64,000 nucleotides of DNA from a virus. Both the position numbers and the translations under genes were made by a program. Shown here in pieces: positions 1 to 64,000 of the stretch. Where the stretch lies: IMG/VR virus record IMGVR_UViG_3300021495_000001, positions 18,536 to 82,535 of that record; one strand, 5' to 3'. The notes below the pieces were generated by a model. It did no database searches. It was not told the origin of the DNA and saw nothing but the letters and a program-made list of their open reading frames with translations. How positions within the stretch are numbered: the stretch's first letter is position 1; every line of letters begins with the position of its first letter.

Positions 1-1401
1 AAAATCAATCAGCCAGTCCCTCTGTTGTTTTATTATCCCTGTTATCTTCTCCACGCTGTTCCTATCCAACTGGTCAAGATACCTTTGTATCCGTTCAAAC
101 TGACATTTTCTCTCATATGGGCTAAGGGGGCGGAAGTAAGTAGTGTAAGACCTAAGTTGATATCCTCCCCCCTCTTCCTCCTCTCTTTCAGGCCAACCAA
201 GGTGCTGCCGCAGCTTGTTTTCGTCTTTAAGTGTAGGTGCTATAACCCCCTTCTCCACTGCATCAATAAACAACTTGGCCATAGCCTGTCGCTTCTCTTC
301 ATCCATTGGCCTAAACTTAAACTTGGGGTATTTATCCACTGCATAGTTAAAACTAACCAACTCCCTTATCAACTGCTCATTCAACACCTCTTCCAAGTCC
401 CGCCTATGTTTGTCTACAATTTGGAGGAATACATCAAAATGAACTTTTCCCTGACTGTAGCTACCGTAATGTCCTTGCTCACTTACTCCTAACAAATTTG
501 GTATTAACAAGCTACGTGCAATAGCCATGTCATGGACAGCAATGGCATCCTTATATGTGGATGCCCCCCGTCCACTCACCTCTGGAAAGTTCAACTCTAC
601 CCCATCAGGCAACACTATACTGGTTCTGGCTTGCAGGTTATCTAGGATATTTTTTAGAGTTGTCCTTTCATTCTTAGTCAAAGCCTTTTTCAACGTCCCC
701 ACTGCAGGTGGCATACTGTACCGCTCCAAGTAAATGTTATACAGCTTTATTATTACATCCTTGCTCCACCACGAGCGGTAGGCTTCCCGCAAATCACTTA
801 TGCCATACCAATTATCAAACTCTTTGCGGTATGTGTAGATAATAAACTTACTCGGAGGTAGCTTCCGTGTACCAAAGCCCTGCCACACTCCGTTCTCTCG
901 TAAATTACCAAACTCATCCACATCAAAATCCACCCCATGAGGCTTCCTAGTCTTTATTGCCTTGACCCCTACTTTTCCACCATAGGGGCCTGTATCTGGA
1001 AGCAAAGTATAGACCTTTTCACTTACACTAAACCCATAGTCAAACGCCGTCATAATGTTCAACAGCACATCTTCAAACGTCCCCTTTACCCTTTCTAAAT
1101 TATGCTTCACAAACTCAGCTACTTCTATATCAGCCTCATCATCACTAGCTGGCTCCACTACCCAACCTGAACACAGCACAGCAAACTTACGCAGGTTCAT
1201 GCACCCCTTCACCGTGTCATCTCTGCGTATTTTGTCATATATCCTCAACCCACCTTTTCTACTTGCCAGTGTATCAGGGTTATATGGGGTAAAAAGAGCA
1301 GTAGGGTATAACAGGGTCTCCCTGCTCATCAACTCCTTATCAAGCTGAGCCCCTCTAGTATTGGTTTGGAATATCTTTTTAATATGGCTAAAAATAGACA
1401 T
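1..1401 (-). CDS. Phage portal protein (Mu gp29 / DUF935-like), 3' end cut by window edge
   Basis: Not in the ORF track because there is no stop inside the window. Hand translation of the minus strand from ATG at 1401-1399 stays open for 467 codons to base 1: MSIFSHIKKIFQTNTRGAQLDKELMSRETLLYPTALFTPYNPDTLASRKGGLRIYDKIRRDDTVKGC...FDNWYGISDLREAYRSWWSKDVIIKLYNIYLERYSMP. It is co-directional with and downstream of the terminase genes. The last ~40 codons (RPLSPYERKCQFERIQRYLDQL) may begin a fused MuF-like domain. Confidence 0.7.
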   Translation of the reverse strand, partial: MSIFSHIKKIFQTNTRGAQLDKELMSRETLLYPTALFTPYNPDTLASRKGGLRIYDKIRRDDTVKGCMNLRKFAVLCSGWVVEPASDDEADIEVAEFVKHNLERVKGTFEDVLLNIMTAFDYGFSVSEKVYTLLPDTGPYGGKVGVKAIKTRKPHGVDFDVDEFGNLRENGVWQGFGTRKLPPSKFIIYTYRKEFDNWYGISDLREAYRSWWSKDVIIKLYNIYLERYSMPPAVGTLKKALTKNERTTLKNILDNLQARTSIVLPDGVELNFPEVSGRGASTYKDAIAVHDMAIARSLLIPNLLGVSEQGHYGSYSQGKVHFDVFLQIVDKHRRDLEEVLNEQLIRELVSFNYAVDKYPKFKFRPMDEEKRQAMAKLFIDAVEKGVIAPTLKDENKLRQHLGWPEREEEEGGGYQLRSYTTYFRPLSPYERKCQFERIQRYLDQLDRNSVEKITGIIKQQRDWLIDF

Positions 1402-1445
1402 CTTTTCCTTTCTATTTAGTTAATAAGACAATTTAACTGCAAAAT

Positions 1446-2009
1446 TTAACTCTCCATCATCAACTTCTTTAACTCTGCCTTAAACCGCCTAACTACATTG
1501 CTTACTGTGGCCTCAGACACCTGCATCATAGCTGCAACCTCTTTCTGTGAGTAACCACTAAAAAGAGACAACACAACCATAGCACGGTGGCCTTCAGTAA
1601 GGGTAGACAAAAGGGCTTGGTATTGGTCATCCGATACCCAAGAGGGCATAGACACCACCTTCCCCTCTTCCCCTCTACTTTCCACCTGAGTAGTAGCAGG
1701 ATCAGTAGAAAACTCCCTCAATACCCGCTGCATTATTTTGGACAGGTATTGCACAACATCCCCTGCTGGCCTATTCACATCTACCTTCCCCACCTTCACC
1801 AACTGCCATAAACGCAATGAAGCCTCAGCCTGCATATCCTCCCAGTATTGCTCTTTGCCTTTATGCTCAGAGTGGAGAAAATGACCCACCATCACTTTTA
1901 CCAATGGCCAAAGAGCCTCAAACTGGGACCTTTTCAGCTCCTCCTGCACCTGTTTCATTTGTTCATTCAGGCTATCTACTTCCATCCCCCCTCCTAACCT
2001 TCCACTCAT
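1446..2009 (-). CDS. Sigma-70 family (ECF-like) sigma factor
   Basis: C-terminal region 4.2-type HTH GYSQKEVAAMMQVSEATVSNVVRRFKAELKKL; upstream region-2-like helix WEDMQAEASLRLWQLV; size 187 aa. Confidence 0.55.
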   Translation of the reverse strand: MSGRLGGGMEVDSLNEQMKQVQEELKRSQFEALWPLVKVMVGHFLHSEHKGKEQYWEDMQAEASLRLWQLVKVGKVDVNRPAGDVVQYLSKIMQRVLREFSTDPATTQVESRGEEGKVVSMPSWVSDDQYQALLSTLTEGHRAMVVLSLFSGYSQKEVAAMMQVSEATVSNVVRRFKAELKKLMMES

Positions 2010-2193
2010 GCAACACCACCCTGTCTTCCAGTCTAACCAGCCGGTGGTATTGATATGCAGGGGTACCTAGGACTATATGTGAATAATGGGTAGTAAGGAA
2101 CTCCTTAAACTGGTCACATTGACACAGCCCCTGTATAAGCTCTCTATCCACCTTCAGCTCTTCTACCATATCCCCTACCCCTACTTGCAACAT
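1972..2193 (-). CDS. Hypothetical small protein (internal Met of ORF 1972..2247)
   Basis: Fills the gap between the GT9 gene and the sigma gene on the same strand. No recognisable motif. Confidence 0.3.
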   Translation of the reverse strand: MLQVGVGDMVEELKVDRELIQGLCQCDQFKEFLTTHYSHIVLGTPAYQYHRLVRLEDRVVLHEWKVRRGDGSR

Positions 2194-3110
2194 AACACTC
2201 TCTCCACTGCCTTCATTACTCTCTCTACCTTTATCCCCCTCATACATTCATAATCAGAGCAAGAGAAAAAGAGGTCTTTGCCCTGGCAGGGCGCACAAGG
2301 CAAACTACTACCTAGAACAATGCCTTTTTTAGTGAAAAATGGTCGGTTTTTTGTGATGAGAGTAGGGCCAAACAAGGTAATCAAAGGGATGCCTAAAGCA
2401 TCAGCTACATGCATCAACCCACTATCATTCATTACTGCAAGATCACATTGGCTAATTACCTTTGCCGTCTCTGAAATAGTAAGTCTGCCGGCGTAGTTTA
2501 CCCCCCTCCCCCCGCATGCTTCCATTACCATCTGCCCCTCTAGCCATTCCTCCTCACCCCCAACCCAAACCACCCTTGCATCATATTCTTTTACAAGTGC
2601 CCGTGCGAGCTGGGGGAAATATGGCCATTTCTTTTTTTGCCAAACAGGTCGGTTTACTGACCCATTGCACAAACAGACATTCGTCCCCATCTTGGGCAAA
2701 ATAGGCCCCTGAGCCAAGGGAATATACGGAGTAGGTATCCCCCCTTTATACCCCAGTCCATACACATAGCTCATATAATACTCCACCTCATGTTCTCCAC
2801 TTTCCCATCGTGGGGGTCTCTGTGGAAGAGTAGTTAAGCTAAGTAGGGCCTCATGGATTGCCCCACCACCCCACTGAGTTATGAAAAACAAATCATATCC
2901 ATCTAACGAACATGGGAAAAACCTAACATTATCAACTAAAGGCCATTTTTTACACATTTCAATCACTGCATCAGAACGGTTATCCTTCCACCTCCCATCA
3001 AACACCACATCAAGAGTAGCATCAGGATATAACATTTTAAGAGCCTTCAACGCTGAGGTAAATAAAACCCAATTACCTAGACCATTCTGAAACCCTGTAC
3101 ATATCCTCAC
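2181..3110 (-). CDS. Glycosyltransferase family 9 (heptosyltransferase-like)
   Basis: NDSGLMHVADALGIPLITLFGPT and N-terminal GLGNWVLFTSALKALK are typical of RfaF/RfaC-type GT9 enzymes. Confidence 0.7.
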   Translation of the reverse strand: MRICTGFQNGLGNWVLFTSALKALKMLYPDATLDVVFDGRWKDNRSDAVIEMCKKWPLVDNVRFFPCSLDGYDLFFITQWGGGAIHEALLSLTTLPQRPPRWESGEHEVEYYMSYVYGLGYKGGIPTPYIPLAQGPILPKMGTNVCLCNGSVNRPVWQKKKWPYFPQLARALVKEYDARVVWVGGEEEWLEGQMVMEACGGRGVNYAGRLTISETAKVISQCDLAVMNDSGLMHVADALGIPLITLFGPTLITKNRPFFTKKGIVLGSSLPCAPCQGKDLFFSCSDYECMRGIKVERVMKAVERVLCCK

Positions 3111-3904
3111 TCTCTAGCCCTCCTCCATGTGGAATAGCGGGACTCCTCCCCCATATGGACGACCAACCCTGGCACTACCATTATGTATTTACCTTGCCTA
3201 ACACAACTGTTTCTTGCTGACCACCTTTCATGGTCACCTATCAGGTAGTAGTCCACCCTGCTTCCTCTACCCCTGCTGGGCATCCCCCGCTCTGTGCCAT
3301 CTGGGTTTAGGCGGGGGATAGGCATAATACTGTCCCAAAACCCCCTCTCTGCTACCAAACATGCAGCCCTTTCCAATTTTTTAAACTCTACTGGACGGCC
3401 TCGCCATGAAATAGCATCTACAGGGTGGTGTTCTGGGCTATCAAACCCACCAAAAAACCCTATGGGGTATTTTTCCTGTAGCTCCTCATATGCATCAATA
3501 AGTACCCTTATCCACCCCCGTTTTACCTCCACATCATCCTGTAAGTAAGCAAAATATTTAGCTGGGGTATAAAACTGCCCAAACATACCAGACACCCCAT
3601 ACAATGCATTCAACCCATAACACACTCCCTGCCGTCGTTTATTCAGGATGACAGCACAAAGCCTACCATCATACAGCCTTCGTAAATAATCCCCTGTCCC
3701 ATCGCTACTACAATCATCCACTACAAATAGACGGAAAGGTACAGTAGTGTTTCTAAATATGCTATCTAGAGTCCTCCTCAACAAACTACAACGGTTATAT
3801 GTGGTAACACCTATATCCACCACTGCTACACTCTCTATTTCTCTCACTATCTCTCTATCCTTCTCAGTCTGCTTCAAAAAGACACTGTTATAGTCTATCT
3901 TCAC
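3107..3904 (-). CDS. Glycosyltransferase family 2 (GT-A fold)
   Basis: VVDIGVTTYNRCSLLRRTLDSI ... RLFVVDDCSSDGT is a classic GT2 N-terminal signature. Confidence 0.75.
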   Translation of the reverse strand: MKIDYNSVFLKQTEKDREIVREIESVAVVDIGVTTYNRCSLLRRTLDSIFRNTTVPFRLFVVDDCSSDGTGDYLRRLYDGRLCAVILNKRRQGVCYGLNALYGVSGMFGQFYTPAKYFAYLQDDVEVKRGWIRVLIDAYEELQEKYPIGFFGGFDSPEHHPVDAISWRGRPVEFKKLERAACLVAERGFWDSIMPIPRLNPDGTERGMPSRGRGSRVDYYLIGDHERWSARNSCVRQGKYIMVVPGLVVHMGEESRYSTWRRARE

Positions 3905-4560
3905 CCCCCAAAAATCCTCCTATACCCCGTCAACTCAAAAAACACACTGTACAACTGCTCAATCTCTTCAATCTGACCTGTAGTCAAGTAATACCTAAAA
4001 TCAGCTAGTTTCCTGTCATGTACCCAGTCCCTCCTCAACCTACTTTCCAAGATATTCGCCCGCAAAGCCCTATCCACAACATCCAAAGGGACATCCACCC
4101 CTAAATGCCCGAATAACTGCCTAAAAGTAATAGATGCATGGGGACCTGTAGCCTGTTCATAAGAGACTAAATGTACAAAAGGTTTACCCCAGTAACCCAA
4201 AAACCAACAAACATACCGTGATAAGCAATTGGGGTGAGTAATCAACATATCAATGCTCTCTTTTAGCCCCTTCCCCTTTACTACTAGGTCCAAGGGATGG
4301 ATGGGAATATCACGGACATAAAAATAAACAGACACCACCACATCCCGTATATCCCTGTATATACCAAATATCTGCCTATCCTTGCACAAACCTAAACTGC
4401 TTGAATAGGGTAAATGCTGATGGCCATCTATCGCATCATTTAGTACCCTTACCCCTACCCTCTCAGCAATATACCTAACCACATCATGGAAATACACTGA
4501 GGCACTTCTAGGCATCCCCACCGCATATACCTCTTTCATCCCCCCTTCCCCTCCTTCCAA
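3901..4560 (-). CDS. Sulfotransferase-like protein
   Basis: 5'-phosphosulfate-binding-like loop GMPRSASVY and 3'-phosphate-binding-like YRDIRDVVVSVY. The likely true start is the second Met (MKEVYAVG). Confidence 0.55.
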   Translation of the reverse strand: MEGGEGGMKEVYAVGMPRSASVYFHDVVRYIAERVGVRVLNDAIDGHQHLPYSSSLGLCKDRQIFGIYRDIRDVVVSVYFYVRDIPIHPLDLVVKGKGLKESIDMLITHPNCLSRYVCWFLGYWGKPFVHLVSYEQATGPHASITFRQLFGHLGVDVPLDVVDRALRANILESRLRRDWVHDRKLADFRYYLTTGQIEEIEQLYSVFFELTGYRRIFGG

Positions 4561-5162
4561 AACACCATCAGACTGTGCTCCTCCCCTGTTCCATCCACAT
4601 CCCCCACCACCTCAACCATTATGCAGTGTAGTGGGGAAAACAGATGCTTATACTTATCCACCCCTCTATACCAAATATGCTCTTTATCCTCCAACCAAAT
4701 ACTGGTATTCTCATACAGCACTAAATAGCCATCTGGGGCTAATACTCTAGCAAGCTCACTGGTTACCTGTCTTATACATGAGGGTGGGATATGTTGAAGA
4801 ACCGTCCAGCTGAACACACCACCAAACTGAGCATCAGAAAAAGGAAGCCACAAACCATCATACTGGGCAAAGATCCCTTTTGGCACTCTTTTTTTAGCCT
4901 CCTTTACAGCCCACTCTACTATATCTACCCCATATACTTGCTTACAAAAAGAGGCCAGAAAGGCAGCCCACCTACCCCAACCACAACCAAAATCCAACAC
5001 TACCCTGTCACGAAACAAAAACTGCAACAAACCCTCATACTGCTTCTGCAGTCTAGTTGTTTGGGCCGTAAGCTGGGCTGAGGACAGCTTGCAATGGCCT
5101 ACTGCTTTACAGCCTTGCTCTCTATACCGCCTACACCAATACCCCCTTCTATCTTCTTTCAT
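4536..5162 (-). CDS. Class I SAM-dependent methyltransferase
   Basis: Motif I VLDFGCGWGRW, later LAPDGYLVLYEN. Confidence 0.7.
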   Translation of the reverse strand: MKEDRRGYWCRRYREQGCKAVGHCKLSSAQLTAQTTRLQKQYEGLLQFLFRDRVVLDFGCGWGRWAAFLASFCKQVYGVDIVEWAVKEAKKRVPKGIFAQYDGLWLPFSDAQFGGVFSWTVLQHIPPSCIRQVTSELARVLAPDGYLVLYENTSIWLEDKEHIWYRGVDKYKHLFSPLHCIMVEVVGDVDGTGEEHSLMVFWKEGKGG

Positions 5163-5334
5163 ACTGTTCCCTAATCCTCCGCTCTTTTTTTATCACCTGT
5201 GCAATACGCAATGTAAGATACCCCACAATCTCCTCCACTACCTCATCCTCTATTATCACCCCATGCTTTTTAGCAATGTCCACAATGTTCTGTTTGTGTA
5301 AATTAAACAAATCCTCTTTACTCATCCTTGCCAT
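5149..5334 (-). CDS. Hypothetical protein (61 aa)
   Basis: Collinear ORF, overlapped start/stop with neighbours. Confidence 0.4.
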   Translation of the reverse strand: MARMSKEDLFNLHKQNIVDIAKKHGVIIEDEVVEEIVGYLTLRIAQVIKKERRIREQYERR

Positions 5335-5337
5335 TTT

Positions 5338-5844
5338 TTACCCCCCTCTCTCTCTATTTTTCTTCCTGAAAGTATTTGTCCTAGAGTCATAATCCTTACT
5401 CACCTTAGCCCTTTCACAAAACTTTTTATGCTTCTTGTATTGTCTCTGGACATACTTAGAGTCTTTATGTTTCTGTACCTCTTCCTCTATGGACTTCAAC
5501 TGGCCTAGAAGAAAAGCCTCAAACTCCTTATATAGGCCAGCCATCCTAGGGCGTCTTCTATCTCTAGCCTTCCTCTGGTAAATATCACAAGCCCAAGCCA
5601 TAGCTAAAAAACCATAAGCAGGCATAAGCACTTCCAAAGGCAAATTCTTCCTGTCTGCTTTCAACTTATCCCCTCGTGCATTCTGGAGGACAAGCTTGTA
5701 ATCCCCAAACTTCTCCCCATAAATCCTCATAGCCAAATCTCTTGCTACCCTTGAAAAAACTCTATCACAGTATTTATACTCATTTTTAGCAAAAGCTCCA
5801 TTAAGCTTCCTAGCATAATGTAATAAAGTAAACTTGCTAAGCAT
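5338..5844 (-). CDS. Hypothetical basic protein (168 aa)
   Basis: Collinear ORF directly downstream of TerL; Lys/Arg-rich C-terminus. Confidence 0.45.
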   Translation of the reverse strand: MLSKFTLLHYARKLNGAFAKNEYKYCDRVFSRVARDLAMRIYGEKFGDYKLVLQNARGDKLKADRKNLPLEVLMPAYGFLAMAWACDIYQRKARDRRRPRMAGLYKEFEAFLLGQLKSIEEEVQKHKDSKYVQRQYKKHKKFCERAKVSKDYDSRTNTFRKKNRERGG

Positions 5845-5860
5845 TAGCTCCTCCTAAACT

Positions 5861-7471
5861 CTAATATTCCTCCTCTCCATCAGGCCACCAATTACTCACC
5901 CTCTTCCCCCTCTCACTCATTACTATCTGCTCCAACCCCACCCCCTTAGCCAATGCATTAAATGCCCCTGCTGCTGCATCTACCTGGTCTTTGTATGTCC
6001 CATGGGGGAAAAACCGATGCTCCTCTATAAACTCCTCGTTCCATCCCCCCTGTAACAATACTACATTCCCTGCATTCACCTGCACGCTATACGGGTCAGC
6101 CCTGTATACCTTGTTTCCAGTGGGTCGGTCTATCTCAACATGAAACCCAGCAAGATTTCTCACCGTCCCCTCAGCGCTCTCCTTTCCCCCACTCCCCGGC
6201 TCCTGCTCCACATACACCACACACCCACTACCATCCACCTCAGCCACCTCCCTGATTATCCTCTCCCTCTCATCACTACTCCACCTCCCCCGCCTAACAT
6301 CCAATACCATAAACTTCCCATTATTCAACTTACACATCTTTACCCCCACCGTATATGCCCCACCACCCTCTGTCCCTGCCTTATCCCAGTACCTCACTGT
6401 TTCTACTATGTCTATAGGCAAGGGTAGCTGGGTAGCTATTTGGAAATGCTCCACTTTGAACATCCCCCCGCCGGGTGGTACAGGGTGCTGTCCTACCTGC
6501 CCCGCATAACCATACTGGCCTAGCTCTGCCTGCATATCCTCTAGCACCTTCCACGGCATCCGTACTGGGTCCAGCAAGCCATTCACATAGTACCGGCACA
6601 GCTCTGGTGGTTGTAGTTGCTCTCGGTAGTTCTGTATCTCCCCCGGCAAACATATCAGCCTCACCCCCTTCCAGCTCCGTAGTATATGTCCTGAGGGGTC
6701 ATTTTGGTGGAGGCGTTGCATAATGAGTATCACCGGGGTCACTTCCTTGTCTGCCTTCCGTGTTGATAGCGTCTGGTCTATCCACCGGTTTGCACTTTGC
6801 AGTTCCTTCTCACTCACTGCCCTATTTGGGTCTACTGGGTCATCCACTATCAATATATGTCCATGAAACCCAGTCAGTGTGCCCCCTACAGATGTGGAGT
6901 ACCGGTTACCGCCTGGCCTTACTACTTCTCCTTTACTGTGGCGGACTATACGGAAATTGCTTTTAGTATCCTTGTCTTTTTTTACACTTAGGTGGGGAAA
7001 AAGAGCCTTAAACCTATCACTACGGACTATATCACGGCTTTTCTCTGCATGCTCCAAAGCCAATGCACCGCTATAACTGGCAACTATAAAGCACATCCAA
7101 TACCAATTTACCCAACACCAGACTGGAAGCATTACACTGCATACGGTTGATTTTGTGGTTCCTGGGGGGATATTTATTACTAGGTCATACTGTTTGGGCT
7201 CTCGGTTAGCCACCTGTCTGGCCATCCTTGCAAGTTCACTGCATAGGTATTTTATATGCCAGTTCCACACTGGGGGGTCGTTGCTCACTACTGGCCAAAA
7301 GTATTGTAGAAAATAGAAGAAATCCCGCCGACATAGTTCTGCCCGCAGTTCATTCCTCATACCGTAGAGTTTATAAGCTTGTTGAAACTGTTGTTTTCGT
7401 TCTTCATAGTGTTTCTTTCGGATAAACCCCAGACGGCTACTCTTGCTTATCTTTCCCATCAGCCTGCTCAA
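5861..7471 (-). CDS. terL: Terminase large subunit
   Basis: FFYFLQYFWP ... Walker A-like INIPPGTTKST, Walker B-like HILIVDDPVDP, IMQRLHQNDPSGHIL coupling motif, C-terminal nuclease-like half. Confidence 0.9.
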   Translation of the reverse strand: MSRLMGKISKSSRLGFIRKKHYEERKQQFQQAYKLYGMRNELRAELCRRDFFYFLQYFWPVVSNDPPVWNWHIKYLCSELARMARQVANREPKQYDLVINIPPGTTKSTVCSVMLPVWCWVNWYWMCFIVASYSGALALEHAEKSRDIVRSDRFKALFPHLSVKKDKDTKSNFRIVRHSKGEVVRPGGNRYSTSVGGTLTGFHGHILIVDDPVDPNRAVSEKELQSANRWIDQTLSTRKADKEVTPVILIMQRLHQNDPSGHILRSWKGVRLICLPGEIQNYREQLQPPELCRYYVNGLLDPVRMPWKVLEDMQAELGQYGYAGQVGQHPVPPGGGMFKVEHFQIATQLPLPIDIVETVRYWDKAGTEGGGAYTVGVKMCKLNNGKFMVLDVRRGRWSSDERERIIREVAEVDGSGCVVYVEQEPGSGGKESAEGTVRNLAGFHVEIDRPTGNKVYRADPYSVQVNAGNVVLLQGGWNEEFIEEHRFFPHGTYKDQVDAAAGAFNALAKGVGLEQIVMSERGKRVSNWWPDGEEEY

Positions 7472-8000
7472 TCTGCTCTATGGCCTGCACTAACTGATGT
7501 AGCTGTTCCACTGTCAACCTGCTTGGGTCTATCACTCGCTCTGCCTTTAATGGTCCTCCTTGTGGGCCCGTCAGCTCATGCACTTCCCTCAACCCTAAGC
7601 TCCGTGCCACCAGACCTGGGTTAAAAAACCCTAACACTGCGCCCTCAAACCTTTGTTGATATAGTATTTGTTCCACCATATCCATCACTGCCAGATACCC
7701 CTCCTCCCCCCGCTCCTTCTTTACCCGTCGGGTGTAATACCACCAATGCTTTGTCATACCTAAAAAAGTGCAGAAACCCTCCAGAGTGAAAGGCCGTGGA
7801 CGGGGGATTTTCTCTCTTCCCTTTTGGCCTTTATGGAACACCAGTTGCTCCTCATACAACGGGTTATCCTCTACCCATTTAAAATACTGGCAGGCCGCCC
7901 GCCATAACGATTCAGGGGTAGGGTATTTGGGGGGTCGGGTAGGGGTTGGATAGAGGGGGGCATGGGTTGCCCGTTTTTGCCACCATCGGGTTCGTCTCAT
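7437..8000 (-). CDS. terS: Terminase small subunit (gp3 DNA-packaging type)
   Basis: PESLWRAACQYFKWVEDNP ... RPFTLEGFCTFLGM pattern; immediately upstream of and overlapping terL. Confidence 0.7.
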   Translation of the reverse strand: MRRTRWWQKRATHAPLYPTPTRPPKYPTPESLWRAACQYFKWVEDNPLYEEQLVFHKGQKGREKIPRPRPFTLEGFCTFLGMTKHWWYYTRRVKKERGEEGYLAVMDMVEQILYQQRFEGAVLGFFNPGLVARSLGLREVHELTGPQGGPLKAERVIDPSRLTVEQLHQLVQAIEQIEQADGKDKQE

Positions 8001-8050
8001 CTCTTTATATAGTATAAGGGAAAAGGGGTGGAAAAATAAAGGGGGAAAAT

Positions 8051-8113
8051 TTTAAAAAAATTTAAAAAAATTTCAAAAAAGGGCTTGACTTTTTGAAAAA
8101 GCTATTATATAAT
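8051..8113 (+). promoter_or_regulatory. Sigma70-type early promoter with phased A-tract UP-like element
   Basis: Three 10-bp units TTTAAAAAAA/TTTAAAAAAA/TTTCAAAAAA (8051-8080), then TTGACT (8085-8090), a 17-bp spacer, and TATAAT (8108-8113). It sits in the divergent gap between terS and the plus-strand block. Confidence 0.6.
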
Positions 8114-8142
8114 AGGGTAAAATAAAGGAAGGAGGTAAGAGG

Positions 8143-9027
8143 ATGGAATTCAAAATTGAAAAAGAGGTAAAGGGTAAAAAAGTTTTAATAAAAATAGAGC
8201 CTCTCAAATTATCTGAAAGTGGACAGCTTGAATTATGTTACTCTTTCCCAGGGCAAAAATATGAAGTGGGGAAGTTCTCCCCCCACAAAAAAGCCCTTAT
8301 ATTCCCACTTCCTGAAAAAATTAATGGTGTAAAAGCAAGTGGAATTAGCCTGCCTGATAATATCTGTCATGAGTTAGAGAAAATCCAAAAACATTTAAAG
8401 CAAGAACAAAAGGCAGCTTTTGATGAAGCATTTGAAAAAGCATTGACTTTACGCTACTACAACGGTGATTGGTACAGAACTATTGGATTTTGGGCAAAGG
8501 ACGCATCAGCAGATGATGAAATAAAAGAAAGAATAAAAAAAGAGAATGACTACTGGTTACTGGCTGACCCTGATAAAATTGCAGAACAATATTTTAACCT
8601 CAAAAGATATTACTCAAAAGAAGAAGTAGAAAAAGTTACAAAGCAAATGGAACAAAAAGGTTTTCAAGTCAAAATAATTCTAATAGGGGAAGAAAAAGAT
8701 ACAGGCTATATAAAAGAAATAACTGCACCATGGGGGGTCTGGAAAGAACAAATTTTTAAGCCTCTGGTAGAAAAGGTCAAAGAGAAAGAAAGGAAAAGAG
8801 CAGAAGAATATCAAAATAAACTTAAAAAGGCATTGAAAAAGGCCAAAGAAACAGGCAAGCCTCAAATAGTCCAAGTCTTAGGACACATAGATGGGGACGA
8901 TAGGGAGGAGGTTAAAAGACATTGTCCACAGTTTCTAAAGGACTTTGGGGAGTTGGGTGTTATTACAGTTTATGAAGTAGTGTATCCTGACGGGAAAATT
9001 ACTGAAGAATACTCACCAAGCTATTAG
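8143..9027 (+). CDS. Hypothetical early protein (294 aa)
   Basis: First ORF after the promoter; SD GGAGGTAAGAGG upstream; Lys/Glu-rich. Confidence 0.55.
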   Translation: MEFKIEKEVKGKKVLIKIEPLKLSESGQLELCYSFPGQKYEVGKFSPHKKALIFPLPEKINGVKASGISLPDNICHELEKIQKHLKQEQKAAFDEAFEKALTLRYYNGDWYRTIGFWAKDASADDEIKERIKKENDYWLLADPDKIAEQYFNLKRYYSKEEVEKVTKQMEQKGFQVKIILIGEEKDTGYIKEITAPWGVWKEQIFKPLVEKVKEKERKRAEEYQNKLKKALKKAKETGKPQIVQVLGHIDGDDREEVKRHCPQFLKDFGELGVITVYEVVYPDGKITEEYSPSY

Positions 9028-9042
9028 AAAGGAGGTAAGAGG

Positions 9043-9210
9043 ATGAGAACAGCCGTCTATAAAGGGGTCAAAATTCTATTGGTGGAAGCTAATTTAGCTT
9101 TCATCAACAAACCAGGGGATGTCCTAAGATTGGGCATCTTTGCCGGGTATCCTCTATCAAAAATGAAGGAATTGATTGATTTAAAAAAAGGAGGAGAAGA
9201 TGACAAGTAA
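9043..9210 (+). CDS. Hypothetical small protein (55 aa)
   Basis: Below the ORF-track cutoff. Same SD-start string GGAGGTAAGAGGATG as the gene at 8143. MRTAVYKGVKILLVEANLAF... Confidence 0.4.
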   Translation: MRTAVYKGVKILLVEANLAFINKPGDVLRLGIFAGYPLSKMKELIDLKKGGEDDK

Positions 9211-9469
9211 AGAGTTTAAAAATTTGGTAAAGAAAGCAATGCAAATAAGAGTTTCATCTATTGAATGTGCTGAACCACTTTTTGGGATTGGCCTTAAATC
9301 TGAAAGAGAAAGCAGAGGAATTACCAGAAGACATAAACTACTAATCACGCCTGAAGCAGCTATAGCATTTATTAGGTATCAGACTCTAAGATTAGATGGA
9401 ACTTTAGATTTGGAAGAGCTTAACGATATTAAATGGCTTTTTATCAACTTTGTAGAAGTAGTCTATTAA
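9200..9469 (+). CDS. Hypothetical protein
   Basis: Collinear ORF with GGAGGAG upstream. Confidence 0.45.
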   Translation: MTSKEFKNLVKKAMQIRVSSIECAEPLFGIGLKSERESRGITRRHKLLITPEAAIAFIRYQTLRLDGTLDLEELNDIKWLFINFVEVVY

Positions 9470-9482
9470 GGGGGGGGGTAGA

Positions 9483-9683
9483 ATGGCAAACAAGAGTAAA
9501 GAAGAGATAATAGAGTTCTTCAAATATAGCAACAATCCCATCATCCAATCAATCCTCTTCCAGTGGAACTACTATAATAGGATAACAAGGAAACAACTTG
9601 CCTTTCTACAAAAAGAAAAAGACAAAATTGAAAAGAAATGCAAAGAAATAAGACAAAGGGAGGTGAAGAAGAATGGCAGATAG
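9483..9683 (+). CDS. Hypothetical protein
   Basis: Collinear ORF. Confidence 0.4.
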   Translation: MANKSKEEIIEFFKYSNNPIIQSILFQWNYYNRITRKQLAFLQKEKDKIEKKCKEIRQREVKKNGR

Positions 9684-9912
9684 ATGGCAACTAGATGCAG
9701 ATTGGGTAAAAAACAGGGCTTGTCTAAGCCTAATCCAAAAAGACAGGGCATGGAAATATCACCAATTTGCAAATGGTGATGAAGAAATCTGTTACTACCA
9801 GGACGGAGAACGAATAGAAATTTCCCCATACAAACTGGAAAAAATCGAGCCAGAACTACTGTGGGAAATGCGACGGAGGTGGGATGCAATAGAGTTAATT
9901 TTGGGAAGATAA
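9673..9912 (+). CDS. Hypothetical protein
   Basis: Collinear ORF. Confidence 0.4.
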   Translation: MADRWQLDADWVKNRACLSLIQKDRAWKYHQFANGDEEICYYQDGERIEISPYKLEKIEPELLWEMRRRWDAIELILGR

Positions 9913-9936
9913 TAAAGAAACGAAGGGGGACTTGAA

Positions 9937-10170
9937 ATGGCTACTTTTTGTATTCATATCCGAGAAAGTAAAACTATTTTATCTTTTATAGATGAACACT
10001 ACTGCTCTGACGGTGAAGCACCTCTAGCCTATAAACCAATTGAGGTGTGGGTATATAAGGGGTACAGCTTTACAGGAAAAATCCGAGATGGTTTTATACA
10101 TTGCTCATCTTGGAAATATAAAGTTAAATTTGGCAAGCTTGTTGTAGCCTGTCGGATAGATGACGTTTAA
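9937..10170 (+). CDS. Hypothetical protein
   Basis: Collinear ORF. Confidence 0.4.
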   Translation: MATFCIHIRESKTILSFIDEHYCSDGEAPLAYKPIEVWVYKGYSFTGKIRDGFIHCSSWKYKVKFGKLVVACRIDDV

Positions 10171-10188
10171 AAAAGGGAGGGAAGACAA

Positions 10189-10614
10189 ATGACAGAAATG
10201 GAAAAAGAAGCAAAAAGGCTAGAAAAATTAATGCCTGTAAGTAAGGCATGGAACAGGTTAAGATTATTAAGGTTTCCATGTTTTGAACCCTGTGAAGGAG
10301 ACCACGAAACAAAAAATGCTCTGCCCAAAATGGCAATGCGAGATGTAGGCAAAAACGGTTGGCCGTGCAGTGTTTGCAAACTGCGCAGCTCAACCGAATG
10401 TGGATTAAATCAAGTTTTAAACTTGCAATGGGCAATTTTTAAGACAAAGATAAAGGATGGGAAAGTTACTTGCCAATGGTGCGGTAAAACTCCAAAAATC
10501 TCTGATTGCCATTATGATGAAGGCGGGCCAATTTGGTGTCCGCATTGTGGAAACAGGACAGGTAGTTTTTATTTTAAGGAAGTCAATATTGCTTATGAAA
10601 GGAGGTCTGAATGA
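10189..10614 (+). CDS. Cys-rich zinc-ribbon-like hypothetical protein
   Basis: CSVCK ... CQWCGK ... CPHCGN cysteine pairs. Confidence 0.45.
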   Translation: MTEMEKEAKRLEKLMPVSKAWNRLRLLRFPCFEPCEGDHETKNALPKMAMRDVGKNGWPCSVCKLRSSTECGLNQVLNLQWAIFKTKIKDGKVTCQWCGKTPKISDCHYDEGGPIWCPHCGNRTGSFYFKEVNIAYERRSE

Positions 10615-10802
10615 ACTACAGAACATACCAACAAATACTAACAAGGTTCTTTGAGTATCATGACATCCTGTTTGGGCAAGCTAAATTCAATCCAACTGGC
10701 AAAAAACCTTCTACTAGGAAAAGAGGACATCTTACAAAATGTGTTCTTAAAAGGAGAAGAAGAAATGAAATCGCAAAGGAAACAAGGAGGAAACAAAAAT
10801 GA
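10611..10802 (+). CDS. Hypothetical basic protein
   Basis: Collinear ORF. Confidence 0.35.
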   Translation: MNYRTYQQILTRFFEYHDILFGQAKFNPTGKKPSTRKRGHLTKCVLKRRRRNEIAKETRRKQK

Positions 10803-10873
10803 TTGATTTCTTTGGCTTTTTAATAGCAATTTGGTTGATTGGATGGATTACAGTAAAATGGATAAACAATTAA
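10799..10873 (+). CDS. Possible 24-aa membrane peptide
   Basis: MIDFFGFLIAIWLIGWITVKWINN; AAGGAGG lies 8 nt upstream; ATGA overlap with the previous stop. Confidence 0.25.
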   Translation: MIDFFGFLIAIWLIGWITVKWINN

Positions 10874-10886
10874 AAGGAGGTATAAA

Positions 10887-11075
10887 ATGCCTGGAGCTTA
10901 TAAATGTAAAAATTGTGGGCATATTGATTATTATTATGGAAGTCCTTTGTGGGTTCAAAAATGCAAAAAATGCCACAAACCAATAGGATTAAAACAACAA
11001 AATAAACCCAAAGATAAGCAAAAAATGAAAGGTTCATTAGCTTGCTTAGATGAAAAGGAGGTTAACAATGTATAA
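10887..11075 (+). CDS. Zinc-ribbon small protein
   Basis: CKNCGH ... CKKCHK. Confidence 0.45.
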   Translation: MPGAYKCKNCGHIDYYYGSPLWVQKCKKCHKPIGLKQQNKPKDKQKMKGSLACLDEKEVNNV

Positions 11076-11268
11076 AAAAACACCCAAAAAGAAACTACCT
11101 AAAGTAGGGTTTAACCGTTTTGGTCACCGTTCCCATGCCAAAGGAATGAGGCGACTAATGGCAAATAAAAACTTTAGGAAAGCGATTGAAAGCACTCTAT
11201 GCAACCAATGTAAAAGGCTAAAACAGGAATTGGTAAAAGGGGGAAAACATGAAACCAATACTACATAA
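11068..11268 (+). CDS. Hypothetical basic protein
   Basis: Start moved to the ATG at 11068, preceded by AAAGGAGG. Confidence 0.4.
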   Translation: MYKKTPKKKLPKVGFNRFGHRSHAKGMRRLMANKNFRKAIESTLCNQCKRLKQELVKGGKHETNTT

Positions 11269-11599
11269 TCTATATATAGACATAATCATCCTGCTAGCTG
11301 CTCTATGGATTGCCTCAAGTTTCATATTCCTTCACATCTGGCAAGAGATAGACCCCCCACCCCAAGATACCCAAATAGCACTCACTAAACAACCAGCAAA
11401 CTGGGTTTCCACTAGAAAAATCACTAGAAATACCTACAAAACTGCTATCTCTCTTGAGCCTAATCTCCCCCCTGTAGAAGCAATGGAGGTGGCACAATAT
11501 TTTATCAGGCAGAGATGTAAAAAAGCTAAAATAAAGAAGATAGCCATCTTGTACACAGTAAAGACAAACATCTGGGTAATATGGAGGAAAGGAAAATGA
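11249..11599 (+). CDS. Hypothetical membrane protein
   Basis: N-terminal hydrophobic helix IDIIILLAALWIASSFIFLHIW. Confidence 0.4.
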   Translation: MKPILHNLYIDIIILLAALWIASSFIFLHIWQEIDPPPQDTQIALTKQPANWVSTRKITRNTYKTAISLEPNLPPVEAMEVAQYFIRQRCKKAKIKKIAILYTVKTNIWVIWRKGK

Positions 11600-13224
11600 G
11601 GGCAAGTCTAATGGGACAAAAAATCAAAATCCAATTCCCCTTCAACCCCAAATCCCTGCAGACAATAGATACCCTGCAAAAGGTGAAAACTCTACTGGGA
11701 CGCAGATATCACAGAGAGGGGAGGTTTTGGTCATGCCCTCTCACTGTAAAATCAGCCCAACAACTCAAAGAGTGGGGGTTTCAGCTAGACCCTAAACTAG
11801 AACACTTCCTCCAATCCAAACTACATCCAACCCCCCCTAAGCCAATCCCCACCATCCCAGGCCTCAGGGGGGAGTTATACCCATTCCAAAACATTGGCGT
11901 TTCTTTCATAGAAAGTAGGCAAGGCAGAGCACTAATAGGGGATGAAATGGGATTGGGGAAAACTGTTGAAACTCTAGCCTGGTTACAGCTTCATCCTGAA
12001 AAAAGACCAGCCATAATTGTCTGCCCAGCATCTTTAAAACTAAACTGGGAAGAAGAAATACAGAGGTGGATAGAAAGAAGGCCAGAAAATATCCCCCAAG
12101 TGCTGTCTGGGACAAAGCCCAGTGGAGGTTTCATCCATGGAAAAATCCTTATCATCAACTATGACATCCTTCATGCATGGACAGAGAAAATACAAAAACT
12201 CCATCCACAAGTAATAATACTAGATGAGGCTCATCTCACAAAAAACAGAAAAGCAAAAAGGACTAAAGCAGTCAACATCATAGCTAGAAATGTCCCCCAC
12301 ATTATTGGACTAACTGGCACCCCCATTACAAGCAGGCCAGTAGAGTTCTTTAATACGCTCCACCTTATAGACCCCACACTATTCCCTGATTTCTGGACAT
12401 ATGCACACCGCTATTGTGATCCCCATCATAATGGATATGGGTGGAACTTCAAAGGTGCATCCAATACTGAAGAGCTACACCAGCTACTTACCCGAACAAT
12501 CATGCTTAGGCGGAGAAAGGAAGAAGTATTGCAGGAACTCCCCAGTAAAATCCGCTCCGCCATACCCATAGAACTAACCAACAAGGAGGAATATAAATTA
12601 GCCGAAAGGGATTTCATTACATGGATACAATCTGTAGGGAAAGCAAAGGTGGGAGTAAAAATCCAAGCTCTAGCTAAAATAGAATACCTAAAACAAATAG
12701 CCCTAAAAGGTAAAATTAGCCAATGTATACAGTGGATAAAAGATTTCTTAGAAGTGGAAGATAAGCTAATTGTTTTTGCCATCCACAGAAATACAATCAA
12801 CACCCTCATGCAGGAGTTCAAGGGGGTAGCAGTCAAAGTAGACGGCTCAGTGACAAAAGAGAAAAGGCAAGAGGCAGTCCAAGCCTTCCAAAGTAATCCC
12901 AACTATAAGCTTTTCATTGGTAATATAAAAGCTGCAGGAGTGGGATTAACTCTAACCGCATCATCAAATGTGGTATTTCTTGAACTGCCATGGACACCTG
13001 GTGAGCTGGGGCAGGCAGAGGATAGGGCACATAGGATTGGTCAGAAAAAGGCAGTTAACATTTACTACTTGCTAGCTAGGGGTACAATAGAAGAGAAGAT
13101 TGCAAAATTACTGGACATAAAAAAGAAAGTTTTGGGGAGAGTGCTAGATGGGCAAGAGGTAGGAGAGGAGACATTGTTGACTACCCTCTTAGCCTCTTAT
13201 GAAAAAAGGAAAGGAGGTGAATGA
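11596..13224 (+). CDS. SNF2-family (DEAD-like superfamily 2) helicase
   Basis: DEMGLGKT (motif I), ILDEAH (motif II), LTGTPI, GGVGLTLTASSNVVFLELPWTP, QAEDRAHRIGQ (motif VI). The ATG at 11596 has GGAGG upstream and an ATGA overlap. Confidence 0.9.
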   Translation: MRASLMGQKIKIQFPFNPKSLQTIDTLQKVKTLLGRRYHREGRFWSCPLTVKSAQQLKEWGFQLDPKLEHFLQSKLHPTPPKPIPTIPGLRGELYPFQNIGVSFIESRQGRALIGDEMGLGKTVETLAWLQLHPEKRPAIIVCPASLKLNWEEEIQRWIERRPENIPQVLSGTKPSGGFIHGKILIINYDILHAWTEKIQKLHPQVIILDEAHLTKNRKAKRTKAVNIIARNVPHIIGLTGTPITSRPVEFFNTLHLIDPTLFPDFWTYAHRYCDPHHNGYGWNFKGASNTEELHQLLTRTIMLRRRKEEVLQELPSKIRSAIPIELTNKEEYKLAERDFITWIQSVGKAKVGVKIQALAKIEYLKQIALKGKISQCIQWIKDFLEVEDKLIVFAIHRNTINTLMQEFKGVAVKVDGSVTKEKRQEAVQAFQSNPNYKLFIGNIKAAGVGLTLTASSNVVFLELPWTPGELGQAEDRAHRIGQKKAVNIYYLLARGTIEEKIAKLLDIKKKVLGRVLDGQEVGEETLLTTLLASYEKRKGGE

Positions 13225-13226
13225 GA

Positions 13227-13388
13227 ATGAACCCAATAAAAGACACAGATATCCTTTTATGGAAGGAAACACCAACAAAAGAAGAAGAGGAGAGATGGAG
13301 AAAAGCATATGAAAAAGTAAGAAAACAAGAACTGGAAGAAGGAATTGAATTAGAAGAGGGGGATTTTGACTGGACAGAGGAGGAGTAA
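13227..13388 (+). CDS. Small highly acidic protein (53 aa)
   Basis: MNPIKDTDILLWKETPTKEEEERW...GDFDWTEEE; below the ORF-track cutoff. Confidence 0.3.
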   Translation: MNPIKDTDILLWKETPTKEEEERWRKAYEKVRKQELEEGIELEEGDFDWTEEE

Positions 13389-13391
13389 ACG

Positions 13392-13562
13392 ATGAAACGG
13401 AAAGAATTTGAACAACTAAGAATAGGAAGTACTGTTTATGCCAAGGGAAGAAAAGCAAGAGTAGTGGAAAAAATGGGTGATAGGTTAGTGAAAATACAGT
13501 ACATAGAAACAAAAAGAACAGCATGGAAACGGCCTAGACAAATAGAAAAAGAGAGGAGGTAA
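13392..13562 (+). CDS. Small SH3/KOW-like protein, paralog family member
   Basis: FEQLRIGSTVYAKGRKARVVEKMGDRLVKIQY resembles the ORFs at 27289, 36725 and 47135. Confidence 0.35.
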   Translation: MKRKEFEQLRIGSTVYAKGRKARVVEKMGDRLVKIQYIETKRTAWKRPRQIEKERR

Positions 13563-13564
13563 AA

Positions 13565-14074
13565 ATGATAGAAAGTTACCAAAACATGTTGAGAAAATTA
13601 GCATGGAGCTTTTCCCACACCACTGGGCAACCTTTTGAAGACCTATTATCAGTGGGTTATCTAGCTTACCTCACTGCAAAAGAGAAATACCAACGTGGAA
13701 ATGGGGCTCAGTTTGGAACATACCTGTATGCAGTGGTAAAGAATGCATTGATTGATTTTTGTAAAGCTGAACAGGACGAGGCGACCAGCCTTGAACAATT
13801 CAACCCAGCCTTGCTAGTCTCTCCTCTACCTACTCCAGAAGAAAGACTACTATTCACTACCACCATAAACCAGCTAAGCACAGAAGCAAAAATGGTATGC
13901 AAAATGATATTCTCCACCCCACACGAGTATGCAATGGCAATAGAGACCCCCAAAAAAGCCAAGACAAAGCTCAAAAAACGACTAAGACAACTGGGGTGGA
14001 CGTATGCAAAAATACAAAAAACCATGGCCGAAATAACAGCTACAGTAAGGGAGGAAGGGGCATGGAACGAATAA
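13565..14074 (+). CDS. Sigma-70-like factor (second copy in window)
   Basis: Region-2-like FEDLLSVGYLAYLTAKEKY ... FGTYLYAVVKNALIDF; short C-terminal region with LSTEAKMVCKMIF. Confidence 0.45.
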   Translation: MIESYQNMLRKLAWSFSHTTGQPFEDLLSVGYLAYLTAKEKYQRGNGAQFGTYLYAVVKNALIDFCKAEQDEATSLEQFNPALLVSPLPTPEERLLFTTTINQLSTEAKMVCKMIFSTPHEYAMAIETPKKAKTKLKKRLRQLGWTYAKIQKTMAEITATVREEGAWNE

Positions 14075-14301
14075 GAAAGAATAGAAGAGAAAGAAAATAT
14101 ACACTAGGGGGATTTGTCCCTGACCCACCCCCAAACTGCAAATCACCCTCTATCATTGAAATGCCAGATGGTTCCAAATGGGTTGATGCAGTCCTATGTG
14201 CTACTTTCTGCCATCCAAACTATTGTCAAGTAGCTAAAACATATTTCAAAAAATTAAAAGCACAGAGGAGGAAAAACAAAAATGATATGCAGTCTATGTA
14301 A
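14062..14301 (+). CDS. Hypothetical protein
   Basis: Internal Met of ORF 13897..14301, preceded by GGGAGGAAGGGG. Confidence 0.35.
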   Translation: MERIRKNRRERKYTLGGFVPDPPPNCKSPSIIEMPDGSKWVDAVLCATFCHPNYCQVAKTYFKKLKAQRRKNKNDMQSM

Positions 14302-14704
14302 AAAAAGAACGAATGCCACATTCTATGTCAATGGACGGGACCTATGTAAAGAGTGCTATGCTGTCTGGAAGGAAGATTACCATGTCTGCAAAATCTGTGG
14401 GAAACTAGAACCTGCTACATATGTCACTGAAGTAAAGGAAAAGCTTAGAAAAGAACAAATTTGTTTTGAATGTTGGCATTGGCTATGCCTCATCAAAAGA
14501 GCAAATGACCCCAGAAGCGTGAGAATCAAACATCACCACTACTGGATAGGTAACGGGAAAGGGTCTTTCAAAGGATTTGGAGGGCGACATTTCAAAATAA
14601 AAATTTTTAATGGGAAAATTATAGAAACAAATGACTTATGGTATCAAGGGGAAATACCTGAAAGGTTCTGGGAAGAGTTGCCTGATAATGCAGAGTTTAT
14701 CTAG
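14282..14704 (+). CDS. Zinc-ribbon protein
   Basis: CSLCKK...LCKECY, CKICGK, CFECWHW. Confidence 0.45.
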   Translation: MICSLCKKRTNATFYVNGRDLCKECYAVWKEDYHVCKICGKLEPATYVTEVKEKLRKEQICFECWHWLCLIKRANDPRSVRIKHHHYWIGNGKGSFKGFGGRHFKIKIFNGKIIETNDLWYQGEIPERFWEELPDNAEFI

Positions 14705-14713
14705 GGTGGAAGG

Positions 14714-15637
14714 ATGACGGCACTTGAACAACTACTACAAGACTACCATGTTCCTTTCCAAACCACTGGACACAAACACTGCAGGCCAGGGTGGGCAAAC
14801 ATGCCATGCCCTTTTTGCACAGGTAACCCTGGTCTGCATTTAGGGGTGCATCTAAGTACCAACACATGGACATGTTGGCGGTGCGGTCCTAAACCCCGCT
14901 GGGTAGCCCTAGCAAAAGTGCTTGGGGTAGACTCCCAAGAGGCAAAAAAGCTCTTCAAACAGTACCAAAAACAATATGGATGTGGATACCCATCCCCCCA
15001 AAATACAAACAAGCTAATCAAGATTAGACCTACCAAACTACCCTCTGACTGTGGACAGTTGATGTATCATCACAAGCAATACTTGATACAGCGGGGGTTT
15101 GATCCTGAGAAGATAGAGAGGGAGTGGGGGGTGAAAGGGGCTGGTCCTGCTGCCATGCTAGATAAGGTAGAGTACAAAAACCGCATAATCATCCCTATAT
15201 ACTGGGATAACAGGCTAGTGTCTTTCCAAGGCCGTACAATCAGAGAGGGGGTAGAACCAAAATACAAAGCCTGCCCAAAAACCCGTGAAGCCATCCCCCA
15301 CCAGACCATTCTCTATGGAAAACAAGAGGCATGGAGCAGTGGGGCGGGGATATGTGTAGAGGGGGTAATGGATGTATGGAGGTTGGGGAAAGAGGCTTTT
15401 GCTGTGTTTGGGATATCATATACTAAAAAACAAATCAGGTGGATAGCAAAACTTTTCAAGCGAGTTTTCATTGTTTTTGATGATGACCCACAAGCACAAC
15501 GACAGGCACAAAAGCTGGTAGGAGAGTTGGCTTTCAGGGGGGTGGAGGTAGAAAACGTAGAAATAGAAGGAGACCCAGGGGGAATGAAGCAAGAGGAGGC
15601 AAGATATTTAGTAAAAAATTTATTAAGGAAATGGTGA
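14714..15637 (+). CDS. DNA primase (zinc finger + TOPRIM)
   Basis: CPFCTGNPGLHLGV...WTCWRCG zinc-binding element; TOPRIM-like ICVEGVMDVWRLG and VFDDDPQAQRQ. Confidence 0.75.
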   Translation: MTALEQLLQDYHVPFQTTGHKHCRPGWANMPCPFCTGNPGLHLGVHLSTNTWTCWRCGPKPRWVALAKVLGVDSQEAKKLFKQYQKQYGCGYPSPQNTNKLIKIRPTKLPSDCGQLMYHHKQYLIQRGFDPEKIEREWGVKGAGPAAMLDKVEYKNRIIIPIYWDNRLVSFQGRTIREGVEPKYKACPKTREAIPHQTILYGKQEAWSSGAGICVEGVMDVWRLGKEAFAVFGISYTKKQIRWIAKLFKRVFIVFDDDPQAQRQAQKLVGELAFRGVEVENVEIEGDPGGMKQEEARYLVKNLLRKW

Positions 15638-15664
15638 AAAGTGAGTATAATAATATAGAGGAGG
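15622..15664 (+). promoter_or_regulatory. Conserved phage promoter-like motif, copy 1
   Basis: ATTAAGGAAATGGTGAAAAGTGAGTATAATAATATAGAGGAGG: TTAAGG, 17-bp spacer, TATAAT, with conserved flanks. Confidence 0.55.
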
Positions 15665-15670
15665 TAAATA

Positions 15671-15847
15671 ATGGGAAGAAAAAGATTGATGGAAATCAGC
15701 AGAATGGTGACCTTTCTGTTAGATGACAAAACCTACAAACAGGTCTCCACCTATTCAAGAAGACATAAAAAAGGCTTTTCTGCCACCTTACGTTTCCTGT
15801 TACAGAGGGGGCTAGAGGCAGAGAGAAATAAGAAAGTGGGGAAATAA
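15671..15847 (+). CDS. Ribbon-helix-helix (CopG/Arc-like) small regulator
   Basis: 58 aa, below the ORF-track cutoff. RMVTFLLDDKTYKQVSTYSRRHKKGFSATLRFLLQRGLE fits a strand-helix-helix pattern. First gene after motif copy 1. Confidence 0.45.
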   Translation: MGRKRLMEISRMVTFLLDDKTYKQVSTYSRRHKKGFSATLRFLLQRGLEAERNKKVGK

Positions 15848-15857
15848 GGGGGGCAAA

Positions 15858-16736
15858 ATGAAAAAAGAAATTAGACTAGCAGTAAGGGGGCTTTATGATT
15901 TACAAAAAATAAGGATACAAATAGGAAACAGATTACACAATCACTATCTAAACAAGCTTGGTGTTAAGCCTAGTGAAGAAAAAGATAAAACAATAGGGTG
16001 GCTAACAGAACGCCTAAAAGAGGAGCACAAAAGGATTGTTGATGGAATGCTACATGAAAAAAACTTAATCAAAAACTTAAGTAGAATTCTAGGCACAGAA
16101 AAAGGGCTTATCTCAACTGAAACAGAATTTGCTCTCTCCTCAGCATACCTGCACCTGTGTGAAGATGAAGAAAGACAAATCAAATTTCTTAAAAAACTCC
16201 TTGAAGACATCCCCATCTACAACAGCTTCCTAAAAGAAGTCAAAGGAGTTGGCCCCCAAATGGCAGGGGTAATAATCTCTGAGTTTGACATTACCAAAGC
16301 AAAATACGTAAGTAGTCTCTGGAAATATGCTGGGTTGGATGTTGTAGTGACTGCTGATGGTGAAGTGATGGGGAGGAGAATGAGCAAGAAATGTTGTAAA
16401 GTAATTGAATATATTGCTAAAAATGGAGAAAAGAAAGAAAGGTTATCACTAACTTACAATCCATTTCTGAAAAGCAAACTACTAGGCGTCCTCGCTAAAT
16501 CATTCATTAAGCTGAAAAGTCCTTACCGCAAATTTTATGATGATTATAAACATAGGTTACAAAACCACCCAAAGCACAAAAACAAAAGTAAAGGGCATAT
16601 AGACAACATGGCAAAGCGGTATATGATAAAAATGTTCCTAATTGACCTGTATGTGAAGTGGAGAAAATTATCAGGTTTGTCTGTACACCCCAGTTATGCT
16701 GAAGGAAAACTTGAAATTAAACACAAAGCAGGTTAA
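15858..16736 (+). CDS. IS110-family transposase-like protein lacking the N-terminal DEDD/RuvC domain
   Basis: VKGVGPQMAGVIISEFDITKAKYVSSLWKYAGLDVV matches the IS110 Tnp_20 HhH region (IPGIGxxxAxxLLAEIGDxxRFxSxxxLxxYAGLxP). Downstream YNPFLKSKLLGVLAKSF...YRKFYDDYKHRL...MAKRYMIKMFLIDLY also fits. The N-terminus begins at the coiled-coil linker (LAVRGLYDLQKIRIQIGNRL); no GIDxxK/DEDD segment is present. Confidence 0.5.
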   Translation: MKKEIRLAVRGLYDLQKIRIQIGNRLHNHYLNKLGVKPSEEKDKTIGWLTERLKEEHKRIVDGMLHEKNLIKNLSRILGTEKGLISTETEFALSSAYLHLCEDEERQIKFLKKLLEDIPIYNSFLKEVKGVGPQMAGVIISEFDITKAKYVSSLWKYAGLDVVVTADGEVMGRRMSKKCCKVIEYIAKNGEKKERLSLTYNPFLKSKLLGVLAKSFIKLKSPYRKFYDDYKHRLQNHPKHKNKSKGHIDNMAKRYMIKMFLIDLYVKWRKLSGLSVHPSYAEGKLEIKHKAG

Positions 16737-16759
16737 AAATGGATAAGCCAGCGCGGACT

Positions 16760-17030
16760 AGAAAACCATTAATACAAAGCGAACCAATAGCAAGAAGACA
16801 ACCATTAGTTAATAGTGAGTCACACATCCGAAGAAAACCAATCAAGGGGAGCGAGCCAAAAATAGCGAGACAACCAATAAAACTGAGTGAACCATAGGGC
16901 AGAAGAAAACCATGGATAAAAAGCGTGCCACTGTAATGAAGAAAACCATGGATTATGAGCGAGCCAAATGGAGAGAGATAACCAAGCATGGAAAGCGGGC
17001 CAAACCTCTACAAATGGAGTAGAAAACCCT
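16760..17030 (+). repeat. Iteron-like tandem repeat array (36-bp period, two alternating 18-bp half units)
   Basis: A units AGA(A/C/T)AACCA start at 16760, 16796, 16832, 16868, 16904, 16940 and 16976 (exact 36-bp spacing), plus 17021. B units AG(C/T)G(A/T/G)(A/G)(C/T)C(A) start at 16778, 16814, 16850, 16886, 16922, 16958 and 16994. Confidence 0.8.
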
Positions 17031-17085
17031 GATATGGGAAGCCCAGATATGGATATCCAAAATAAGGGCAGGAAAGGAGTAAGAC

Positions 17086-18297
17086 ATGAGAAGTGAACTG
17101 AAAAACAAGATAAAAGACAACTACACAATCATCCCTAATGCACTCATAACTGACCCCTCTCTCAATCCAACAGCGAAATACCTGTATGCACTACTAGCAA
17201 GTAAACCTGATGAATGGCAGTTCTATAACAATGCACTCGCCAGTGAAATGGGGTGTACCACTGATACCTTACGAAAACACCTAAAAATGCTTGAAGACAG
17301 TGGGTGGATAGAAATAAAAAAACAATCAGAATTACCAAGAGAAAAAGGTAGATTCCCACCGAACAAATACATACTAAAACACATAAAATCAACCGTATCG
17401 GAAAAATTCGGTATCGGAAAAAACACGCATCGGAAAAACCATGATACTTATAAAGAAGTACCTAAAGTAAGAAGTAATAATAGTAAGAAGAAAAGTATAT
17501 TATTGTCTGAAAGTGAAAAAACTGGGTTTGGTTCCCCCAATACAGAACAAATTGGGGGCTCCTCCAATTTTGATAAAGAAGGGCTTCCCCCAGTGAAAGA
17601 AAGAACAAAATCTTTCCTTCCATTTGCTAAACAACTCGCTTCCATCATCAGAACAAAAAAGAGAGTTAAAATCCCCCCCACCCGCCTCCACAGTTGGGCA
17701 ACAGAGTTTCGTAAACTAGTAAAGGTAGAAGGGGTAGATAGAGAGCGTGTCCAAAGAGTTTTGGATTGGTATGGAGGGAGTATTGGTGGACAATATGTCC
17801 CAGTTGTAGAAAGTGGGGCGAGTTTCCGCCATAAGTTTCTTCGTCTAGAAGCAGCAATGGAAAGGGAACAAGGTCAAGGGGGTTATGAGAGAGAAAACAA
17901 ACCCTCCACCACTGCTAGTCTGAGTGAGATTTTAGACCGACTAGGTAAGCCCAAAACACACTGCCGTAGAGCCTTCCCCAAAGAGTGTCTTGCCCCAGCA
18001 CGGGAGATACTGGGTGATGGGGTGAGGAGGGTAGAGGTGGCTGAGCAGTTGGTGAGGATGATTGAGGAGATTGGTGAGAGACAAAAGGGGGTAGAGGAAA
18101 AAGTATATGAGCTTCTGCCCAGTCCTTTTAGTTTAGTGTGCCAGTATGTGAGGTGGTTAGGGGGGCAGGAGTGGGTGGAACATCCCACTTTGCAGATGTT
18201 CTCTATCCATCACAAACTGTTTCAGCATTTTTGTAAACAACAAGCAAAAAACAATTTAGACCTTCACCCAGTGACAGGGAGGAAGGTGGGGAGGTAG
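17086..18297 (+). CDS. Replication initiator / replisome-organizer-like protein (N-terminal winged HTH)
   Basis: NYTIIPNALITDPSLNPTAKYLYALLASKPDEWQFYNNALASEMGCTTDTLRKHLKMLEDSGWIEI is typical of phage DnaD/Rep-type initiator N-termini. It lies directly downstream of the repeat array and upstream of the helicase. Confidence 0.5.
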   Translation: MRSELKNKIKDNYTIIPNALITDPSLNPTAKYLYALLASKPDEWQFYNNALASEMGCTTDTLRKHLKMLEDSGWIEIKKQSELPREKGRFPPNKYILKHIKSTVSEKFGIGKNTHRKNHDTYKEVPKVRSNNSKKKSILLSESEKTGFGSPNTEQIGGSSNFDKEGLPPVKERTKSFLPFAKQLASIIRTKKRVKIPPTRLHSWATEFRKLVKVEGVDRERVQRVLDWYGGSIGGQYVPVVESGASFRHKFLRLEAAMEREQGQGGYERENKPSTTASLSEILDRLGKPKTHCRRAFPKECLAPAREILGDGVRRVEVAEQLVRMIEEIGERQKGVEEKVYELLPSPFSLVCQYVRWLGGQEWVEHPTLQMFSIHHKLFQHFCKQQAKNNLDLHPVTGRKVGR

Positions 18298-18301
18298 GAG
18301 T

Positions 18302-18655
18302 ATGACCCGTGAGGAGATGCTTAAAAAATTGTGGGCAGGCGAAGACCCACTTGATTTGAGCATTGGAAAGTGGAGAGATGTAGTCAAGCATTTGAATAAG
18401 ATTACCAGATTTGAGGAATTTAACAAAGAGATTGAGATGGGGGAAGATAATTGTGCATTATGTGAAATGTATTATTATGATGGTGGTTGTATTGAATGTC
18501 CTGTCAGAAAGGCGACTGGTAATGGAGAGTGTCGAGGAACACCTTTTAAGGATTTTGTTAAAGCATGTATAGAGGAAGACCTTGAGGGTATGCGAAAAGC
18601 GGCAACGGCTGAGTTAAAATTCTTAGAAAACTTGAAAGGAGGTAAGGATAGATGA
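18302..18655 (+). CDS. Cys-rich hypothetical protein
   Basis: CALCEMYYYDGGCIECPVRKATGNGEC. Confidence 0.45.
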   Translation: MTREEMLKKLWAGEDPLDLSIGKWRDVVKHLNKITRFEEFNKEIEMGEDNCALCEMYYYDGGCIECPVRKATGNGECRGTPFKDFVKACIEEDLEGMRKAATAELKFLENLKGGKDR

Positions 18656-18732
18656 AAGCATTTGAAGGAATATTATTAAGTGGGTTATTAGGACTTATTT
18701 TGTGGATATTGCTTTTCTTTTTAATTTTTTAG
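18652..18732 (+). CDS. Possible 26-aa membrane peptide
   Basis: MKAFEGILLSGLLGLILWILLFFLIF; ATGA overlap with the previous stop. Confidence 0.2.
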   Translation: MKAFEGILLSGLLGLILWILLFFLIF

Positions 18733-18747
18733 ACTGGGGGGTATCTC

Positions 18748-18933
18748 ATGGAAGTAAAAATTGAAAGAAAGTATATTTTGGAATTGACTGAGGAGGAGGC
18801 TGTATGGTTGAGGGGACTTGTCCAGAACCCCTATCCTACCCAAGGCAACCCTGAGCAGGACCCAGATAAAGAAGACCCTCTTGATAGGGAGATGCGAAAG
18901 AGGTTGTGGGGAGCTTTGTCACGTGAGGCTTAA
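18748..18933 (+). CDS. Hypothetical protein
   Basis: Collinear ORF. Confidence 0.4.
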   Translation: MEVKIERKYILELTEEEAVWLRGLVQNPYPTQGNPEQDPDKEDPLDREMRKRLWGALSREA

Positions 18934-18945
18934 GGAGGTCTGAGC

Positions 18946-20514
18946 ATGCAAAAACCTGATAGGATGATAGAGAGGCGGATAGTGATTGGGATGATAGTTA
19001 GCACTGATTACCTATCTAGGGTGTCCAGAATTTGGTCCCCTGCTTTTTTCACCTCAGACGCTGCACGAATTATCAGCACTTGGTGTATGGAATATTTCAA
19101 CAAATATGCTAAAGCCCCCAACACAGACATAGAAGCCATATTCTATGACAAACTGGCATCTAAAAAAATCCCCCAAGATTTAGCTGAGGAGTTTGAGGAG
19201 GAGATTTTACCAGGGTTGTCAGAGGAGTATGACAGGGAGGGGAAGTTTAACTCGGGTTACCTCTATGACCAGACAGTAAAATATTTTAAAGCACAACAAC
19301 TCCGCCTCCACAGCCAACAGATACAACAGCTTACTGAACAGGGACGGTATGATGAGGCAGAGAAGCTGGCGCAAGAGTTTAAACCCACTGTGTTAGATGA
19401 GGTTAGCATCGGGTTGGATTTAGCAAGTGAGGAAGCACAGGAGCGGGTAGAACGGGCGTTTAATGCTGAACTCCAGCATCTAATCAACTACCCTGGTGCA
19501 TTGGGGGACATGTGGAATGACCATTTGGTGAGAGGGGGCTTTGTGGGATTGATGGGGCCTGAAAAGCGGGGGAAGACCATGTGGTTAATAGAGCTAGCTA
19601 TGCGTGCAGTGAGACAAAAATGTAATGTGGCTTTTTTTGAAGCAGGGGATATGTCTGAGCCACAAATACTGAGGCGGATATGTATCTATATAGCTAAGAA
19701 ATCAGATAGACTGCGGTATTGTGAGGAGTTTTATAAGCCTGTGGGGGATTGTGCTAAGAACCAGTTGGACAAATGCCAGCGGTCTGACCGTAACTGTAAT
19801 TTTGGTGCATTGGCTGAGGTGTTTCCTAATACATCTGTGAAAGATCTGAGGGGGCAGTTGAAATATGATGAGCTGGTAGAGATAGTAAAAGAGAACCCAG
19901 ACTATGAGCCTTGTGATAGTAGCAAATGTGATGAGCGGGTGGGTAGTATTTGGTTGGTGCGTGTGCCTAAAAAGAGGCCACTGACAGGGCAAGAGGCAAA
20001 GAAGCATCTAAAAAAGTTTTTTACTAAATACAAACGCCATTTTAAACTGATGGTCTATCCAGCAGACACACTAACAGTAGCGGAGATGAAGAGGTGTCTT
20101 GATGTATGGGAAAGGCAGGAGGGGTTTGTGCCTGATGTGATTTGTGTTGACTATGCGGATCTCTTAACAGCACCAGTAAGGGAGTTTCGCCACCGACAGG
20201 ACTACATCTGGAAAAACTTGCGGGCATTGTCTTTGGAAAGACATTGTCTAGTGTTAACAGCCACACAGGCAGATGCAGAAAGCTATAAAGCTAACCGTTT
20301 ACAGCTGTCCAACTTCAGTGAGGACAAGCGTAAGTATGCCCATGTGACAGCTATGTATGGGCTAAACCAAGACCCAGAGGGAAGGGAGAAAGAGTTAGGG
20401 ATAATGCGGATAAATGAGCTAGTAGTGAGGGAAGGAGAGTTTAGCCCTGTTAATGAGGTGACGGTGCTTCAGTGTTTGAGAATGGGGCGGGCTTTTTTGG
20501 AGAGTTATAAATAG
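18946..20514 (+). CDS. DnaB-like replicative helicase (RecA-fold ATPase)
   Basis: Walker A GLMGPEKRGKTMWLIELA, Walker B-like VICVDYADLL, LVLTATQADAES. Confidence 0.65.
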   Translation: MQKPDRMIERRIVIGMIVSTDYLSRVSRIWSPAFFTSDAARIISTWCMEYFNKYAKAPNTDIEAIFYDKLASKKIPQDLAEEFEEEILPGLSEEYDREGKFNSGYLYDQTVKYFKAQQLRLHSQQIQQLTEQGRYDEAEKLAQEFKPTVLDEVSIGLDLASEEAQERVERAFNAELQHLINYPGALGDMWNDHLVRGGFVGLMGPEKRGKTMWLIELAMRAVRQKCNVAFFEAGDMSEPQILRRICIYIAKKSDRLRYCEEFYKPVGDCAKNQLDKCQRSDRNCNFGALAEVFPNTSVKDLRGQLKYDELVEIVKENPDYEPCDSSKCDERVGSIWLVRVPKKRPLTGQEAKKHLKKFFTKYKRHFKLMVYPADTLTVAEMKRCLDVWERQEGFVPDVICVDYADLLTAPVREFRHRQDYIWKNLRALSLERHCLVLTATQADAESYKANRLQLSNFSEDKRKYAHVTAMYGLNQDPEGREKELGIMRINELVVREGEFSPVNEVTVLQCLRMGRAFLESYK

Positions 20515-20524
20515 AAAATTTTAT

Positions 20525-20566
20525 CATTAAGGAAATGGGGCAGAACGAGTATAATAAATATAGAGG
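20525..20566 (+). promoter_or_regulatory. Conserved phage promoter-like motif, copy 2
   Basis: CATTAAGGAAATGGGGCAGAACGAGTATAATAAATATAGAGG. Confidence 0.55.
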
Positions 20567-20589
20567 AGAGGAATAAAGGAGGAGCAAAA

Positions 20590-21177
20590 ATGAAAAAGAC
20601 AGAAATTACGAAGGAAGAGTTAGCTTATGTGGCAAAAGAGATGACAGAGTACATGCAACTAGAGCCACCAATTGAGGTTGATGGAAGTATAGAGGAGCTA
20701 AAAAGTGAAGTAGAGGAGGCTGCTGAGCTGATTGAGGAGGGGGATGAGTTTACGGAGAGAACAATAAAGGTGTTAAAGGCCTTAGGGGTGGACTTGCCTG
20801 AAGGGATTGGGGTGAAAAAGACCCAAGAGGAGAGCAAAGAGGACGCCCCAGTAAGTAAACCCCCAGCACCAGTTAAGAAAGAGAAAAAGAAAGAGGAAAG
20901 TCCACAGAAGGTAAAAATGTCAAAACCAAAGCTACAGGTGGTAAAGAAAGCTCAACAAGGGCAAAAAACACGGGCACAGGTGATGGCTGAGATAGTAAGG
21001 AGTACAAGGAAGAAACCACTTAGCACTAAGGAAATGATTGAGAGGATGAAAAAGGTATATGGTGGAAGTGAAAAGGAAGCTGTGTATCAGGTTAGGCATT
21101 ACATTGGGTTATTGGTGGCGCTTAGCCTCCTGTCTGTGAATGATAAAGGCAAATATACATATACTATTACTTCCTAG
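20590..21177 (+). CDS. Hypothetical acidic/Lys-rich protein with C-terminal winged-helix-like region
   Basis: Collinear ORF, first after motif copy 2. Confidence 0.45.
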   Translation: MKKTEITKEELAYVAKEMTEYMQLEPPIEVDGSIEELKSEVEEAAELIEEGDEFTERTIKVLKALGVDLPEGIGVKKTQEESKEDAPVSKPPAPVKKEKKKEESPQKVKMSKPKLQVVKKAQQGQKTRAQVMAEIVRSTRKKPLSTKEMIERMKKVYGGSEKEAVYQVRHYIGLLVALSLLSVNDKGKYTYTITS

Positions 21178-21187
21178 CTAACTGCAT

Positions 21188-22894
21188 ATGAGAGAGCTTG
21201 GCCATAAAGGGTTTTTTGACATAAAACCACACCAGAGGGGGCTTGCTGGGCAGTTTTTACTCCCCCCCTTCTCTGTCCTCCACACCTACACGGGTGAGTG
21301 GAAGAGGAGGAAACAACAATGGCTTGCACTTGGGATTAAGGGGGAAGTAGGAAGAGAATGTAGAGTTTATACTAATCGTGAGTGGGTAAGAAAAAAACTA
21401 CCACATGAAAAAGGGCTCTGTGTGAATTTAACTGCAGGAGGGGTTAGTGTATTTGACCCTGTCCTATGTGAGCTAATGTATAGTTGGTTTTGCCCTAAAG
21501 GTGGTGGCATCTTAGACCCCTTTGCTGGTGGGTCAGTGCGTGGTGTGGTGGCCTCTTGTATGGGGTATAAATACTATGGCTGTGAGATCTGCCCTGAGCA
21601 AGTGCAGGCTAATAGAGAGCAGGCAGTTGAGATTTTTGGAAGGTATGGAGTAGATAGCTTAACACCTGTTCAATATATTATAGATGGTGTTTACTTAAAA
21701 AGGGATGATTATTTTAATGTTTTGGGTTTGAGGGGTGGGAAAGTAAGGACGGCGTACACTTTGTTGAAGAAGGCAGATAGCAACACTATTGTAACTGCTG
21801 GTGCAAGGCAGAGCCCACAGATAGCAATTGTCTCTGCATTATCATATTGGCTAGGCAAAACCTGCCATTGTTTTGTCCCAACTGGTGAAGAGACAGAGAT
21901 GATTAATATAGCAAGGTATTTTAAAGCAAAAGTACATAAGGTAATGCCAGGCCGTAACAGTGTCCTCATATCAAGAGCAGTAGAGTTTGCCAAGAAAAGA
22001 GAGTTTTGCTATATCCCTTTTGGCATGGAGTGTGAGGAGGCAGTTGAGGAGACAGCAAAACAGGTGCAAAACCTCCCTTTTGATAAAATCAATAAAATTG
22101 TCCTCCCTGTTGGTTCAGGTATGAGCTTGGCTGGGGTTATTACTGGGTTAAAGAGACTTGGTATTAAAAAGAAAGTATTAGGTATTGTAGTAGGTGCAAA
22201 CCCAGAAAGGAGGCTTGATAAATTTGCACCAAGCTGGGAGGACTATGTTGAGCTCATCAGAGTGGGTAAGCAGTATCATGAGGAGGAGAGAGTGGATGAG
22301 AAGTGGGGTGTTCATTTTGATAAAATTTATGAAGCTAAATGTTTAGGCTTCGTAGAAAAAGGAGACCTGTTTTGGGTTGTTGGTATGAGACCTAAACTTG
22401 AGGAGGTTGTGGGTGAGAATTACCCAAAGTGGATTGTTGGTGATAGTAATAAGGTGTTAGATGGGCTGATAGAAAAGGGGGTAAAGTATGATTTTATCTT
22501 TACCTGCCCACCATATGGTAATTTAGAAGTGTATAGTGACTTGGAAGGTGATATTAGTAATATACAAAGTTATGATAAGTTTTTGGAGGCTTACAGTAGT
22601 ATAATCCATAAGGCTTGCCATTGTCTAAGGCAGAACCGTTTTGCTTGTTTTGTGGTAGCTAACTATAGAGATAAAAAGGGGTTTTACCATGATTTTGTGG
22701 GTGATACCATACGGGCATTTGAAGAGTGTGGGGCGCATTTTTATAATGAGTTGATTTTGGTGACACCCCCGGGTAGCCTTCCTGTGCGTGCAGGGAGGGT
22801 CTTTAGTAGCACAAGGAAGGTAGGCAAGATGCACCAGAATGTTTTGGTTTTTTATAAAGGTGATGTTAAAAAAATAAAAGAGATTTTTAAGTGA
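21188..22894 (+). CDS. DNA N4/N6-methyltransferase interrupted by a PLP-dependent (ACC deaminase / D-cysteine desulfhydrase-like) domain
   Basis: MTase motif I region FDPVLCELMYSWFCPKGGGILDPFAGGSVRG (aa ~90-120). MTase motif IV DFIFTCPPYGNLEVYSD (aa ~445). Between them: KRDDYFNVLGLRGGKVR, TAGARQSPQIAIVSALSYWLGKTCHCFV and VLPVGSGMSLAGVITGL, matching fold-type II PLP enzyme landmarks. Confidence 0.6.
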   Translation: MRELGHKGFFDIKPHQRGLAGQFLLPPFSVLHTYTGEWKRRKQQWLALGIKGEVGRECRVYTNREWVRKKLPHEKGLCVNLTAGGVSVFDPVLCELMYSWFCPKGGGILDPFAGGSVRGVVASCMGYKYYGCEICPEQVQANREQAVEIFGRYGVDSLTPVQYIIDGVYLKRDDYFNVLGLRGGKVRTAYTLLKKADSNTIVTAGARQSPQIAIVSALSYWLGKTCHCFVPTGEETEMINIARYFKAKVHKVMPGRNSVLISRAVEFAKKREFCYIPFGMECEEAVEETAKQVQNLPFDKINKIVLPVGSGMSLAGVITGLKRLGIKKKVLGIVVGANPERRLDKFAPSWEDYVELIRVGKQYHEEERVDEKWGVHFDKIYEAKCLGFVEKGDLFWVVGMRPKLEEVVGENYPKWIVGDSNKVLDGLIEKGVKYDFIFTCPPYGNLEVYSDLEGDISNIQSYDKFLEAYSSIIHKACHCLRQNRFACFVVANYRDKKGFYHDFVGDTIRAFEECGAHFYNELILVTPPGSLPVRAGRVFSSTRKVGKMHQNVLVFYKGDVKKIKEIFK

Positions 22895-22906
22895 GAGGGG
22901 TAGTAT

Positions 22907-23003
22907 ATGTGGCCGTGCTGAGTTTTACCCTCCCTCCTCTACTACACCTCCTTCCCCTGTTTACAGACAGGGTTTAGGGAGTGGGTTTTGTAGGCACGGC
23001 CAT
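22907..23003 (+). ncRNA. Structured intergenic element (long nested hairpin followed by T-run) with anti-SD segment
   Basis: Outer stem GGCCGTGC (22911-18) / GCACGGCC (22994-23001), then ATTTTTT. Inner ACCC-TCCCT / AGGGA-gt-GGGT. Apical CCCTGT-ttacag-ACAGGG. CCTCCTT (22947-53) is complementary to the clamp SD AAGGAGG (23011-17). Confidence 0.4.
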
Positions 23004-23022
23004 TTTTTACAAGGAGGAACAA

Positions 23023-24060
23023 ATGGAAAGAGAAAAGTTATTAAAAGCATTAGAGGTTGTTAGACCAGGGCTGTCAAACAAAGGTTTTATAGAGCAGATG
23101 GGTTGTTTTATTTTTACAGGGGATAGAGTGGTTACTTACAATGATGAAATTACCATTACCCACCCTCTACAAACAGGAATAACGGGGGCAGTGAGAGCAG
23201 AACAACTGTATAAGTTGCTTGGTAAACTACCTGACCACCGTATTAGGCTTAGGGCAACTGAAACAGAGCTGTTGGTGTCTGATGGGAAAATTAAAGCAGG
23301 CATCCCTTTACAAACAGAGATAGAACTCCCCCTTCTGGATTATAGCAAGATAAAGGGCTGGGTGAAAATACCAGAGGGCTTTTTAGAAGCAGTTAAATTT
23401 TGCCTCTTTTCATGTGCTAGAGACATCACCACCCCACAATTGTCTTGTATTTATGTTAATAAAAAAGGGGGGTCAGTGGAGTCCACAGATAATTTCCGTC
23501 TTACCAGGGTTAATGTGGGGGGGCTTGATGCGTTCCCTGCCTCTTTCTTACTCCCTGTCCATGCAGCGGAGGGAGTATTTGCCAATGAGGGGGGAGTGGA
23601 AGAGATAGCAGTGGGGGAGAACTGGGTGCATTTTAGGTTGGGTAACCAGTGTATGTTTAGTGCTAGGACTTATACAGAAGTCCAATATCCTAATCTTTCA
23701 GAGGTCATCCATCAGTTTGAACAAAAAAAAGAGAAGGTAAAAATCACTTTACCAAAAACCCTTCCTGACATCCTCCAGCGAGCAATGATATTTGCTGGTG
23801 ACAGTGGGACTGAACGGGTTACAGTGTCTGTATTGTCAGGGAAGATGGAAGTGAGGGCAGAGGGAGTAAATGGATGGTTTAAAGAAGTGGATGAGGTGGA
23901 CTATGAGGGGGAGACAGTAGTGTTTCGTATTAACCCTCATTATCTAGCTGATATATGTGAGAAGACTAATTATCTTGAGGTAACTGATAGGCTAGCAGGA
24001 TTTAGAAGTGAAGAGTGGATACATATTGTGGCATTGATGTCTGAGAAGGAGGAGACATAG
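23023..24060 (+). CDS. DNA polymerase sliding clamp (beta-clamp/DnaN-like)
   Basis: MEREKLLKALEVVRPGLSNKG...FTGDRVVTYNDEITITH...LYKLLGKLPDHRIRL...LLVSDGKIKAGIPL follows the DnaN domain-I pattern. Size ~345 aa. A clamp loader is encoded nearby. Start set at the ATG after AAGGAGG rather than the track GTG at 22981. Confidence 0.55.
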   Translation: MEREKLLKALEVVRPGLSNKGFIEQMGCFIFTGDRVVTYNDEITITHPLQTGITGAVRAEQLYKLLGKLPDHRIRLRATETELLVSDGKIKAGIPLQTEIELPLLDYSKIKGWVKIPEGFLEAVKFCLFSCARDITTPQLSCIYVNKKGGSVESTDNFRLTRVNVGGLDAFPASFLLPVHAAEGVFANEGGVEEIAVGENWVHFRLGNQCMFSARTYTEVQYPNLSEVIHQFEQKKEKVKITLPKTLPDILQRAMIFAGDSGTERVTVSVLSGKMEVRAEGVNGWFKEVDEVDYEGETVVFRINPHYLADICEKTNYLEVTDRLAGFRSEEWIHIVALMSEKEET

Positions 24061-24104
24061 GCGGCCTTTTTTGTGTAGTAACCAATCAAAGGAGGTGTAA
24101 TGAT

Positions 24105-24278
24105 ATGGGTTATGAGAGGGTTTACGTATACAAAAACTATGAGGACATTGTTGTGGTGGTAGCAGATAGCAAAGAACAAGCACAGGAGAAAATTAAGGAA
24201 AGGTTTGGGGGGATATATAATGCTAGACTAGAAGACATAAAAACATTGGATGAGTTTATAGAACAGTTTCGTATATGA
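24105..24278 (+). CDS. Small hypothetical protein (57 aa), paralog of the C-terminus of 24319 ORF
   Basis: MGYERVYVYKNYEDIVVVVADSKEQAQEKIKERF...LDEFIEQF versus KIYVYVDFEDIAVAIADSKEDALKKF...LDEFIERF. Confidence 0.35.
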   Translation: MGYERVYVYKNYEDIVVVVADSKEQAQEKIKERFGGIYNARLEDIKTLDEFIEQFRI

Positions 24279-24318
24279 AACTGAGAAGTGAAGAGAAAGA
24301 GAACAAGAGGGGACTAAT

Positions 24319-24651
24319 ATGAAAGAATGGGATTTTTTAGAAAGAATAGCTAATGAGCTTTTGCAAACCCTTTATCAAAGAATGTGGTTTAGGGGTTGGG
24401 ATGTTTATAGTGAGGATTGGGCTGTTGAAAGAATAAAACATGCGCTGGAGAAGGCAATAGAGGAAAATAGGAAGGGAAAAATTTATGTATATGTGGATTT
24501 TGAGGATATAGCTGTAGCAATAGCAGACAGTAAAGAAGATGCATTAAAGAAATTCATGGAAAAGTCTGAAGGAATATGGGATGAGGTGGAATGTGTACTG
24601 GCGTTGGATGAGTTCATAGAGCGGTTTCTTGTAGGAAAAGCAAAAAAGTAG
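24319..24651 (+). CDS. Hypothetical protein
   Basis: Collinear ORF. Confidence 0.45.
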   Translation: MKEWDFLERIANELLQTLYQRMWFRGWDVYSEDWAVERIKHALEKAIEENRKGKIYVYVDFEDIAVAIADSKEDALKKFMEKSEGIWDEVECVLALDEFIERFLVGKAKK

Positions 24652-24659
24652 GAATACAA

Positions 24660-27242
24660 GTGGGCTTTTTCAACCTAGTAAGTGAAAAAACTAGAGGTGG
24701 CTGTGTTTCCTGTGGCTTATATAAAAATGCAACTAACCCCCAGATAAAGCCATACGGCCATTTTAAACTAGGCATTCTAAATGTAGGCCAAAGCCCTGGT
24801 GAGGTAGAAGATAGAAGAGGGAAGCCTTGGCAGGGGAGAGCTGGACGGGTGCTTAGACAGGCATATAGAGAGCTAGGGGTGTCCTTGTTCAGGGATTGCC
24901 TAAACATTAATGCAGTGAACTGCCGTCCAATAGACAAAAAAGGCAATAACAGAACCCCCACAAATAATGAGATTAACTGTTGCCGTCCACGAGTGCTGAG
25001 AACCATTAAGGAGAACCACCCCAAAGTGATTGTCCTCTTAGGTGGTGAAGCAGTGCAGAGTGTAATAGGCCATAGATGGAAAAAGGACTTAGGGGGGATA
25101 ATGAAATGGAGGGGGTGGTGTATACCAGATAGAGACCTGCATGCATGGGTCTGCCCTGTCTTCCACCCCAGCTATGTTATGAGGCAGGAGAGGGAGGATG
25201 TGGCATGGACAGTATGGAGGCAGGATTTAGAGAGAGCTTTAGGTATGATACATACCCCTTTCCCCACTTTTACTGAAGAAAGAGAAAAGGTAAGAATAGT
25301 AAAACAACCAAGGGCGTTATTTGAAAAGCTGAGAAAAGAAACTCCATCTATGAACCCACCATACCTAGCCTTTGATATAGAGACAACTGGAATAAAGCCG
25401 TATGACAAACAAAACCATCAGGTAGTTTGCATGTCTTTTTGTAATAGCCCAGATATTGTTTATGTCACCCCAGCACCAATTGAGAGGGCTGATGTAGAGG
25501 CTCTAAAAAAATTGCTAGAGGATAAGAGGATTGGAAAGATTGCACATAATATGAAGTTTGAAGGAACATGGATGAAGGTAATGTATGGGATAGAGGTAAG
25601 AGGGTGGGTATGGGATAGCATGATAGCTGCACATGTTTTAGACAACCGCCCAGATATAACAGGGCTTAAGTTTCAGGTGTATATCCGTTTTGGGATACCA
25701 GATTATGATAGTGAGATTACACCATACCTGAGGGGAAAAGACCCCAAAAATGCTAACTCAGTGAATAGAATTATGGAGCTGGTGAGGTCTCCTGTGGGCT
25801 TTACTAAGTTGATGAACTATTGTGGGCTGGATAGCTTGTTTACTTACCAGCTAGCAATAAAACAGATGAAAGAGATAAAACAGTATGAGAAAGGTTATGG
25901 ATTATTTCATAATGGTGCTTTAGCATTAATGCGAGCAGAGTGGGCTGGAATGAGGGTGGATGTAGAGTATTGTAAACGAAAAAAGAGACTTTTGTCCAAA
26001 AAGGTCAATTTCTACCAACATAAACTGGAAGAGACTAAACTGGCTCAGTTATGGAAAAAGAGATTTAGGGATAAGGTGAACTGGAACAGCAACCAGCAGT
26101 TATCCCATATTCTTTACCATGTCATGAAAATAACTCCACCCAAGCTAACTGCCACAGGGGCTGGTGCAACAGATAATGAGGCATTGGAAAAGATAAATGT
26201 CCCTGGGGTGGGTTTGATATTGCAGATCCGTAGACTGAAAAAAATCCGAGACACCTACCTAGAGGCTTTTCTGAGAGAACAAGTAGGGGGCTGGATGCAT
26301 CCCCATTTTGACCTGCACACAGTGCGTAGCTACCGTAGCTCTAGCTCTTCCCCTAATTTCCAAAATATACCTAATCGGGATAGAGAGGCAATGAAAATAT
26401 GCCGAGGGGCTATATACCCACGGCCAGGGCACTTGATATTAGCCCCTGATTTCAGTGGGATAGAGGTGATGGTTGCCTGCTGTTACACAAAGGATGAGCG
26501 GCTGATTTATGATGCTGTCCATGGGGATATGCATAGGGATATGGCAATGGAGCTGTATATGTTAGATAGCCTAGACAAACACCACCCTGGTGAAAAGAAT
26601 TTCCGCCAAGGGGGGAAGAACGGGTTTGTATTCCCCCAATTTTATGGAGATTATTATATGAACTGCGCCCAGGGGCTGTTAGAGTGGGCGAAAGTGGCAT
26701 ATCGCAGGGATGGCACACCAGGGTTGGTGCATCTTCAGGATAAAGGATTGGTTAAGTTGGATAAAAAAGGTGAGATAAAAAGCTGTGATAAATTTATTGA
26801 GCATGTACGGGCAGTGGAAGACCAGTTTTGGAATGTAAGGTATAAAGGGTACACAGAATGGAAAGAGAGAACCTGGAGGGAATATCAAAAGAAGGGCTAT
26901 GTGGAGATGTTTACTGGATTTAGATGTGGCGGGGTGATGCGGAGAAACGAAGTATTAAACATCCCCATACAAGGCTCAGCTTTTCACTGCTTGTTGTGGT
27001 CTTTTATTGAAATTGGCAGGATAAGTGAAGAGGAAGGGTGGGATAGCAGATTATTCGGGGAGATACATGATGAGATGCTGATTGACACCCACCCAGAAGA
27101 ACTTGAACATGTAAAGAAGACAGTAGAGAGGGTAACCACGGTAGAGCTACCCAAGGCTTTTTCATGGATAATTGTTCCATTGAAAGTAGAAATAGAAGTA
27201 CATCCTGTAGATGGTTGTTGGGCAAAGAAAGAAAGTCATTAA
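24660..27242 (+). CDS. Family A DNA polymerase with 3'-5' exonuclease and N-terminal family-4 UDG-like domain
   Basis: UDG-like: CVSCGL, GQSPGEVEDRRGKPWQGRAGRVL, FHPSYVMR. Exo: LAFDIETTG, HNMKFE, YCGLDSL. Pol: motif A APDFSGIEVMV, motif B RQGGKNGFVFPQFYG, motif C EIHDEMLID. Confidence 0.9.
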   Translation: MGFFNLVSEKTRGGCVSCGLYKNATNPQIKPYGHFKLGILNVGQSPGEVEDRRGKPWQGRAGRVLRQAYRELGVSLFRDCLNINAVNCRPIDKKGNNRTPTNNEINCCRPRVLRTIKENHPKVIVLLGGEAVQSVIGHRWKKDLGGIMKWRGWCIPDRDLHAWVCPVFHPSYVMRQEREDVAWTVWRQDLERALGMIHTPFPTFTEEREKVRIVKQPRALFEKLRKETPSMNPPYLAFDIETTGIKPYDKQNHQVVCMSFCNSPDIVYVTPAPIERADVEALKKLLEDKRIGKIAHNMKFEGTWMKVMYGIEVRGWVWDSMIAAHVLDNRPDITGLKFQVYIRFGIPDYDSEITPYLRGKDPKNANSVNRIMELVRSPVGFTKLMNYCGLDSLFTYQLAIKQMKEIKQYEKGYGLFHNGALALMRAEWAGMRVDVEYCKRKKRLLSKKVNFYQHKLEETKLAQLWKKRFRDKVNWNSNQQLSHILYHVMKITPPKLTATGAGATDNEALEKINVPGVGLILQIRRLKKIRDTYLEAFLREQVGGWMHPHFDLHTVRSYRSSSSSPNFQNIPNRDREAMKICRGAIYPRPGHLILAPDFSGIEVMVACCYTKDERLIYDAVHGDMHRDMAMELYMLDSLDKHHPGEKNFRQGGKNGFVFPQFYGDYYMNCAQGLLEWAKVAYRRDGTPGLVHLQDKGLVKLDKKGEIKSCDKFIEHVRAVEDQFWNVRYKGYTEWKERTWREYQKKGYVEMFTGFRCGGVMRRNEVLNIPIQGSAFHCLLWSFIEIGRISEEEGWDSRLFGEIHDEMLIDTHPEELEHVKKTVERVTTVELPKAFSWIIVPLKVEIEVHPVDGCWAKKESH

Positions 27243-27278
27243 GGAAATGGAGAAAAATGAGTATAATAATATAGAGGG
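27237..27278 (+). promoter_or_regulatory. Conserved phage promoter-like motif, copy 3
   Basis: CATTAAGGAAATGGAGAAAAATGAGTATAATAATATAGAGGG; it starts on the last sense codon plus stop (CAT TAA) of the polymerase gene. Confidence 0.55.
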
Positions 27279-27288
27279 GTAGAAATAA

Positions 27289-27501
27289 GTGAGTGCCCAA
27301 AATTTTGAAATAGGTGACATTGTAGAAATTTTACCTTGTCTATTAGGGGAAATATATGATATTGTGGGGAGAAGGGCAAAAGTGATTGGATTTATTTCCT
27401 CTCCCAACATAACAACTGCAATTAAAGTAGAGATAGGTGATAGCATATTCTTTCTGCATCCAATGGAATTAAAGAAGATTAAAGGAGGAAGTTATGAGTA
27501 A
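27289..27501 (+). CDS. Small SH3/KOW-like protein, paralog family member
   Basis: GTG start; FEIGDIVEILP...RRAKVIGF...VEIGDSIFFLHPMELKKI. Confidence 0.45.
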   Translation: MSAQNFEIGDIVEILPCLLGEIYDIVGRRAKVIGFISSPNITTAIKVEIGDSIFFLHPMELKKIKGGSYE

Positions 27502-27733
27502 TGAAAAAATGGCAATCAGGAAAGATGACCCAAGAGAAAGGTATCTTTATGATGCTGAGTTTAGGACATTGGTTGATGCTATGTTAAAACTTGTTGAGAA
27601 CTGTCAATTTACTCCTTTTGAATTAAGACAGGCTCTTGTTTTGGCTCTTATAAAGTATGAGGAACTGACTTTGAGGGCATCACCTTTTAAGTTATCTCCA
27701 AAGATAGATATTTTATGGGGAAATGAAAAATAA
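27494..27733 (+). CDS. Hypothetical protein
   Basis: Collinear ORF. Confidence 0.4.
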   Translation: MSNEKMAIRKDDPRERYLYDAEFRTLVDAMLKLVENCQFTPFELRQALVLALIKYEELTLRASPFKLSPKIDILWGNEK

Positions 27734-27762
27734 ACATTATTTCAATAAATAAAGGAGAGCTT

Positions 27763-28116
27763 ATGAGTAAAAAAATAGATGATTATTTAGATTTGAATGT
27801 TAGAGATAATGGTCCAAGCATTATCATTGAAGGTAGTTTTACCTTCAAAACAATACAGGAATTTCACAAAAATGTATACTCTCAGTTTGAAGAAGAGCTA
27901 AGGTATATGTCAAAAATGACATTATTGAATGAAATCATGGAATTAATTACCAAAGAAATCAAGGAGAATGGTGACAAGATATTAGAAATCTCAGGTAAAG
28001 TACTGAAGAGCAGGATGTTTGGTTCAGATGAAGAGCAATTAAGAGAAATAATGAATCTGGTACAGTTAACTTTACTCATGTTAGTAAGAAAAAATGAGGA
28101 TATGGCTGAAAAATAA
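27763..28116 (+). CDS. Hypothetical protein
   Basis: Collinear ORF. Confidence 0.4.
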   Translation: MSKKIDDYLDLNVRDNGPSIIIEGSFTFKTIQEFHKNVYSQFEEELRYMSKMTLLNEIMELITKEIKENGDKILEISGKVLKSRMFGSDEEQLREIMNLVQLTLLMLVRKNEDMAEK

Positions 28117-28127
28117 AGGAGGATATA

Positions 28128-28412
28128 ATGGGCAAAGAGGGAAAGATAACAGTGGAGAGGTTAGTGGAGTTAAAAACAGAATTGGAAAAGGAGATAAAGG
28201 AATACCTATGTGCTAAATTCTATGATTTTCAGCAGAAGACTGGAGTACCTGTGTCTAACATTCATGTTTCTTTCTATGGCCTACCCCGTCACCTCTGTTC
28301 TAGTAATCCCTGGCAGAAGCATTCTATTTCAGAAAGAATGGATGACAATTCTCTAAAGGGAGTTGAGGACGTCACAGTAGAGCTAGATATTGACAGAGTG
28401 GGGGAAGTTTAG
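28128..28412 (+). CDS. Hypothetical protein
   Basis: Collinear ORF abutting the clamp loader start. Confidence 0.4.
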   Translation: MGKEGKITVERLVELKTELEKEIKEYLCAKFYDFQQKTGVPVSNIHVSFYGLPRHLCSSNPWQKHSISERMDDNSLKGVEDVTVELDIDRVGEV

Positions 28413-29330
28413 ATGGCTTTATACTTAAAATACAGGCCAAAAGAGTTTGATGAAGTATATGGGAATGAGCAAACATTAGAGACACTACAAGAGCTGTTAG
28501 CCAAACCCAACCCTCCCCATTCATACTTACTTCATGGCCCAACTGGATGTGGAAAGACTACATTGGCAAGGATAATTGCCAGAAAACTGGGGTGTGAAGG
28601 GAATGATTTCAGGGAACTAGATACGGCAGATTTCCGTGGGATTGACACCATAAGGGAAATCCGTGAACATATGCAATACCGTCCGCTGCAGGGGAAGTGT
28701 AGAGTTTGGCTTCTTGACGAGGTCCACCAAACAACCAAGGAAGCCCAGAATGCATTACTAAAGGCACTTGAGGATACTCCCCGTCATGTTTACTTTATCC
28801 TCTGCACCACTGACCCACATAAACTCCTCCCTACTATCAGGGGGCGTTGCAGTGAGTTTTCTGTTAAACCTCTCAGTGACAGGGACATGAAAAGCTTGTT
28901 ACACAAGGTGGTAAAAGCAGAGGGGGAGAGGTTAAGCAAGAAAGTATATGACCAAATAATACAGGACAGCCAAGGGCATCCGAGAAATGCTTTACAAATA
29001 CTGGAACAAACGCTAGCCGTCCTGCCAGAGAAACGCCTTGAGGTGGCTAAGAGGGTAGCGGAGAAGCAGTCGCAGACTATTCAACTATGCCGTGCCCTTT
29101 TGGATGGCTCTCCATGGACTAAAGTGATGCAAATATTGAAAGGGCTGAAGGAAGAGGACCCAGAGGGGGTGAGGCGAGCAGTGTTGGGGTATTGCCAAGC
29201 AGTGTTGTTAAATGGTGAAAACAATCAGGCTGGGGTGGTTATGGAGGAGTTTATTGAGCCTTTTTATAATAGCGGTTTTGCAGGTTTGGTGTTTGCTTGT
29301 TATTCAGTAGTGATGGGGGGTGGAAGTTGA
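28413..29330 (+). CDS. Clamp loader AAA+ ATPase (DNA pol III gamma/tau / RFC-like)
   Basis: LLHGPTGCGKTTLARIIA (Walker A), WLLDEVHQ (Walker B), IRGRCSEF (sensor/SRC-like). Confidence 0.85.
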   Translation: MALYLKYRPKEFDEVYGNEQTLETLQELLAKPNPPHSYLLHGPTGCGKTTLARIIARKLGCEGNDFRELDTADFRGIDTIREIREHMQYRPLQGKCRVWLLDEVHQTTKEAQNALLKALEDTPRHVYFILCTTDPHKLLPTIRGRCSEFSVKPLSDRDMKSLLHKVVKAEGERLSKKVYDQIIQDSQGHPRNALQILEQTLAVLPEKRLEVAKRVAEKQSQTIQLCRALLDGSPWTKVMQILKGLKEEDPEGVRRAVLGYCQAVLLNGENNQAGVVMEEFIEPFYNSGFAGLVFACYSVVMGGGS

Positions 29331-29370
29331 AAGAAATTAAAAGAAAAAATAACAAAAAAAGGAGGAAATT

Positions 29371-29760
29371 ATGAAAATTAAAAGAGAAATAGCAAAAATA
29401 ATTTACTCCATCACACCTTCCTACTCTTCTGGACAGGAAGATTTAAGAAAAATAGAAGAGCTTACTAAGCTTTTTAAGTCCTATGCTCGTTCATTAGTAC
29501 CTGATATACAACATTATGATAATGATGATGTGAAGAATCCTGACCTCCAATTCAGAGTTATTTGTGCATATAAAGATGGTTACAATGCATGTAGGGAAGA
29601 AATATTGAATTCAATAAATAATGAAGAGGATAGCTCTCTTATTATAAAAGATGGGTGGAAAATAAACAAAGAAGGTAAGATTGAAGTCCAAACTGGGCTG
29701 GATAAACGTGATGGTAAATGGGGTACAGGCAAGTACTGTAGATTTGAAGGAGATAAATAG
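29371..29760 (+). CDS. Hypothetical protein
   Basis: Collinear ORF. Confidence 0.4.
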   Translation: MKIKREIAKIIYSITPSYSSGQEDLRKIEELTKLFKSYARSLVPDIQHYDNDDVKNPDLQFRVICAYKDGYNACREEILNSINNEEDSSLIIKDGWKINKEGKIEVQTGLDKRDGKWGTGKYCRFEGDK

Positions 29761-29761
29761 A

Positions 29762-30046
29762 ATGAAATGGCCAAAGTATAGGTACAAATACAAAGCCTAT
29801 CCTGACGCACTTTTATCTCTGCAGTTCCGCAAAGATGGAAATGGAAGGCCAATATTTTCTATTACTAGCAACTTAACTAAGAGAAGGCATCTTGATGACA
29901 GTTTTACCCAGTTAAGCTACCCAAAGTTTGGACGGGACTTAGCTCAAGCAGATTTTTTAAGTGAACAAGACAAGCTTGCTTTAGACCTTTTTTGTAAGTC
30001 TTATTTGGAATGTAGAAGGGAAACGAAAAGCAAGGAGAATAAATAA
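29762..30046 (+). CDS. Hypothetical protein
   Basis: Internal Met (MKWPKYRYKYK) of ORF 29681..30046, chosen to avoid a large overlap. Confidence 0.35.
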   Translation: MKWPKYRYKYKAYPDALLSLQFRKDGNGRPIFSITSNLTKRRHLDDSFTQLSYPKFGRDLAQADFLSEQDKLALDLFCKSYLECRRETKSKENK

Positions 30047-30517
30047 ATGGATTGGGCAGAAAAAGAAGTAGCAAGTCTGGAATTAAGTAGGAGGCTAAAA
30101 GAATTAGGGTTTCCTCAAAATAGGGAAGGCTGGCACTGGGTAAAAACTACATATCCTATTAAATGGGTATTAGCAATTATGTTAGATGGAATATGGTTGA
30201 GTGCGAAAAACTATATTACAATTAAAGATGAAGTAATAGAAGAAATTGTTAAAGCTCCTACCTGCCCAGAAATGGGTAAATGGTTACCGCTTTATTTAGA
30301 TGTGAGAAAAGGCGTTCTTTCTGCTGAGGTTCATAGATTGCATCTGTATAGAACTTATGATGGTTGGTGTATTTCCTATGGGGCATTAAGCCGATGCGCA
30401 TTTACTCTTCCTAATGCTTTTGCTGAAATGTTGATATATTTAGTGAGAAATGAATATATGTCTTTCAGCCAAGGAGAGATAAAGATAATCCCCCTATTGC
30501 GAGAGGGGGGATATTAA
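30047..30517 (+). CDS. Hypothetical phage protein
   Basis: LSRRLKELGFPQ ... APTCPEMGKWLP pattern, which I recall from uncharacterised phage proteins (not checked). Confidence 0.4.
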   Translation: MDWAEKEVASLELSRRLKELGFPQNREGWHWVKTTYPIKWVLAIMLDGIWLSAKNYITIKDEVIEEIVKAPTCPEMGKWLPLYLDVRKGVLSAEVHRLHLYRTYDGWCISYGALSRCAFTLPNAFAEMLIYLVRNEYMSFSQGEIKIIPLLREGGY

Positions 30518-30542
30518 ACAAAATAGACAGGGAGGATAAATA

Positions 30543-31025
30543 ATGGACTTTGAAAAAGACATAAACATAGATGAGCAGGCATTGGATGTGGAATGGTTAG
30601 AACAGCCTAGGATAACTCTCCAGTATGCCAAGTGGGTAGCAGATTTGGAGGAGAGGAAAGACAGGGCAAAGGAGTTAGTGGAGGTGATGAAAGCAGAGCT
30701 AGATAAAGATATACGGAGCAATCCTGATAAGTATGGATTGGCTAAAATTACTGAGGGGGCTGTTCAAAATACTATTATTCTGCAACCAGAATACAGAGAG
30801 GCCCAAGAGGCTTACATTGAGGCTAAGCATGAGAGTGATATTGCAAAAGCTGCAATGAGGGCAGTGGATACAAAGAAGATGGCGTTGGAAAACTTAGTAA
30901 AGCTGTTTGGCCTTTCTTACTTTGCAGGACCTTCTGTGCCACGAAATCTAGCAGAAGAAAGGGCAAAGAAACAGAAAGAGAGCAACCAAAAAGTGGCTAG
31001 GGCTATGAGGAGAAAGAAACAATGA
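30543..31025 (+). CDS. Possible UvsY-like recombination mediator
   Basis: Weak pattern similarity (IDEQALDVEWLEQPRITLQYAKWVADLEERK) and position upstream of the SSB and recombinase genes. Confidence 0.25.
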   Translation: MDFEKDINIDEQALDVEWLEQPRITLQYAKWVADLEERKDRAKELVEVMKAELDKDIRSNPDKYGLAKITEGAVQNTIILQPEYREAQEAYIEAKHESDIAKAAMRAVDTKKMALENLVKLFGLSYFAGPSVPRNLAEERAKKQKESNQKVARAMRRKKQ

Positions 31026-31174
31026 AATGGTGGTTGATTGTAGTTGGAGTGGTTATCTGTCTGCCTTTTTATGCCTATGTGCTTAGTAAACATATTACAT
31101 TGGGTAAATTAATGGCATATAGGGTGATTTTAAAGATGGGCAAGGAGAAAAAGGATGAAGATAGAGGAATTTGA
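31022..31174 (+). CDS. Small membrane protein (50 aa)
   Basis: MKWWLIVVGVVICLPFYAYVL; below the ORF-track cutoff. Confidence 0.3.
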   Translation: MKWWLIVVGVVICLPFYAYVLSKHITLGKLMAYRVILKMGKEKKDEDRGI

Positions 31175-31535
31175 GTTGGAGAGAAATGAAGAAGGAGTAC
31201 AAGTCTCAATGACTATTGCGTTGGAGACGAACGTCAGATTTAAGGTTCCTAAATCCTTGGGTTCCTTGGAAGTGGTTAGAGGGGCTGATGTTGATGAGGA
31301 AGGAAAGCTAAAGGGGATGGTGGAATTTGACAAATTGTGGATAGAAACAAAACATATAGATAATTTTACTGATGTGAGACGAGCAGTTACAGAAATCAGA
31401 GGGTTGATTAGGGAAATCTCTCTTGCCGAGAGAGCGGCGATGGATACCTGTTTGCTTATTGAAAACTATATAAGAAAGGAGTTGCAGGAATATTTAATAA
31501 AGGAGGACAAAGATGAGAAAGAAGAGGAGAAGTAA
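31155..31535 (+). CDS. Hypothetical protein
   Basis: Collinear ORF. Confidence 0.4.
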   Translation: MKIEEFELERNEEGVQVSMTIALETNVRFKVPKSLGSLEVVRGADVDEEGKLKGMVEFDKLWIETKHIDNFTDVRRAVTEIRGLIREISLAERAAMDTCLLIENYIRKELQEYLIKEDKDEKEEEK

Positions 31536-32520
31536 ATTCAGAGACAGGGTGGCTGCAGATGCACAGAGGCAACGTAACCAGCGGTCTCAATACGGTCATC
31601 TTCAGTTACCTAAAGGGATACGGATGTTTAGGGAGGAGCCTAACACGAGGGTTAAGTTAGACTTCTTACCGTACCGTGTCACTGACCCACATCACCCTGA
31701 TAGGGATGAGGAGCTGGGGATAGCTGTGGAGGGGGAGCTTTGGTATAAACGCCCTTACAAGTTGCACCGTAATATTGGCATAAATAATGAGACAATAGTT
31801 TGCCCTACCAGTGTTGGTAAACCCTGCCCAATTTGTGAGTATCGGGCAAGATTGTTGAAAGAAGGGGGTAAATGGGATGATGATGCGGTGAGAGCACTCA
31901 GACCAAGTGACCGCAACCTGTATGTGGTGATCCCTCTAGGGCATAAAGAGTATGAAGAGAAACCACATGTCTGGGACATCAGCCAAGCATGTTTTCAGAA
32001 GGCATTGAATGAGGAGTTGGAGGAGGATGAGGACAGGGCGGTGTTTCCTGATTTAGAAGAGGGGTATACCTTGCGGATACGGTTTAGTGAGGAGAAGTTT
32101 GGGAAAAATACCTTTGCTGACACATCTAGGATTGATTTTATAGAGCGGGATAGTGTTTATTCAGAAGACATCCTAGAGCAGGTACCAAACCTAGATGAGG
32201 TTCTTACCATCCTTCCCTACAAGGAGATAGAAGCCAAGTTGTTTGATATGGATAGCGAGCCGACAGAGGAAGAGGAAATGGGACAGGAAGAGGTCAAGAA
32301 AGAAGAAGAGGAGGATGTACCTCTTCAGCCTAGTAGGTATAGGAAACCAAAAGAAACTAAGAGAGAGATAGAGAGAGAAGAGACAATCCGCAAGCCTAAG
32401 TCTAAGAAGTGTCCATATGGCCATGTCTTTGGGCAGGATTGTGAAGAGTTTGATGATTGTGATGATTGTGAGGTATTTGATGACTGCTTTGAACAAAGAG
32501 AAAAAGAAGAAAGAGGATAG
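31513..32520 (+). CDS. T4 gp32-like ssDNA-binding protein
   Basis: Zinc-site-like CPTSVGKPCPICE preceded by His; acidic C-terminal tail (EPTEEEEMGQEEVKKEEEED); adjacent to the recombinase. Confidence 0.5.
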   Translation: MRKKRRSKFRDRVAADAQRQRNQRSQYGHLQLPKGIRMFREEPNTRVKLDFLPYRVTDPHHPDRDEELGIAVEGELWYKRPYKLHRNIGINNETIVCPTSVGKPCPICEYRARLLKEGGKWDDDAVRALRPSDRNLYVVIPLGHKEYEEKPHVWDISQACFQKALNEELEEDEDRAVFPDLEEGYTLRIRFSEEKFGKNTFADTSRIDFIERDSVYSEDILEQVPNLDEVLTILPYKEIEAKLFDMDSEPTEEEEMGQEEVKKEEEEDVPLQPSRYRKPKETKREIEREETIRKPKSKKCPYGHVFGQDCEEFDDCDDCEVFDDCFEQREKEERG

Positions 32521-32893
32521 GGATATCCTGCTGGTTTTACCCAAACGAGATAGTAGCACATATCTGACAGGAAAATATATAGGGGCTTTTGTCCCAGTAG
32601 AGGTGTCTGATAGTCTCCGCTTAACTGCGCTGGTTGAGGGTGAGACTTTGCAGGGGGTTGTACAGAGGAGGCTACAAGAGGGAAGTAATATAAAGACATC
32701 TATTGACCAGATGGTAGAGGCACTTTGTAGGACATGGGAAGAGATGCAGGGGAGGGTAAGGGTTGGGGTGTTTGAGGAGTGTATTAGATACAGGTTGGGT
32801 AGGAAGGGAATTAGCAAAAGAGTTATAGAGCAAATAGTAAGCAAGGTGAGGAAGCATTGTGAAAAAAAGAAAAAGAAAAAGCCTAACAGTTGA
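32480..32893 (+). CDS. Hypothetical protein
   Basis: Internal Met of ORF 32417..32893. Confidence 0.3.
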   Translation: MTALNKEKKKKEDRDILLVLPKRDSSTYLTGKYIGAFVPVEVSDSLRLTALVEGETLQGVVQRRLQEGSNIKTSIDQMVEALCRTWEEMQGRVRVGVFEECIRYRLGRKGISKRVIEQIVSKVRKHCEKKKKKKPNS

Positions 32894-33908
32894 GCAAGTG
32901 AAAAAACATGCCCAACAACCTGTGGGGAAAACCCCCCAGTATGAAGGGGATATAGAAAAGATAATTAGCACTGGATCAACTCTTTTAGACCTAGCCATTT
33001 CAGGCGGTAGGGTGCATGGAGGGGGAATACCTGCTGGGATAATGGTAGAAGTGTTTGGGCCAAGTAGCACTGGTAAGACTGTTTTGTTGTGTGAGATAGC
33101 GGGGAATGTAAAAAGGCAGGGTGGGCAGGTGATGTTCCATGACCCAGAAGCCCGCCTAAATAAACAGTTTGCCAGGTTGTTTGGGTTAGATGTGGAGGAG
33201 ATTGAGTACCAGATACCAGATACTGTCAGTGAGGTGTTTAAACCCATCAGAGAGTGGGACCCAAAACCGAGGGGAAAAGTACATGGAATTTTTGCTGACT
33301 CATTGGCAGCACTCACTACAGAGATGGAAGAAGAGGGGAAGGACTCATATGGGATGAGACGTGCGCGGGAGTTTAGTGAGCAATGCAGGTTGACATGTAG
33401 AGAGTTAGCTAAAAAAGGCTTCCTTATGGTCTGCTCAAATCAAATCCGTCAAAATATAGATGCAGGGTCTTTTGGCCCAAAATACAAGAGCCCAGGGGGG
33501 GAGGCAATTGGCTTCTACTCTAGCCTCCGCCTGCGTTGCCTTAATGCTGAAAAGATTAAAAAAAAGAAGAGGATTGGAGGCAAGGAAGTCGTCAGAGTGG
33601 TGGGGATAAAGACAGAGGTGGAGGTGTTTAAGTCTAGTGTGTGGAAACCCTACCACACTGCACCATTGTATATCTTATATGACTATGGGATTGATGACAT
33701 CCGTGCTAATCTCCGTTTTCTTAAGTCAACACTAGGGGAAAGTGTGTATAAGGTAGGGGGGAAAGAATTGGCAAAGAGGATTGAGGAGGCAATAGCAATT
33801 GTCGAAGAGGAAGGGTTGGAAGAAGAATTAAAGAAGGAGGTAATTAAGATATGGATGGAGGTAGAGAATCAATTCACTGTCAACCGAAAACCGAAGGTGA
33901 GAGGGTAA
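32859..33908 (+). CDS. RecA/UvsX-like recombinase
   Basis: TGSTLLDLAISGG...GGIPAGIMVEVFGPSSTGKTVLL (Walker A), FADSLAAL (Walker B-like). Confidence 0.8.
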   Translation: MKKRKRKSLTVEQVKKHAQQPVGKTPQYEGDIEKIISTGSTLLDLAISGGRVHGGGIPAGIMVEVFGPSSTGKTVLLCEIAGNVKRQGGQVMFHDPEARLNKQFARLFGLDVEEIEYQIPDTVSEVFKPIREWDPKPRGKVHGIFADSLAALTTEMEEEGKDSYGMRRAREFSEQCRLTCRELAKKGFLMVCSNQIRQNIDAGSFGPKYKSPGGEAIGFYSSLRLRCLNAEKIKKKKRIGGKEVVRVVGIKTEVEVFKSSVWKPYHTAPLYILYDYGIDDIRANLRFLKSTLGESVYKVGGKELAKRIEEAIAIVEEEGLEEELKKEVIKIWMEVENQFTVNRKPKVRG

Positions 33909-34099
33909 GGTATAGTTATCACCTAGCACTATTACGGATTCAGCACATAATAGATGAGATAAAAAAGACTTTGTGGGTTCTATATGAAAAAACAAATGGT
34001 ACCCCTCATTGGGTTAAGGGGATAGAAGGCGTATGTGAGCAGCTTTTAAATGTCCAGAAACAGCTGGTGGAAATGGAATCAAAGATTAAAAACAAATGA
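33851..34099 (+). CDS. Hypothetical protein
   Basis: Collinear ORF with a 58-nt overlap on the recombinase end. Confidence 0.3.
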   Translation: MDGGRESIHCQPKTEGERVRYSYHLALLRIQHIIDEIKKTLWVLYEKTNGTPHWVKGIEGVCEQLLNVQKQLVEMESKIKNK

Positions 34100-34464
34100 G
34101 AAAAAGAAAGATTACCCCCCAGTCTGCAAAGGCCAAAGCAAGGCGGTTACAATCTTGGGTGGCAAAACAGATAGCAAAAGTAACAGGTTTTCCTTGTGGA
34201 AAGGACAAACCAGTTGAGCCACGGCCTATGGGCCAAAGCGGGCCTGATGTCCGTCTGGAGGGACAGGTACTTAAGGTTTTTCCTTTTACAGTTGAGTGTA
34301 AATGGCAGGAGACATGGTCAATCCCAACATGGATACGACAAGTAAAGAAGAACCAGATGGAGGGGACGGACTGGTTGTTGTTTTGTAAGAAGAATAGGGA
34401 GCGTGCAGTGGTGGTGATGGATGCAGAGAGGTTTTTTGCTTTATTCCTAAAAAAATGGAGATGA
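34096..34464 (+). CDS. PD-(D/E)xK nuclease, Holliday-junction-resolvase-like
   Basis: GQSGPDVRLEG...FTVECKWQE (D...E-x-K arrangement); located in the recombination module. Confidence 0.45.
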   Translation: MRKRKITPQSAKAKARRLQSWVAKQIAKVTGFPCGKDKPVEPRPMGQSGPDVRLEGQVLKVFPFTVECKWQETWSIPTWIRQVKKNQMEGTDWLLFCKKNRERAVVVMDAERFFALFLKKWR

Positions 34465-35552
34465 GGGGAAAAATGATTAAATCTGTTACTATACAAAACT
34501 TTCAAAGCCATAAAAATACTACACTAGAGTTTTCAAAAGGGGTAAATGTCATTGTTGGGCTTTCTGATGCAGGAAAATCAGCTATCTTCCATGCAGTGAA
34601 CTGGGTAATAACTAACAGGCCTCTAGGGGATGCTTTCAGAAGTGATTGGGGCGGAAAAACAAGGGTAGAGCTGACCTTAGACCCAGGTGGTAAAGTAGTA
34701 CGAGAGAAAGATAAAAATAAGAACCAATACCTCATTTACCCAGCCCAAGATGATGACCCCCTAGTGTTAGAAGGGTTTGGCTCTGAGCCACCAGGAGAAG
34801 TTAATATACTTATGAACATGGACAGTATCAATATACAAAACCAAGCTGACCCACCATTCCTTCTGATGAGTAGCCCAGGGGAGGTTGCACAAATGCTAAA
34901 CAAGGCGGCCTCCATTGATGACATTGACCGAGTTACTTCCAGCCTACGAAGTACACACCGTCGGCTACAACAGGCAGACCAGACAGACCAAGAAAGACTG
35001 GAGGAATACAAAAAGGAGCTGGATAAATATGCAGAGTTGCCAAGGTTGGAAAAGGAGATAGGAAGGCTGGAGCAGCTAGAACAGGATAAGAAAGAGATGG
35101 AAAGGCAACTAACAGAACTAGATGATCTGTGTGAACAGTGGGAAGATTTGGAAGAGCAGTTGCATAAGACAGAAGGGGTAGAACAGAGTCTAAAGTTGCT
35201 GAGCGAAGTGGAAAAGCAGGCAGAGGAATGGAGAGGGGTAAAAGGGCGATATGAGCAACTAAGAGGGTTGTATAGGGATGCTATTACATTAGAAAGAAAA
35301 CTAAGGAAAATAAAGAAGATAACTATTATCACAGAGCGGTTTGAGGAGACAGAGAAAGCATATCAGGCATGGGTAGAGGTAAAAGAAGAGAGCAAAAGGT
35401 TGATGGATTTAGAAAGGAAAGGAAGACAAATCACACAAAGAATTGAGACATGTGAAAGAGAGGCAAGCAGGCTAAGTAAGGAGTTTCATGCTTTATGCCC
35501 AGATACCTGCCCACTTTGTGGTGCCCCTATGAGAGTGAAAAAAAGACATTAA
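34455..35552 (+). CDS. Rad50/SbcC-like ATPase, N-terminal half (Walker A, coiled coil, zinc hook)
   Basis: IKSVTIQNFQSH...GLSDAGKSAIFHAV, then a long coiled coil, ending in CPDTCPLCGAP (CxxC hook). Confidence 0.65.
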   Translation: MEMRGKMIKSVTIQNFQSHKNTTLEFSKGVNVIVGLSDAGKSAIFHAVNWVITNRPLGDAFRSDWGGKTRVELTLDPGGKVVREKDKNKNQYLIYPAQDDDPLVLEGFGSEPPGEVNILMNMDSINIQNQADPPFLLMSSPGEVAQMLNKAASIDDIDRVTSSLRSTHRRLQQADQTDQERLEEYKKELDKYAELPRLEKEIGRLEQLEQDKKEMERQLTELDDLCEQWEDLEEQLHKTEGVEQSLKLLSEVEKQAEEWRGVKGRYEQLRGLYRDAITLERKLRKIKKITIITERFEETEKAYQAWVEVKEESKRLMDLERKGRQITQRIETCEREASRLSKEFHALCPDTCPLCGAPMRVKKRH

Positions 35553-35588
35553 GGAAATAGGGAAGAGCGAGTATAATAATATAGAGGG
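35547..35588 (+). promoter_or_regulatory. Conserved phage promoter-like motif, copy 4
   Basis: CATTAAGGAAATAGGGAAGAGCGAGTATAATAATATAGAGGG. Confidence 0.55.
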
Positions 35589-35596
35589 GGGTAAAT

Positions 35597-36484
35597 TTGG
35601 TAACAGCAATCTTAACAGCAGACATTCACCTTTGGGACAACCCACCATCCACCCGCATTGATGATTTTCTAGTTGCACAAGAGAGAAAGCTCAAATTTTT
35701 AAAGGAACTTCAAGCCAAATATAAATGTCCAGTTATTGATGCAGGGGATGTGTTCAATGGATGGAAAGCATCACCGTGGGTTACCCTACTAGCCTACCAT
35801 CTTTTACCTACCCCTTTTATCACCGTCCCTGGTAATCATGACCTACCTGAACACTCTATGAAGCTGTATGAGAAATCATCCTTGGCATTGTTAGAAAAGG
35901 TGAGGAAGGGAGTAGCTGTGTTAAGTAGTGGTGGGGAAGCCTGTTTGCAGGGGTATACTGTTGCTGGGTTTGCCTATGGGGAGAAGTTGGGAAGGGTGGA
36001 TGGGGATATAGTTATAATCCATGATTTAGTATATCCTACAGGGAAACCTCCATGGCCTGGTGCTGAGGGGTACGAGGCTAGGAAGTTATTTGAACTGTTC
36101 CCCCATGCAAAATTAATCCTTACTGGACATAACCATACAGCTTTTGTTGAGGAACATGAGGGTAGGTTGTTAGTTAATCCTGGTTCTATGATGCGTCTGT
36201 CCATAGACAAGGCAGACTATAAACCACGGTGTTATTTGTACTATGGCAAACAAAATAGGGTTAGGGCTGTGTATTATCCGATTGAGCAGGGGGTATTTGA
36301 TTTAACCCACCGTGCTGCCATGGAAGAGAGAAAAAAGAGGATGGAGGCGTATATAGAGAGGATGAATATGGGAGTAGGGTGGGGGGTACAGTTTTCTTTT
36401 AGGGCTAATTTAGAGCAGTTTTTTAAGGAAAACAAGATACCAAGGTTAGTAAGGGAGGTAATATGGAAACATCTAGAGAGCTAG
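35597..36484 (+). CDS. Mre11/SbcD-like metallophosphoesterase nuclease
   Basis: ADIHLWD, DAGDVFN, VPGNHD, LTGHNH metallophosphatase motifs. TTG start. Confidence 0.75.
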   Translation: MVTAILTADIHLWDNPPSTRIDDFLVAQERKLKFLKELQAKYKCPVIDAGDVFNGWKASPWVTLLAYHLLPTPFITVPGNHDLPEHSMKLYEKSSLALLEKVRKGVAVLSSGGEACLQGYTVAGFAYGEKLGRVDGDIVIIHDLVYPTGKPPWPGAEGYEARKLFELFPHAKLILTGHNHTAFVEEHEGRLLVNPGSMMRLSIDKADYKPRCYLYYGKQNRVRAVYYPIEQGVFDLTHRAAMEERKKRMEAYIERMNMGVGWGVQFSFRANLEQFFKENKIPRLVREVIWKHLES

Positions 36485-36720
36485 GACAAAAGTTGCTAAG
36501 GCTAAAAGAACAGTTAGAGCGAAAAAAAGCAGAGAGGACAGAGCTACAGGGTCAGTTAAAAAGTGTAATGGAAATGCTGAAGAGGCAATATGGGGTAAAG
36601 ACGCTAGAAGAGGCAAGGGCGAAAATGGAAGAGCTGGAAAGGGAAGTAAGAGAGTATGAGATGGAAATTTACAAGGGGTTAGAAAAGATAGAAGAGTTGT
36701 TTAATGAGATAGAGGAGTGA
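36463..36720 (+). CDS. Coiled-coil protein
   Basis: Heptad-rich 85 aa. Confidence 0.4.
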   Translation: METSRELGQKLLRLKEQLERKKAERTELQGQLKSVMEMLKRQYGVKTLEEARAKMEELEREVREYEMEIYKGLEKIEELFNEIEE

Positions 36721-36724
36721 AGAG

Positions 36725-36904
36725 ATGGCTTTCAAAACAGGGGATAAAGTAAAAATTATTCCATCAAAAGTTACCAAAGTATTAAAAATAAGAGGGCTAA
36801 TCGGAACAGTAAAACATGTAGGGGATGGGCAAGCAATTGTTAACATACCCAGTAAGGGGGATTACCCTTTATTGTTCAGTGAAATAAGAAAGGTGAGAAG
36901 GTAA
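36725..36904 (+). CDS. Small SH3/KOW-like protein, paralog family member
   Basis: 59 aa, below the cutoff. MAFKTGDKVKIIPSKVTKVLKIRGLIGTVKHVGDGQAIVNIPSKGDYPLLFSEIRKV. Confidence 0.4.
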   Translation: MAFKTGDKVKIIPSKVTKVLKIRGLIGTVKHVGDGQAIVNIPSKGDYPLLFSEIRKVRR

Positions 36905-37548
36905 TGGAGGAGATTACAACTGTTCGGAATAGACTAGAACAATACAAGGGAAAGAGACAACAACTGGAGCAGATGGTAGAGGAGGTCTCAAGTGAGCTGA
37001 AAGCCAGGAAAAGACTGTTGGACAGATATGAGCGGGCATTGGAGATAGTAAAAGTGGTGGGGTTGCAGACCCAGAAACAGCTTGAATATCATCTTGCTGA
37101 GCAGGTTAGTTTGGCTTTGGCTGCAGTCTTTGACTACCCGTATGAGTTCAAGGTTAGGTTTCAGGAGAAGCGGGGGAAAACTGAGGCAGAACTTCTACTG
37201 GCAAGAAATGGAATGGAAATACACTCCATGAAGTTTGTTGGGGGTGGAGTGAGGGATGTTGCATCACTGGGATTACGGGTGGCTTACTGGGCTATGAGGC
37301 AAGATAGAAAGACAAGGCCAGTGTTTTTACTGGATGAACCTTTTGCCCACCTGAAGGGTGAGGAGGCCAATTATAGGGCATTGGCTTTATTGCAGGAGAT
37401 GTCACAGAAGCTTGGTATCCAGATATTAATGGTGAGTGATGAGCGTGTTCCCCGTGAGGTTATTTCAGACACTGCTGACAGGGTGTTTGTGGTGGAGATG
37501 AGAAAAGGGGTTAGCAGGGTAAAGAAGGAGGGGAAGGAAGATGCCTAA
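36904..37548 (+). CDS. Rad50/SbcC-like ATPase, C-terminal half (signature, Walker B)
   Basis: Coiled-coil N-terminus, FVGGGVRDVASLGLRVAY (signature-like), PVFLLDEPFAHL (Walker B/D-loop). Confidence 0.6.
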   Translation: MEEITTVRNRLEQYKGKRQQLEQMVEEVSSELKARKRLLDRYERALEIVKVVGLQTQKQLEYHLAEQVSLALAAVFDYPYEFKVRFQEKRGKTEAELLLARNGMEIHSMKFVGGGVRDVASLGLRVAYWAMRQDRKTRPVFLLDEPFAHLKGEEANYRALALLQEMSQKLGIQILMVSDERVPREVISDTADRVFVVEMRKGVSRVKKEGKEDA

Positions 37549-37780
37549 GATGAAACTGTATGTATGGCCTAAAGTGGTGGCATTAAGTCAATATGATGAT
37601 GGTATTGCTTTTGCCTTAGCTCCAGATAAAAAGAGCGCAGTAGATGCCGTCCTCAAAAAGTTTAAGAAGGAATCCAGATATTGGCAAGATGATTATGCAC
37701 GTTTGGCTAAGGAACTTGAGGAGACAGAGCCCCTTATTGTTGAAAACATAGAAGGGTTTTGGGTATATGGGTCAGATTAA
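37541..37780 (+). CDS. Hypothetical protein
   Basis: Collinear ORF; loosely resembles the 24105/24319 paralogs (KLYVW...GIAFALAPDKKSAVDAVLKKF). Confidence 0.4.
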   Translation: MPKMKLYVWPKVVALSQYDDGIAFALAPDKKSAVDAVLKKFKKESRYWQDDYARLAKELEETEPLIVENIEGFWVYGSD

Positions 37781-37814
37781 GTTTAGGGGGGAGGCATGAA
37801 GGAGAGGTTTGAAA

Positions 37815-38018
37815 ATGAATATAGATTATAGTAGCTATGATGATAAAGGTTTGGTGAATGTGTATATATTTAGTTATCCTGATGATGATAATGCTACAAA
37901 GCTGGAAGGGGAGTTAAGAAAACGAGGATTGTTTGAATGGGCACACCAAATGTTTAATAAGCTATATGAAATATTTAATGATGAGTGGGATAAAAGAGTG
38001 AATGAGGTTAAAACATGA
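37815..38018 (+). CDS. Hypothetical protein
   Basis: ATG at 37815 after AAGGAGAGG. Confidence 0.4.
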   Translation: MNIDYSSYDDKGLVNVYIFSYPDDDNATKLEGELRKRGLFEWAHQMFNKLYEIFNDEWDKRVNEVKT

Positions 38019-38341
38019 AGAAAGATTTAAAATACTATTTAAATTTGCCTTATACTATCAGAATATTCAAATACATTGAATACAATGGCAAAGAATATTT
38101 TGGTGCAGAAATACCTGAGTTGCCTGGTTGTGGAGCTGAAGGTAGGACTAGAAAGGAGGCTCTAAAAAAATTACAAGAAGCAAAAAGAGCATGGATAGAA
38201 GTTAGCCTTGAAAGAGGATTGGATATTCCTGAACCAAAGAATAATGTAAACGTTGTTACTATATATGATATTGATACTACAAATATAACAGCTAGCATTG
38301 AAATAGGCAATAATAGCAGATGCAAGAAGGCAGAAATATAA
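38015..38341 (+). CDS. hicB: HicB-family antitoxin-like protein
   Basis: YTIRIFKYIEYNGKEYFGAEIPELPGCGAEGRTRKEALKKLQEAKRAWIE fits the UPF0150/HicB N-domain. Confidence 0.6.
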   Translation: MKKDLKYYLNLPYTIRIFKYIEYNGKEYFGAEIPELPGCGAEGRTRKEALKKLQEAKRAWIEVSLERGLDIPEPKNNVNVVTIYDIDTTNITASIEIGNNSRCKKAEI

Positions 38342-38376
38342 GAAGTTAAAGAGAGAGTATAAAAAGGGGAAATAAA

Positions 38377-38760
38377 ATGAAAAAAGATGCATTAGAAATG
38401 AGTAAAGCAATTCGTAGGGCAATTTTTGTCTATGAAGGAGCAAGATTACATGCAAGAATGCTTAATTGTCCAGTAATTCCTGAACCTTGGAATGAACGAG
38501 AGGAAGAATTTAAGTCACAATTTATTGAGCTTGTGGATGATTTAATTACAGGGAAACGAGTATTTTCTGACCCTAGAACCGCACATGATTCTTGGATGAA
38601 GAAGTATGAAGAAATGGGATGGATATTTGGTAAAGAGTATGACCCAGACAGAAAAATACATCCAGACCTTGTTCCCTATGAAAAATTAGACCCGAGAGAA
38701 AAGGTGAAGGATGATGTGTTTCTTACTCTAGTTAATATAGCAGGTGAATACATCTGGTAA
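38377..38760 (+). CDS. RyR-domain protein
   Basis: AHDSWMKKYEEMGWIFGKEYDPDRKIHPDLVPYEKLDPREKVKDD matches the ryanodine-receptor (RyR) repeat consensus as I recall it from other phage proteins. Confidence 0.6.
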   Translation: MKKDALEMSKAIRRAIFVYEGARLHARMLNCPVIPEPWNEREEEFKSQFIELVDDLITGKRVFSDPRTAHDSWMKKYEEMGWIFGKEYDPDRKIHPDLVPYEKLDPREKVKDDVFLTLVNIAGEYIW

Positions 38761-38763
38761 GCA

Positions 38764-39444
38764 ATGATTTACCCCCAACCTTCAATACAGCTTGTTGATA
38801 CACCCATTGATTTGGGTACAGCAAGAATATGCTTTACTGAGAGGCAACTAGATTGGGTATTGGAAAAGAGGATTAGAGGGGAGATTGAAGAATTATGGGT
38901 GAAAATTAAATTTATCGGAATGAATACGAGAAAACATAACAAAGTGACGCTGATAAACGAGATGGTTGATAAGATTAAAAAGATGTCATTTGATGATAAA
39001 TTGGCATTGATACCTAGATTGATTGAGAGTGAAACATATCTCTTTGCCATATTACTTGGTGAGCCTCAATACTATTTCAAGGAAGTTCTTTTTAATGACC
39101 CTAGAAGAAGGCATATCCGTTTTATTATTTGCAAGAGGTGCGGACAAATGCGTATTCATAAAAGTAAGGGGCTATGCGTTCATTGTTATGGATACCTCAA
39201 GCGAGACAAAAAGATTAAATATGGGATAAGAGAAGTGACAAGAGGCAATAAAGTGATTTGCACCCGTTGTAAAAGATTGAGAAAGCATCATAGTGCGGGA
39301 TTATGCACAGTTTGTTATCATCATCTTAGAAGGAAAAAAGTGTGGAATAAGTATGTTGAGTTGTTAATAATTAAATTGTTAATGATTATAGGAGGCAAGA
39401 AATGGATATTGAAAAGGAATGTGACAAAATTGAAGAGGAAATAA
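38764..39444 (+). CDS. Tandem zinc-ribbon protein
   Basis: CKRCGQMRIHKSKGLCVHCYGYL and CTRCKRLRKHHSAGLCTVCYHHL. Confidence 0.45.
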   Translation: MIYPQPSIQLVDTPIDLGTARICFTERQLDWVLEKRIRGEIEELWVKIKFIGMNTRKHNKVTLINEMVDKIKKMSFDDKLALIPRLIESETYLFAILLGEPQYYFKEVLFNDPRRRHIRFIICKRCGQMRIHKSKGLCVHCYGYLKRDKKIKYGIREVTRGNKVICTRCKRLRKHHSAGLCTVCYHHLRRKKVWNKYVELLIIKLLMIIGGKKWILKRNVTKLKRK

Positions 39445-39620
39445 TGCAAGCTTCTGGATTAGATAACAATCAATATTCAAATGAAGAAATTAGAAAAGAA
39501 TTTGAAGAATTTAAAAAAGATATGGCTGAAATAAAAGAATTCATAGAGAATTTTGAAAAGAAATTTACACAGTTAGTAGTTGAGCTTGCTAAGAGAGAAT
39601 ATTATAGGAGGCAACCATGA
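39402..39620 (+). CDS. Hypothetical acidic protein
   Basis: Collinear ORF. Confidence 0.35.
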   Translation: MDIEKECDKIEEEIMQASGLDNNQYSNEEIRKEFEEFKKDMAEIKEFIENFEKKFTQLVVELAKREYYRRQP

Positions 39621-39949
39621 AAGAACTTACTAAAAAGCAGTATAATAAAATTTTGAAAGAACTTAGAGAGATTAAACAGATTATGGCTACAAAGAATGAG
39701 ACTGCTAAAAACAAAGGTAATGAAAACAATAGAGAGATAAAGGACATCGTTGAAGATATAGGAGATATTACAGACAGGATATGTGAAAGAATTGATAGTA
39801 TGTGCCATAAAATGAATGAAGCTATTCTTGAAGCGTATGGTATGCCAATTTCTCCTCGGAGAAGATGTAGAAATGTAACTCGTCCAATTTATTATAGGGA
39901 AGATGGTATCAATAGCACGAGGGCAAGAAGCACTAATTATATATATTAA
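39617..39949 (+). CDS. Hypothetical protein
   Basis: Collinear ORF. Confidence 0.35.
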   Translation: MKELTKKQYNKILKELREIKQIMATKNETAKNKGNENNREIKDIVEDIGDITDRICERIDSMCHKMNEAILEAYGMPISPRRRCRNVTRPIYYREDGINSTRARSTNYIY

Positions 39950-39956
39950 AGAAATT

Positions 39957-40253
39957 ATGGAGGCCATTATGAAAGAAATTATCTCACGCCAACTTAAATG
40001 GCAGAGGAAAATGTTGGAAGAGGGCAGGTGTATCATCTGTGGAAAACCTGCTATTCCAAAAAGTAAATATTGCGTGAGGTGTTGGCTAAATCAATACATA
40101 AGATATGCTAGCAGAAGGAAAAAGCCTGTAAAGTTTAAAAATTCAAAAACTGTTAGGGCATTGCAGTTGCTTGTAAATGAAGATTGGGAGAGGAAAAATA
40201 AAGTTGAGTATAGACCTTTTTCACCCATTACAGAATACGGGCTCGGACAATAG
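39957..40253 (+). CDS. Zinc-ribbon protein
   Basis: CIICGKPAIPKSKYCVRCW; start uncertain (39957 or 39966). Confidence 0.35.
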   Translation: MEAIMKEIISRQLKWQRKMLEEGRCIICGKPAIPKSKYCVRCWLNQYIRYASRRKKPVKFKNSKTVRALQLLVNEDWERKNKVEYRPFSPITEYGLGQ

Positions 40254-40266
40254 AGAGGAATTGAAA

Positions 40267-40446
40267 ATGAAAAAAAGAGCATTAATTTGGGAAAAAGATT
40301 TTAATCTTGGCTTGTGGTTTATAACTAAAGAGGTAAAAGTTATAGAGGAAACGCCAAGAGCGGTAAAGATAAAGAAATTTATAGGAAGTAAATGGATACC
40401 CAAAAGAGGATTTGGTTTAAGAGTGGAGATGATAAAAAATGAGTAA
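40267..40446 (+). CDS. Hypothetical small protein
   Basis: Internal Met of ORF 40177..40446. Confidence 0.3.
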   Translation: MKKRALIWEKDFNLGLWFITKEVKVIEETPRAVKIKKFIGSKWIPKRGFGLRVEMIKNE

Positions 40447-40966
40447 GTATCATGGAAAGGAACTTAGATTATTTATCTCAAATAAAGAAGGCAAAGAATT
40501 ATTTGAATGGGCTGATAAACTTAGCCCTACTCTTGCTGAAAAAGTTAAAAGTGCAGTTGCCCGTGCTTTATCTGGATGCTCTAATGGGTCTTTCCTTTGG
40601 AATGTTTTTTATTATTACCAGTGTGATGCTGAAAGAGTAAGGGAAGGATTAAGGGAACAATACAAAGAAAAAGGCACAATAGAAATGGGGAAGCGATGGG
40701 GATTTGATTATCATACAATACAAGAAGGACTTAAAGAATTAGGCATTGAAATTAAACCCAGAATATACAACAACGCACCATATGGATTAGCAAGCGAGGC
40801 ATTTGAGAAATATGGTGGGATAGAAGCAGTTTTGAAACAATATAGTGTAACAAAATTCAGTAAAATTTGTAAACTCTCCGTTTCTTGTTTATTACAATAT
40901 TTAAATAAACAGGGGTATTATTATGATAGAGAAGAGAGAAGATGGAAAATTAAATCTAATAAATAA
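40439..40966 (+). CDS. Hypothetical protein
   Basis: Collinear ORF. Confidence 0.4.
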   Translation: MSKYHGKELRLFISNKEGKELFEWADKLSPTLAEKVKSAVARALSGCSNGSFLWNVFYYYQCDAERVREGLREQYKEKGTIEMGKRWGFDYHTIQEGLKELGIEIKPRIYNNAPYGLASEAFEKYGGIEAVLKQYSVTKFSKICKLSVSCLLQYLNKQGYYYDREERRWKIKSNK

Positions 40967-41462
40967 TCTCATTAGTGATGATTTTCTTAATTATGGTGCA
41001 GCAGTCTTTGCCCAGATAAAGATTGCAGAGGAAGTTATAGGTAAATATAAAGAAGATTATCCTCTTGTAGATAAGTGTTTTTTAGCTTTTCGTACAAGGC
41101 TCATTGAACCTGATTTTGCACCTTGGATTTTCCGTTCTCACTGCAAAGAGATTGCAGACAGACTGAAAAAAGTTGGAAAAAGGTGGAGTAAAAAGCAAAT
41201 CTTTGGCCTAATGCAACCACCCACAAAAGCAGAGATTGTGTGCGCTCTTTCAAAGGCCAGTATGCTTGCACCATTGAGACGGGATGGAGCAGCATTGGCA
41301 TTACACTATTTTAATGAGATTGCTAAAGAGGAAGGAAAGGAATTTAAGATTGAATATGTCCCAATATCTGATTTAGAACTGAAACAAGCAGAGGAAGAAA
41401 TTGTCCATCATTTAAGCAAACTTGGTGAGGGAAGGGCTAAGATAGTTTGGGAGAGATTTTAG
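40923..41462 (+). CDS. Hypothetical protein
   Basis: Collinear ORF. Confidence 0.4.
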   Translation: MIEKREDGKLNLINNLISDDFLNYGAAVFAQIKIAEEVIGKYKEDYPLVDKCFLAFRTRLIEPDFAPWIFRSHCKEIADRLKKVGKRWSKKQIFGLMQPPTKAEIVCALSKASMLAPLRRDGAALALHYFNEIAKEEGKEFKIEYVPISDLELKQAEEEIVHHLSKLGEGRAKIVWERF

Positions 41463-41471
41463 GAGGTAGAA

Positions 41472-42092
41472 ATGGAAAAACATGACAAAGAGTATTTGGA
41501 GATGTGCCAAAAAGCAGGGGAGATACAGAAAATCTGGAAACCTAGAGCCGGAGATTGGGTTATAGACATCCAGAATGATAGTATATGTATAATCTGTTTA
41601 GTAAGGGGGGACAATCCTGATTATTTTTACCTTGTTGGTACTGACGCTGATAACCCAAACGATTTTTATCAACATTATATCTCAAAAGTTTATTGGCTCC
41701 CAACTCAAAGCCAATTACAAGAAATGTTAGGGATAGCTGATGATATAAAACCTGCCTTATTGGAGGAGATTACCCAGCTTAGGTATAAATATAATTATGA
41801 GAGTAGTAGTGGAGACGTCAGTCTGAATGGAGAAAAGTTGTGGTTAGTGTTTTATATGTGGAAGAAACATAGAAAATTATGGAATGTAGAAAAACAATGT
41901 TGGGAAAGGGAGATGTTCGATGAGGCTTTGAAGGAGAAAATTAGAAATGCTTTGTCTTATTGGGATGAGGATGAGAGCTTACTTTTGAATGATGGCGTGG
42001 AGGCAGTCATAAATGTTTTCAAAGAATGGATAAAAGAGAATAGGGGGGTGATTTTAAAGTGGCTAGATGAAAGGAGACTAACCGATGGCTAA
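41472..42092 (+). CDS. Hypothetical phage protein
   Basis: YWLPTQSQLQEML motif, which I recall from uncharacterised phage proteins (not checked). Confidence 0.4.
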   Translation: MEKHDKEYLEMCQKAGEIQKIWKPRAGDWVIDIQNDSICIICLVRGDNPDYFYLVGTDADNPNDFYQHYISKVYWLPTQSQLQEMLGIADDIKPALLEEITQLRYKYNYESSSGDVSLNGEKLWLVFYMWKKHRKLWNVEKQCWEREMFDEALKEKIRNALSYWDEDESLLLNDGVEAVINVFKEWIKENRGVILKWLDERRLTDG

Positions 42093-42249
42093 AAGAAAGA
42101 GAAAAGCTAGAGAAATAAGATATTATTATACAGGGGAAGATGAGCATAAAGTTTATCGTGATCGTGCAATTATAAATGCACTTGGAAAGGCTCTTAAAGA
42201 GTGGGTGAGGGAAAGTAAAAAAGGCAGTAAAGGGGAGGATAGTAAATGA
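42085..42249 (+). CDS. Small basic protein (54 aa)
   Basis: MAKRKRKAREIRYYYTGEDEHKVYRDRAIINAL; ATGA overlap with the next gene. Confidence 0.3.
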   Translation: MAKRKRKAREIRYYYTGEDEHKVYRDRAIINALGKALKEWVRESKKGSKGEDSK

Positions 42250-42533
42250 ATACACTTTGTCTTTTTAAAGTAACAGTTAAGGGGTTTTGTGGTAAGCGAT
42301 ACAAAACTGTGTATGTAATATCTGATAATTTGGATGATGCTTATCAAACTTATAGGAATTTTTTGGATAATCAAGACTTGGGATTTGAACATGCAGGAGA
42401 TAGGGAATTAGAGAAAATAGAGTTGGTAGCTAAACTTTACAAAGAAGCTGAAAGCGAATGTAAAATGTTATTTATATCAAATAGAATTAGTGAAAAGTTA
42501 TGTGAAAGGGGCAAACTATGGGAAACAAGGTAA
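42246..42533 (+). CDS. Hypothetical protein
   Basis: Collinear, tightly packed upstream of the csf1-like gene. Confidence 0.4.
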   Translation: MNTLCLFKVTVKGFCGKRYKTVYVISDNLDDAYQTYRNFLDNQDLGFEHAGDRELEKIELVAKLYKEAESECKMLFISNRISEKLCERGKLWETR

Positions 42534-42742
42534 ATCAGACAAAACCAGATAAAGAGTATTGGTTAATGATTGCTGGCCAAGTTCATTCAATTATTGCCTT
42601 GGTTCGTAGCTCTATTAAATTGGAAGATGTAGAGAGATTAAACCGTTTCTTGATGACTTATGAGGCAATAGCTTTGTTTAAAGAGGAATATCCCAAATTG
42701 GTAACGAGAGTGCGAATAATAGAGAATGCATTTAAGTGGTAA
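42518..42742 (+). CDS. Hypothetical protein
   Basis: Collinear ORF. Confidence 0.4.
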   Translation: MGNKVNQTKPDKEYWLMIAGQVHSIIALVRSSIKLEDVERLNRFLMTYEAIALFKEEYPKLVTRVRIIENAFKW

Positions 42743-42748
42743 AGGGCT

Positions 42749-43393
42749 ATGGGGGCGGATAAGGCTAAAGCTATAACCCTTTCTGAACTATGCACTCATA
42801 TTTTCCCTCCTCCCAAGGGAAGAAAAGGAAAGGGGGTTTGTGTTTGGTGTGGGAAGGAAGTAGATGAGATGTTTGATATCAAGGTTTCTGATAATTTTAT
42901 GGGGTGGTGTTATTTTTCATTTGGGGATTGTATGTGTAGGTATTGTTATGCTTTTTTCTCTAAACAGTCCTTCAGGAAAAAGAGTTGGGTGGCTACAAAG
43001 AGTGGAGTGAAATTCATAAAAAGAGATGAGATTATGGAGCTTCTCCTCCAACCACCAAAGCCCCCTTGGTTTCTATATATTACAAAAACAGGCCAAAAGC
43101 AGGGGTGGTTGCACTGTATTCATAAGGTGAACTTGTCTTCTTTCTCCTTCACAGTTGCCTTTGAGCCCTTTGATTTTCCAGTTCAGACAAACATCTCTGA
43201 GGTTCATGCTTTACATAATCTTCTATCTTTTCTGAGAGAGAGAAAAGTGACAAAAACAGAACTTTTAACTGGTGTGTTTAAGATGAAGACTTACGAGAGG
43301 GCAATAAAAGAGGGGTATGAAGAGGAGTTAAAAAGAGCTAAAAAATATGCAGGAAAAGGAATATGGGAGGTAATGTGTCATGTCATCAAATGA
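42749..43393 (+). CDS. csf1: Type IV CRISPR-associated large subunit Csf1-like (Cas8-like)
   Basis: N-terminal zinc-finger cysteines CVWCGKE ... CMCRYCY. PPKPPWFLYITKTGQKQGW resembles my recollection of a Csf1 PPxPPF segment. It is first in a csf1-cas11-csf2-csf3 order. Confidence 0.6.
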   Translation: MGADKAKAITLSELCTHIFPPPKGRKGKGVCVWCGKEVDEMFDIKVSDNFMGWCYFSFGDCMCRYCYAFFSKQSFRKKSWVATKSGVKFIKRDEIMELLLQPPKPPWFLYITKTGQKQGWLHCIHKVNLSSFSFTVAFEPFDFPVQTNISEVHALHNLLSFLRERKVTKTELLTGVFKMKTYERAIKEGYEEELKRAKKYAGKGIWEVMCHVIK

Positions 43394-43787
43394 TAAAGAG
43401 AGTAAACTGGTTGTCTTTTTAGCACTTGTTTACATGCGTGTTCCATGGGGGAAGATGCAGATGGGGAAGAATGTTTGGGATGTGTTTAACCACCGTGTCC
43501 GTGCTGCATCTAGAAAAGGGACTATGCAAGCATTTGCAAGCAAGTTATGTAACTATTTTGGGATACAGTCTCTGCCCCCAGAGGCTGTGCTCATTCTAGA
43601 TGACCTTATCCCTGATCAAGAAAGAGTGCTAAACCTGCTATATATGGAACATATACCAATTTGCATGAGAGCAGTAATAAAAGCAAAAGAGATTAGAGAA
43701 GCTAAAAAAGAGAAAGAGAAAGAGAAACAACAGAAAAAGGAGGAAAAGAATGGGGAAAAATTACAAAACGGTCTGTGGACTGTGTGA
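43380..43787 (+). CDS. cas11: Cas11-like small subunit (type IV-B)
   Basis: 135 aa. Called mainly from its position between the csf1-like and csf2-like genes, as in type IV-B loci. No motif-level evidence. Confidence 0.45.
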   Translation: MSSNDKESKLVVFLALVYMRVPWGKMQMGKNVWDVFNHRVRAASRKGTMQAFASKLCNYFGIQSLPPEAVLILDDLIPDQERVLNLLYMEHIPICMRAVIKAKEIREAKKEKEKEKQQKKEEKNGEKLQNGLWTV

Positions 43788-44583
43788 GGCAAAAACCCCG
43801 ATTTTTCATGGAGGAAATGAAAAAACAGGGAGCACCCCTATCCTTCGCACCATTATGATTTGGCATGAAGGGGGTGGGGTTAGCATCCCCTACATCCATG
43901 GGAATGCAGTGCGGGGAAAGCTGAGACGGATGATTATGAAAGATATGCTAGAGGTGGTTGGATACTCTGTGACAAACAAAAAGTTGCACCACTCTCTGTT
44001 TTCTGGTGGAGTGTTAGAGGGAACTGAAAAAACAAGTGGAGTTCTAGATTTAACATTAAGGAAAGAAATTGTGGACATGCTCCCCCCTATTTCTCTATTT
44101 GGCTGTGGGATAGGAAACCAGTTGATACAAGGGAAGCTTGTGGTTGGACATATGTGGCCTATTTGCAAGGAGTATAAAGCCTTTCTTCCTACTAGCTTCC
44201 AAGGTGACCAGCGGGCGCAGCAGCCTGTTCGTGTCTTTACAGATGAGTCTTTTATCACTAGGAGGGATGATTTGCGAGAGGAGAGGGAAAAAGATAAGCA
44301 GGCTGTCCAGATGAAAGTAGATTATGAGTGCTTTATCCCTGGGACAGCCTTTTACCATGAGTTCAAACTCCTTTTTACAAACGCAGTGGAGGAAAGTTGC
44401 TTTTCACGCTTGCTATCCCTGTGGAAAATGTATCCAAACGTTGGTGGCCGTGGGAGTTCAGGTGATGGGTTGTTAATTTTAAACTATGACTGGGAAGGCA
44501 AAGATGATGTATATATGGAACATTTAAGCACAAAGGCCAAAGAGATTGCATCCTTGTTAAAAAAACTGGAGGAAATGTTGTGA
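43750..44583 (+). CDS. csf2: Csf2 (Cas7-family RAMP backbone subunit, type IV)
   Basis: TPIFHGGNEKTG...IPYIHGNAVRGKLRR, ISLFGCGIGNQLIQGKLVVGHMWPIC: RAMP/Cas7 hallmarks. Confidence 0.7.
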   Translation: MGKNYKTVCGLCEAKTPIFHGGNEKTGSTPILRTIMIWHEGGGVSIPYIHGNAVRGKLRRMIMKDMLEVVGYSVTNKKLHHSLFSGGVLEGTEKTSGVLDLTLRKEIVDMLPPISLFGCGIGNQLIQGKLVVGHMWPICKEYKAFLPTSFQGDQRAQQPVRVFTDESFITRRDDLREEREKDKQAVQMKVDYECFIPGTAFYHEFKLLFTNAVEESCFSRLLSLWKMYPNVGGRGSSGDGLLILNYDWEGKDDVYMEHLSTKAKEIASLLKKLEEML

Positions 44584-45374
44584 TGATCCCCGTCTTATAT
44601 GAAAAGCAAAGAGAGGAGATAGAGTATTTTGTTTCAAAGATAGAAAGGCAGAAACAGAAACAAAGGTTAAATAGATTTACCAATTTTAAAATCACTTTTA
44701 CTCTCTCTTCTCCAATCTGCATCACCACCCCATGGCTTAATTTTGACAGCCTTATAGGGCATCTTATGACTATGGAGAGTTTGGATAGGGAGTATTTTGT
44801 TACGGATAAAAAAATTAACTTAGCAAAATATATGTCAGGTGGGGGGTTACCGTATGGGTCTTTATGGCATGAAGAAGAAGGGCTGGCTGTTCCAACAGTG
44901 AGTGTTGGATATTCAGAAGAACCTTTTGAACCTCGTGTAGAGGTTTTGTATAAGCGGTTTGAGGGGTATCATGCATCATTCAAAGGAAAGATAAGGGTTG
45001 GCTCTGGACATTTCCGTAACTTTATGATTCGTCATATTTATATCCCCATAAAAAAGGTTATTTTCTTTGTGAAAGGGGATAAAGAGTTTATCTACAACTT
45101 ACTAAAGAGAAATCTATTTGCCCTTGGCAATGATGTTCGTGTAGGTTATGGGTTTATAAAAAATATGTCAGTCAGAGATATGGAGAAGGATTACTCTATT
45201 GTGATGAATGGAAAAGCTATGCGTCCGCTCCCTGTGGAATTCTGCAAGAGTTATGAAGAAGTGGCCCCTCTTCCATACAAACCACCGTATTGGGAGAAAA
45301 GAAATGTGCGGATGTGTGTACCCCCTTTTACTAGGTGTGAGTTGAAAGAAAAGTGGAGGAAGTATTACGGGTGA
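44580..45374 (+). CDS. csf3: Csf3 (Cas5-family RAMP, type IV)
   Basis: FKITFTLSSPICITTPWLNFDSLIGHL N-terminal RAMP strand/helix; G-rich loop LGNDVRVGYGFI near the C-terminus. Confidence 0.65.
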   Translation: MMIPVLYEKQREEIEYFVSKIERQKQKQRLNRFTNFKITFTLSSPICITTPWLNFDSLIGHLMTMESLDREYFVTDKKINLAKYMSGGGLPYGSLWHEEEGLAVPTVSVGYSEEPFEPRVEVLYKRFEGYHASFKGKIRVGSGHFRNFMIRHIYIPIKKVIFFVKGDKEFIYNLLKRNLFALGNDVRVGYGFIKNMSVRDMEKDYSIVMNGKAMRPLPVEFCKSYEEVAPLPYKPPYWEKRNVRMCVPPFTRCELKEKWRKYYG

Positions 45375-45823
45375 TTAAGATTGAGGTTGCTTACCACCGT
45401 ATGAACTCTGATGGAAACTTGACAAGATGCTACCGTACAATTTGGTCTCTTTGTGGTGCAACAACAATCCATCTAGTTTCATCCAAGGCACAACTGCGGA
45501 AACGATATTTATTTTCTGCAAAGGATAAGCACTCAATTATACGATATAGAGATTTGTCTTCCTTTTTCATGGCAAATAAAGGCAAACAGACAATTATTTT
45601 TGAGGTAAATGGTAAGAAGGGATTATCTGAATTTAAGAAGGATTGTATTAAAGAAGACGTAGTTGTCCTACTTTTTGGTGGAGAGACAGATACAATCCCG
45701 CTCAGGTCATATCAAGAGTATGACAGGTACAGAGTTGAGACTACAAATAGGCTTTGTTTGATCAATGATGTTGTTACAGGGATTGCCTTATATACAGTGA
45801 TGACAAGGTTAAGGGATGGATAA
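45371..45823 (+). CDS. SPOUT (TrmH/TrmL-like) methyltransferase-like protein
   Basis: GTGA overlap with the csf3 stop (the track start at 45353 is also possible). IKIEVAYHRMNSDGNLTRCYRTIWSLCGATTIHLV resembles the TrmL N-terminus. VVLLFGGETDTIPL ... NRLCLINDVVTGIALYTV resembles the SPOUT knot motifs (LLFGxExxG ... SLNxxxAxxIxLYE). Confidence 0.4.
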   Translation: MIKIEVAYHRMNSDGNLTRCYRTIWSLCGATTIHLVSSKAQLRKRYLFSAKDKHSIIRYRDLSSFFMANKGKQTIIFEVNGKKGLSEFKKDCIKEDVVVLLFGGETDTIPLRSYQEYDRYRVETTNRLCLINDVVTGIALYTVMTRLRDG

Positions 45824-46544
45824 AAAGTGGGTAGAAACATTTAAGCTGTGGGCAAAAATGGGGAAGTATAAACAACGTATTAGGGAAGCAAGGGAAAACA
45901 TTAGGGCAGTCTTGGAAAAGGAGAAATGTATTGTCCTTTACAGTGGGGGGAAGGACAGTTCAGTGGTGCTCCATCTATGTATGCAGATTAACCGAAGAAC
46001 ACCTGTTTATTTTTTTAATGCTGGTTATGATTATGGAAGTAAGCAAATGAAAATGCCAACTAAAGTCATGGCTGAGATTATTGAGAATGCTAAATCCTAT
46101 GGTGCAAAGCACATTTATATCCGTGGGGGAAAGGGGCCTTCATCAAAACAATTCTTTGGGCATCTTGTTGAACTTAAGAGGAAATTAGGCGTGGAGGTGG
46201 AACTGCTGGGGATACGAAAAGAAGAGAGTGTAACAAGGAAAATAAGGGCAAGGCGAGATGGGCTGGTACAATGTGAAGGAGGGAGGAGAGTTTGTTTCCC
46301 AATCAAGGATTTATCTTGGATGGACGTGTGGGCGTATATAGTGTCAAATGGTATGCCTTATCTTTCCATCTATGACAAGTATGCAAAAGTTCTTGGCTGG
46401 GATAAAGCACGGTTTACAATGTTGTTTTCTAGAGGGCTAATGCACATGGGGGGCTTATATTATGTAGATGGCGTGCTGTTCCCTGAATTTCGCAATTTAA
46501 CAACAGAGCAGTCTCCTGTTTCCAGAATATTTAAAAAAGACTAG
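45816..46544 (+). CDS. cysH: CysH-like PAPS reductase-family PP-loop ATPase (type IV-B associated)
   Basis: PP-loop VLYSGGKDSSVVLHL; LLGIRKEESVTRK; WMDVWAYIVSNGMPYLSIYDK. Confidence 0.75.
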   Translation: MDKKWVETFKLWAKMGKYKQRIREARENIRAVLEKEKCIVLYSGGKDSSVVLHLCMQINRRTPVYFFNAGYDYGSKQMKMPTKVMAEIIENAKSYGAKHIYIRGGKGPSSKQFFGHLVELKRKLGVEVELLGIRKEESVTRKIRARRDGLVQCEGGRRVCFPIKDLSWMDVWAYIVSNGMPYLSIYDKYAKVLGWDKARFTMLFSRGLMHMGGLYYVDGVLFPEFRNLTTEQSPVSRIFKKD

Positions 46545-46557
46545 AAGGAGTTAAAAC

Positions 46558-47163
46558 ATGATTAAAGTTTACGCATTAAGTGGAAGCCACGGTATTGGTA
46601 AGACAATGACATTTGTCTATCTTGAAAAGCTATTGCCACCTGAAAAGTTTGCTTTTGTTGGCGAGTTTGCAGACAGCATTTTAAAACAGATGGACATTAG
46701 ACAAAATTGGAAGGAAAAAATCTTCACTAACCGCCCAGCCTACAATTACTTTGAAAACGCATTGGATTTCTGCACTATTAGTAGCTATTTGGTCCATAAA
46801 GATAAAATAATTGTGGCAGATAGAAGTATTGTTGATAATTGTGCCTATCGGTTATTAGCCAAGCTGCCATTGAATACAATCTCTTTGTTAGACTTTCATG
46901 GAGTGAACTTATATACCTTCTTTATGCGGTCTAAAAAGAGAGAAGATGCTGAAGTAACTGAAGCAGTTAGAAAAACATTGGTGCGGTTTAAATTGCCTTA
47001 TGAGGAAGTGGATATAAAAGAAGCTAAAATACCTAAAAATGCAGATGACCATGCTGTAATGAATATAATTAACCACCAAGCAAAAGAAACGGCTAGGATA
47101 ATTGCTGATAAAATTTTGGAGATGGAGAAAAGCAATGTCCCAAACCAATTTCAAAGTCGGTGA
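46558..47163 (+). CDS. P-loop nucleoside/nucleotide kinase-like NTPase
   Basis: Walker A LSGSHGIGKTM; ADRSIVDNCAY resembles the dNK-family (D/E)RS..SD..F motif. Confidence 0.45.
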   Translation: MIKVYALSGSHGIGKTMTFVYLEKLLPPEKFAFVGEFADSILKQMDIRQNWKEKIFTNRPAYNYFENALDFCTISSYLVHKDKIIVADRSIVDNCAYRLLAKLPLNTISLLDFHGVNLYTFFMRSKKREDAEVTEAVRKTLVRFKLPYEEVDIKEAKIPKNADDHAVMNIINHQAKETARIIADKILEMEKSNVPNQFQSR

Positions 47164-47335
47164 TAAAGTAAAAATTCTACCTAATTTCTATACCAAGGAA
47201 CTTAATATATGTGGAGAAGAGGCTATTGTAGTGCATGTATGCAATGATGAGCCTAGGCAGGTAAGGGTTGAAGTGCCGAATAGAGGTAAGTTTTATTTAT
47301 TGCTGAGTGAGGTGGAGAAGATAAGTGGAGCTTAA
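47135..47335 (+). CDS. Small SH3/KOW-like protein, paralog family member
   Basis: MSQTNFKVGDKVKILPNFYTKELNICGEEAIVVHV...VRVEVPNRGKFYLLLSEVEKI. Confidence 0.45.
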   Translation: MSQTNFKVGDKVKILPNFYTKELNICGEEAIVVHVCNDEPRQVRVEVPNRGKFYLLLSEVEKISGA

Positions 47336-47463
47336 AAGAATAAGTGAAAATGTATTATATGTTTATAATTGGGAAATAAAAGAAAAATATATATACTTTA
47401 AGCTGTGTAGGTTAAGAAAATATCCTTATCTTTGTTTGCCTCGTCCTGATTTCAAAATAATTA

Positions 47464-47491
47464 TTGATACGGCAAGCAGTGGAATTATATT
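47464..47491 (+). promoter_or_regulatory. Candidate sigma70-type promoter for the lysis gene
   Basis: TTGATA (47464-69), 16-bp spacer, TATATT (47486-91), in a 190-bp AT-rich gap. Confidence 0.3.
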
Positions 47492-47523
47492 CAAGTAGAG
47501 CGGGGAAACAAAAGGAGGCATTT

Positions 47524-48081
47524 ATGAAGAAGTATACTATCGTTATTGACCCTGGCCATGGTGGTAAAGACTCAGGGGCGGTTTATGCAGAATATAAAGA
47601 GAAAGACATAGTTTTGCCTATTGCATTATATTTAGGTGGGTTTTTATCTTATACTCCTCATGAAGTTAATCTGAAAATAAATTGTGTCTATACCAGAACA
47701 GCTGATGTGTATGTGCCACTAAGAGATAGGGTTTTCATTGCAAATAGCATAAAAGCAGATGCCTTTGTTAGCATTCATGTTAATGCCTCTCCTAAACATA
47801 ATGCTAGAGGAGAGGAAATTTGGATTTACCCTGGTTCAATTAAAAGTGCTAAGCTAGCAGACAGTATTGCTACATTTATTGATGAAATCGTCCCTGGCAA
47901 ATTCAGAGGTATTAAAGAAGGGAATTTTTATGTGTTAAGAAAAACTAAAATGCCTGCTGTTTTAATTGAAGTTGGTTTCATAGATAATCCTATTACACCA
48001 TTGCATTCCTATCATACTCAAATTAGGGCGGCTTTTGTTATTGCTGCTGGGATTAAAAAGTATTTGTTGAGTATTGAATAA
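47524..48081 (+). CDS. N-acetylmuramoyl-L-alanine amidase (Amidase_3) endolysin
   Basis: VIDPGHGGKDSGA, SIHVNA, VLIEVGFIDN. ATG at 47524 after AAAGGAGG. Confidence 0.85.
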   Translation: MKKYTIVIDPGHGGKDSGAVYAEYKEKDIVLPIALYLGGFLSYTPHEVNLKINCVYTRTADVYVPLRDRVFIANSIKADAFVSIHVNASPKHNARGEEIWIYPGSIKSAKLADSIATFIDEIVPGKFRGIKEGNFYVLRKTKMPAVLIEVGFIDNPITPLHSYHTQIRAAFVIAAGIKKYLLSIE

Positions 48082-48094
48082 GAAGGAGATAAAA

Positions 48095-48301
48095 GTGAAA
48101 GAAAAACTTTGTAGTCTTAATTGGCAGTGTCCTAAGTGTGGTAAAAAATATGCATTTGTTCATTGGCCAGAAGGGGATGAATTTACAATGACTTTCTCTT
48201 GCCCAAAAGAAAAGGATGTTTCCAAAAATTCAATTACTTTTGATTGCGAATGCGGTTGGAAATTTAGAGTTTGGATGGAAAAGGAGGAAGTAGAATATTA
48301 A
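48095..48301 (+). CDS. Zinc-ribbon small protein
   Basis: GTG after AAGGAG; CPKCGKKY ... CECGW. Confidence 0.4.
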   Translation: MKEKLCSLNWQCPKCGKKYAFVHWPEGDEFTMTFSCPKEKDVSKNSITFDCECGWKFRVWMEKEEVEY

Positions 48302-48419
48302 AACTTGCACGAGATTGCTCTGTATCGCATTTTCTCGCTCTTATCCATATCAAACACATCCTATTTCAATTCAAACCTGCCTCAGAAGTCAAATATGTGG
48401 CAGTTCATGACTATAGAAA

Positions 48420-48914
48420 TTAAACTTTACCTTTTTTGATTAACTTCCCACCACAAGCCTGAATAATCTGTATAAAATTTTCAGGACTAACCTTCCACGG
48501 TTTAATATGCGACCAATCAAATACTTTTACAAGTGGGGTAATGCAACCTTCACTGCAAAAATATTGTCCTATTTTCTCTTTTTTCCATTTCGTAAATAAT
48601 CCAAATCCAGCTACATAATCAAACTTGGCTTTTTTCTCTACAAGCCCTAGAAAGAAATTATGTATAACACAGGCTTGACCATGCGAAACTTCTAATCCCC
48701 ATATTTCATACTCATCACCTTTTTTGTATCCTTTGAAAAGGGGTCTAATATTCCATCTGACATTCAACAACTCATACCAATGTTCAGGCCAGCATTCTAT
48801 TGTATGGTTATCATCGCAAATATAGGCAATATGGCTGTAATCTGATTGAGTTTCCCACTTAATTACCTTAGCTAGCCAGTCAGTGCCTTTATAGGCAAGA
48901 AATTTAATTAACAT
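48420..48914 (-). CDS. Permuted papain-like (YiiX/NlpC-P60-related) peptidase-like protein
   Basis: His-before-Cys arrangement: DYSHIAYI ... QYFCSEGC. Confidence 0.4.
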   Translation of the reverse strand: MLIKFLAYKGTDWLAKVIKWETQSDYSHIAYICDDNHTIECWPEHWYELLNVRWNIRPLFKGYKKGDEYEIWGLEVSHGQACVIHNFFLGLVEKKAKFDYVAGFGLFTKWKKEKIGQYFCSEGCITPLVKVFDWSHIKPWKVSPENFIQIIQACGGKLIKKGKV

Positions 48915-48916
48915 TT

Positions 48917-49201
48917 TTATTCCGCCAACTCATAAGTTTTTTCAAATATACGAGGATTACATCGGTAAATTTCGCCTTCAACACCTTTAATTATATAATC
49001 TCCTATCCTAGGTTTTTCCACTCCTTCAAGTGTAAATATTTTAAGCCCTTTCTTTTTTACTACTTCCTCAAACTCTTCCCAAGTCCACTTCCTTGCTGAT
49101 GGGTGGAGCCCTGTAAAGTCAATAACTTCCCTTAAATTATCTCCAGTCCATTGTATTGCCTCTACTATGACTGGTTTCTTTCTATACTTTCTGACTGGCA
49201 T
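48917..49201 (-). CDS. Hypothetical protein
   Basis: Collinear ORF. Confidence 0.4.
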   Translation of the reverse strand: MPVRKYRKKPVIVEAIQWTGDNLREVIDFTGLHPSARKWTWEEFEEVVKKKGLKIFTLEGVEKPRIGDYIIKGVEGEIYRCNPRIFEKTYELAE

Positions 49202-49709
49202 AATGCTCTCCTATTTTGTTTTTATTTTTAAGCTTATTTGTTGCTGCTTTATTCCTGAGATACTTAATCCCTTTTTTTGCAGAAGAAAAGACAGGCGACA
49301 ATCTACCTTGTTTTATATCTTCTGATGCTTCCTTTTCTGCTTCCTGCCATTCTATTGAAGTAAATATTGATTGTCCATTTATAAATTCAGAAAGGTCTAC
49401 ATTCGCATCTTCTATTTTTGGTAAAATTCCTTTTTGTGAACAAATATTCTCAATTTTTTCAAATACTTCTTCTGCATCATCTATGTTTATAAGATAGAAT
49501 TTCTCTCCCTTACTTCTTAATTTTGACTGCATAATATCTAAGTATTTCTTTATTAGCTTAACAATCTCAAGACACTCTTCATCTTTTTCCTCAATCTTAT
49601 CCAGTTTTCTTTGAGCTAAAAATACATATTCAAGTGCACCAAGTATCAAAGTTTTATTTAATGATGGAGGATGACTATCAACCTTCTCTTTAAACTCCTC
49701 CCATGTCAT
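49182..49709 (-). CDS. Hypothetical protein
   Basis: Collinear ORF. Confidence 0.4.
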   Translation of the reverse strand: MTWEEFKEKVDSHPPSLNKTLILGALEYVFLAQRKLDKIEEKDEECLEIVKLIKKYLDIMQSKLRSKGEKFYLINIDDAEEVFEKIENICSQKGILPKIEDANVDLSEFINGQSIFTSIEWQEAEKEASEDIKQGRLSPVFSSAKKGIKYLRNKAATNKLKNKNKIGEHYASQKV

Positions 49710-50083
49710 TATAAAACTCCTATAAACTTAATCATATAAGGCACTACCCGTTCTATTATATCTTTACTTACCAAAGAACCAAACCTTTGCCATAAGCCTA
49801 ATAACTTACCTTTTTCACACTCTGTCAATTCCTCTGCCGTTTTACCTTTCACTGTTTGCTCAATCTCATCCAGTATATTCAGAGCTTCAGCAGGTAGCTT
49901 ATTTATATCATTACCTAATGCGGCCTGCCAATAGCAAGCGGAAAACTCACTATGCGAGCAAAGGACAATAGCTAACTCATCAGCTTGCTTCATAAAGTCA
50001 TTATAGTTCTTGGTTAGCTTACCTATATGTCCAGCACAACCTAAAAAGATAAAGCAGAAAAAAATAATGGGTAATTTTTTCAT
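49709..50083 (-). CDS. Lipoprotein
   Basis: MKKLPIIFFCFIFLGCAG: signal peptide with an LGC lipobox. Confidence 0.65.
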   Translation of the reverse strand: MKKLPIIFFCFIFLGCAGHIGKLTKNYNDFMKQADELAIVLCSHSEFSACYWQAALGNDINKLPAEALNILDEIEQTVKGKTAEELTECEKGKLLGLWQRFGSLVSKDIIERVVPYMIKFIGVL

Positions 50084-50085
50084 TG

Positions 50086-50253
50086 TTACCTCCCAACTAA
50101 ATTTTCAAATTTCTTAATCAACTTAAGTAATTGTTCTATGCATCTTTGGCATTCTTCTGGGTCTTCTGTTTCAGGGCATCTAGTTCTAGCCTCCAATGTC
50201 CATTGCTTAATTAAAGTAACAAGTCTTCTTGCCTCTACTTCTTGTTTATTCAT
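50086..50253 (-). CDS. Small hypothetical protein (55 aa)
   Basis: MNKQEVEARRLVTLIKQWTLEARTRCPETEDPEECQRC; ATGA overlap with the upstream stop. Confidence 0.3.
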   Translation of the reverse strand: MNKQEVEARRLVTLIKQWTLEARTRCPETEDPEECQRCIEQLLKLIKKFENLVGR

Positions 50254-50906
50254 AATGTCTTAACTTCTACTTTACCTCTTTCAATCTCTATCCAACTTCT
50301 ACTGTCTAACCAGTCTCCACAATCAGCCAATTTCTGGCCTGTTTCCAAAGTATGAACAGACGGATAATGAGTATGCCCTATAACTAATATTCTACACCAA
50401 CGAGCTTTCTCTAAGAAAGAAAAGGCCTCAGCATATATCTGCCCTATTTTCTCTTTCCATTTTTCTCTATCTCTTAACTTCCATTCACTGGGTGGATTGA
50501 AAAACCAAGGTGCAAACTTTGATAATAACCGCCAATTCCAATGCTTGCAAAGAGGGTCAAACTGATAGCCATGCACAAAGCCCATCCTGCCCATGCGGTA
50601 GAATGGAAATGTGATGACTTCCATGTCTAATAACTTAGGAAGTTTCTCATCTAACTCCTCATCATGATTACCTACTATAAAAATTGCCTCAGTCTTCTTT
50701 ACAATTTTCTTAACTGCCTTTATTAATTCTTGCCCCATATAACAATTCTTAATTTCCTTTACAGAACATTTTAATAGGTCAAAAGTATCCCCATTAAAAA
50801 TTACCTTATCAGCTTTACAGGCGTAATCGGCAAAGGGTATGAAGTATTGGCTGGTGTAAGGGATGTGAAGGTCACTAATACAAATTATCTTCTTATTTGT
50901 TATCAT
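50250..50906 (-). CDS. Calcineurin-like metallophosphoesterase (LpxH-like)
   Basis: ICISDLHI, FNGDTFD, VGNHD, VIGHTH. Confidence 0.7.
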   Translation of the reverse strand: MITNKKIICISDLHIPYTSQYFIPFADYACKADKVIFNGDTFDLLKCSVKEIKNCYMGQELIKAVKKIVKKTEAIFIVGNHDEELDEKLPKLLDMEVITFPFYRMGRMGFVHGYQFDPLCKHWNWRLLSKFAPWFFNPPSEWKLRDREKWKEKIGQIYAEAFSFLEKARWCRILVIGHTHYPSVHTLETGQKLADCGDWLDSRSWIEIERGKVEVKTL

Positions 50907-50907
50907 T

Positions 50908-51225
50908 TCACTGAATGGTTATTTTTTCATCCACCATTTCAGCACTCATACTTGCCTCTTTCTCTGCATCAGTCATAGGGATATTTTCTAAAAGAAATGC
51001 TATATCTTCCACTGTTAGATATAAAGCAAACCAACCACCAAAGGTGATAAAGGCTACATCCTTAATTTTTGCTTCTACTGATTTGAGCACGTTATAGAAT
51101 ACCAGTTTTTCATTCTTCCCCTTGATGTAAAATGTGAAATGTCCCTTTCCGCATGTAAGAGCATAATTATCATCTTCAGCTTGTCTTATCCTCCAGTTCT
51201 CATTTTCTGCTATTACTTTGCTCAT
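50908..51225 (-). CDS. Hypothetical protein
   Basis: Collinear ORF. Confidence 0.4.
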   Translation of the reverse strand: MSKVIAENENWRIRQAEDDNYALTCGKGHFTFYIKGKNEKLVFYNVLKSVEAKIKDVAFITFGGWFALYLTVEDIAFLLENIPMTDAEKEASMSAEMVDEKITIQ

Positions 51226-52235
51226 TTGTCTTCTCCTTTATTTACCAATCTCCAACCACTACCGCTCCACCCTCCCTTTATTACTTTTTCATTTTTTACC
51301 AGTATTACATCATCAAATAAAGCTTGAAAGTTTTTGTAACCAACTTGAATGGTAGCAGATGGGTCTGTTACAACCGTTTTGTAATTACACCAAAACGAGC
51401 ATCCAATTACCTCATCCTTCTCTTTTACTTTCTTTATTGGAATGGCAAAACTATATCCTTCTTTTACCATATACTCTGCTTTACATATCACCCCTACTTG
51501 CTCACTCCCAGCAAACAGTAAACCAATAAATGGCAAATCCTCATCAAATGAACCATCAGCAATTTCTCTTACATGCTTTACTAATGGTTTATAAACAGCA
51601 AAATCAATATGATTTACATTATCTCTGGATAAACTAAGCCTAGTTGAACTACCAAGTAACTTAGCTAAGAAATTAAGGACTTTTATAACAAAATTACCAA
51701 TTGGGCATCCTATATCCATTGGAATGATTTGTTTATGCCAATAGTATTCACCTACTATATTGTCTGGATTTTGTTCCCCGTGATAAGCTCCAGGTTGTAA
51801 GATCCGCTTTTCTTTGATTTGCTCAGGGCTTAGACTAGCATCAGGCGTTAATACGTGAGCATTAGAAGCCACTAAAATTTTATTTTCGCCATGAGAAGGC
51901 TCTGCTTTATAGACAGGGAATATCCCTAAACTACCAGCGGAAATGAGCCAGTTCCCTACACTAAGCCCTATACTAACAGGACGAGTTTTAGTTGTTTTAT
52001 CTACTTTTAGTGCATTCACCTCGCCAATTTCAACAACATCCAATCTTGTTTCATTGTAATATCTTGGAATTAAATCCTTTTTACTTACATAATCTAAAGG
52101 CAGTTTCCTTTTCACATACACTCTAATACCTCGTTGCTCTGTTTCCTTGTCTTTTTCTATAACTGGTAAGAGTGTATTGGAGTGTCCTATATATCCTCTC
52201 TTTTCTTTGAGCTGTTTGTGTAATGTTTTAATCAT
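51222..52235 (-). CDS. Trypsin-like (S1-type) serine peptidase-like protein
   Basis: Ordered candidate triad: ILVASNAHVL (His), HIDFAVYKP (Asp), KGGWSGSGW (Ser). Confidence 0.45.
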   Translation of the reverse strand: MIKTLHKQLKEKRGYIGHSNTLLPVIEKDKETEQRGIRVYVKRKLPLDYVSKKDLIPRYYNETRLDVVEIGEVNALKVDKTTKTRPVSIGLSVGNWLISAGSLGIFPVYKAEPSHGENKILVASNAHVLTPDASLSPEQIKEKRILQPGAYHGEQNPDNIVGEYYWHKQIIPMDIGCPIGNFVIKVLNFLAKLLGSSTRLSLSRDNVNHIDFAVYKPLVKHVREIADGSFDEDLPFIGLLFAGSEQVGVICKAEYMVKEGYSFAIPIKKVKEKDEVIGCSFWCNYKTVVTDPSATIQVGYKNFQALFDDVILVKNEKVIKGGWSGSGWRLVNKGEDK

Positions 52236-52253
52236 AACTATCCTCCTACTCTT

Positions 52254-52556
52254 CTACTTATCCCCCACACGGCAGAGGATAAAACTAAACCACTTCTTTC
52301 CATATATATACATCTCCCCCCTATATGCATTCCCTGTTCCTTTCATTGGCTGAAGCAGGTCATAGAAAGGGAAATATTTATAATCAAACTTAATTCTCCC
52401 TTTCTCTTGCTTGATGACAAAATCACCAAAAGGAACTACTACATCACAGGGATAATAATTCTTTCCCTTTCCATCTTTAACCTCCTTTGTTAAAACATGC
52501 TGTTCACCAATGAAAACGGCATAAAGCCCATCATTAATCATCACCCACCCCCTCAA
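52254..52556 (-). CDS. Hypothetical protein
   Basis: Collinear ORF. Confidence 0.4.
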   Translation of the reverse strand: MRGWVMINDGLYAVFIGEQHVLTKEVKDGKGKNYYPCDVVVPFGDFVIKQEKGRIKFDYKYFPFYDLLQPMKGTGNAYRGEMYIYGKKWFSFILCRVGDK

Positions 52557-52950
52557 TCTCTAAGAATGGTGTCAAACAAGACATCTCTGCTGGAGTTATC
52601 TCTACCTTTATCTTTTGCAAATCCTTTAGTTTGACTTTTACTACATCCAGCTCCATCTCTATCTCTTGCTCTTGTAGCTCCCTAAGCTCTTCAATAAACT
52701 TAGATATATTTTCAATTTGATAATTACCTTGGGCATCTACTTTAAATTTGCCTTTTTTATCTTTCACGCTGTATTTCTCTGCCAGCTTTCGCTTCATAGT
52801 AAAGTATGGCTCAGCCTCTTTCCCCATTTTGTCAAAGTTACGGGTAATCCAAAAAGAGAGAACCATAGGTAACTGTTTTTGCTGGAGTTTTTGTGCCTCA
52901 ACAGCGAACTTCTCAAAAAACACATTCTTTACTCTTACTTTCTTTTTCAT
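52534..52950 (-). CDS. Hypothetical protein
   Basis: Collinear ORF. Confidence 0.4.
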   Translation of the reverse strand: MKKKVRVKNVFFEKFAVEAQKLQQKQLPMVLSFWITRNFDKMGKEAEPYFTMKRKLAEKYSVKDKKGKFKVDAQGNYQIENISKFIEELRELQEQEIEMELDVVKVKLKDLQKIKVEITPAEMSCLTPFLEIEGVGDD

Positions 52951-52966
52951 CTATATTACCCCTCCT

Positions 52967-53551
52967 TTAATTGCTCTCCCTTGCACAATTGTCCAATATG
53001 TTTAAGCCCTCTTCAACTCTGTAATATTTTTGCATTGTTGGGCAACTATAAAATGGCCTTTTAAAATAACCTTGGTTAGTTCTATATAACATTGAAGTTA
53101 TAGTTACCTTATGCTCATCTAACCAAAAAAATATCATCATACAGTTTTCATTCACAATTTTCAGACGAAGCCAATCAGCCTCATTTAGCCTAACATTAAC
53201 AACAGGCCAATGGGTTAAATCCATGTCATCAAAATACACAGTAGCTGGGCAGGAAGAGGTCTCATAAAAATAATCTCCATGCGTATCCACATTATCCCCC
53301 TCAATTCTATACTCATATCTATCCTCTTTCACATCAAACTTCAAGAACCCATTTGTAGTTCCAATACAAGTAGGAATTGCTCGGCTGTTTGTTTGCAGCC
53401 GCATCTCATAGTAACTCCATACTCCTTGAATATCAAAACCCCTTTTAAACAAAGGGTCATTTCTGAAAGTAAAATGATGTGGGATGGTAATAATCCCTAC
53501 CATAAAAACCCCTAATAACAATAAACTCCCTTCAGTCAATCTCTTATTCAT
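52967..53551 (-). CDS. Membrane-anchored hypothetical protein
   Basis: N-terminal helix LLLLGVFMVGIITIP. First gene after motif copy 5. Confidence 0.45.
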   Translation of the reverse strand: MNKRLTEGSLLLLGVFMVGIITIPHHFTFRNDPLFKRGFDIQGVWSYYEMRLQTNSRAIPTCIGTTNGFLKFDVKEDRYEYRIEGDNVDTHGDYFYETSSCPATVYFDDMDLTHWPVVNVRLNEADWLRLKIVNENCMMIFFWLDEHKVTITSMLYRTNQGYFKRPFYSCPTMQKYYRVEEGLNILDNCARESN

Positions 53552-53556
53552 TACTT

Positions 53557-53599
53557 CCCCTCCATATTATTATACTCATTTTACCCTCTTTCCCTAATG
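53557..53599 (-). promoter_or_regulatory. Conserved phage promoter-like motif, copy 5 (minus strand)
   Basis: The reverse complement reads CATTAGGGAAAGAGGGTAAAATGAGTATAATAATATGGAGGGG. It begins on the CAT TAG end of the 944-aa tail gene. Confidence 0.5.
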
Positions 53600-56428
53600 C
53601 CCTTCTAATGCTTCTATCTTTTTACTTAATTGCCTTATAGCACCTAACAACAGGCTTAAAGTAGCTGTCATGTCTAATGCTTCTATTCTTACCGTTACCT
53701 TCTCATCATCCTCATAAGTTATTTCTGCATTTTTGGATAAAATACTTTGTAAATGCTCTTTAAAATCTTCTTCATCCTTTTTTAAATCACTGTATTTTAC
53801 TGTTTTGATGAACTTAGGTAAAGTTTTATAGTCTGCTTTGGGTAATTCTTTTGGGGTATATTTATCTTTGCTAACTTTAATATTTTTGATTACCTCAAGT
53901 GGGCTTGCTATTTCTTCTACCATTCCAAGTGAGCAAACATCATTTGGGACACAATAAAAAACTTCATTCCACGCATAAGAAGCAGTCCCATTATTATAGC
54001 TGGCATGTGAGCTAGGGCGAAATGTTCTATAACATAGAATTTCATCACGAATTGTTAATCTAGCTTCAGCATTCGCTTTAATGTAAACCTCACCTCCAGT
54101 GCCAGCATATAAAGTCAAATTATCATTAGCTTCAACATATATATCACCTGTGTTATAAGCCAAAGAATAAACACGGCCCTGCAACACTCCATCTGCATAA
54201 AAACGGACTTGGCAAAGAGTATTTAATTCTCCTATATTCACATAGTCACTGTCAGTTCCAAAATGCCCTTCCCCTCTAAAGAATGGGTTACCACTTCTTG
54301 GGATATCCACCATTTTCGTGCCTGATTGATACATCCGTAAGCCGCTATAATCTAGAATACATCCAGTAGAAGGATTAGACCCATAATCCAACTGCGTAGT
54401 AACAATATATCCTGCATTGATTTTTGTAGCCGATATATCAGAAATCTTGACATTGGTAATGGTAGCATCTGTTATATAAGCACCATGAATACTAGAGCCA
54501 CTCTGTGCAACCAATTTGCCTTGAATAGTAAAGGTTGAGCCATCCCAATACAGATAATGACTGCTAGAACCAACCCTAAAATTTCCCCCAGGATACCAGT
54601 AATTATAGCTGTCAAATACTAAGTCCCCTTTGATTGTCAATGTTGTGCCATTCCATGTAATCTTTTTTCCACTAGAGCTACCCACAGAAAACAATGGAGT
54701 GCCACTATCATTTGCACCTAGGAAAAATCCTGTGCCTGTATCAAAAGCAGTTTGCCCTGAACGGATAAAACCACCAGCATCAGCAATAAAACCACCAGTA
54801 ACTCTAACTGTGCCCTCTACAAACAAGGTAGCTTGGTCTCTATCCCAGCGTAACCCATAACCATAACCTGAAGGCAAGTTTTCCCATGCAGAGGGGACGG
54901 TGGTATAAATGGTTATATCACTAAACTGGGTTAAATCATCCCAATCATCTAGCTCAATGGAGTATCTTGTAGCAATGACTTTAACCGATAAATCATTGTT
55001 TATCTCTACACTATCTATGACTGCTTTATACTCACCACCATAATTATCTCCATTTATTGTGATTACATCCCCTGGTTCAAGTGCTAATAACTCACTTCTG
55101 CCAGTAAAAGATATTTGAGCAACTTTAAAGAACTTACGCTGAAACACTAAGCAAGCTAGCTTTTGGACATGAACTGCATTTTGAACCCAAGGAATAAATA
55201 CTGTTTCATCACTAATATAATCGGTGGTAGAGCCTTTACCTGGAACTAGGGCTTTAAGTATATTGTCCTGTGGCTCGTCCTCTTTTTGCCATGCTACATA
55301 TCCACTATCTGATAGCTCCTCTGATAGTTTAGAATAATCAAAACTCTCTTTAACCACTAATGAGGTAGTAATTGTTTTTTGGCTTGTTTTAGATAGGACA
55401 GATAGCACTAGTTTATCTCTAACCAGTATTCTAGCATGGCACATATTTAGTAGAGTGGATAGTATAGACTGTCTGGTTGATTTCTTCCAAAAACCACCAT
55501 TCCACTCTAAGCCCCAACTAGTAAAGGTAGAGGCTGCACTGGTAAATGAATCATCATCTATCTCATCATCAGGCACACCAAAATCTTTTAGTATCTCTTT
55601 TATAATGTTTGCTGGGTTGGTAGTAGTGTTGTAGCTAAATTTGGTGGGCATATCCAGTATCTTTTGCCCACTAATCCATACGCCACAAGCATCTGGAGTG
55701 CCATCTAAATTAGAATCAGCTATGATAGGCTGAAATACCCGCCAAGAGTTACCAAACTGGTCTGTTTTTGTGGATTGAGTAAAAGTATAGCTAGAGGAAG
55801 ACCACGACTGTTTTATACCCCATTCAGCAGGGGTATGAACTTCGGCAATTGTATAAGTATTATCAGTAGAACCAAGCAAGTAATATCTATCCCCATCTAT
55901 TTCCACAGGCCGTAAAGGGATGTATGCAGTGCCAAAACATACAGGCACGCAAAGGTCTTCATCCTCATAATAATTATCTGGGAATAAGGCTTTTACATAT
56001 TTGGTATTAGGATATGCACCTTCTAAATACTTTTGTAAGAAATCTTCACACTCTAAAGTAATTGACTGATAACTACCATAAGCCCGTATAATATTAAACT
56101 TCCATTTGGCAATCAGAGTATCATCTATCAATAAATAAATTAAAACACTGCCATCTACAAAATTGTCTGCCGTGTAGGTGTTGTCTTTATTCCCTATTTC
56201 AATTCTCACTTCATTAGGTGTGATGATACCTGCTTCTGATTGATTTCGGTTCAAAGTGATACCAGGAAAATCTACTATATTAAAAGAGTAAGTGGTTGAA
56301 TTGTATGTGTATTCTCTAGTTGACCAGTGGTATGAATTATCATACTTATCCGTTATATCAAACAGCCAAATGGCCGATTTATAAGTTTTACCTAGTAAAT
56401 AATTTTGTGTGCTGTCTAAACTTCTCAT
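53594..56428 (-). CDS. Tail hub / host-specificity protein
   Basis: 944 aa, last large gene of the tail module. The N-terminal ~150 aa pattern (AIWLFDITDKYDNSYHWSTREYTYNSTTY) resembles GTA/phage hub N-domains. The C-terminal part may be a chaperone-like segment. Confidence 0.55.
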   Translation of the reverse strand: MRSLDSTQNYLLGKTYKSAIWLFDITDKYDNSYHWSTREYTYNSTTYSFNIVDFPGITLNRNQSEAGIITPNEVRIEIGNKDNTYTADNFVDGSVLIYLLIDDTLIAKWKFNIIRAYGSYQSITLECEDFLQKYLEGAYPNTKYVKALFPDNYYEDEDLCVPVCFGTAYIPLRPVEIDGDRYYLLGSTDNTYTIAEVHTPAEWGIKQSWSSSSYTFTQSTKTDQFGNSWRVFQPIIADSNLDGTPDACGVWISGQKILDMPTKFSYNTTTNPANIIKEILKDFGVPDDEIDDDSFTSAASTFTSWGLEWNGGFWKKSTRQSILSTLLNMCHARILVRDKLVLSVLSKTSQKTITTSLVVKESFDYSKLSEELSDSGYVAWQKEDEPQDNILKALVPGKGSTTDYISDETVFIPWVQNAVHVQKLACLVFQRKFFKVAQISFTGRSELLALEPGDVITINGDNYGGEYKAVIDSVEINNDLSVKVIATRYSIELDDWDDLTQFSDITIYTTVPSAWENLPSGYGYGLRWDRDQATLFVEGTVRVTGGFIADAGGFIRSGQTAFDTGTGFFLGANDSGTPLFSVGSSSGKKITWNGTTLTIKGDLVFDSYNYWYPGGNFRVGSSSHYLYWDGSTFTIQGKLVAQSGSSIHGAYITDATITNVKISDISATKINAGYIVTTQLDYGSNPSTGCILDYSGLRMYQSGTKMVDIPRSGNPFFRGEGHFGTDSDYVNIGELNTLCQVRFYADGVLQGRVYSLAYNTGDIYVEANDNLTLYAGTGGEVYIKANAEARLTIRDEILCYRTFRPSSHASYNNGTASYAWNEVFYCVPNDVCSLGMVEEIASPLEVIKNIKVSKDKYTPKELPKADYKTLPKFIKTVKYSDLKKDEEDFKEHLQSILSKNAEITYEDDEKVTVRIEALDMTATLSLLLGAIRQLSKKIEALEGH

Positions 56429-58495
56429 CTATCCCTCTGAATAATTACCTAAAACTCTCAATCTTACTGGGTCAATTGAGTATAATCCTCCTGCTGCTAT
56501 TGTCCTTTTCATTTTTGTATCAAACCGCACTACATAGTCATGGCTGTCTTTAGGATTTTGCCATTTAAAAGTCTTTGTCTTCTCCACCCCTAAATAAAAA
56601 CTAAACAATTCATTACTCTCACTTTTTGTCAATGCAGGCCACTTTAAGGTAACATAAAATTTTACATCCCCTAGCTCTATTCGTTTCTCATCAAACCCAC
56701 TACCTAGCAATATTTTCTGCCAAGGTTCGCCATCTTCCACCATTATCTCTTGTGGTTCTATGGGCAAAGAGTAATCATAATCAGGTGTTAAAGAATCCAG
56801 ATAGTTCCACATCTCACCTGTCATCCTCTCGTAAGCACCAATGTCAACCCCTTCACCTCTTGGAACAGAGTTACCTTCATAATCTTCCGTCAATCCAACA
56901 CCTATCCCTGCATCAATACAGGGGGAAGAAAGTTGGAGATGGAAGTCATAATTATCTGCATCTATAAAGAGTGGGTTTTGACATAAAGAATGAGAGTCTT
57001 GTGAATGGTCATAAGACCAATAACCCGACTCACTCCCAAGAATATGGTCAAAGTCATATCCCTCACCTGCCCAACATATACAGTTTTTATCGCCTGAATC
57101 TTCATAAAAAAGATTATAGTCTGATTCTAGATTAAAAGTTCCATTGGGAATATAACGCAAATCATATCCAGCAGAATCTTGAAAAAGACCTATTATATTA
57201 TTTTTAAATGAGAAAGTCAGTGTAGAATCTGATGACACGTAAATACGAGCATTTGCTGTTGGGCCTGGTCCTGCACCATTGTTCTTCCAAATTACATTAT
57301 TAAATACTTTAATGTTTGAGGTTAGCCCGCTGGAAACAGTTATTATCAAACCTCCCCACGGACCAGAACTTTCCTTGCTCCCTATTCCATTGTTATAAAT
57401 AATATTGTAATAAATCTCATAATCTCCATCTACACTTTCAAGTGAAATTCCTCTACCATCACAATTATAGATTTTATTATATCTAATTATAATATCAGTT
57501 ATATTCCCACCATCAGCTCCCCCTGAGCATGTAACAATTCCCTTTGCTCTTGTGCTTTTGTCTGAATAATCACATCCAATATCATGGATTATATTATGTT
57601 CAATTGTAATATCGTGAGGCTCTTGAGAACCCTCGGAGCCATAACTAGACAAAGCAATTCCTTCCTTATCCTGCGGATTGTTACCATTTAAAATACCAGC
57701 CTTTTTCCCAATATGATGAATATGGTTATATGCCACCGTAATATTTGAACAATCAGCACCAATAGCAATTGCTCGCTCATCACAATATGTAATCTCATTA
57801 CTCTTAACAGTGCAATTATAGCAACTATTTAGACTTACTCCCAAATATCCTCCATATAAAATATCACAATTGGAAATCTCACAGGAATTAGAATCTTCAA
57901 AAACTACTACACTTCTCAGATACAAAGAGTCTGGGTCATATGGTCGTTCATAGGCATTCCCCACCTCAAATCTTAAATTTTCCACCTTTATATAAGATTT
58001 TCCATTAATGTAGAGTGGGTGCTTTCTAGCTCCTAATTCTACAACATGGTCGTCAGGAGTGCCTGATGACGGTTTATAATAAATATAATCCGAATCATCT
58101 CCACCCCATTGTCCTGAACTCAAATCTGAGCCATCTGTTGGGCTTACTTTTTGTAATTTTTGACCATCTTCCAATAAAATTCTGTAATGTAATGAGTTAC
58201 CGCTAATTTGCCAAACACCATTTTCATCTGGTCCTGTCCAACCTGTCTCAATATCCGCCCCTGTTATCTTAGGTTTATCACCACTTCCATAAGCACCAAA
58301 AGTAATAAGATTCCCATTTGAACCAGATGAAGGAACGGTTAAAGTTTCTCGCCACACCTCCCCTCTTTTGAAATAAATACTATCCCCAGCACTGAAACTA
58401 GTAGAGTTTACCTTAGATACAGTCTTCCAAGGCTGGGTTTGCGTTCCAGGGTTACTGTCATTACCCAAAGTCGCATCTACATAATAGCTAGCCAT
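56429..58495 (-). CDS. Right-handed beta-helix (pectate-lyase-fold) tailspike/depolymerase with C-terminal Dit-like domain
   Basis: Repeated NxxIxxN/ISNC/IHHI-type rungs (CEISNCDILYGG, CTVKSNEITYCD, ITVAYNHIHHIG, IIRYNKIYNCDG). The C-terminal ~110 aa are homologous to the ORF at 60033..60518. Confidence 0.65.
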   Translation of the reverse strand: MASYYVDATLGNDSNPGTQTQPWKTVSKVNSTSFSAGDSIYFKRGEVWRETLTVPSSGSNGNLITFGAYGSGDKPKITGADIETGWTGPDENGVWQISGNSLHYRILLEDGQKLQKVSPTDGSDLSSGQWGGDDSDYIYYKPSSGTPDDHVVELGARKHPLYINGKSYIKVENLRFEVGNAYERPYDPDSLYLRSVVVFEDSNSCEISNCDILYGGYLGVSLNSCYNCTVKSNEITYCDERAIAIGADCSNITVAYNHIHHIGKKAGILNGNNPQDKEGIALSSYGSEGSQEPHDITIEHNIIHDIGCDYSDKSTRAKGIVTCSGGADGGNITDIIIRYNKIYNCDGRGISLESVDGDYEIYYNIIYNNGIGSKESSGPWGGLIITVSSGLTSNIKVFNNVIWKNNGAGPGPTANARIYVSSDSTLTFSFKNNIIGLFQDSAGYDLRYIPNGTFNLESDYNLFYEDSGDKNCICWAGEGYDFDHILGSESGYWSYDHSQDSHSLCQNPLFIDADNYDFHLQLSSPCIDAGIGVGLTEDYEGNSVPRGEGVDIGAYERMTGEMWNYLDSLTPDYDYSLPIEPQEIMVEDGEPWQKILLGSGFDEKRIELGDVKFYVTLKWPALTKSESNELFSFYLGVEKTKTFKWQNPKDSHDYVVRFDTKMKRTIAAGGLYSIDPVRLRVLGNYSEG

Positions 58496-58739
58496 TTTTC
58501 TTTTCTTCTAGCCATTTATTTATTTCCTCTTGAGTCACTAACCTTTTATCCTTCAGAAGGTTAATCAAAGCAGTTATCTCCGCCAATAAATCTTGCAATT
58601 GTGCTGTTCTAGTATTCAATTCTTGCTCCACTGCTTTTAATGTTTCAGTCTTAACTCTTCCAATTTCTTCCTCAAGCAAAATAATCCGTTCCAAAAGCTG
58701 TTTTCTGGTTGGTTTCTTAAACTTAATAAATCTACCCAT
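58488..58739 (-). CDS. Coiled-coil protein
   Basis: 83 aa, heptad-rich. Confidence 0.4.
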   Translation of the reverse strand: MGRFIKFKKPTRKQLLERIILLEEEIGRVKTETLKAVEQELNTRTAQLQDLLAEITALINLLKDKRLVTQEEINKWLEEKKNG

Positions 58740-58748
58740 TCAAAGCTC

Positions 58749-60020
58749 CTAAGTTAAATCTACATATCTCCAATTTCCATTTACATAGGCATAAAGCCTT
58801 TGCCCTGGATTACTTGCATTAGTATCTGCTGCCAAAATAATCAACCCACTAGCACCAGTTGGAGGAGTATAATTTGTAAAGTTCCCTCCATAATCATCTA
58901 CATCCTCTCTTACTCTAACACCTTCGGTAAAATAACCTTTTCCAGACGCATGGATTGCCTCATCAGGGTCCGCCACTCCTATGCTAACACTACCCTTTAA
59001 AAATGTCTTTATAATACTATCATTACCTAATACTATTGTATTACTTCCTTTTCCTGTTACATCATATCCAATTACTATTTCATTAGTAACGCCGTCAGCA
59101 GACGCTTTGGTGTTAGAGCCAATAAAAATACATTGGTTAGAGGTTTGATTTGGGTCAGTGCCATTGGCAATATAGTATCCAGCAGAATATCCAATTGCTA
59201 TATTATCATCTCCAGTAGTATTAGCACGAAGAGCATTAGTCCCAACTGCAAAATTACGCCCACCAGAGGTATTACTGTATAGAGCATAAGGGCCAATCGC
59301 CATATTATGAAAATCATTTGAGTTATAGAGTGCATAGGGGCCAACTGCTACATTATTGCCACCCGCAGAATTGGTATAAAGAGCATAAGGTCCAACTGCT
59401 ACATTACGATTACCAATTGAGTTAGCATGGAGAGCATAAGGGCCAACTGCTGCATTATGGTGAGCAATGGTAACGCTGTTTAATGCTCCATATCCCACAC
59501 CAAGATTATAACTGCCATGGTAAGTTTCTGTCGCTGTTTCCCCCATAGTAAAATTCCCAGCACCTTCTCCTACAAAGAGGTTATATCCATCAGTGGTCAC
59601 AGTCCCATTATTACCATAATTAAAGTTATGAAAAAACGCAGTCCCTTCTTTGTATATAATCCCATACTGATTGGCATGAGTGGTGTTCTCTAGATTTATA
59701 CTACCAGTCATATCAAGTTGATAATCAGGGCTTTTACCCAGCCCTAATCTATTATTTGTCCTATCTATATATAACGGTTCAAGAAAACTAAGTCTAAGCA
59801 ACCACCGCCCTGTGTTTGAGCCTACATCATCAGGTGCAATTACATCTGGAGAGCTTTCTGAGGATGAACTACTAGCATCAAAGACATGAACATAGATATA
59901 ATCATCTGTCACAGTGAATGCTAACTCGCCGTCTTGCAATGAATTATATGGCAAAGCATCAAGAGCACCTGAAGCCCCGCCAGTTAACGCAACACATGAA
60001 TATACTCGTTTATCTGCCAT
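58749..60020 (-). CDS. Tail fibre protein with YadA-head/Hep_Hag-like repeats
   Basis: NAAVGPYALHANSIGNRNVAVGPYALYTNSAGGNNVAVGPYALYNSNDFHNMAIGPYALYSNTSGGRNFAVGTNALRAN. Confidence 0.6.
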   Translation of the reverse strand: MADKRVYSCVALTGGASGALDALPYNSLQDGELAFTVTDDYIYVHVFDASSSSSESSPDVIAPDDVGSNTGRWLLRLSFLEPLYIDRTNNRLGLGKSPDYQLDMTGSINLENTTHANQYGIIYKEGTAFFHNFNYGNNGTVTTDGYNLFVGEGAGNFTMGETATETYHGSYNLGVGYGALNSVTIAHHNAAVGPYALHANSIGNRNVAVGPYALYTNSAGGNNVAVGPYALYNSNDFHNMAIGPYALYSNTSGGRNFAVGTNALRANTTGDDNIAIGYSAGYYIANGTDPNQTSNQCIFIGSNTKASADGVTNEIVIGYDVTGKGSNTIVLGNDSIIKTFLKGSVSIGVADPDEAIHASGKGYFTEGVRVREDVDDYGGNFTNYTPPTGASGLIILAADTNASNPGQRLYAYVNGNWRYVDLT

Positions 60021-60032
60021 ACCCTAACCTCT

Positions 60033-60518
60033 TCAATCTAAATCTAATGCGTTCCACCCCAACACTCGTAAATCGATTGAAAAACTATCAGTATAAAATC
60101 CTCTTTTAAGGCTATTCTCTAAATCTGTATCAAACCGCACTACATAAGTGCAGTTATCTGTGGGATGTGTCCATTTGAATGAGTTAATCCTGCCATTAGC
60201 CTTATTTTCATTAAAATAAAAATCAAACAGCGTTGCAATCTGGTTTTTACTTAGCTGAGGGAAGTTCAGTGTGACTATAAAAAATGGCTCACTCATAGCC
60301 ACCCTTTCCTCATCATTGTCTTCTGTTTCAACTATCCTACACTCTGTATCTATATTCTCAGACAAACTCTCCACGGGCAAATCAGGAAACTCTGCATCAT
60401 AATCTGGTTCTTTGTGAGGTAAATAATCAGCCATTTTACCTGAAATATTACACCACTGCCATCCATCACCCCATGCCCAACCATCTGCCCATTGCCAAGA
60501 GAAAAACGACTTAGCCAC
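60033..60518 (-). CDS. Distal tail protein-like (DUF2460/GTA Dit-type) protein
   Basis: Immediately downstream of the tape measure. FFIVTLNFPQLSKNQIATLFDFYF...FKWTHPTDNCTYVVRFDT. Confidence 0.5.
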   Translation of the reverse strand: MAKSFFSWQWADGWAWGDGWQWCNISGKMADYLPHKEPDYDAEFPDLPVESLSENIDTECRIVETEDNDEERVAMSEPFFIVTLNFPQLSKNQIATLFDFYFNENKANGRINSFKWTHPTDNCTYVVRFDTDLENSLKRGFYTDSFSIDLRVLGWNALDLD

Positions 60519-63500
60519 TAGTGCGACACCCTCCTTACTTGCTTAATCAGTTCAGAGTGACCTCGCCTCATTTGCTCGGCTGTAACTGTTGCTATTTCTC
60601 TACCGTCTATATGCAGATGGATAGATTGAGAACCAGACCCACTAGTTACACCAGCACTTAGTAATGATGATGCAATTGACTTACCTAGTTTATCACTGTC
60701 AATCTCAACCTTAATATTTGTATTGCGTGGTAAGATTGTCTCCCCAGCATGGAGATGATATAGACCCTCTCTAGTAGTTACCCCACCTGTTTGTGCCGAT
60801 GGAACTCCAGTTAAATAATTGTATATCTTCTCCAGCCAGTTTGCTGTTGCTGTAAGCAGTCTAATATCTTCTGGCATTTGCTCTTCTATTTGTTTTGCAA
60901 GATATTCCCCCACTTCTCTTAGACGGTCATGGATTGCCATCATCCTGTTGGCATACTCCTGTCTTAGCAGTGTAATTTGTTGCTCAGCTTGGGCATCTAT
61001 TGCTGCTAACCGTGCTGATAAATCACTGCCAATATTGTTCATTGAACGCTCAATATCTCTAGCCCTATTTTCTAGTACCTCTGTCTGCCTTTCCATTACA
61101 TCAATCTGTGTCTGTAATAAATCTATCTCAGACACTGCATTATCTTGAACATCCTGTAAAGTGCTTACTACTTGTTGCCAAATGTCTAAATATTGGCTTG
61201 GTGCATATATCTTAGCTACTTCTAAATACCTCTTTGAAAACTCAATTAGCTCTTGTGCAGCTTCAGGACTAGTCCTTGCCGCTTCCACTAATTCAGCCCA
61301 TTTGACTTGATAGGCAGCCCAAGATTGCACTGGTGCTTCAGGGCCAAACTGTAATTCTTGCAGCCTTTGCTTTATACTATCTATCACTCCTTTCCATTGT
61401 TCTTTAATGCTTTCTAATTCTCTCTTTTGTTCTCGGAGTGCTGAGGTTTCTTCTTGTATTCCATTCAGTCTTTCCTGCATCACCGCTCTTTGTGCTTCCA
61501 CTTCAGCCCTGATTTGTGCTTTTCTTTCCTCTGCCCTTGCCCTAATGGCTTGCGCCTCAAATTCAAACTGTCTCTGTAATAAGCTAAAATATGTTGAGGC
61601 ATCTGCAATCAACTCATCCCATCTACCTGCTAAGGCATCAATATCACCCCAAATCAGCCCCCATTTAGTTTCTAATTGTGTAACCTGCCATGAAATGAAA
61701 GCAGGTTCAGGCAATCTGAATTGCTGAATAGAAGAATACAAAGATTTAAGAGGTGCAATTACTGATTGTTCTATAAGATTTTTAATCTTCAATGTAACAG
61801 CTAATAACAATCTCTCTGTGGACAAACCTAAAGAAGTAAGCTCAGCTAGTTTTTCCTGATACCAGCTTCTTATCTCTCGTAAATTCTGCTCAAATGAACT
61901 CAAAGTATATTGAGCAATAATATCTTCTATCTCACCAATAATGGAGACCACCGTTGACAAGTATTCATTGACAGTTTGTCCAAACTCCTCTGCTTTCTTT
62001 TTTACTTCTTCTTCCTTTAGCCCCTGCACTTCACCTTTATACCTTTCCAGCATATTCACGAGTTCATTAGCAATCTCATCCTTATACACATTCACCAATC
62101 CCTCTCCATATTTATCCACTAGGTTCATGATTGTTTTGGCATAAGTGAAAGCAACACCTAGAGATGGTAATACTTCTCTGCTAAGTCTCTCATATAACTT
62201 TTTCATTTGCTCATTCCAGCGATGCCCAATCCCACCAACTAGCTCTTCAATCCTAGGCAATCCAAATTTCTCAAATAAATCCATGCCAAGTAATCTATTG
62301 TATTCTTCTATAATTGGCACTGCCCAAGCATTGTATGTTTGTGATACCAGTTCATTAACAAACTGCTTAGCTAGATTTTCCATGTTTTTCTTACCAGCAC
62401 CAAAAGTCATTTTAATGCTGGGCAATTCTTCAAATCTCATTGTTGAAGGAAGAATACTTTGGTAAAAATCAACCAAATCATCTACAAAACTACCAAATGC
62501 CTGTGTAATCTCATCCATGCTTCCTTTGACATCTCTCTTTTCCATTATTGTGATTCTAGCAAACTTAGTCTTATACATTGCATAGATTTCAGTATGTTCA
62601 TCCAGATATTTTTCAATCTCCCTCATATACCCTTCTACATAATCCAGACTATCACTTAAACCTTTTAATGATAATTCTGCTGTTCCACGCAAGGTTGGCC
62701 ATTTACGGCTAAATATTCCACCTAACCAGCCAAAAAGAACATCTGAAATCTCTTCCAGCCATCCCATACCAAACCCTAAGCCCCACCAAGTCTTTTCCAT
62801 TCCAACAGGAACAGTAGGTATCCCCGCTGCACCAGCCCCAACACCTACCCACTCAACTCTACCTTTAAAAATTGCCCTTGCAATCTCTGCCGATACAATA
62901 GTTGCCGTGGCAATCATAGGATGCCCTGTAAACATGGCCGCTGCTGCCCCAACACCACCAACAGCTCGCCAAGGCTCCCCCCTTACCATTCCAGCAATGC
63001 CGTATGCAGCAGTTCCCAATGTTCCTAATAATCCACGAGCACCGCCAGCCATTGAGCGCATTGACTTGAGCCAATCAGTAAGCATCTCAGCCAGAGCACT
63101 TGACAATGACCGCCTAATAGCAACCCAAACACTATTTGCAAAATCCCTAAAAGAAGCAAACCCCTGCATGGCTTGGTCCAGAAAATCAGCAATATTTTGT
63201 CTTATCTCATACCAAACAGACAGGTATACCTCTTCTACCTCTCCTCCACTCTTCTTAATCTCTTCATTAACCTCTCTAACCTTCTCTCCATACCTTTCCC
63301 AAGCACTTGTAATCCCCCGCACATAAGTTTCCTGCGAAATCATCCCTGCTTCTAACAGCTTGTTTAGTTTCTTCACCTCTTCCTGATACCGCTCCAGTGG
63401 AGTCCTAGTCGCTTTCCACACTGCCTCAGCCTGTTTTTCCATCTCCCCATAAACACCCCTAATGTCTTCAACAATGCTCTCTGCTGCCTTCTCCAGTTTC

Positions 63501-64000
63501 CCCAACTCCTCTCTTCCTGCCTCTCCTACCCCACTTAAATCTGCTACCAATCCTCTAGTCTCTTTTCTTATGTCACGGATATCTGCTACAATGGAGGAGG
63601 CTGTTTCTCTTATTCTAGCATCTAACTTAACCTCTTCCATCTTTCCTTCTAAACCTTCTAGCTCCTTCTTAATCTCCTCATAGGCGCTCTTCCTCTTCCC
63701 TATCTCCTTAACATAATTTTTCAAATCCTCTGTAGCTTCTTTAATCACATCCTTGTCCCTGCTAACCAATGCGAAAAACAAAGCCATAGTCTTTACTATG
63801 ACAGTAAGAGAGTCCTTCAAAATTCTCACACTATCAATAGTAATCCCAATAGCCTTAGCTGAGGCTTCCATCGCCCCCACAATGGCCTCACCTACTCTAA
63901 GTGCCCACTCATCCAGCTTTCCCTCTCTCTGCAACTCCTGTATACGGTCATTCAATGCAGTTAGAAAAGCTGTCACTTCATTGTACGCCCCCTGCTTCAT
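60518..64000 (-). CDS. Tail tape measure protein (5' end probably beyond window)
   Basis: At least 1160 aa, reading frame open to the window edge. Long coiled-coil segments plus a Gly/Ala-rich hydrophobic core (GGVGAAAAMFTGHPMIATATIV). Followed by Dit-like and fibre genes. Confidence 0.8.
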   Translation of the reverse strand: MKQGAYNEVTAFLTALNDRIQELQREGKLDEWALRVGEAIVGAMEASAKAIGITIDSVRILKDSLTVIVKTMALFFALVSRDKDVIKEATEDLKNYVKEIGKRKSAYEEIKKELEGLEGKMEEVKLDARIRETASSIVADIRDIRKETRGLVADLSGVGEAGREELGKLEKAAESIVEDIRGVYGEMEKQAEAVWKATRTPLERYQEEVKKLNKLLEAGMISQETYVRGITSAWERYGEKVREVNEEIKKSGGEVEEVYLSVWYEIRQNIADFLDQAMQGFASFRDFANSVWVAIRRSLSSALAEMLTDWLKSMRSMAGGARGLLGTLGTAAYGIAGMVRGEPWRAVGGVGAAAAMFTGHPMIATATIVSAEIARAIFKGRVEWVGVGAGAAGIPTVPVGMEKTWWGLGFGMGWLEEISDVLFGWLGGIFSRKWPTLRGTAELSLKGLSDSLDYVEGYMREIEKYLDEHTEIYAMYKTKFARITIMEKRDVKGSMDEITQAFGSFVDDLVDFYQSILPSTMRFEELPSIKMTFGAGKKNMENLAKQFVNELVSQTYNAWAVPIIEEYNRLLGMDLFEKFGLPRIEELVGGIGHRWNEQMKKLYERLSREVLPSLGVAFTYAKTIMNLVDKYGEGLVNVYKDEIANELVNMLERYKGEVQGLKEEEVKKKAEEFGQTVNEYLSTVVSIIGEIEDIIAQYTLSSFEQNLREIRSWYQEKLAELTSLGLSTERLLLAVTLKIKNLIEQSVIAPLKSLYSSIQQFRLPEPAFISWQVTQLETKWGLIWGDIDALAGRWDELIADASTYFSLLQRQFEFEAQAIRARAEERKAQIRAEVEAQRAVMQERLNGIQEETSALREQKRELESIKEQWKGVIDSIKQRLQELQFGPEAPVQSWAAYQVKWAELVEAARTSPEAAQELIEFSKRYLEVAKIYAPSQYLDIWQQVVSTLQDVQDNAVSEIDLLQTQIDVMERQTEVLENRARDIERSMNNIGSDLSARLAAIDAQAEQQITLLRQEYANRMMAIHDRLREVGEYLAKQIEEQMPEDIRLLTATANWLEKIYNYLTGVPSAQTGGVTTREGLYHLHAGETILPRNTNIKVEIDSDKLGKSIASSLLSAGVTSGSGSQSIHLHIDGREIATVTAEQMRRGHSELIKQVRRVSH

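Follow-up and report, generated by a model that had tools for sequence, protein, structure and literature searches.

A phage amino-methyltransferase fold with an inserted PLP-dependent enzyme domain, a candidate DNA base-hypermodifying enzyme

The open reading frame at 21188..22894 of the window (plus strand; 568 aa, stop codon at 22892-22894) encodes a single SAM-dependent amino-methyltransferase (MTase) fold, formed by residues ~87-150 and ~410-568, with a PLP-dependent enzyme domain inserted in it. By the window we mean the whole 64,000-nucleotide stretch of viral DNA that was analysed, which makes up ~94% of a 68.3-kb genome; the same protein is also called on a 68,293-bp metagenomic contig. 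Since the nearest studied relative of the insert trims amino acids attached to phage DNA, the protein probably makes a DNA base modification that has not been described, and not plain methylation. The best model, to which we assign a probability of about 0.35, is a self-contained two-step DNA base-hypermodifying enzyme that would transfer an aminocarboxypropyl (ACP) group and then decarboxylate it to aminopropyl.

A methyltransferase fold interrupted by a PLP-type domain

The first-pass annotation had described a DNA methyltransferase split by a PLP-type domain, and both profile searches and structure prediction bear this out. The Pfam profile N6_N4_Mtase (PF01555; E=1.8e-12, 48.1 bits against a cut-off of 26.7) matches in two stretches on either side of PALP (PF00291; E=7e-12, 45.7 bits against a cut-off of 35; residues 168-350), and the protein also matches PHROG families 12517 and 498 together with 3650 and 7093. 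The AlphaFold2 model has a mean pLDDT of 83.4, with values above 90 across most of residues 90-520, and a pTM of 0.61. The two MTase halves, spanning the insert, align with the 318-aa single-domain viral MTase A0A6J5Q9J0 (TM 0.76, target-normalised). The insert is modelled as an autonomous domain, for which Foldseek returned 4d9f (E=8e-14) and 1j0a (TM 0.65, target-normalised; rmsd 3.9 A). Given the PALP match, the middle segment is not an ordinary target-recognition domain devoid of a PLP fold. All peptides that had been quoted for the protein (WKRRKQQWLALGIKGEVGR, FDPVLCELMYSWFCPKGGGILDPFAGGSVRG, KRDD, GGKVR, GSGMSLAG, DFIFTCPPYGNLEVYSD and MHQNVLVFYKG) are present in the ORF translation.

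The N-terminal ~160 residues had been read as MTase. This holds for residues 87-150, but the first ~86 residues lie outside the MTase core and consist of a family-specific segment (PPFSVL..W..RK..W..G....GR, ~23-56) followed by a low-confidence linker. Within this motif (FLLPPFSVLHTYTGEWKRRKQQWLALGIKGEVGR; 21254..21355, plus strand, residues 23-56), F28 is invariant in alignment A1, and F23, P26, P27, W38, R41, K42, W45, G49, E53, G55 and R56 are nearly so. The motif is also found in the insert-less proteins phiFL3A gp36 and MT351 (the latter from phage L010), and in longer homologs it is placed between a ParB domain and the MTase core. The window protein has no match to PF02195 (ParB) and starts ~22 residues ahead of the conserved PPFS motif.

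The N-lobe of the MTase (21446..21637, plus strand; residues 87-150) comprises an FDPV..E helix, beta1 with motif I (DPFAGGSVRG, 21515-21544, plus strand), beta2 ending in the acidic E132, and helix B. Residues 91-147 match the motif I region of beta-class MTases in Pfam, NCBIfam and PDB searches. D110, F112, G114, G115, V117, R118 and G119 are invariant, as is the DPFAGGS stretch as a whole (110-116), and position 132 is D or E in nearly all aligned homologs. The C-lobe (22415..22891, plus strand; residues 410-568) carries beta3 with GDS (22439-22447, plus strand; D419 conserved), beta4 with motif IV, TCPPY (22502-22516, plus strand), followed by L..E.YS, and motifs V-VIII. It is delimited by the PF01555 stretch at 435-561 and by an alignment to 2zie over 414-477, where the latter has TSPPY..L..Y, and it is 45% identical to residues 177-346 of MT351. 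The fold is thus a SAM-binding amino-MTase with an intact motif I, acidic beta2 residue, GDS and xCPPY catalytic loop. Against the [DNSH]PP[YFW] signature of N6/N4 amino-MTases, the PPY part agrees and the first position is Cys, a residue found there in 197 of 198 family instances (Ser in the remaining one).

The insert had been placed between motifs I and IV, which is correct; more finely, it lies after motif II and before motif III. In the predicted secondary structure this corresponds to a site just beyond the second strand-helix unit, flanked by beta2/helix B (128-150) and beta3 (414-417). Dam-type (alpha-class) methylases have their DNA-recognition insert at the same topological position of the Rossmann fold, a foreign domain used for DNA recognition and base flipping. 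The Dam insert, however, is a winged helix-turn-helix and not an enzyme, and both the sequence family and motif IV (DPPY) of Dam differ.

By its profile matches (phrog_12517, E=8e-90; phrog_498, E=7.5e-76), the MTase part belongs to the phage "ParB-terminase locus" clade, which includes Enterococcus phage phiFL3A gp36 and Listeria phage B054 gp77 and corresponds to Iyer/Aravind group-1, the source of clade 6. Outside the insert it is 45-50% identical to clade members (phiFL3A gp36, MT351), with which it has in common the unpermuted order (I before IV), PPFS..W..RK..W and xCPPY..LE.YS. Unlike the window protein, phiFL3A gp36 and B054 gp77 have no PLP domain, and enzymes of this kind mostly carry an N-terminal ParB and are encoded beside terminase genes. 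Many homologs of the fusion protein do carry ParB. The closest solved MTase by sequence (E=3.9e-7) is TTHA0409 of Thermus thermophilus (PDB 2zie), a putative beta-class N4/N6 methylase; it too has (T)xPPY..L..Y and DPFAG, but it is circularly permuted (IV before I), has SPPY instead of CPPY and lacks a PLP domain. The literature searched yielded no biochemical or methylome data on the ParB-terminase-locus clade, and two methylome papers naming ParB proved irrelevant. PADLOC gave weak generic type II MTase matches, and none for the PLP part.

The inserted domain and its nearest relatives

The inserted fold-type II PLP domain (21656..22402, plus strand; residues 157-405) resembles ACC deaminase/D-cysteine desulfhydrase (ACCD/DCyD) as well as the phage proteins gp226 and gp52, and with ~250 aa it is somewhat shorter than the ~270 aa originally estimated. 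The candidate Schiff-base lysine and phosphate loop proposed earlier are supported by the alignment with 1j0a. The predicted lysine, K185 in GGKVR (codon 21740..21742, plus strand), aligns with the GGNK lysine of 1j0a and with that of ViI gp226 (K92 in its authors' naming), and it is present in 246/246 family members. The candidate phosphate-binding loop GSGM (22112..22123, plus strand; residues 309-312) aligns with AGSGGT of 1j0a and is kept at G309 (245/246), S310 (242/246) and G311 (229/246). In QSPQ (21809..21820, plus strand; residues 208-211), S209 is found in all 246 members, P210 in 242 and Q211 in 245. Pro210 replaces the PLP-O3' Asn of the ACCD/DCyD motif SNH/SNQ (HSNH in 1j0a, QSNH in E. 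coli DcyD), and ViI gp226 has QSPM there. YEAK (22328..22339, plus strand; residues 381-384) is the equivalent of an ACC-deaminase motif that we take to be Tyr294/Glu295; Y381 and E382 are invariant among the 246 members and K384 is present in 245. Y(E/D)xK is common to gp226 and gp52, and DcyD has YTGK.

The active site of the PLP domain is fully conserved. To judge from this conservation, the domain is complete, with an intact and apparently active site under strong purifying selection. A degenerate scaffold was considered and rejected because of the invariance of these residues across the 246 members.

Among viral families the best matches of the insert are phrog_3650, the ViI gp226 family (E=4e-31, 109 bits), and phrog_7093, the M6 gp52 family (E=6.4e-13). 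The phrog_3650 match lies well above those of the cellular families (109 bits versus 45.7 for PALP and 42.5 for TIGR01275). An HMM built from the insert family alone gave scores of 65 bits for gp226, 48 for E. coli DcyD and 45 for gp52, which tempers the 109-bit PHROG score as proof of close gp226 kinship. On these scores, Salmonella phage ViI gp226 is the closest relative of the insert to have been characterised, with a modest margin over cellular DcyD. In vitro, ViI gp226 and M6 gp52 decarboxylate O-seryl- and C-alpha-glycyl-thymidine in DNA, and PLP decarboxylases fused to other hypermodification enzymes are known in metaviromes (PMC8989533).

The insert and gp226/gp52 have in common the fold-type II, ACCD/DCyD-like PLP fold, KR(D/E)D, the Schiff-base Lys, Y(E/D)xK and FWxxG, where DcyD has IHTGG; QSP is found in gp226 too. 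The insert is compact like gp52 (278 aa), with a near-neutral pI as in both proteins. However, its identity to gp226 is just ~26%, and gp226 and gp52 are separate proteins whose step in the pathway follows those of a 5-hmdU kinase and an amino-acid:DNA transferase, neither of which is found in the window. The partner of the insert is instead a SAM-dependent MTase fold. The closest solved structures (E ~1e-13) are those of ACC deaminase and D-cysteine desulfhydrase (TIGR01275; PDB 1j0a, 4d9f, 1f2d), whose Lys, Ser, Gly-rich phosphate loop and Tyr-Glu motif all align with the insert. It differs from them in falling far below the TIGR01275 family cut-off (42.5 vs 289.4 bits), in being ~80 residues shorter and in being embedded in a DNA enzyme. 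Stand-alone members of the PLP family are basic, with a median pI of 8.6 versus 4.9 for DcyD.

Distribution and gene neighbourhood

In the window, the fusion gene sits in the replication module between a DnaB-like helicase and a sliding-clamp (processivity factor) gene, which lies directly downstream (22981..24060, plus strand; phrog_947, E=2.2e-34). The clamp adjacency is also present in L010, a phage syntenic with the window, whose g354 matches the window clamp gene. Likewise, the gene that follows the fusion in R6L is beta-clamp-like according to the R6L genome authors, who annotated the fusion itself as a CcrM-like methylase and left its PLP domain unremarked. The terminase genes of the window (5861-8000, minus strand) are 13.7 kb away from the fusion gene, which thus lacks the terminase adjacency typical of its clade; this adjacency is seen in L017, phiFL3A and Vincenzo.

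The fusion recurs in nearly all of the best 120 homologs, so the architecture is not a product of chance. The first-pass annotation had taken it to be undescribed. This stands for the literature searched, where we found no description of an MTase-PLP fusion; the fusion is nevertheless common in metagenomes and occurs in cultured phages (vB_EliS-R6L, ZS04 and Pam4), having passed unremarked in deposited phage genomes. It is also present in a lambda-like prophage of the ~40-50-kb type. Clustering at 50% identity gives 853 clusters for the PLP module, of which 311 are at E<=1e-30, and the hosts of phages with this family include Actinobacteria, Cyanobacteria, Alphaproteobacteria and many uncultured lineages.

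The prevailing form of the association is the insertion, and the two parts also occur as neighbouring genes, which indicates that they are functionally linked. In L010, a stand-alone PLP protein (PLP266, 45% identical to window residues 158-408) and the insert-less MT351 (41-45% identical to window residues 7-149 and 403-568) are encoded by separate genes two ORFs apart. The intervening genes, g75 and the Cys-rich DUF3109-like g191, were considered as obligatory partners and discarded, as neither has a homolog in the window. Other split or C-terminal arrangements are found in Vincenzo (gp1/gp2), L037, L047, L102 and four genome loci. The genetic link between the two parts is thus recurrent. 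In L125, only 13 bp separate a member of the same PLP family from a canonical full-length N6_N4 MTase, which has a BamHI-family endonuclease as its partner, and in L059 the PLP protein is paired with MprF-C-like putative aminoacyl transferases and no MTase is present.

In 64 of 79 genome loci the MTase occurs without the PLP module. When 32 non-redundant PLP-linked MTase cores were compared with 17 PLP-less ones, all ~66 conserved positions were common to both sets, and no residue separating the two was found. In a tree the two kinds of core are interspersed, with identities of 0.51 and 0.55 inside the two groups, compared with 0.52 across them. This suggests that the transferase chemistry is probably the same with and without the PLP module. 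Parsimoniously, the PLP-less prophage enzymes would perform ordinary methylation, which would leave a PLP enzyme nothing to act on.

A possible aminopropylated base and competing readings

According to the two-step model, the MTase-fold domain would transfer the ACP group of SAM to a DNA base, releasing methylthioadenosine. The PLP domain, placed on the DNA-facing side where Dam-type methylases have their recognition domain, would then bind the tethered amino acid as an aldimine through its free alpha-amine and decarboxylate it, so that the product would be an aminopropyl-modified base with a positive charge. Like putrescinyl-, aminoethyl- and aminoethoxymethyl-thymidine in other phages, such a base would protect the genome against restriction and other defences directed at DNA. 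In homologs that have a ParB domain fused to them, this domain probably serves to load the enzyme onto DNA, or to activate it there, close to the packaging site.

To our knowledge, ACP is the only amino-acid moiety that a SAM-dependent transferase can donate. We found no other source of a DNA-tethered amino acid in the window or in the PLP-linked neighbourhoods, which counts in favour of ACP transfer. The proposed logic has a parallel in the aminopropylation of microcin C, in which MccD, of MTase fold, transfers ACP and the N-terminal PLP decarboxylase of MccE acts on it; transfer of ACP to a nucleobase is known for the Rossmann-fold enzyme Tyw2 (PMC10491745). In both MccD/MccE and the proposed scheme, ACP is placed on a nucleotide-type acceptor and decarboxylated to aminopropyl by a PLP enzyme. 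The microcin acceptor, however, is the phosphoramidate of a peptidyl-nucleotide and not DNA, and the two activities reside on separate proteins. MccD/MccE is thus a mechanistic analogy and does not imply membership: 5FCD was absent from the PDB sequence matches at E<=1.

We also counted the insertion point, the basic pI of the stand-alone PLP members and the atypical motif IV Cys for the two-step model, and the canonical-looking SAM motifs, the lack of MccD similarity, the ~26% identity to gp226 and the modest DcyD margin against it. The main counter-evidence is that nothing distinguishes MTase cores that have a PLP partner from those that lack one. Hypermodification with an amino-acid or aminocarboxypropyl adduct had been suggested at first pass; the gp226/gp52 kinship, the neighbouring genes and MccD/MccE favour it, and the absence of a distinguishing residue in the MTase cores weighs against it. 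Neither an aminopropyl nor an ACP base in phage DNA was reported in the literature searched.

An unlikely alternative, though one to be taken seriously, is that the protein is an ordinary m4C/m6A MTase whose PLP domain acts on a small molecule linked to the reaction, for instance by removing SAH, an inhibitory by-product, or by breaking down or altering SAM, be it SAM depletion as anti-restriction or ACC-type chemistry. The MTase motifs are indeed canonical save for the motif IV Cys and identical in PLP-less relatives, and SAM and SAH, being amino acids tethered to a nucleoside, resemble the gp226/gp52 substrates. The position of the L125 PLP gene near a canonical N6_N4 MTase suggests a link to amino-MTases generally, and MccD is stimulated when its by-product is removed (PMC10491745). 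Yet a scavenger would need no DNA-facing insertion, which is the dominant architecture, and destruction of SAM within a SAM-dependent enzyme would be self-defeating. The L059 pairing without an MTase, the action of the characterised relatives on DNA and the basic character of the stand-alone members likewise speak against it. Additionally, we know of no fold-type II PLP enzyme that acts on SAM or SAH.

It is improbable that the steps occur in reverse order, with the PLP domain making decarboxy-SAM and the MTase fold transferring aminopropyl to the base in the manner of spermidine synthase. Spermidine synthases are class I MTase-fold aminopropyl transferases, and the PLP relatives are decarboxylases. 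Even for MccD/MccE this order is not excluded (PMC10491745). However, PLP-less relatives with identical cofactor-site residues would have no dedicated supply of decarboxy-SAM, gp52 and gp226 act on DNA-bound substrates, and the DNA-facing insertion would be left unexplained. Beta-replacement, in which the PLP domain would attach an amino acid to a flipped base through an aminoacrylate, in the way cysteine-synthase-like enzymes form willardiine-type nucleobase amino acids, and the MTase would flip the base and/or methylate the product, seems quite improbable as well. Beta-replacement is a classic reaction of fold-type II enzymes, and aminoacrylate is formed by DCyD; the insert keeps active-site residues of the ACCD/DCyD type, and it lies on the DNA side. 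Nevertheless, the nearest characterised relatives are decarboxylases, and beta-replacement accounts neither for the strictly conserved SAM site nor for stand-alone PLP proteins apart from an MTase.

We give very little credence to a catalytically dead PLP domain serving as the target-recognition or DNA-binding module of an ordinary methylase: it occupies the Dam recognition-insert position and no other recognition domain can be made out in the core MTase, but a Schiff-base Lys, phosphate loop, Ser and Y-E-x-K that are invariant or nearly so in 246 members are unexpected for a scaffold, stand-alone proteins made of this module are known as well, and insert-less relatives function without it.

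A candidate role of the PLP domain in a thymidine-hypermodification pathway was examined by Pfam and PHROG scans of about 45 window ORFs and by tblastn with M6 gp51/53/54/55/58 as queries, run on the window and on 11 related loci. No TS-like dUMP hydroxymethylase, 5mYOX T-dioxygenase, 5-HMUDK, AADT or radical-SAM isomerase was found in the ORF scans or, by tblastn, in the window and the 11 loci; the single match of the M6 queries (E=0.005) fell inside the PolA gene. Nor were thymidine-hypermodification genes found in the PLP-linked neighbourhoods examined, including that of the lambda-like prophage. This role was rejected, as the pathway genes were not found in the window and related loci. It is accordingly hardly credible that other phage enzymes make a thymidine-type hypermodification which the PLP domain then tailors in the manner of gp226, with the methylase fusion being incidental: the gp226/gp52 homology and the PLP decarboxylase fusions of metaviromes would fit, but the pathway enzymes were not found in this near-complete genome or in any related locus, the fusion occurs in a lambda-like prophage, and the MTase-PLP link is seen in several independent arrangements.

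If ACP transfer followed by decarboxylation is correct, a single polypeptide using SAM as amino-acid source, with PLP trimming, would open a new way, and a much simpler one, of making a positively charged base. As far as we know, all amino-acid-derived hypermodifications of phage DNA start from 5-hydroxymethyl-pyrimidines and need several enzymes. ACP modifications are known in tRNA, rRNA and microcin C, and this would be their first equivalent in DNA; the enzyme would also be a compact tool for enzymatic DNA labelling. Since the PLP module family is large and widespread, the unrecognised base may be common, which would affect restriction, the evasion of defence systems and sequencing-based modification calling.

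The ACP proposal also raises the question of the true role of the PLP-less "methylases", which are very common next to the terminase genes of phages. A wider reading, which we regard as speculative and rather doubtful, is that the entire xCPPY "methylase" family of phage ParB-terminase loci are not methyltransferases but the first DNA aminocarboxypropyl transferases. PLP-less phages would then carry an amino-acid (ACP) base, and phages in which the gp226-like PLP module is fused or encoded nearby, this one included, an aminopropyl base. By analogy with C5-methyltransferases, the motif IV Cys might act as a nucleophile, in which case the adduct would be on pyrimidine C5, one carbon longer than the 5-aminoethyl-uracil of M6. 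The xCPPY family occurs in hundreds of prophages of cultured bacteria.

Domain architecture and active sites

The open reading frame at 21188-22894 (+) is genuine. It encodes 568 amino acids, and its translation holds every peptide cited in the first-pass annotation, which had read it as a DNA methyltransferase (MTase) split by a PLP-dependent domain. The ATG at 21188 comes 11 nt after the stop of the preceding ORF, and no Shine-Dalgarno sequence is recognisable upstream of it (region 21160-21190). Pfam mapping bore out the split: N6_N4_Mtase (PF01555, E=1.8e-12) matches in two stretches flanking PALP (PF00291, E=7e-12, residues 168-350), both over their cut-offs. The top NCBIfam matches were ACC-deaminase/D-cysteine-desulfhydrase (ACCD/DCyD) models, far under their cut-offs (TIGR01275: 42.5 vs 289 bits). 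The solved structures nearest in sequence are 2zie (putative methylase TTHA0409) for both flanks and 1j0a (ACC-deaminase homolog) for the middle.

An AlphaFold2 model was built from 27 homologs (mean pLDDT 83.4, with values >90 across most of residues 90-520). In this model the insert resembles the structures of D-cysteine desulfhydrase and ACC deaminase (4d9f, E=8e-14; 1j0a, target-normalised TM 0.65, rmsd 3.9 Å), and the two flanks jointly align, across the insert, with a 318-aa single-domain viral methylase (target-normalised TM 0.76). The initial reading is thus confirmed: an ACCD/DCyD-like PLP domain and flanks that together form one methylase fold. Its boundaries needed revision. The insert is indeed placed inside the MTase fold, precisely between beta2/helix B (128-150) and beta3 (414-417), but it measures about 250 aa (157-405) rather than ~270. 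Likewise, the N-terminal ~160 aa cannot all be assigned to the MTase, as residues 1-86 are a family-specific N-terminal segment and linker outside its core. The PLP domain follows the second strand-helix unit, which is the site of the DNA-recognition insert in Dam-type methylases.

Outside the insert, the protein matches phrog_12517 (E=8e-90) and phrog_498 (E=7.5e-76). Its insert-less relatives include Enterococcus phage phiFL3A gp36 and Listeria phage B054 gp77, both ParB-fused and encoded just upstream of terminase genes. This "ParB-terminase large subunit locus" methylase group was predicted by Iyer, Zhang and Aravind to modify phage DNA during packaging (PMC4738411); in the literature searched we found no experimental characterisation of any member. 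By sequence the window protein belongs to this clade, but it has no ParB domain and is not terminase-adjacent. Its gene is part of the replication module, with a DnaB-like helicase on one side and a sliding clamp on the other, and the terminase genes are at 5861-8000 (-). The SAM site looks intact: in family alignments motif I (D110-P-F-A-G-G-S-V-R-G) is invariant, beta2 ends in an acidic residue and GDS after beta3 is conserved. Set against the strict motif IV definition, [DNSH]PP[YFW], the family departs at one residue, the first position being Cys in 197/198 instances.

The predicted active site of the insert is under purifying selection. K185, S209, Y381 and E382 are present in 246/246 family members, K384 and Q211 in 245/246 and P210 in 242/246; in the phosphate loop, G309 is found in 245/246, S310 in 242/246 and G311 in 229/246. 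Such invariance or near-invariance of predicted catalytic residues does not fit a decayed scaffold.

Among viral families, the insert matches phrog_3650 best (E=4e-31) and phrog_7093 next (E=6.4e-13). The identity of these families was verified with gp226 of Salmonella phage ViI (phrog_3650, E=2.5e-241) and gp52 of Pseudomonas phage M6 (phrog_7093, E=2.2e-159). Working with purified proteins, Lee et al. (PMC8989533) showed that gp226 and gp52 use PLP to decarboxylate O-seryl-thymidine and C-alpha-glycyl-thymidine within DNA; in their model of gp226, based on 1j0a, K92 is the lysine that forms the aldimine. K92 aligns with K185 of the window protein. As PHROG clustering could inflate the score, an independent HMM was built from the insert family alone. 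It gave 65 bits for gp226, 48 for E. coli DcyD and 45 for gp52, and direct BLASTP against a gp226 orthologue gave E=2e-14 at 26% identity; on these scores gp226 is, by a modest margin, the closest relative that has been characterised. Shared derived motifs lend this kinship qualitative support: QSP, common to the insert family and gp226, where ACCD/DCyD have (Q/H)SN, and FWxxG where they have IHTGG. Within the fold-type II ACCD/DCyD superfamily, to which it belongs, the insert falls outside the family by score and lacks the conserved Asn. The charge of the insert family is near-neutral, as in gp226 and gp52; stand-alone members are basic (median pI 8.6), and cytosolic DcyD has a pI of 4.9.

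Fused and split forms

The architecture is widespread: PF00291 and PF01555 occur together in nearly all of the 120 best homologs, many of which also carry ParB. An exhaustive search with the insert alone yielded 853 clusters (50% identity), of which 311 reach E<=1e-30; stand-alone proteins (<320 aa) make up about 11% of the module-containing proteins collected. The family is therefore large, and it is carried by cultured phages. The fusion is present in Erythrobacter phages vB_EliS-R6L and ZS04, where it is annotated as a methylase (the R6L paper reports one CcrM-like domain), and in Pseudanabaena phage Pam4, where it is annotated as a PLP enzyme. It has thus passed without comment in deposited phages. 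We found no account of it in the literature searched, in keeping with the annotation's view that the architecture is undescribed.

In one contig, L010, the two parts are encoded separately. L010 and the window are syntenic (DnaB, SNF2, primase-like, ..., clamp, UDG-PolA, clamp loader). Its stand-alone PLP266 corresponds to residues 158-408 of the window protein (45% identity), and the insert-less MT351, two genes downstream, carries the same motifs and is 41-45% identical to residues 7-149 and 403-568. Between them lie g75 (L010:6798-7025), a small, probably membrane, protein, and g191 (L010:7027-7602), a Cys-rich DUF3109/Rv0495c-like protein; neither has a homolog in the window. In Mycobacterium phage Vincenzo, gp1 (ParB-MTase) is followed by gp2 (PLP), and Mycobacterium phage AlanGrant likewise has the split gp1/gp2 pair. 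In two further loci (L037, L047) the PLP gene is 2-4 kb away from the MTase, upstream or downstream of it, and in four bacterial genome loci it lies at most ~100 nt downstream; one of the four is in cultured Sinorhizobium shofinae (a prophage of CCBAU 251167). The homolog P0119 (760 aa, alignment A1) has ParB, then a complete insert-less MTase and then a C-terminal PLP domain, a second, independent way to fuse the modules. These split and fused ("Rosetta stone") arrangements, L010 being decisive, argue that the MTase and PLP parts are functionally coupled and that the PLP protein can act in trans.

Upstream of another MTase-PLP fusion, of 563 aa, the stretch L015/L016:4729-9432 holds two ParB_N genes, a C5 DNA methylase, a patatin-like protein and an Aminotran_5 gene (cysteine-desulfurase-like, fold-type I PLP).

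Candidate chemistry of the fusion protein

The insert groups with gp226 and gp52 but lacks their pathway context. No thymidylate-synthase-like hydroxymethylase, T-dioxygenase, 5-hmdU kinase or amino-acid:DNA transferase was found in the window or in any PLP-linked neighbourhood examined, including a lambda-like prophage with a ParB-MTase-PLP gene directly upstream of the terminase. The window protein is also encoded on a metagenomic contig of 68,293 bp, so the 64 kb of the window amount to almost the entire phage genome. The substrate is therefore very unlikely to be a hydroxymethyl-uracil-derived conjugate of the gp226/gp52 type.

PLP enzymes need a primary amine, and decarboxylases an alpha-amino acid. 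With a SAM-dependent transferase as partner, the only amino-acid moiety that could be delivered is 3-amino-3-carboxypropyl (ACP) from SAM. ACP transfer by MTase-fold enzymes is established for Tyw2 on a tRNA base and for MccD on microcin C, where the N-terminal, PLP-dependent domain of MccE converts the adduct to aminopropyl by decarboxylation, in a step order that is not fully settled (PMC10491745). The window protein is unrelated to MccD but may work alike. Going beyond what is shown, namely fold, conserved sites and genetic linkage, we infer from these precedents that the MTase-fold part would place ACP on a flipped base and that the PLP domain, held where Dam-type methylases carry their DNA-recognition insert, would decarboxylate the adduct to an aminopropyl base. 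We give this tentative proposal a probability of roughly 0.35. In ParB-fused homologs the ParB domain may serve as a loader or activator; recent work found that phage ParB homologs activate T-dioxygenases on double-stranded DNA (PMC13229309). No description of an ACP or aminopropyl base in DNA was found in the literature searched. We rate the window protein as a candidate among phage DNA hypermodification enzymes that pair a methylase fold with a PLP tailoring enzyme.

The strongest evidence against the ACP proposal comes from a comparison of 32 non-redundant PLP-linked with 17 PLP-less MTase cores. All of the ~66 conserved positions are common to both, no residue tells the groups apart, and in a distance tree they are interspersed (mean identity 0.51 and 0.55 within, 0.52 between). 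Presence or absence of PLP therefore probably makes no difference to the transferase chemistry, the PLP module being an add-on, gained or lost repeatedly. This leaves two readings: ACP transfer by the whole family, which would mean that the PLP-less majority (64/79 loci in bacterial genomes) carries a wrong annotation, or methylation by the family, with a different role for the PLP module.

One such role, which we consider unlikely, would be processing of SAH or SAM. It would suit a Solirubrobacterales MAG contig (L125, region 4037-7895; JAXLSZ010000008.1), where a PLP gene of the same family (L125:5878-6774) is separated by 13 bp from a divergently oriented, canonical full-length N6_N4 methylase (L125:4996-5865, 143 bits) of a BamHI-like restriction-modification system; the BamHI-family endonuclease (L125:4037-4996) adjoins the methylase, with an integrase on the other side. 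However, the insertion is predicted to be DNA-facing, and relatives of the insert act on DNA. Moreover, in a Porticoccaceae MAG contig (L059, region 2774-8725; CAYWXW010000003.1) a stand-alone PLP gene of this family (L059:5971-6840) comes after a pair of paralogous MprF C-terminal-like (PF09924) genes that putatively encode aminoacyl transferases, and no xCPPY methylase lies within 6 kb. This suggests that the module can partner a different transferase, possibly an aminoacyl-tRNA-dependent one. SLOG/YAcAr, metallophosphatase and RegA-like genes come after the PLP gene; a DUF3109-like gene lies upstream, so that DUF3109 again stands beside a PLP gene, as in L010.

A reverse order of the two ACP steps, through decarboxy-SAM, seems improbable, and direct beta-replacement on the base slightly more so. 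We give very little credence to a non-catalytic recognition domain, which residue invariance contradicts, and equally little to a tailoring of thymidine hypermodification, whose pathway genes are absent.

Other features of the window

Directly downstream of the fusion gene lies the sliding-clamp gene (22981-24060, +), an adjacency which hints that modification may be coupled to replication. L010 repeats this adjacency, and in R6L the authors annotated the gene that lies downstream of the fusion as beta-clamp-like. The DNA polymerase (24660-27242, +) fuses an N-terminal uracil-DNA-glycosylase (UDG)-superfamily domain to a 3'-5' exonuclease and PolA; L010 has the same fusion, and in L009, another locus compared, the polymerase with a fused UDG domain is of PolIII-alpha type. 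The best cultured-phage match reaches only ~25% identity, so the lineage is an uncultured one.

A co-directional run at 43750-47163 (+) may be a second nucleic-acid-modification module. Two proteins of unknown function (phrog_22746, phrog_34599) are followed by a weak SpoU-like methylase (45353-45823, +), a PAPS-reductase-like protein (45816-46544, +) and a weak P-loop thymidylate-kinase-like/AAA_28 match (46558-47163, +), with an endolysin (47464-48081) just after. In phage R6L, a PAPS-reductase gene lies a few genes away from the MTase-PLP fusion.

Downstream of the terminase genes come a SAM methyltransferase of class I (4536-5162, -) and an ORF without annotation, then a GT2 glycosyltransferase (3107-3904, -) and a heptosyltransferase-like protein of the GT9 type (2181-3110, -). 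Such a methyltransferase/GT2/GT9 set (2181-5162, -) is unusual beside a packaging module. A 292-aa ORF in the replication module (15858-16736, +) has a weak IS110-family transposase domain match (PF02371, E=6.3e-5). The sign of the GC skew changes at about 8 kb and 48 kb, in step with the three transcription blocks (-, +, -).

Follow-up and report, generated by a model that had tools for sequence, protein, structure and literature searches.

A mobile type IV-B cassette of a tailed phage that may pair RNA capture with RNA modification

What might a type IV-B CRISPR-Cas complex do in a phage when no CRISPR array accompanies it? The question is raised by positions 42749-46544 of the window (the whole 64-kb stretch of viral DNA analysed here), which an initial annotation had read as a cassette of five genes. 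We find six translationally coupled genes on the plus strand, in the order csf1, cas11, csf2, csf3, SPOUT and cysH-like, of which the fifth, a 150-aa open reading frame at 45371-45823 and the most informative of them, had been overlooked. On our reading, to which we assign a probability of roughly 0.55, this is a mobile island of a tailed phage that pairs RNA capture with RNA modification.

An array-less type IV-B cassette

The five genes named initially all lie where they had been placed on the plus strand, with the motifs quoted for them, and their family assignments held up in profile searches for Csf, Cas11 and CysH proteins, with E-values of 1e-34 to 1e-72 from CRISPR-typing HMMs (PADLOC/CCTyper) and a PAPS_reduct match above the gathering score. 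The type IV large subunit Csf1 (42749-43393, 214 aa; PADLOC Csf1_0_IV 3.7e-39, NCBIfam cas8u_csf1 8.6e-11) carries a CxxC...CxxC zinc finger, whose cysteines C31, C34, C63 and C66 do not vary among 37 homologues. Its gene overlaps by 14 nt that of the small subunit Cas11 (43380-43787, 135 aa; PADLOC Cas11_0_IV 2.2e-34), a mark of subtype IV-B, which has a K/E-rich tail and shows 44-61% identity across IMG/VR loci. Csf2, the Cas7 backbone RAMP (43750-44583, 277 aa; PADLOC typeIV_Cas7 1.1e-71, Csf2_0_IV 6.2e-67), has 26 invariant columns across 39 homologues and matches, among PDB sequences, 11fs 'Cas7c' (1.2e-15) and the IV-B Csf2 of 7jhy (1e-6). Csf3, the Cas5 RAMP (44583-45374, 263 aa; PADLOC Csf3_0_IV 2.5e-44, NCBIfam cas5_csf3 5.3e-17), begins at an ATG at 44583 that overlaps the csf2 stop codon (TGATG), the same start as in the gene call of a related locus, L040; its dN/dS is 0.06 against locus L035. 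The NCBIfam matches of Csf1, Csf2 and Csf3 are consistent with these assignments but remain under the equivalog cut-offs. The locus has the signature large subunit Csf1 and the Csf2 (Cas7) and Csf3 (Cas5) RAMPs expected of type IV.

The absences noted initially are also borne out. No CRISPR-like array was detected in the 64 kb by TRF, by a search for spaced direct repeats or by Rfam at the gathering score and at E<=1, nor was there a single repeat unit or Rfam CRISPR-DR match, and tblastn with the Cas6 proteins of sister loci as queries revealed no cas6 in the window. A PADLOC scan of 20 open reading frames, some around the cassette and others elsewhere in the window, gave no match to Cas1, Cas2, Cas3 or Cas10; as in type IV systems, the locus thus has neither an adaptation module nor an effector nuclease. 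No DinG/RecD helicase was found in the 64-kb window, whose helicases are limited to DnaB and an SNF2-type protein (11581-13224); the lack of DinG/RecD, cas6 and a CRISPR array is that of subtype IV-B. Judged from its sequence, the locus is almost certainly an array-less type IV-B cassette in a phage. Two small open reading frames at 42246-42742, have no homologue in any of more than 50 related loci, and the suggestion that they are part of the unit finds no support. A comparison of flanks across loci gave no conserved non-coding element bordering the cassettes.

A mobile island in a tailed phage

The window encodes a large terminase, tape measure, tail and tail-spike proteins, together with a DNA polymerase, clamp, clamp loader, primase, DnaB, UvsX, gp32 and an endolysin. 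As first proposed, the cassette is embedded in a phage genome, and its carrier, a tailed phage with its own replisome, has a genome of 82 kb or more. A contig of 82.5 kb is recorded with an identical CysH, so that at least 18 kb of genome lie outside the window; the earlier statement that lysogeny genes are missing stands for the scanned open reading frames of the window and is restricted to these.

In the related phage L001, the same cassette sits between DnaB and DNA polymerase, and nucleotide homology between L034 and L037/L038 ends at the cassette borders. Judging from these comparisons, the cassette is a mobile island. Its presence in a phage is real and less unusual than initially thought: unannotated IV-B cassettes of the same kind turned up in 29 IMG/VR contigs and in SPI1, a cultured phage of Skermania. 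In reviews, 'some phages and prophages' are already named among the carriers of type IV (PMC11656645), and two viruses with IV-B and cysH have been published, a Methanoperedens virus (bioRxiv 10.1101/2023.08.02.551345) and Fuxivirus (PMC10848311). With virus-borne IV-B already published and further copies found, phage location alone is not new.

A predicted minimal SPOUT methyltransferase and a CysH-like protein without its cysteine

The overlooked gene starts with a GTG that overlaps the csf3 stop codon (GTGA) and itself overlaps cysH by 8 nt. Its 150-aa product is a predicted minimal TrmL-like SPOUT methyltransferase, as indicated by Pfam, a family profile and AF2/Foldseek modelling. Both its Pfam SpoU_methylase score (23.2 bits, 8e-5, against a cut-off of 29.7) and its NCBIfam TrmL score (16 bits, against 190.6) fall under the curated cut-offs, which marks it as a divergent relative and rules out a TrmL orthologue. 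The family profile nevertheless matches TrmL 7e3t over its full length (5e-6), and the best Foldseek matches of the AF2 model (pLDDT 86.7) are CspR, TrmL and YibK (TM 0.72-0.75, probability 1.0). The predicted alpha/beta fold and the three motifs (N..R, GxE and N) are those of the SPOUT class; residues N22, R28, T29, G109, G110, E111 and N138 are invariant, and the gene evolves at a dN/dS of 0.09-0.13.

Like TrmL, CspR and YibK, which are minimal SPOUT tRNA C/U34 2'-O-methyltransferases, the protein consists of one SPOUT domain of ~150 aa without any extension, conserves the motif-1 Asn and Arg, the motif-2 G-G-E and the motif-3 Asn, and superposes on them in its predicted fold. Unlike orthologues of these enzymes, it shares only 13-22% identity with them, and an exhaustive profile search with the cassette SPOUT family did not reach canonical TrmL. 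On the strength of its motifs and predicted fold, we take it to be a divergent minimal TrmL-like SPOUT RNA 2'-O-methyltransferase. As the gene occurs almost only inside IV-B cassettes, its substrate is probably not the tRNA-Leu wobble position.

The last gene (45816-46544, plus strand) encodes a 242-aa PP-loop protein of the CasCysH type (PAPS_reduct 55 bits against a Pfam cut-off of 22.5, 1.3e-14). Its SGGKDS motif is invariant across 31 homologues, none of its cysteines is conserved among them, and its C-terminal 80 residues, where we looked for an ECGLH-type motif, contain no cysteine at all. The missing catalytic C-terminal cysteine rules out a bona fide PAPS/APS (sulfonucleotide) reductase; an SGGxDS/T PP-motif with that cysteine absent is what defines CasCysH (PMC8175902), and both features are found here. 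Foldseek relates the AF2 model (pLDDT 89.8) to the PAPS domain of FMN adenylyltransferase/FAD synthase, CysH, CysD, LarE and TtuA. The likeness to FMN adenylyltransferase and ATP sulfurylase, with the PP-loop kept and no redox cysteine, points to a probable ATP-driven adenylylation; the predicted adenylyltransferase-like fold and the SGGKDS motif without a conserved cysteine agree with the AMPylation proposed for CasCysH by Taylor et al. (PMC8175902).

SPOUT and cysH travel together

The SPOUT family is small: a search of 1.84 billion representative proteins gave 10 matches at E<=1e-3. The gene directly adjoins the cysH-like gene of a IV-B cassette in 14 of the 15 contigs recovered, and comes between csf3 and cysH in some and follows cysH in others; a distant family member, L054, lies outside any cassette. 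Compared with the window, SPOUT-bearing loci share 46-69% identity in CysH but only 39-47% in Csf2, whereas loci without SPOUT share 46-63% in Csf2 and 33-40% in CysH. Against one locus (L033), dN is 0.70 for Csf3, 0.22 for SPOUT and 0.27 for CysH, and a 6-aa insertion with a ~12-aa deletion in CysH is present in 10 of 11 SPOUT-bearing loci versus 1 of 33 without SPOUT. These patterns indicate that SPOUT and cysH recombine as one unit, and SPOUT is very probably a true accessory coupled to CysH. The gene is absent from all 29 IMG/VR loci and all seven genome loci with a IV-B cassette; as most phage IV-B cassettes lack it, methylation is not the core activity of IV-B.

Six SPOUT-bearing loci also carry a gene for the RNA endonuclease Cas6 after cysH, and no array lies within 8-10 kb of these sister cassettes. 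In two other cassettes the SPOUT slot is occupied by a DPPW amino-methyltransferase, which might speak for DNA instead of RNA as the substrate. The SPOUT-CysH(-Cas6) variant of IV-B appears to be unreported.

Among characterized systems, the closest is the plasmid-borne IV-B of Mycobacterium sp. JS623 (PDB 7JHY; Zhou et al. 2021, PMC7937560), with which the window cassette shares the order csf1, cas11, csf2, csf3 and cysH-like, a detectably homologous Csf2 (although similarity is low, E 1e-6) and the lack of array, cas6, adaptation genes and nuclease. It differs by residing in a phage, by the SPOUT gene between csf3 and cysH, and by a CysH from a subclade with its own indels. Fuxivirus (PMC10848311), Mp_virus_41kb (bioRxiv 10.1101/2023.08.02.551345) and SPI1 (Orf40-44, KR011061) likewise hold csf1-cas11-csf2-csf3 and a cysH-like gene in a viral genome, and in SPI1, as in the window, the lysis genes lie ~2 kb downstream of the cassette. 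Unlike the window, however, none of the three has a SPOUT gene reported or seen, two are archaeal viruses, Fuxivirus has a mini-array, and the SPI1 Csf2 is only 32% identical to ours over half its length. Type IV-A (Csf with Cas6/Csf5, DinG and an array) shares the Csf1, Csf2 and Csf3 core, and Cas6 with the SPOUT-bearing sister cassettes, whereas the window cassette lacks DinG and an array and has Cas11, with CysH-like and SPOUT in place of the helicase.

Discussion

How could these six proteins work together? By extension from the Mycobacterium structure, in which the IV-B complex binds RNA (PMC7937560), Csf2 and Cas11 would polymerise on an RNA of ~55-60 nt, with Csf3 and Csf1 as caps. The filament would capture RNA or present it to the CysH-like and SPOUT proteins, two enzymes working as a pair. 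The former would probably spend ATP to adenylylate or otherwise activate some chemical group of the bound nucleic acid; the latter, which has no RNA-binding extension and belongs to a superfamily described in PMC9508554 as acting mainly on tRNA or rRNA, would probably methylate the same RNA on a ribose 2'-OH, with SAM as donor. The purpose is the least certain step: the RNA might be inactivated, protected or marked during infection, against host defences or rival mobile elements.

Other systems are built on similar lines. Box C/D RNPs carry out RNA-scaffolded 2'-O-methylation and bacterial Pnkp-Hen1 a protective 2'-O-methylation of RNA; the analogy, an RNA-binding scaffold with a ribose 2'-O-methyltransferase, is one of working only, as there is no homology and neither a guide RNA nor repair enzymes were identified in the cassette. 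We favour this RNA-modification mechanism tentatively, at somewhat less than even odds.

Of the functions suggested initially, the SPOUT gene lends support to RNA modification, and the cas6 of sister loci gives indirect support to crRNA capture. The latter idea, that the Csf filament non-specifically sequesters host crRNAs or small guide RNAs from host effectors while the enzymes are secondary, is a standing hypothesis in the literature (PMC7038947; PMC8175902) with an obvious motive for a phage. The Mycobacterium complex takes heterogeneous RNA of fixed length, yet Zhou et al. saw no crRNA enrichment (PMC7937560); a sister cas6 without a nearby array would fit the processing of host pre-crRNA, yet the window cassette has no cas6. 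Sequestration also leaves unexplained a near-universal CysH-like protein and its coupled SPOUT, both under purifying selection, and Pinilla-Redondo et al. deemed a five-protein Acr unlikely (PMC7038947). We consider it improbable, well behind the preferred reading.

Less probable still is that the complex borrows crRNAs from arrays of the host or of other phages to bind and silence competing phages or plasmids in the manner of type IV-A, with CysH and SPOUT as effectors on the target. Every subunit of a Cascade-like surveillance complex is present, six sister cassettes encode Cas6, Fuxivirus has its mini-array, and type IV-A acts through nuclease-free repression (PMC11656645); against this stand the lack of any array or repeat unit in the 64 kb, the missing helicase partner and the negative co-occurrence of IV-B with other CRISPR systems (PMC7937560).

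A DndC-like CysH acting on phage or host DNA, targeted by the Csf complex, would be an epigenetic marking system, and we regard this as rather remote. DndC is itself a member of the PAPS-reductase family, weak matches to DndC and BrxP appear with PADLOC, some cassettes have DPPW amino-methyltransferases and a further PAPS reductase within them or nearby, and Shmakov et al. drew N6-MTases beside IV-B loci. The cysteine needed for sulfur chemistry is nevertheless missing (our alignment; PMC8175902), the coupled partner is from a superfamily that PMC9508554 describes as mainly tRNA or rRNA modifiers, and the Csf backbone binds RNA.

That the cassette is a decaying, non-functional remnant of a plasmid, as its lack of array, cas6 and effector nuclease and its varying genome position among related phages might suggest, can practically be set aside, given intact and coupled reading frames, purifying selection on its genes (dN/dS 0.06-0.13, no stop codons) and a csf1-cas11-csf2-csf3-cysH core that ~50 loci retain, 30-60% identical and with its catalytic and structural residues unchanged.

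The preferred reading, RNA capture paired with RNA modification, bears on type IV-B as a whole: a SPOUT methyltransferase beside CysH hints that these so far unexplained systems may chemically modify RNA.

A type IV-B cassette of six genes

The ORFs in window 42749-46544 lie on the + strand and overlap in series. PADLOC CRISPR-typing profiles assign csf1 (214 aa; Csf1_0_IV, 3.7e-39), cas11 (135 aa; Cas11_0_IV, 2.2e-34), csf2 (277 aa, 43750-44583; typeIV_Cas7, 1.1e-71; Csf2_0_IV, 6.2e-67) and csf3 (about 263-264 aa; Csf3_0_IV, 2.5e-44), the last two joined by a TGATG overlap. The final ORF encodes a 242-aa CysH-like protein with an SGGKDS motif and a match to Pfam PAPS_reduct above threshold (55 bits, 1.3e-14). 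NCBIfam profiles are concordant with PADLOC for the Csf proteins, with lower scores that fall under the equivalog cut-offs. The five type IV-B genes proposed for this interval in the initial annotation are thus all real, and the motifs it quoted are all found in the translations, but it overlooked a sixth, a 150-aa ORF between csf3 and cysH. When Csf2 was compared with the PDB by sequence, the best match was 'Cas7c' of 11fs, 11hc and 11hd (1.2e-15), the Mycobacterium IV-B Csf2 of 7jhy being more distant (1e-6). The cassette has all the testable defining features of subtype IV-B, and its six genes are translationally coupled and under purifying selection.

No CRISPR array, mini-array or single repeat was found in the 64 kb (TRF; spaced direct repeats; Rfam at gathering score and at E<=1), PADLOC returned no cas1, cas2, cas6, dinG or recD among the 20 window ORFs scanned, and tblastn with Cas6 proteins of sister loci detected no cas6 remnant in the window. 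The cassette is therefore without array, cas1/cas2, cas6 or dinG, as first described, and has no helicase or nuclease.

A promoter and terminator scan for the operon limits gave counts not above those of shuffled sequence, and the window contains no tRNA or tmRNA genes. No conserved non-coding RNA flanks the cassettes, as blastn homology among loci carrying the sixth gene does not extend past the outermost genes of the cassette. Two neighbouring candidates for membership were rejected. The small ORFs at 42246-42742, previously suggested as members, lack both a family match and homologues in the related loci; the downstream P-loop protein (46558-47163), with weak AAA_28 and thymidylate-kinase matches alone, occurs in no other cassette except that of a near-identical contig (L040). 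Separately, a 206-aa ORF with no family assigned (41472-42092) has homologues directly upstream of csf1 in one related locus (L022) and directly downstream of cysH in another (L050), and may be loosely associated with IV-B cassettes.

The sixth gene encodes a TrmL-like SPOUT protein

The additional gene starts with a GTG at 45371 that overlaps the csf3 stop (GTGA), and ends at 45823, 8 nt within cysH. It was also predicted by independent gene callers in L040 and shows a dN/dS of 0.09-0.13 against two homologues that are 85-87% identical: it is a real gene under selection. Its product, hereafter SPOUT, matches Pfam SpoU_methylase (8e-5, under the cut-off) and NCBIfam TrmL (0.008), and the profile of its family matches Mycoplasma TrmL (7e3t) over the full length (5e-6). 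With an AF2 model (pLDDT 86.7) as query, the first Foldseek matches were CspR, TrmL and YibK (probability 1.0, TM 0.72-0.75), which are tRNA C/U34 2'-O-methyltransferases. The invariant residues fall on the SpoU motifs, namely N22 and R28-T29 on motif 1, G109-G110-E111 on motif 2 and N138 on motif 3. R28 aligns with the motif-1 arginine of 7e3t and, from this alignment, is taken to be the counterpart of R20 of Escherichia coli TrmL, an arginine critically conserved across the SpoU family (PMC3763551).

The family is very small: among 5.8 billion clusters, word-indexed searching gave 9 proteins with a single-sequence query and 12 with a profile. Exhaustive HMM searching of 1.84 billion representatives gave 10 proteins at E<=1e-3, of which 6 passed E<=1e-10, and did not extend to canonical TrmL. 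Judging from the profile matches and the predicted structure, SPOUT is a divergent TrmL-like enzyme and not a TrmL orthologue.

SPOUT and cysH are linked

DNA context was obtained for 15 contigs besides the window, several of them near-duplicates, so that about 8 distinct lineages are represented. SPOUT directly adjoins a cysH-like gene in 14 of the 15, and this neighbour is a member of a csf cassette wherever the contig is long enough to tell. The order csf3-SPOUT-cysH occurs in the window and L040 and in L033, L034, L035, L036, L037, L038, L042, L051, L052 and L055, with SPOUT-cysH on the short contig L053, and cysH-SPOUT in L030, L031 and L032; gene order thus varies among lineages and adjacency is constant. 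The sole exception, L054, carries at 516-1920 the only family member found outside a IV-B cassette. This SPOUT is only 37% identical and is flanked by a class-I methyltransferase (Methyltransf_24) and a Cys-phosphatase-like ORF (Y_phosphatase2-like, HCxxGxxR motif), which may constitute another RNA-end modification set.

In loci with SPOUT, CysH is 46-69% identical to that of the window and Csf2 only 39-47%, whereas in the SPOUT-less loci (29 from IMG/VR and 7 from genomes) Csf2 reaches 46-63% and CysH 31-40%. Between the window and L033, dN is 0.70 for Csf3, 0.22 for SPOUT and 0.27 for CysH. These incongruent identities and dN values mark the cassette in the window as a recombinant, with an effector half from one lineage and a SPOUT and cysH half from another. 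Two CysH indels, an insertion of 6 residues (AGYDYxSxQxKxP, around residues 69-81 of the window protein) and the loss of about 12 others, are found in 10 of 11 loci with SPOUT versus 1 of 33 without it. Such incongruence, together with the co-varying indels and the variable order at fixed adjacency, indicates at the sequence level that SPOUT and cysH, whose linkage is clear, behave as a unit.

The CysH-like protein

Across 31 homologues, the CysH-like protein has invariant S43, G45, K46, D47 and S48 in the PP-loop, as well as H53, R134, E137, R141, D170, W172, Y174, Y186, D187 and R199, and no conserved cysteine, a pattern that agrees with the published definition of CasCysH (PMC8175902). For its AF2 model (pLDDT 89.8), the best superposition is with the FAD synthase/FMN adenylyltransferase PAPS domain, followed by CysH, CysD, LarE and TtuA. 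Several of these best structural matches move AMP from ATP onto an oxyanion. A redox function can be excluded, and the model makes an adenylyl-transfer or activation role plausible but unproven.

The phage that carries the cassette

The window encodes a large terminase (5861-7471, - strand), a tape-measure-like protein, a tail protein, a beta-helix fibre and a tail-spike (53594-64000, - strand), an Amidase_3 endolysin (47464-48081), a set of replication proteins (DnaD-like initiator, DnaB, primase, DNA polymerase, sliding clamp and clamp loader), and a gp32-like SSB, a UvsX-like recombinase, an SbcC-like exonuclease and a sigma factor. The absence of lysogeny genes noted in the initial annotation stands for integrases and repressors, with none among about 50 window ORFs scanned, but an IS110-like transposase ORF is present as the sole 'integration' match. 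A recorded contig of 82.5 kb carries an identical CysH, so that at least 18 kb of the genome lies outside the window and might hold lysogeny genes; the self-contained replisome suggests a virulent lifestyle. The window has no nucleotide similarity to deposited phages. The best TerL matches are to Cellulophaga phages (40%), and related cassettes occur in genomes of Bacillota, Calditrichia and Ignavibacteria and in one archaeal MAG, which together give no confident host.

Several other features of the window deserve mention. The IS110-family transposase-like ORF (15858-16736; phrog_4285, 5.7e-38; Pfam Transposase_20, 6e-5) sits within the replication module, between primase and initiator. Just upstream of the DnaD-like initiator gene (17086-18297), three 29-nt direct repeats (GAAGAAAACCATGGAT...GCCA) with 36-nt spacing (16902-17002) are candidate iterons or a candidate replication origin. 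Two ORFs are defence-system-like, a 547-aa SNF2 helicase resembling ZorD, DpdE and DrmD (11581-13224; 4e-56) and a 214-aa ORF matching PADLOC mad3 (mads_3; 36904-37548; 1.5e-9), and the tail-spike-like gene at 58749-60020 contains degenerate tandem units of 51 and 99 nt (59230-59475; 65-71% identity).

A mobile island with variable neighbours

The five-gene core is found in 29 IMG/VR viral contigs, nearly all of which have cysH directly after csf3. Cultured Caldicoprobacter algeriensis TH7C1 has it too, in a phage-like region (L045) with DnaD, DnaB, a DNA methyltransferase and a sigma factor, as do Thermoanaerobacter sp. A7A and several MAGs. In the related phages L001 and L002, whose DnaB, DNA polymerase, clamp loader and SSB are 40-57% identical to those of the window, the cassette sits between DnaB and polymerase, not beside lysis genes; between L034 and L037/L038, nucleotide homology starts in csf1 and stops at the end of cas6. 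From these different sites and sharp borders it follows that the cassette is a discrete island that can be transferred. Skermania phage SPI1 (KR011061, 32609-36242) has the only Csf2 relative in 50,697 deposited phage genomes. PADLOC identifies its Orf40-43 as Csf1, Cas11, Csf2 and Csf3, and its Orf44 is CysH-like; all five are annotated 'hypothetical' and located about 2 kb upstream of lysin and holin. IV-B cassettes are thus a recurrent mobile island of uncultivated phages that deposited phage genomes almost entirely lack (1 of 50,697 records).

A cas6 gene immediately follows cysH in L034, L037, L038, L042 and L051 (PADLOC, 4e-43 to 5e-66), and a further copy in L033 is truncated by the contig end. 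No array lies near these loci in the 8-10 kb fetched on each side, and cas6 was found in none of the SPOUT-less loci. In the window, the cas6 slot is occupied by the non-conserved P-loop kinase-like ORF. A DPPW-motif ORF of about 224 aa, amino-methyltransferase-like and weakly matching N6_N4_Mtase and Methyltransf_25, lies between csf3 and cysH in L021 (12148-12822) and L048 (5870-6487), and 2.5-3 kb downstream of cysH in L014, L015 and L045.

Individual loci show further peculiarities. L033 has a 242-aa DUF6009-like ORF (2913-3641; 1.8e-5) between csf2 and csf3 that is missing from L042, elsewhere 88-92% identical in nucleotide sequence. In L045, the cysH-like gene of the cassette is followed, about 1 kb downstream, by a second and larger member of the PAPS-reductase family (13093-14217; 374 aa; phrog_2302, 1.8e-91), and the SPOUT-bearing viral contig L052 encodes a TnpB-like ORF (14364-15704; OrfB_IS605 and Cas12f1-like_TNB) and queuosine-pathway-like genes (PTPS, radical SAM).

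Discussion

Type IV-B function was still to be characterised according to reviews up to December 2024 (PMC11656645), and specialists hold that the CysH-like partner contains the answer (PMC7038947, PMC8175902, PMC7937560). The initial annotation regarded a phage-borne IV-B system as noteworthy in itself; the cassette is truly in a phage, but type IV-B in viruses is already documented and not new. We found no published link between IV-B and a SPOUT, TrmL or SpoU methyltransferase in the open-access literature (subscription journals not covered), nor the architecture csf1-cas11-csf2-csf3-SPOUT-cysH(-cas6) in the searchable literature.

SPOUT adds a second enzyme beside CysH, from a superfamily of known chemistry, mostly tRNA and rRNA methylation. 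Like TrmL, it lacks an RNA-binding extension of its own, and therefore probably needs a partner for substrate selection. Going by the Mycobacterium sp. JS623 complex (7JHY), Csf2 and Cas11 would form a filament on RNA, and the enzyme families suggest that this filament could hand the RNA to two enzymes, an ATP user of the PP-loop type and a ribose methyltransferase dependent on SAM; we hypothesize that Csf-bound RNA might so become adenylylated and 2'-O-methylated. The Csf filament would then be an RNA-scaffolded, possibly RNA-guided, RNA-modification machine, a CRISPR-derived counterpart of box C/D RNPs in which RNA, bound or base-paired, reaches a CysH-like adenylyltransferase and a SPOUT 2'-O-methyltransferase, the phage's covalent marks disarming host guide RNAs or shielding phage or host RNAs from defence nucleases. 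We give this tentative reading a probability of roughly 20%. The purpose of such modification is speculative and might be to neutralise host guide RNAs, to guard RNA from 2'-OH-dependent nucleases or to mark transcripts. As most phage IV-B cassettes are missing the SPOUT gene, methylation would be an add-on to the CysH/Csf function and not the core activity, and SPOUT says more about the substrate, RNA, than about what the system does.

Other readings draw on parts of the same evidence. The Csf complex could act as an RNA sponge that sequesters guide RNAs, in keeping with heterogeneous RNA binding and with a Cas6 that comes without an array in sister cassettes; this possibility, which we likewise hold to be doubtful, leaves two conserved enzymes unexplained. 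Interference with borrowed crRNAs would make use of the full Cascade-like subunit set and of the sister cassettes' Cas6, but has no known compatible repeat, and we deem it unlikely. It is rather improbable that the CysH-like protein modifies DNA under Csf targeting: family relatives and the DNA methyltransferases neighbouring cassettes speak for such a role, which is weakened by the absent cysteine and the RNA-class partner. A decaying, non-functional passenger is contradicted by both dN/dS and conservation, and is highly improbable.

Adjacency, joint recombination and co-varying indels tie SPOUT firmly to CysH, often with the RNA endonuclease Cas6 following them, which turns the open IV-B question into a concrete hypothesis. 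Tractable material exists in the form of a compact six-gene operon, a cultured IV-B phage (Skermania phage SPI1) and a cultured bacterium with a prophage-like IV-B copy (C. algeriensis TH7C1). For the least understood of the CRISPR types, the SPOUT variant offers a concrete biochemical point of attack, through a mechanism that we infer. The RNA-modification reading, if true, would give a biochemical activity to type IV-B, the only CRISPR type whose function is still to be found.
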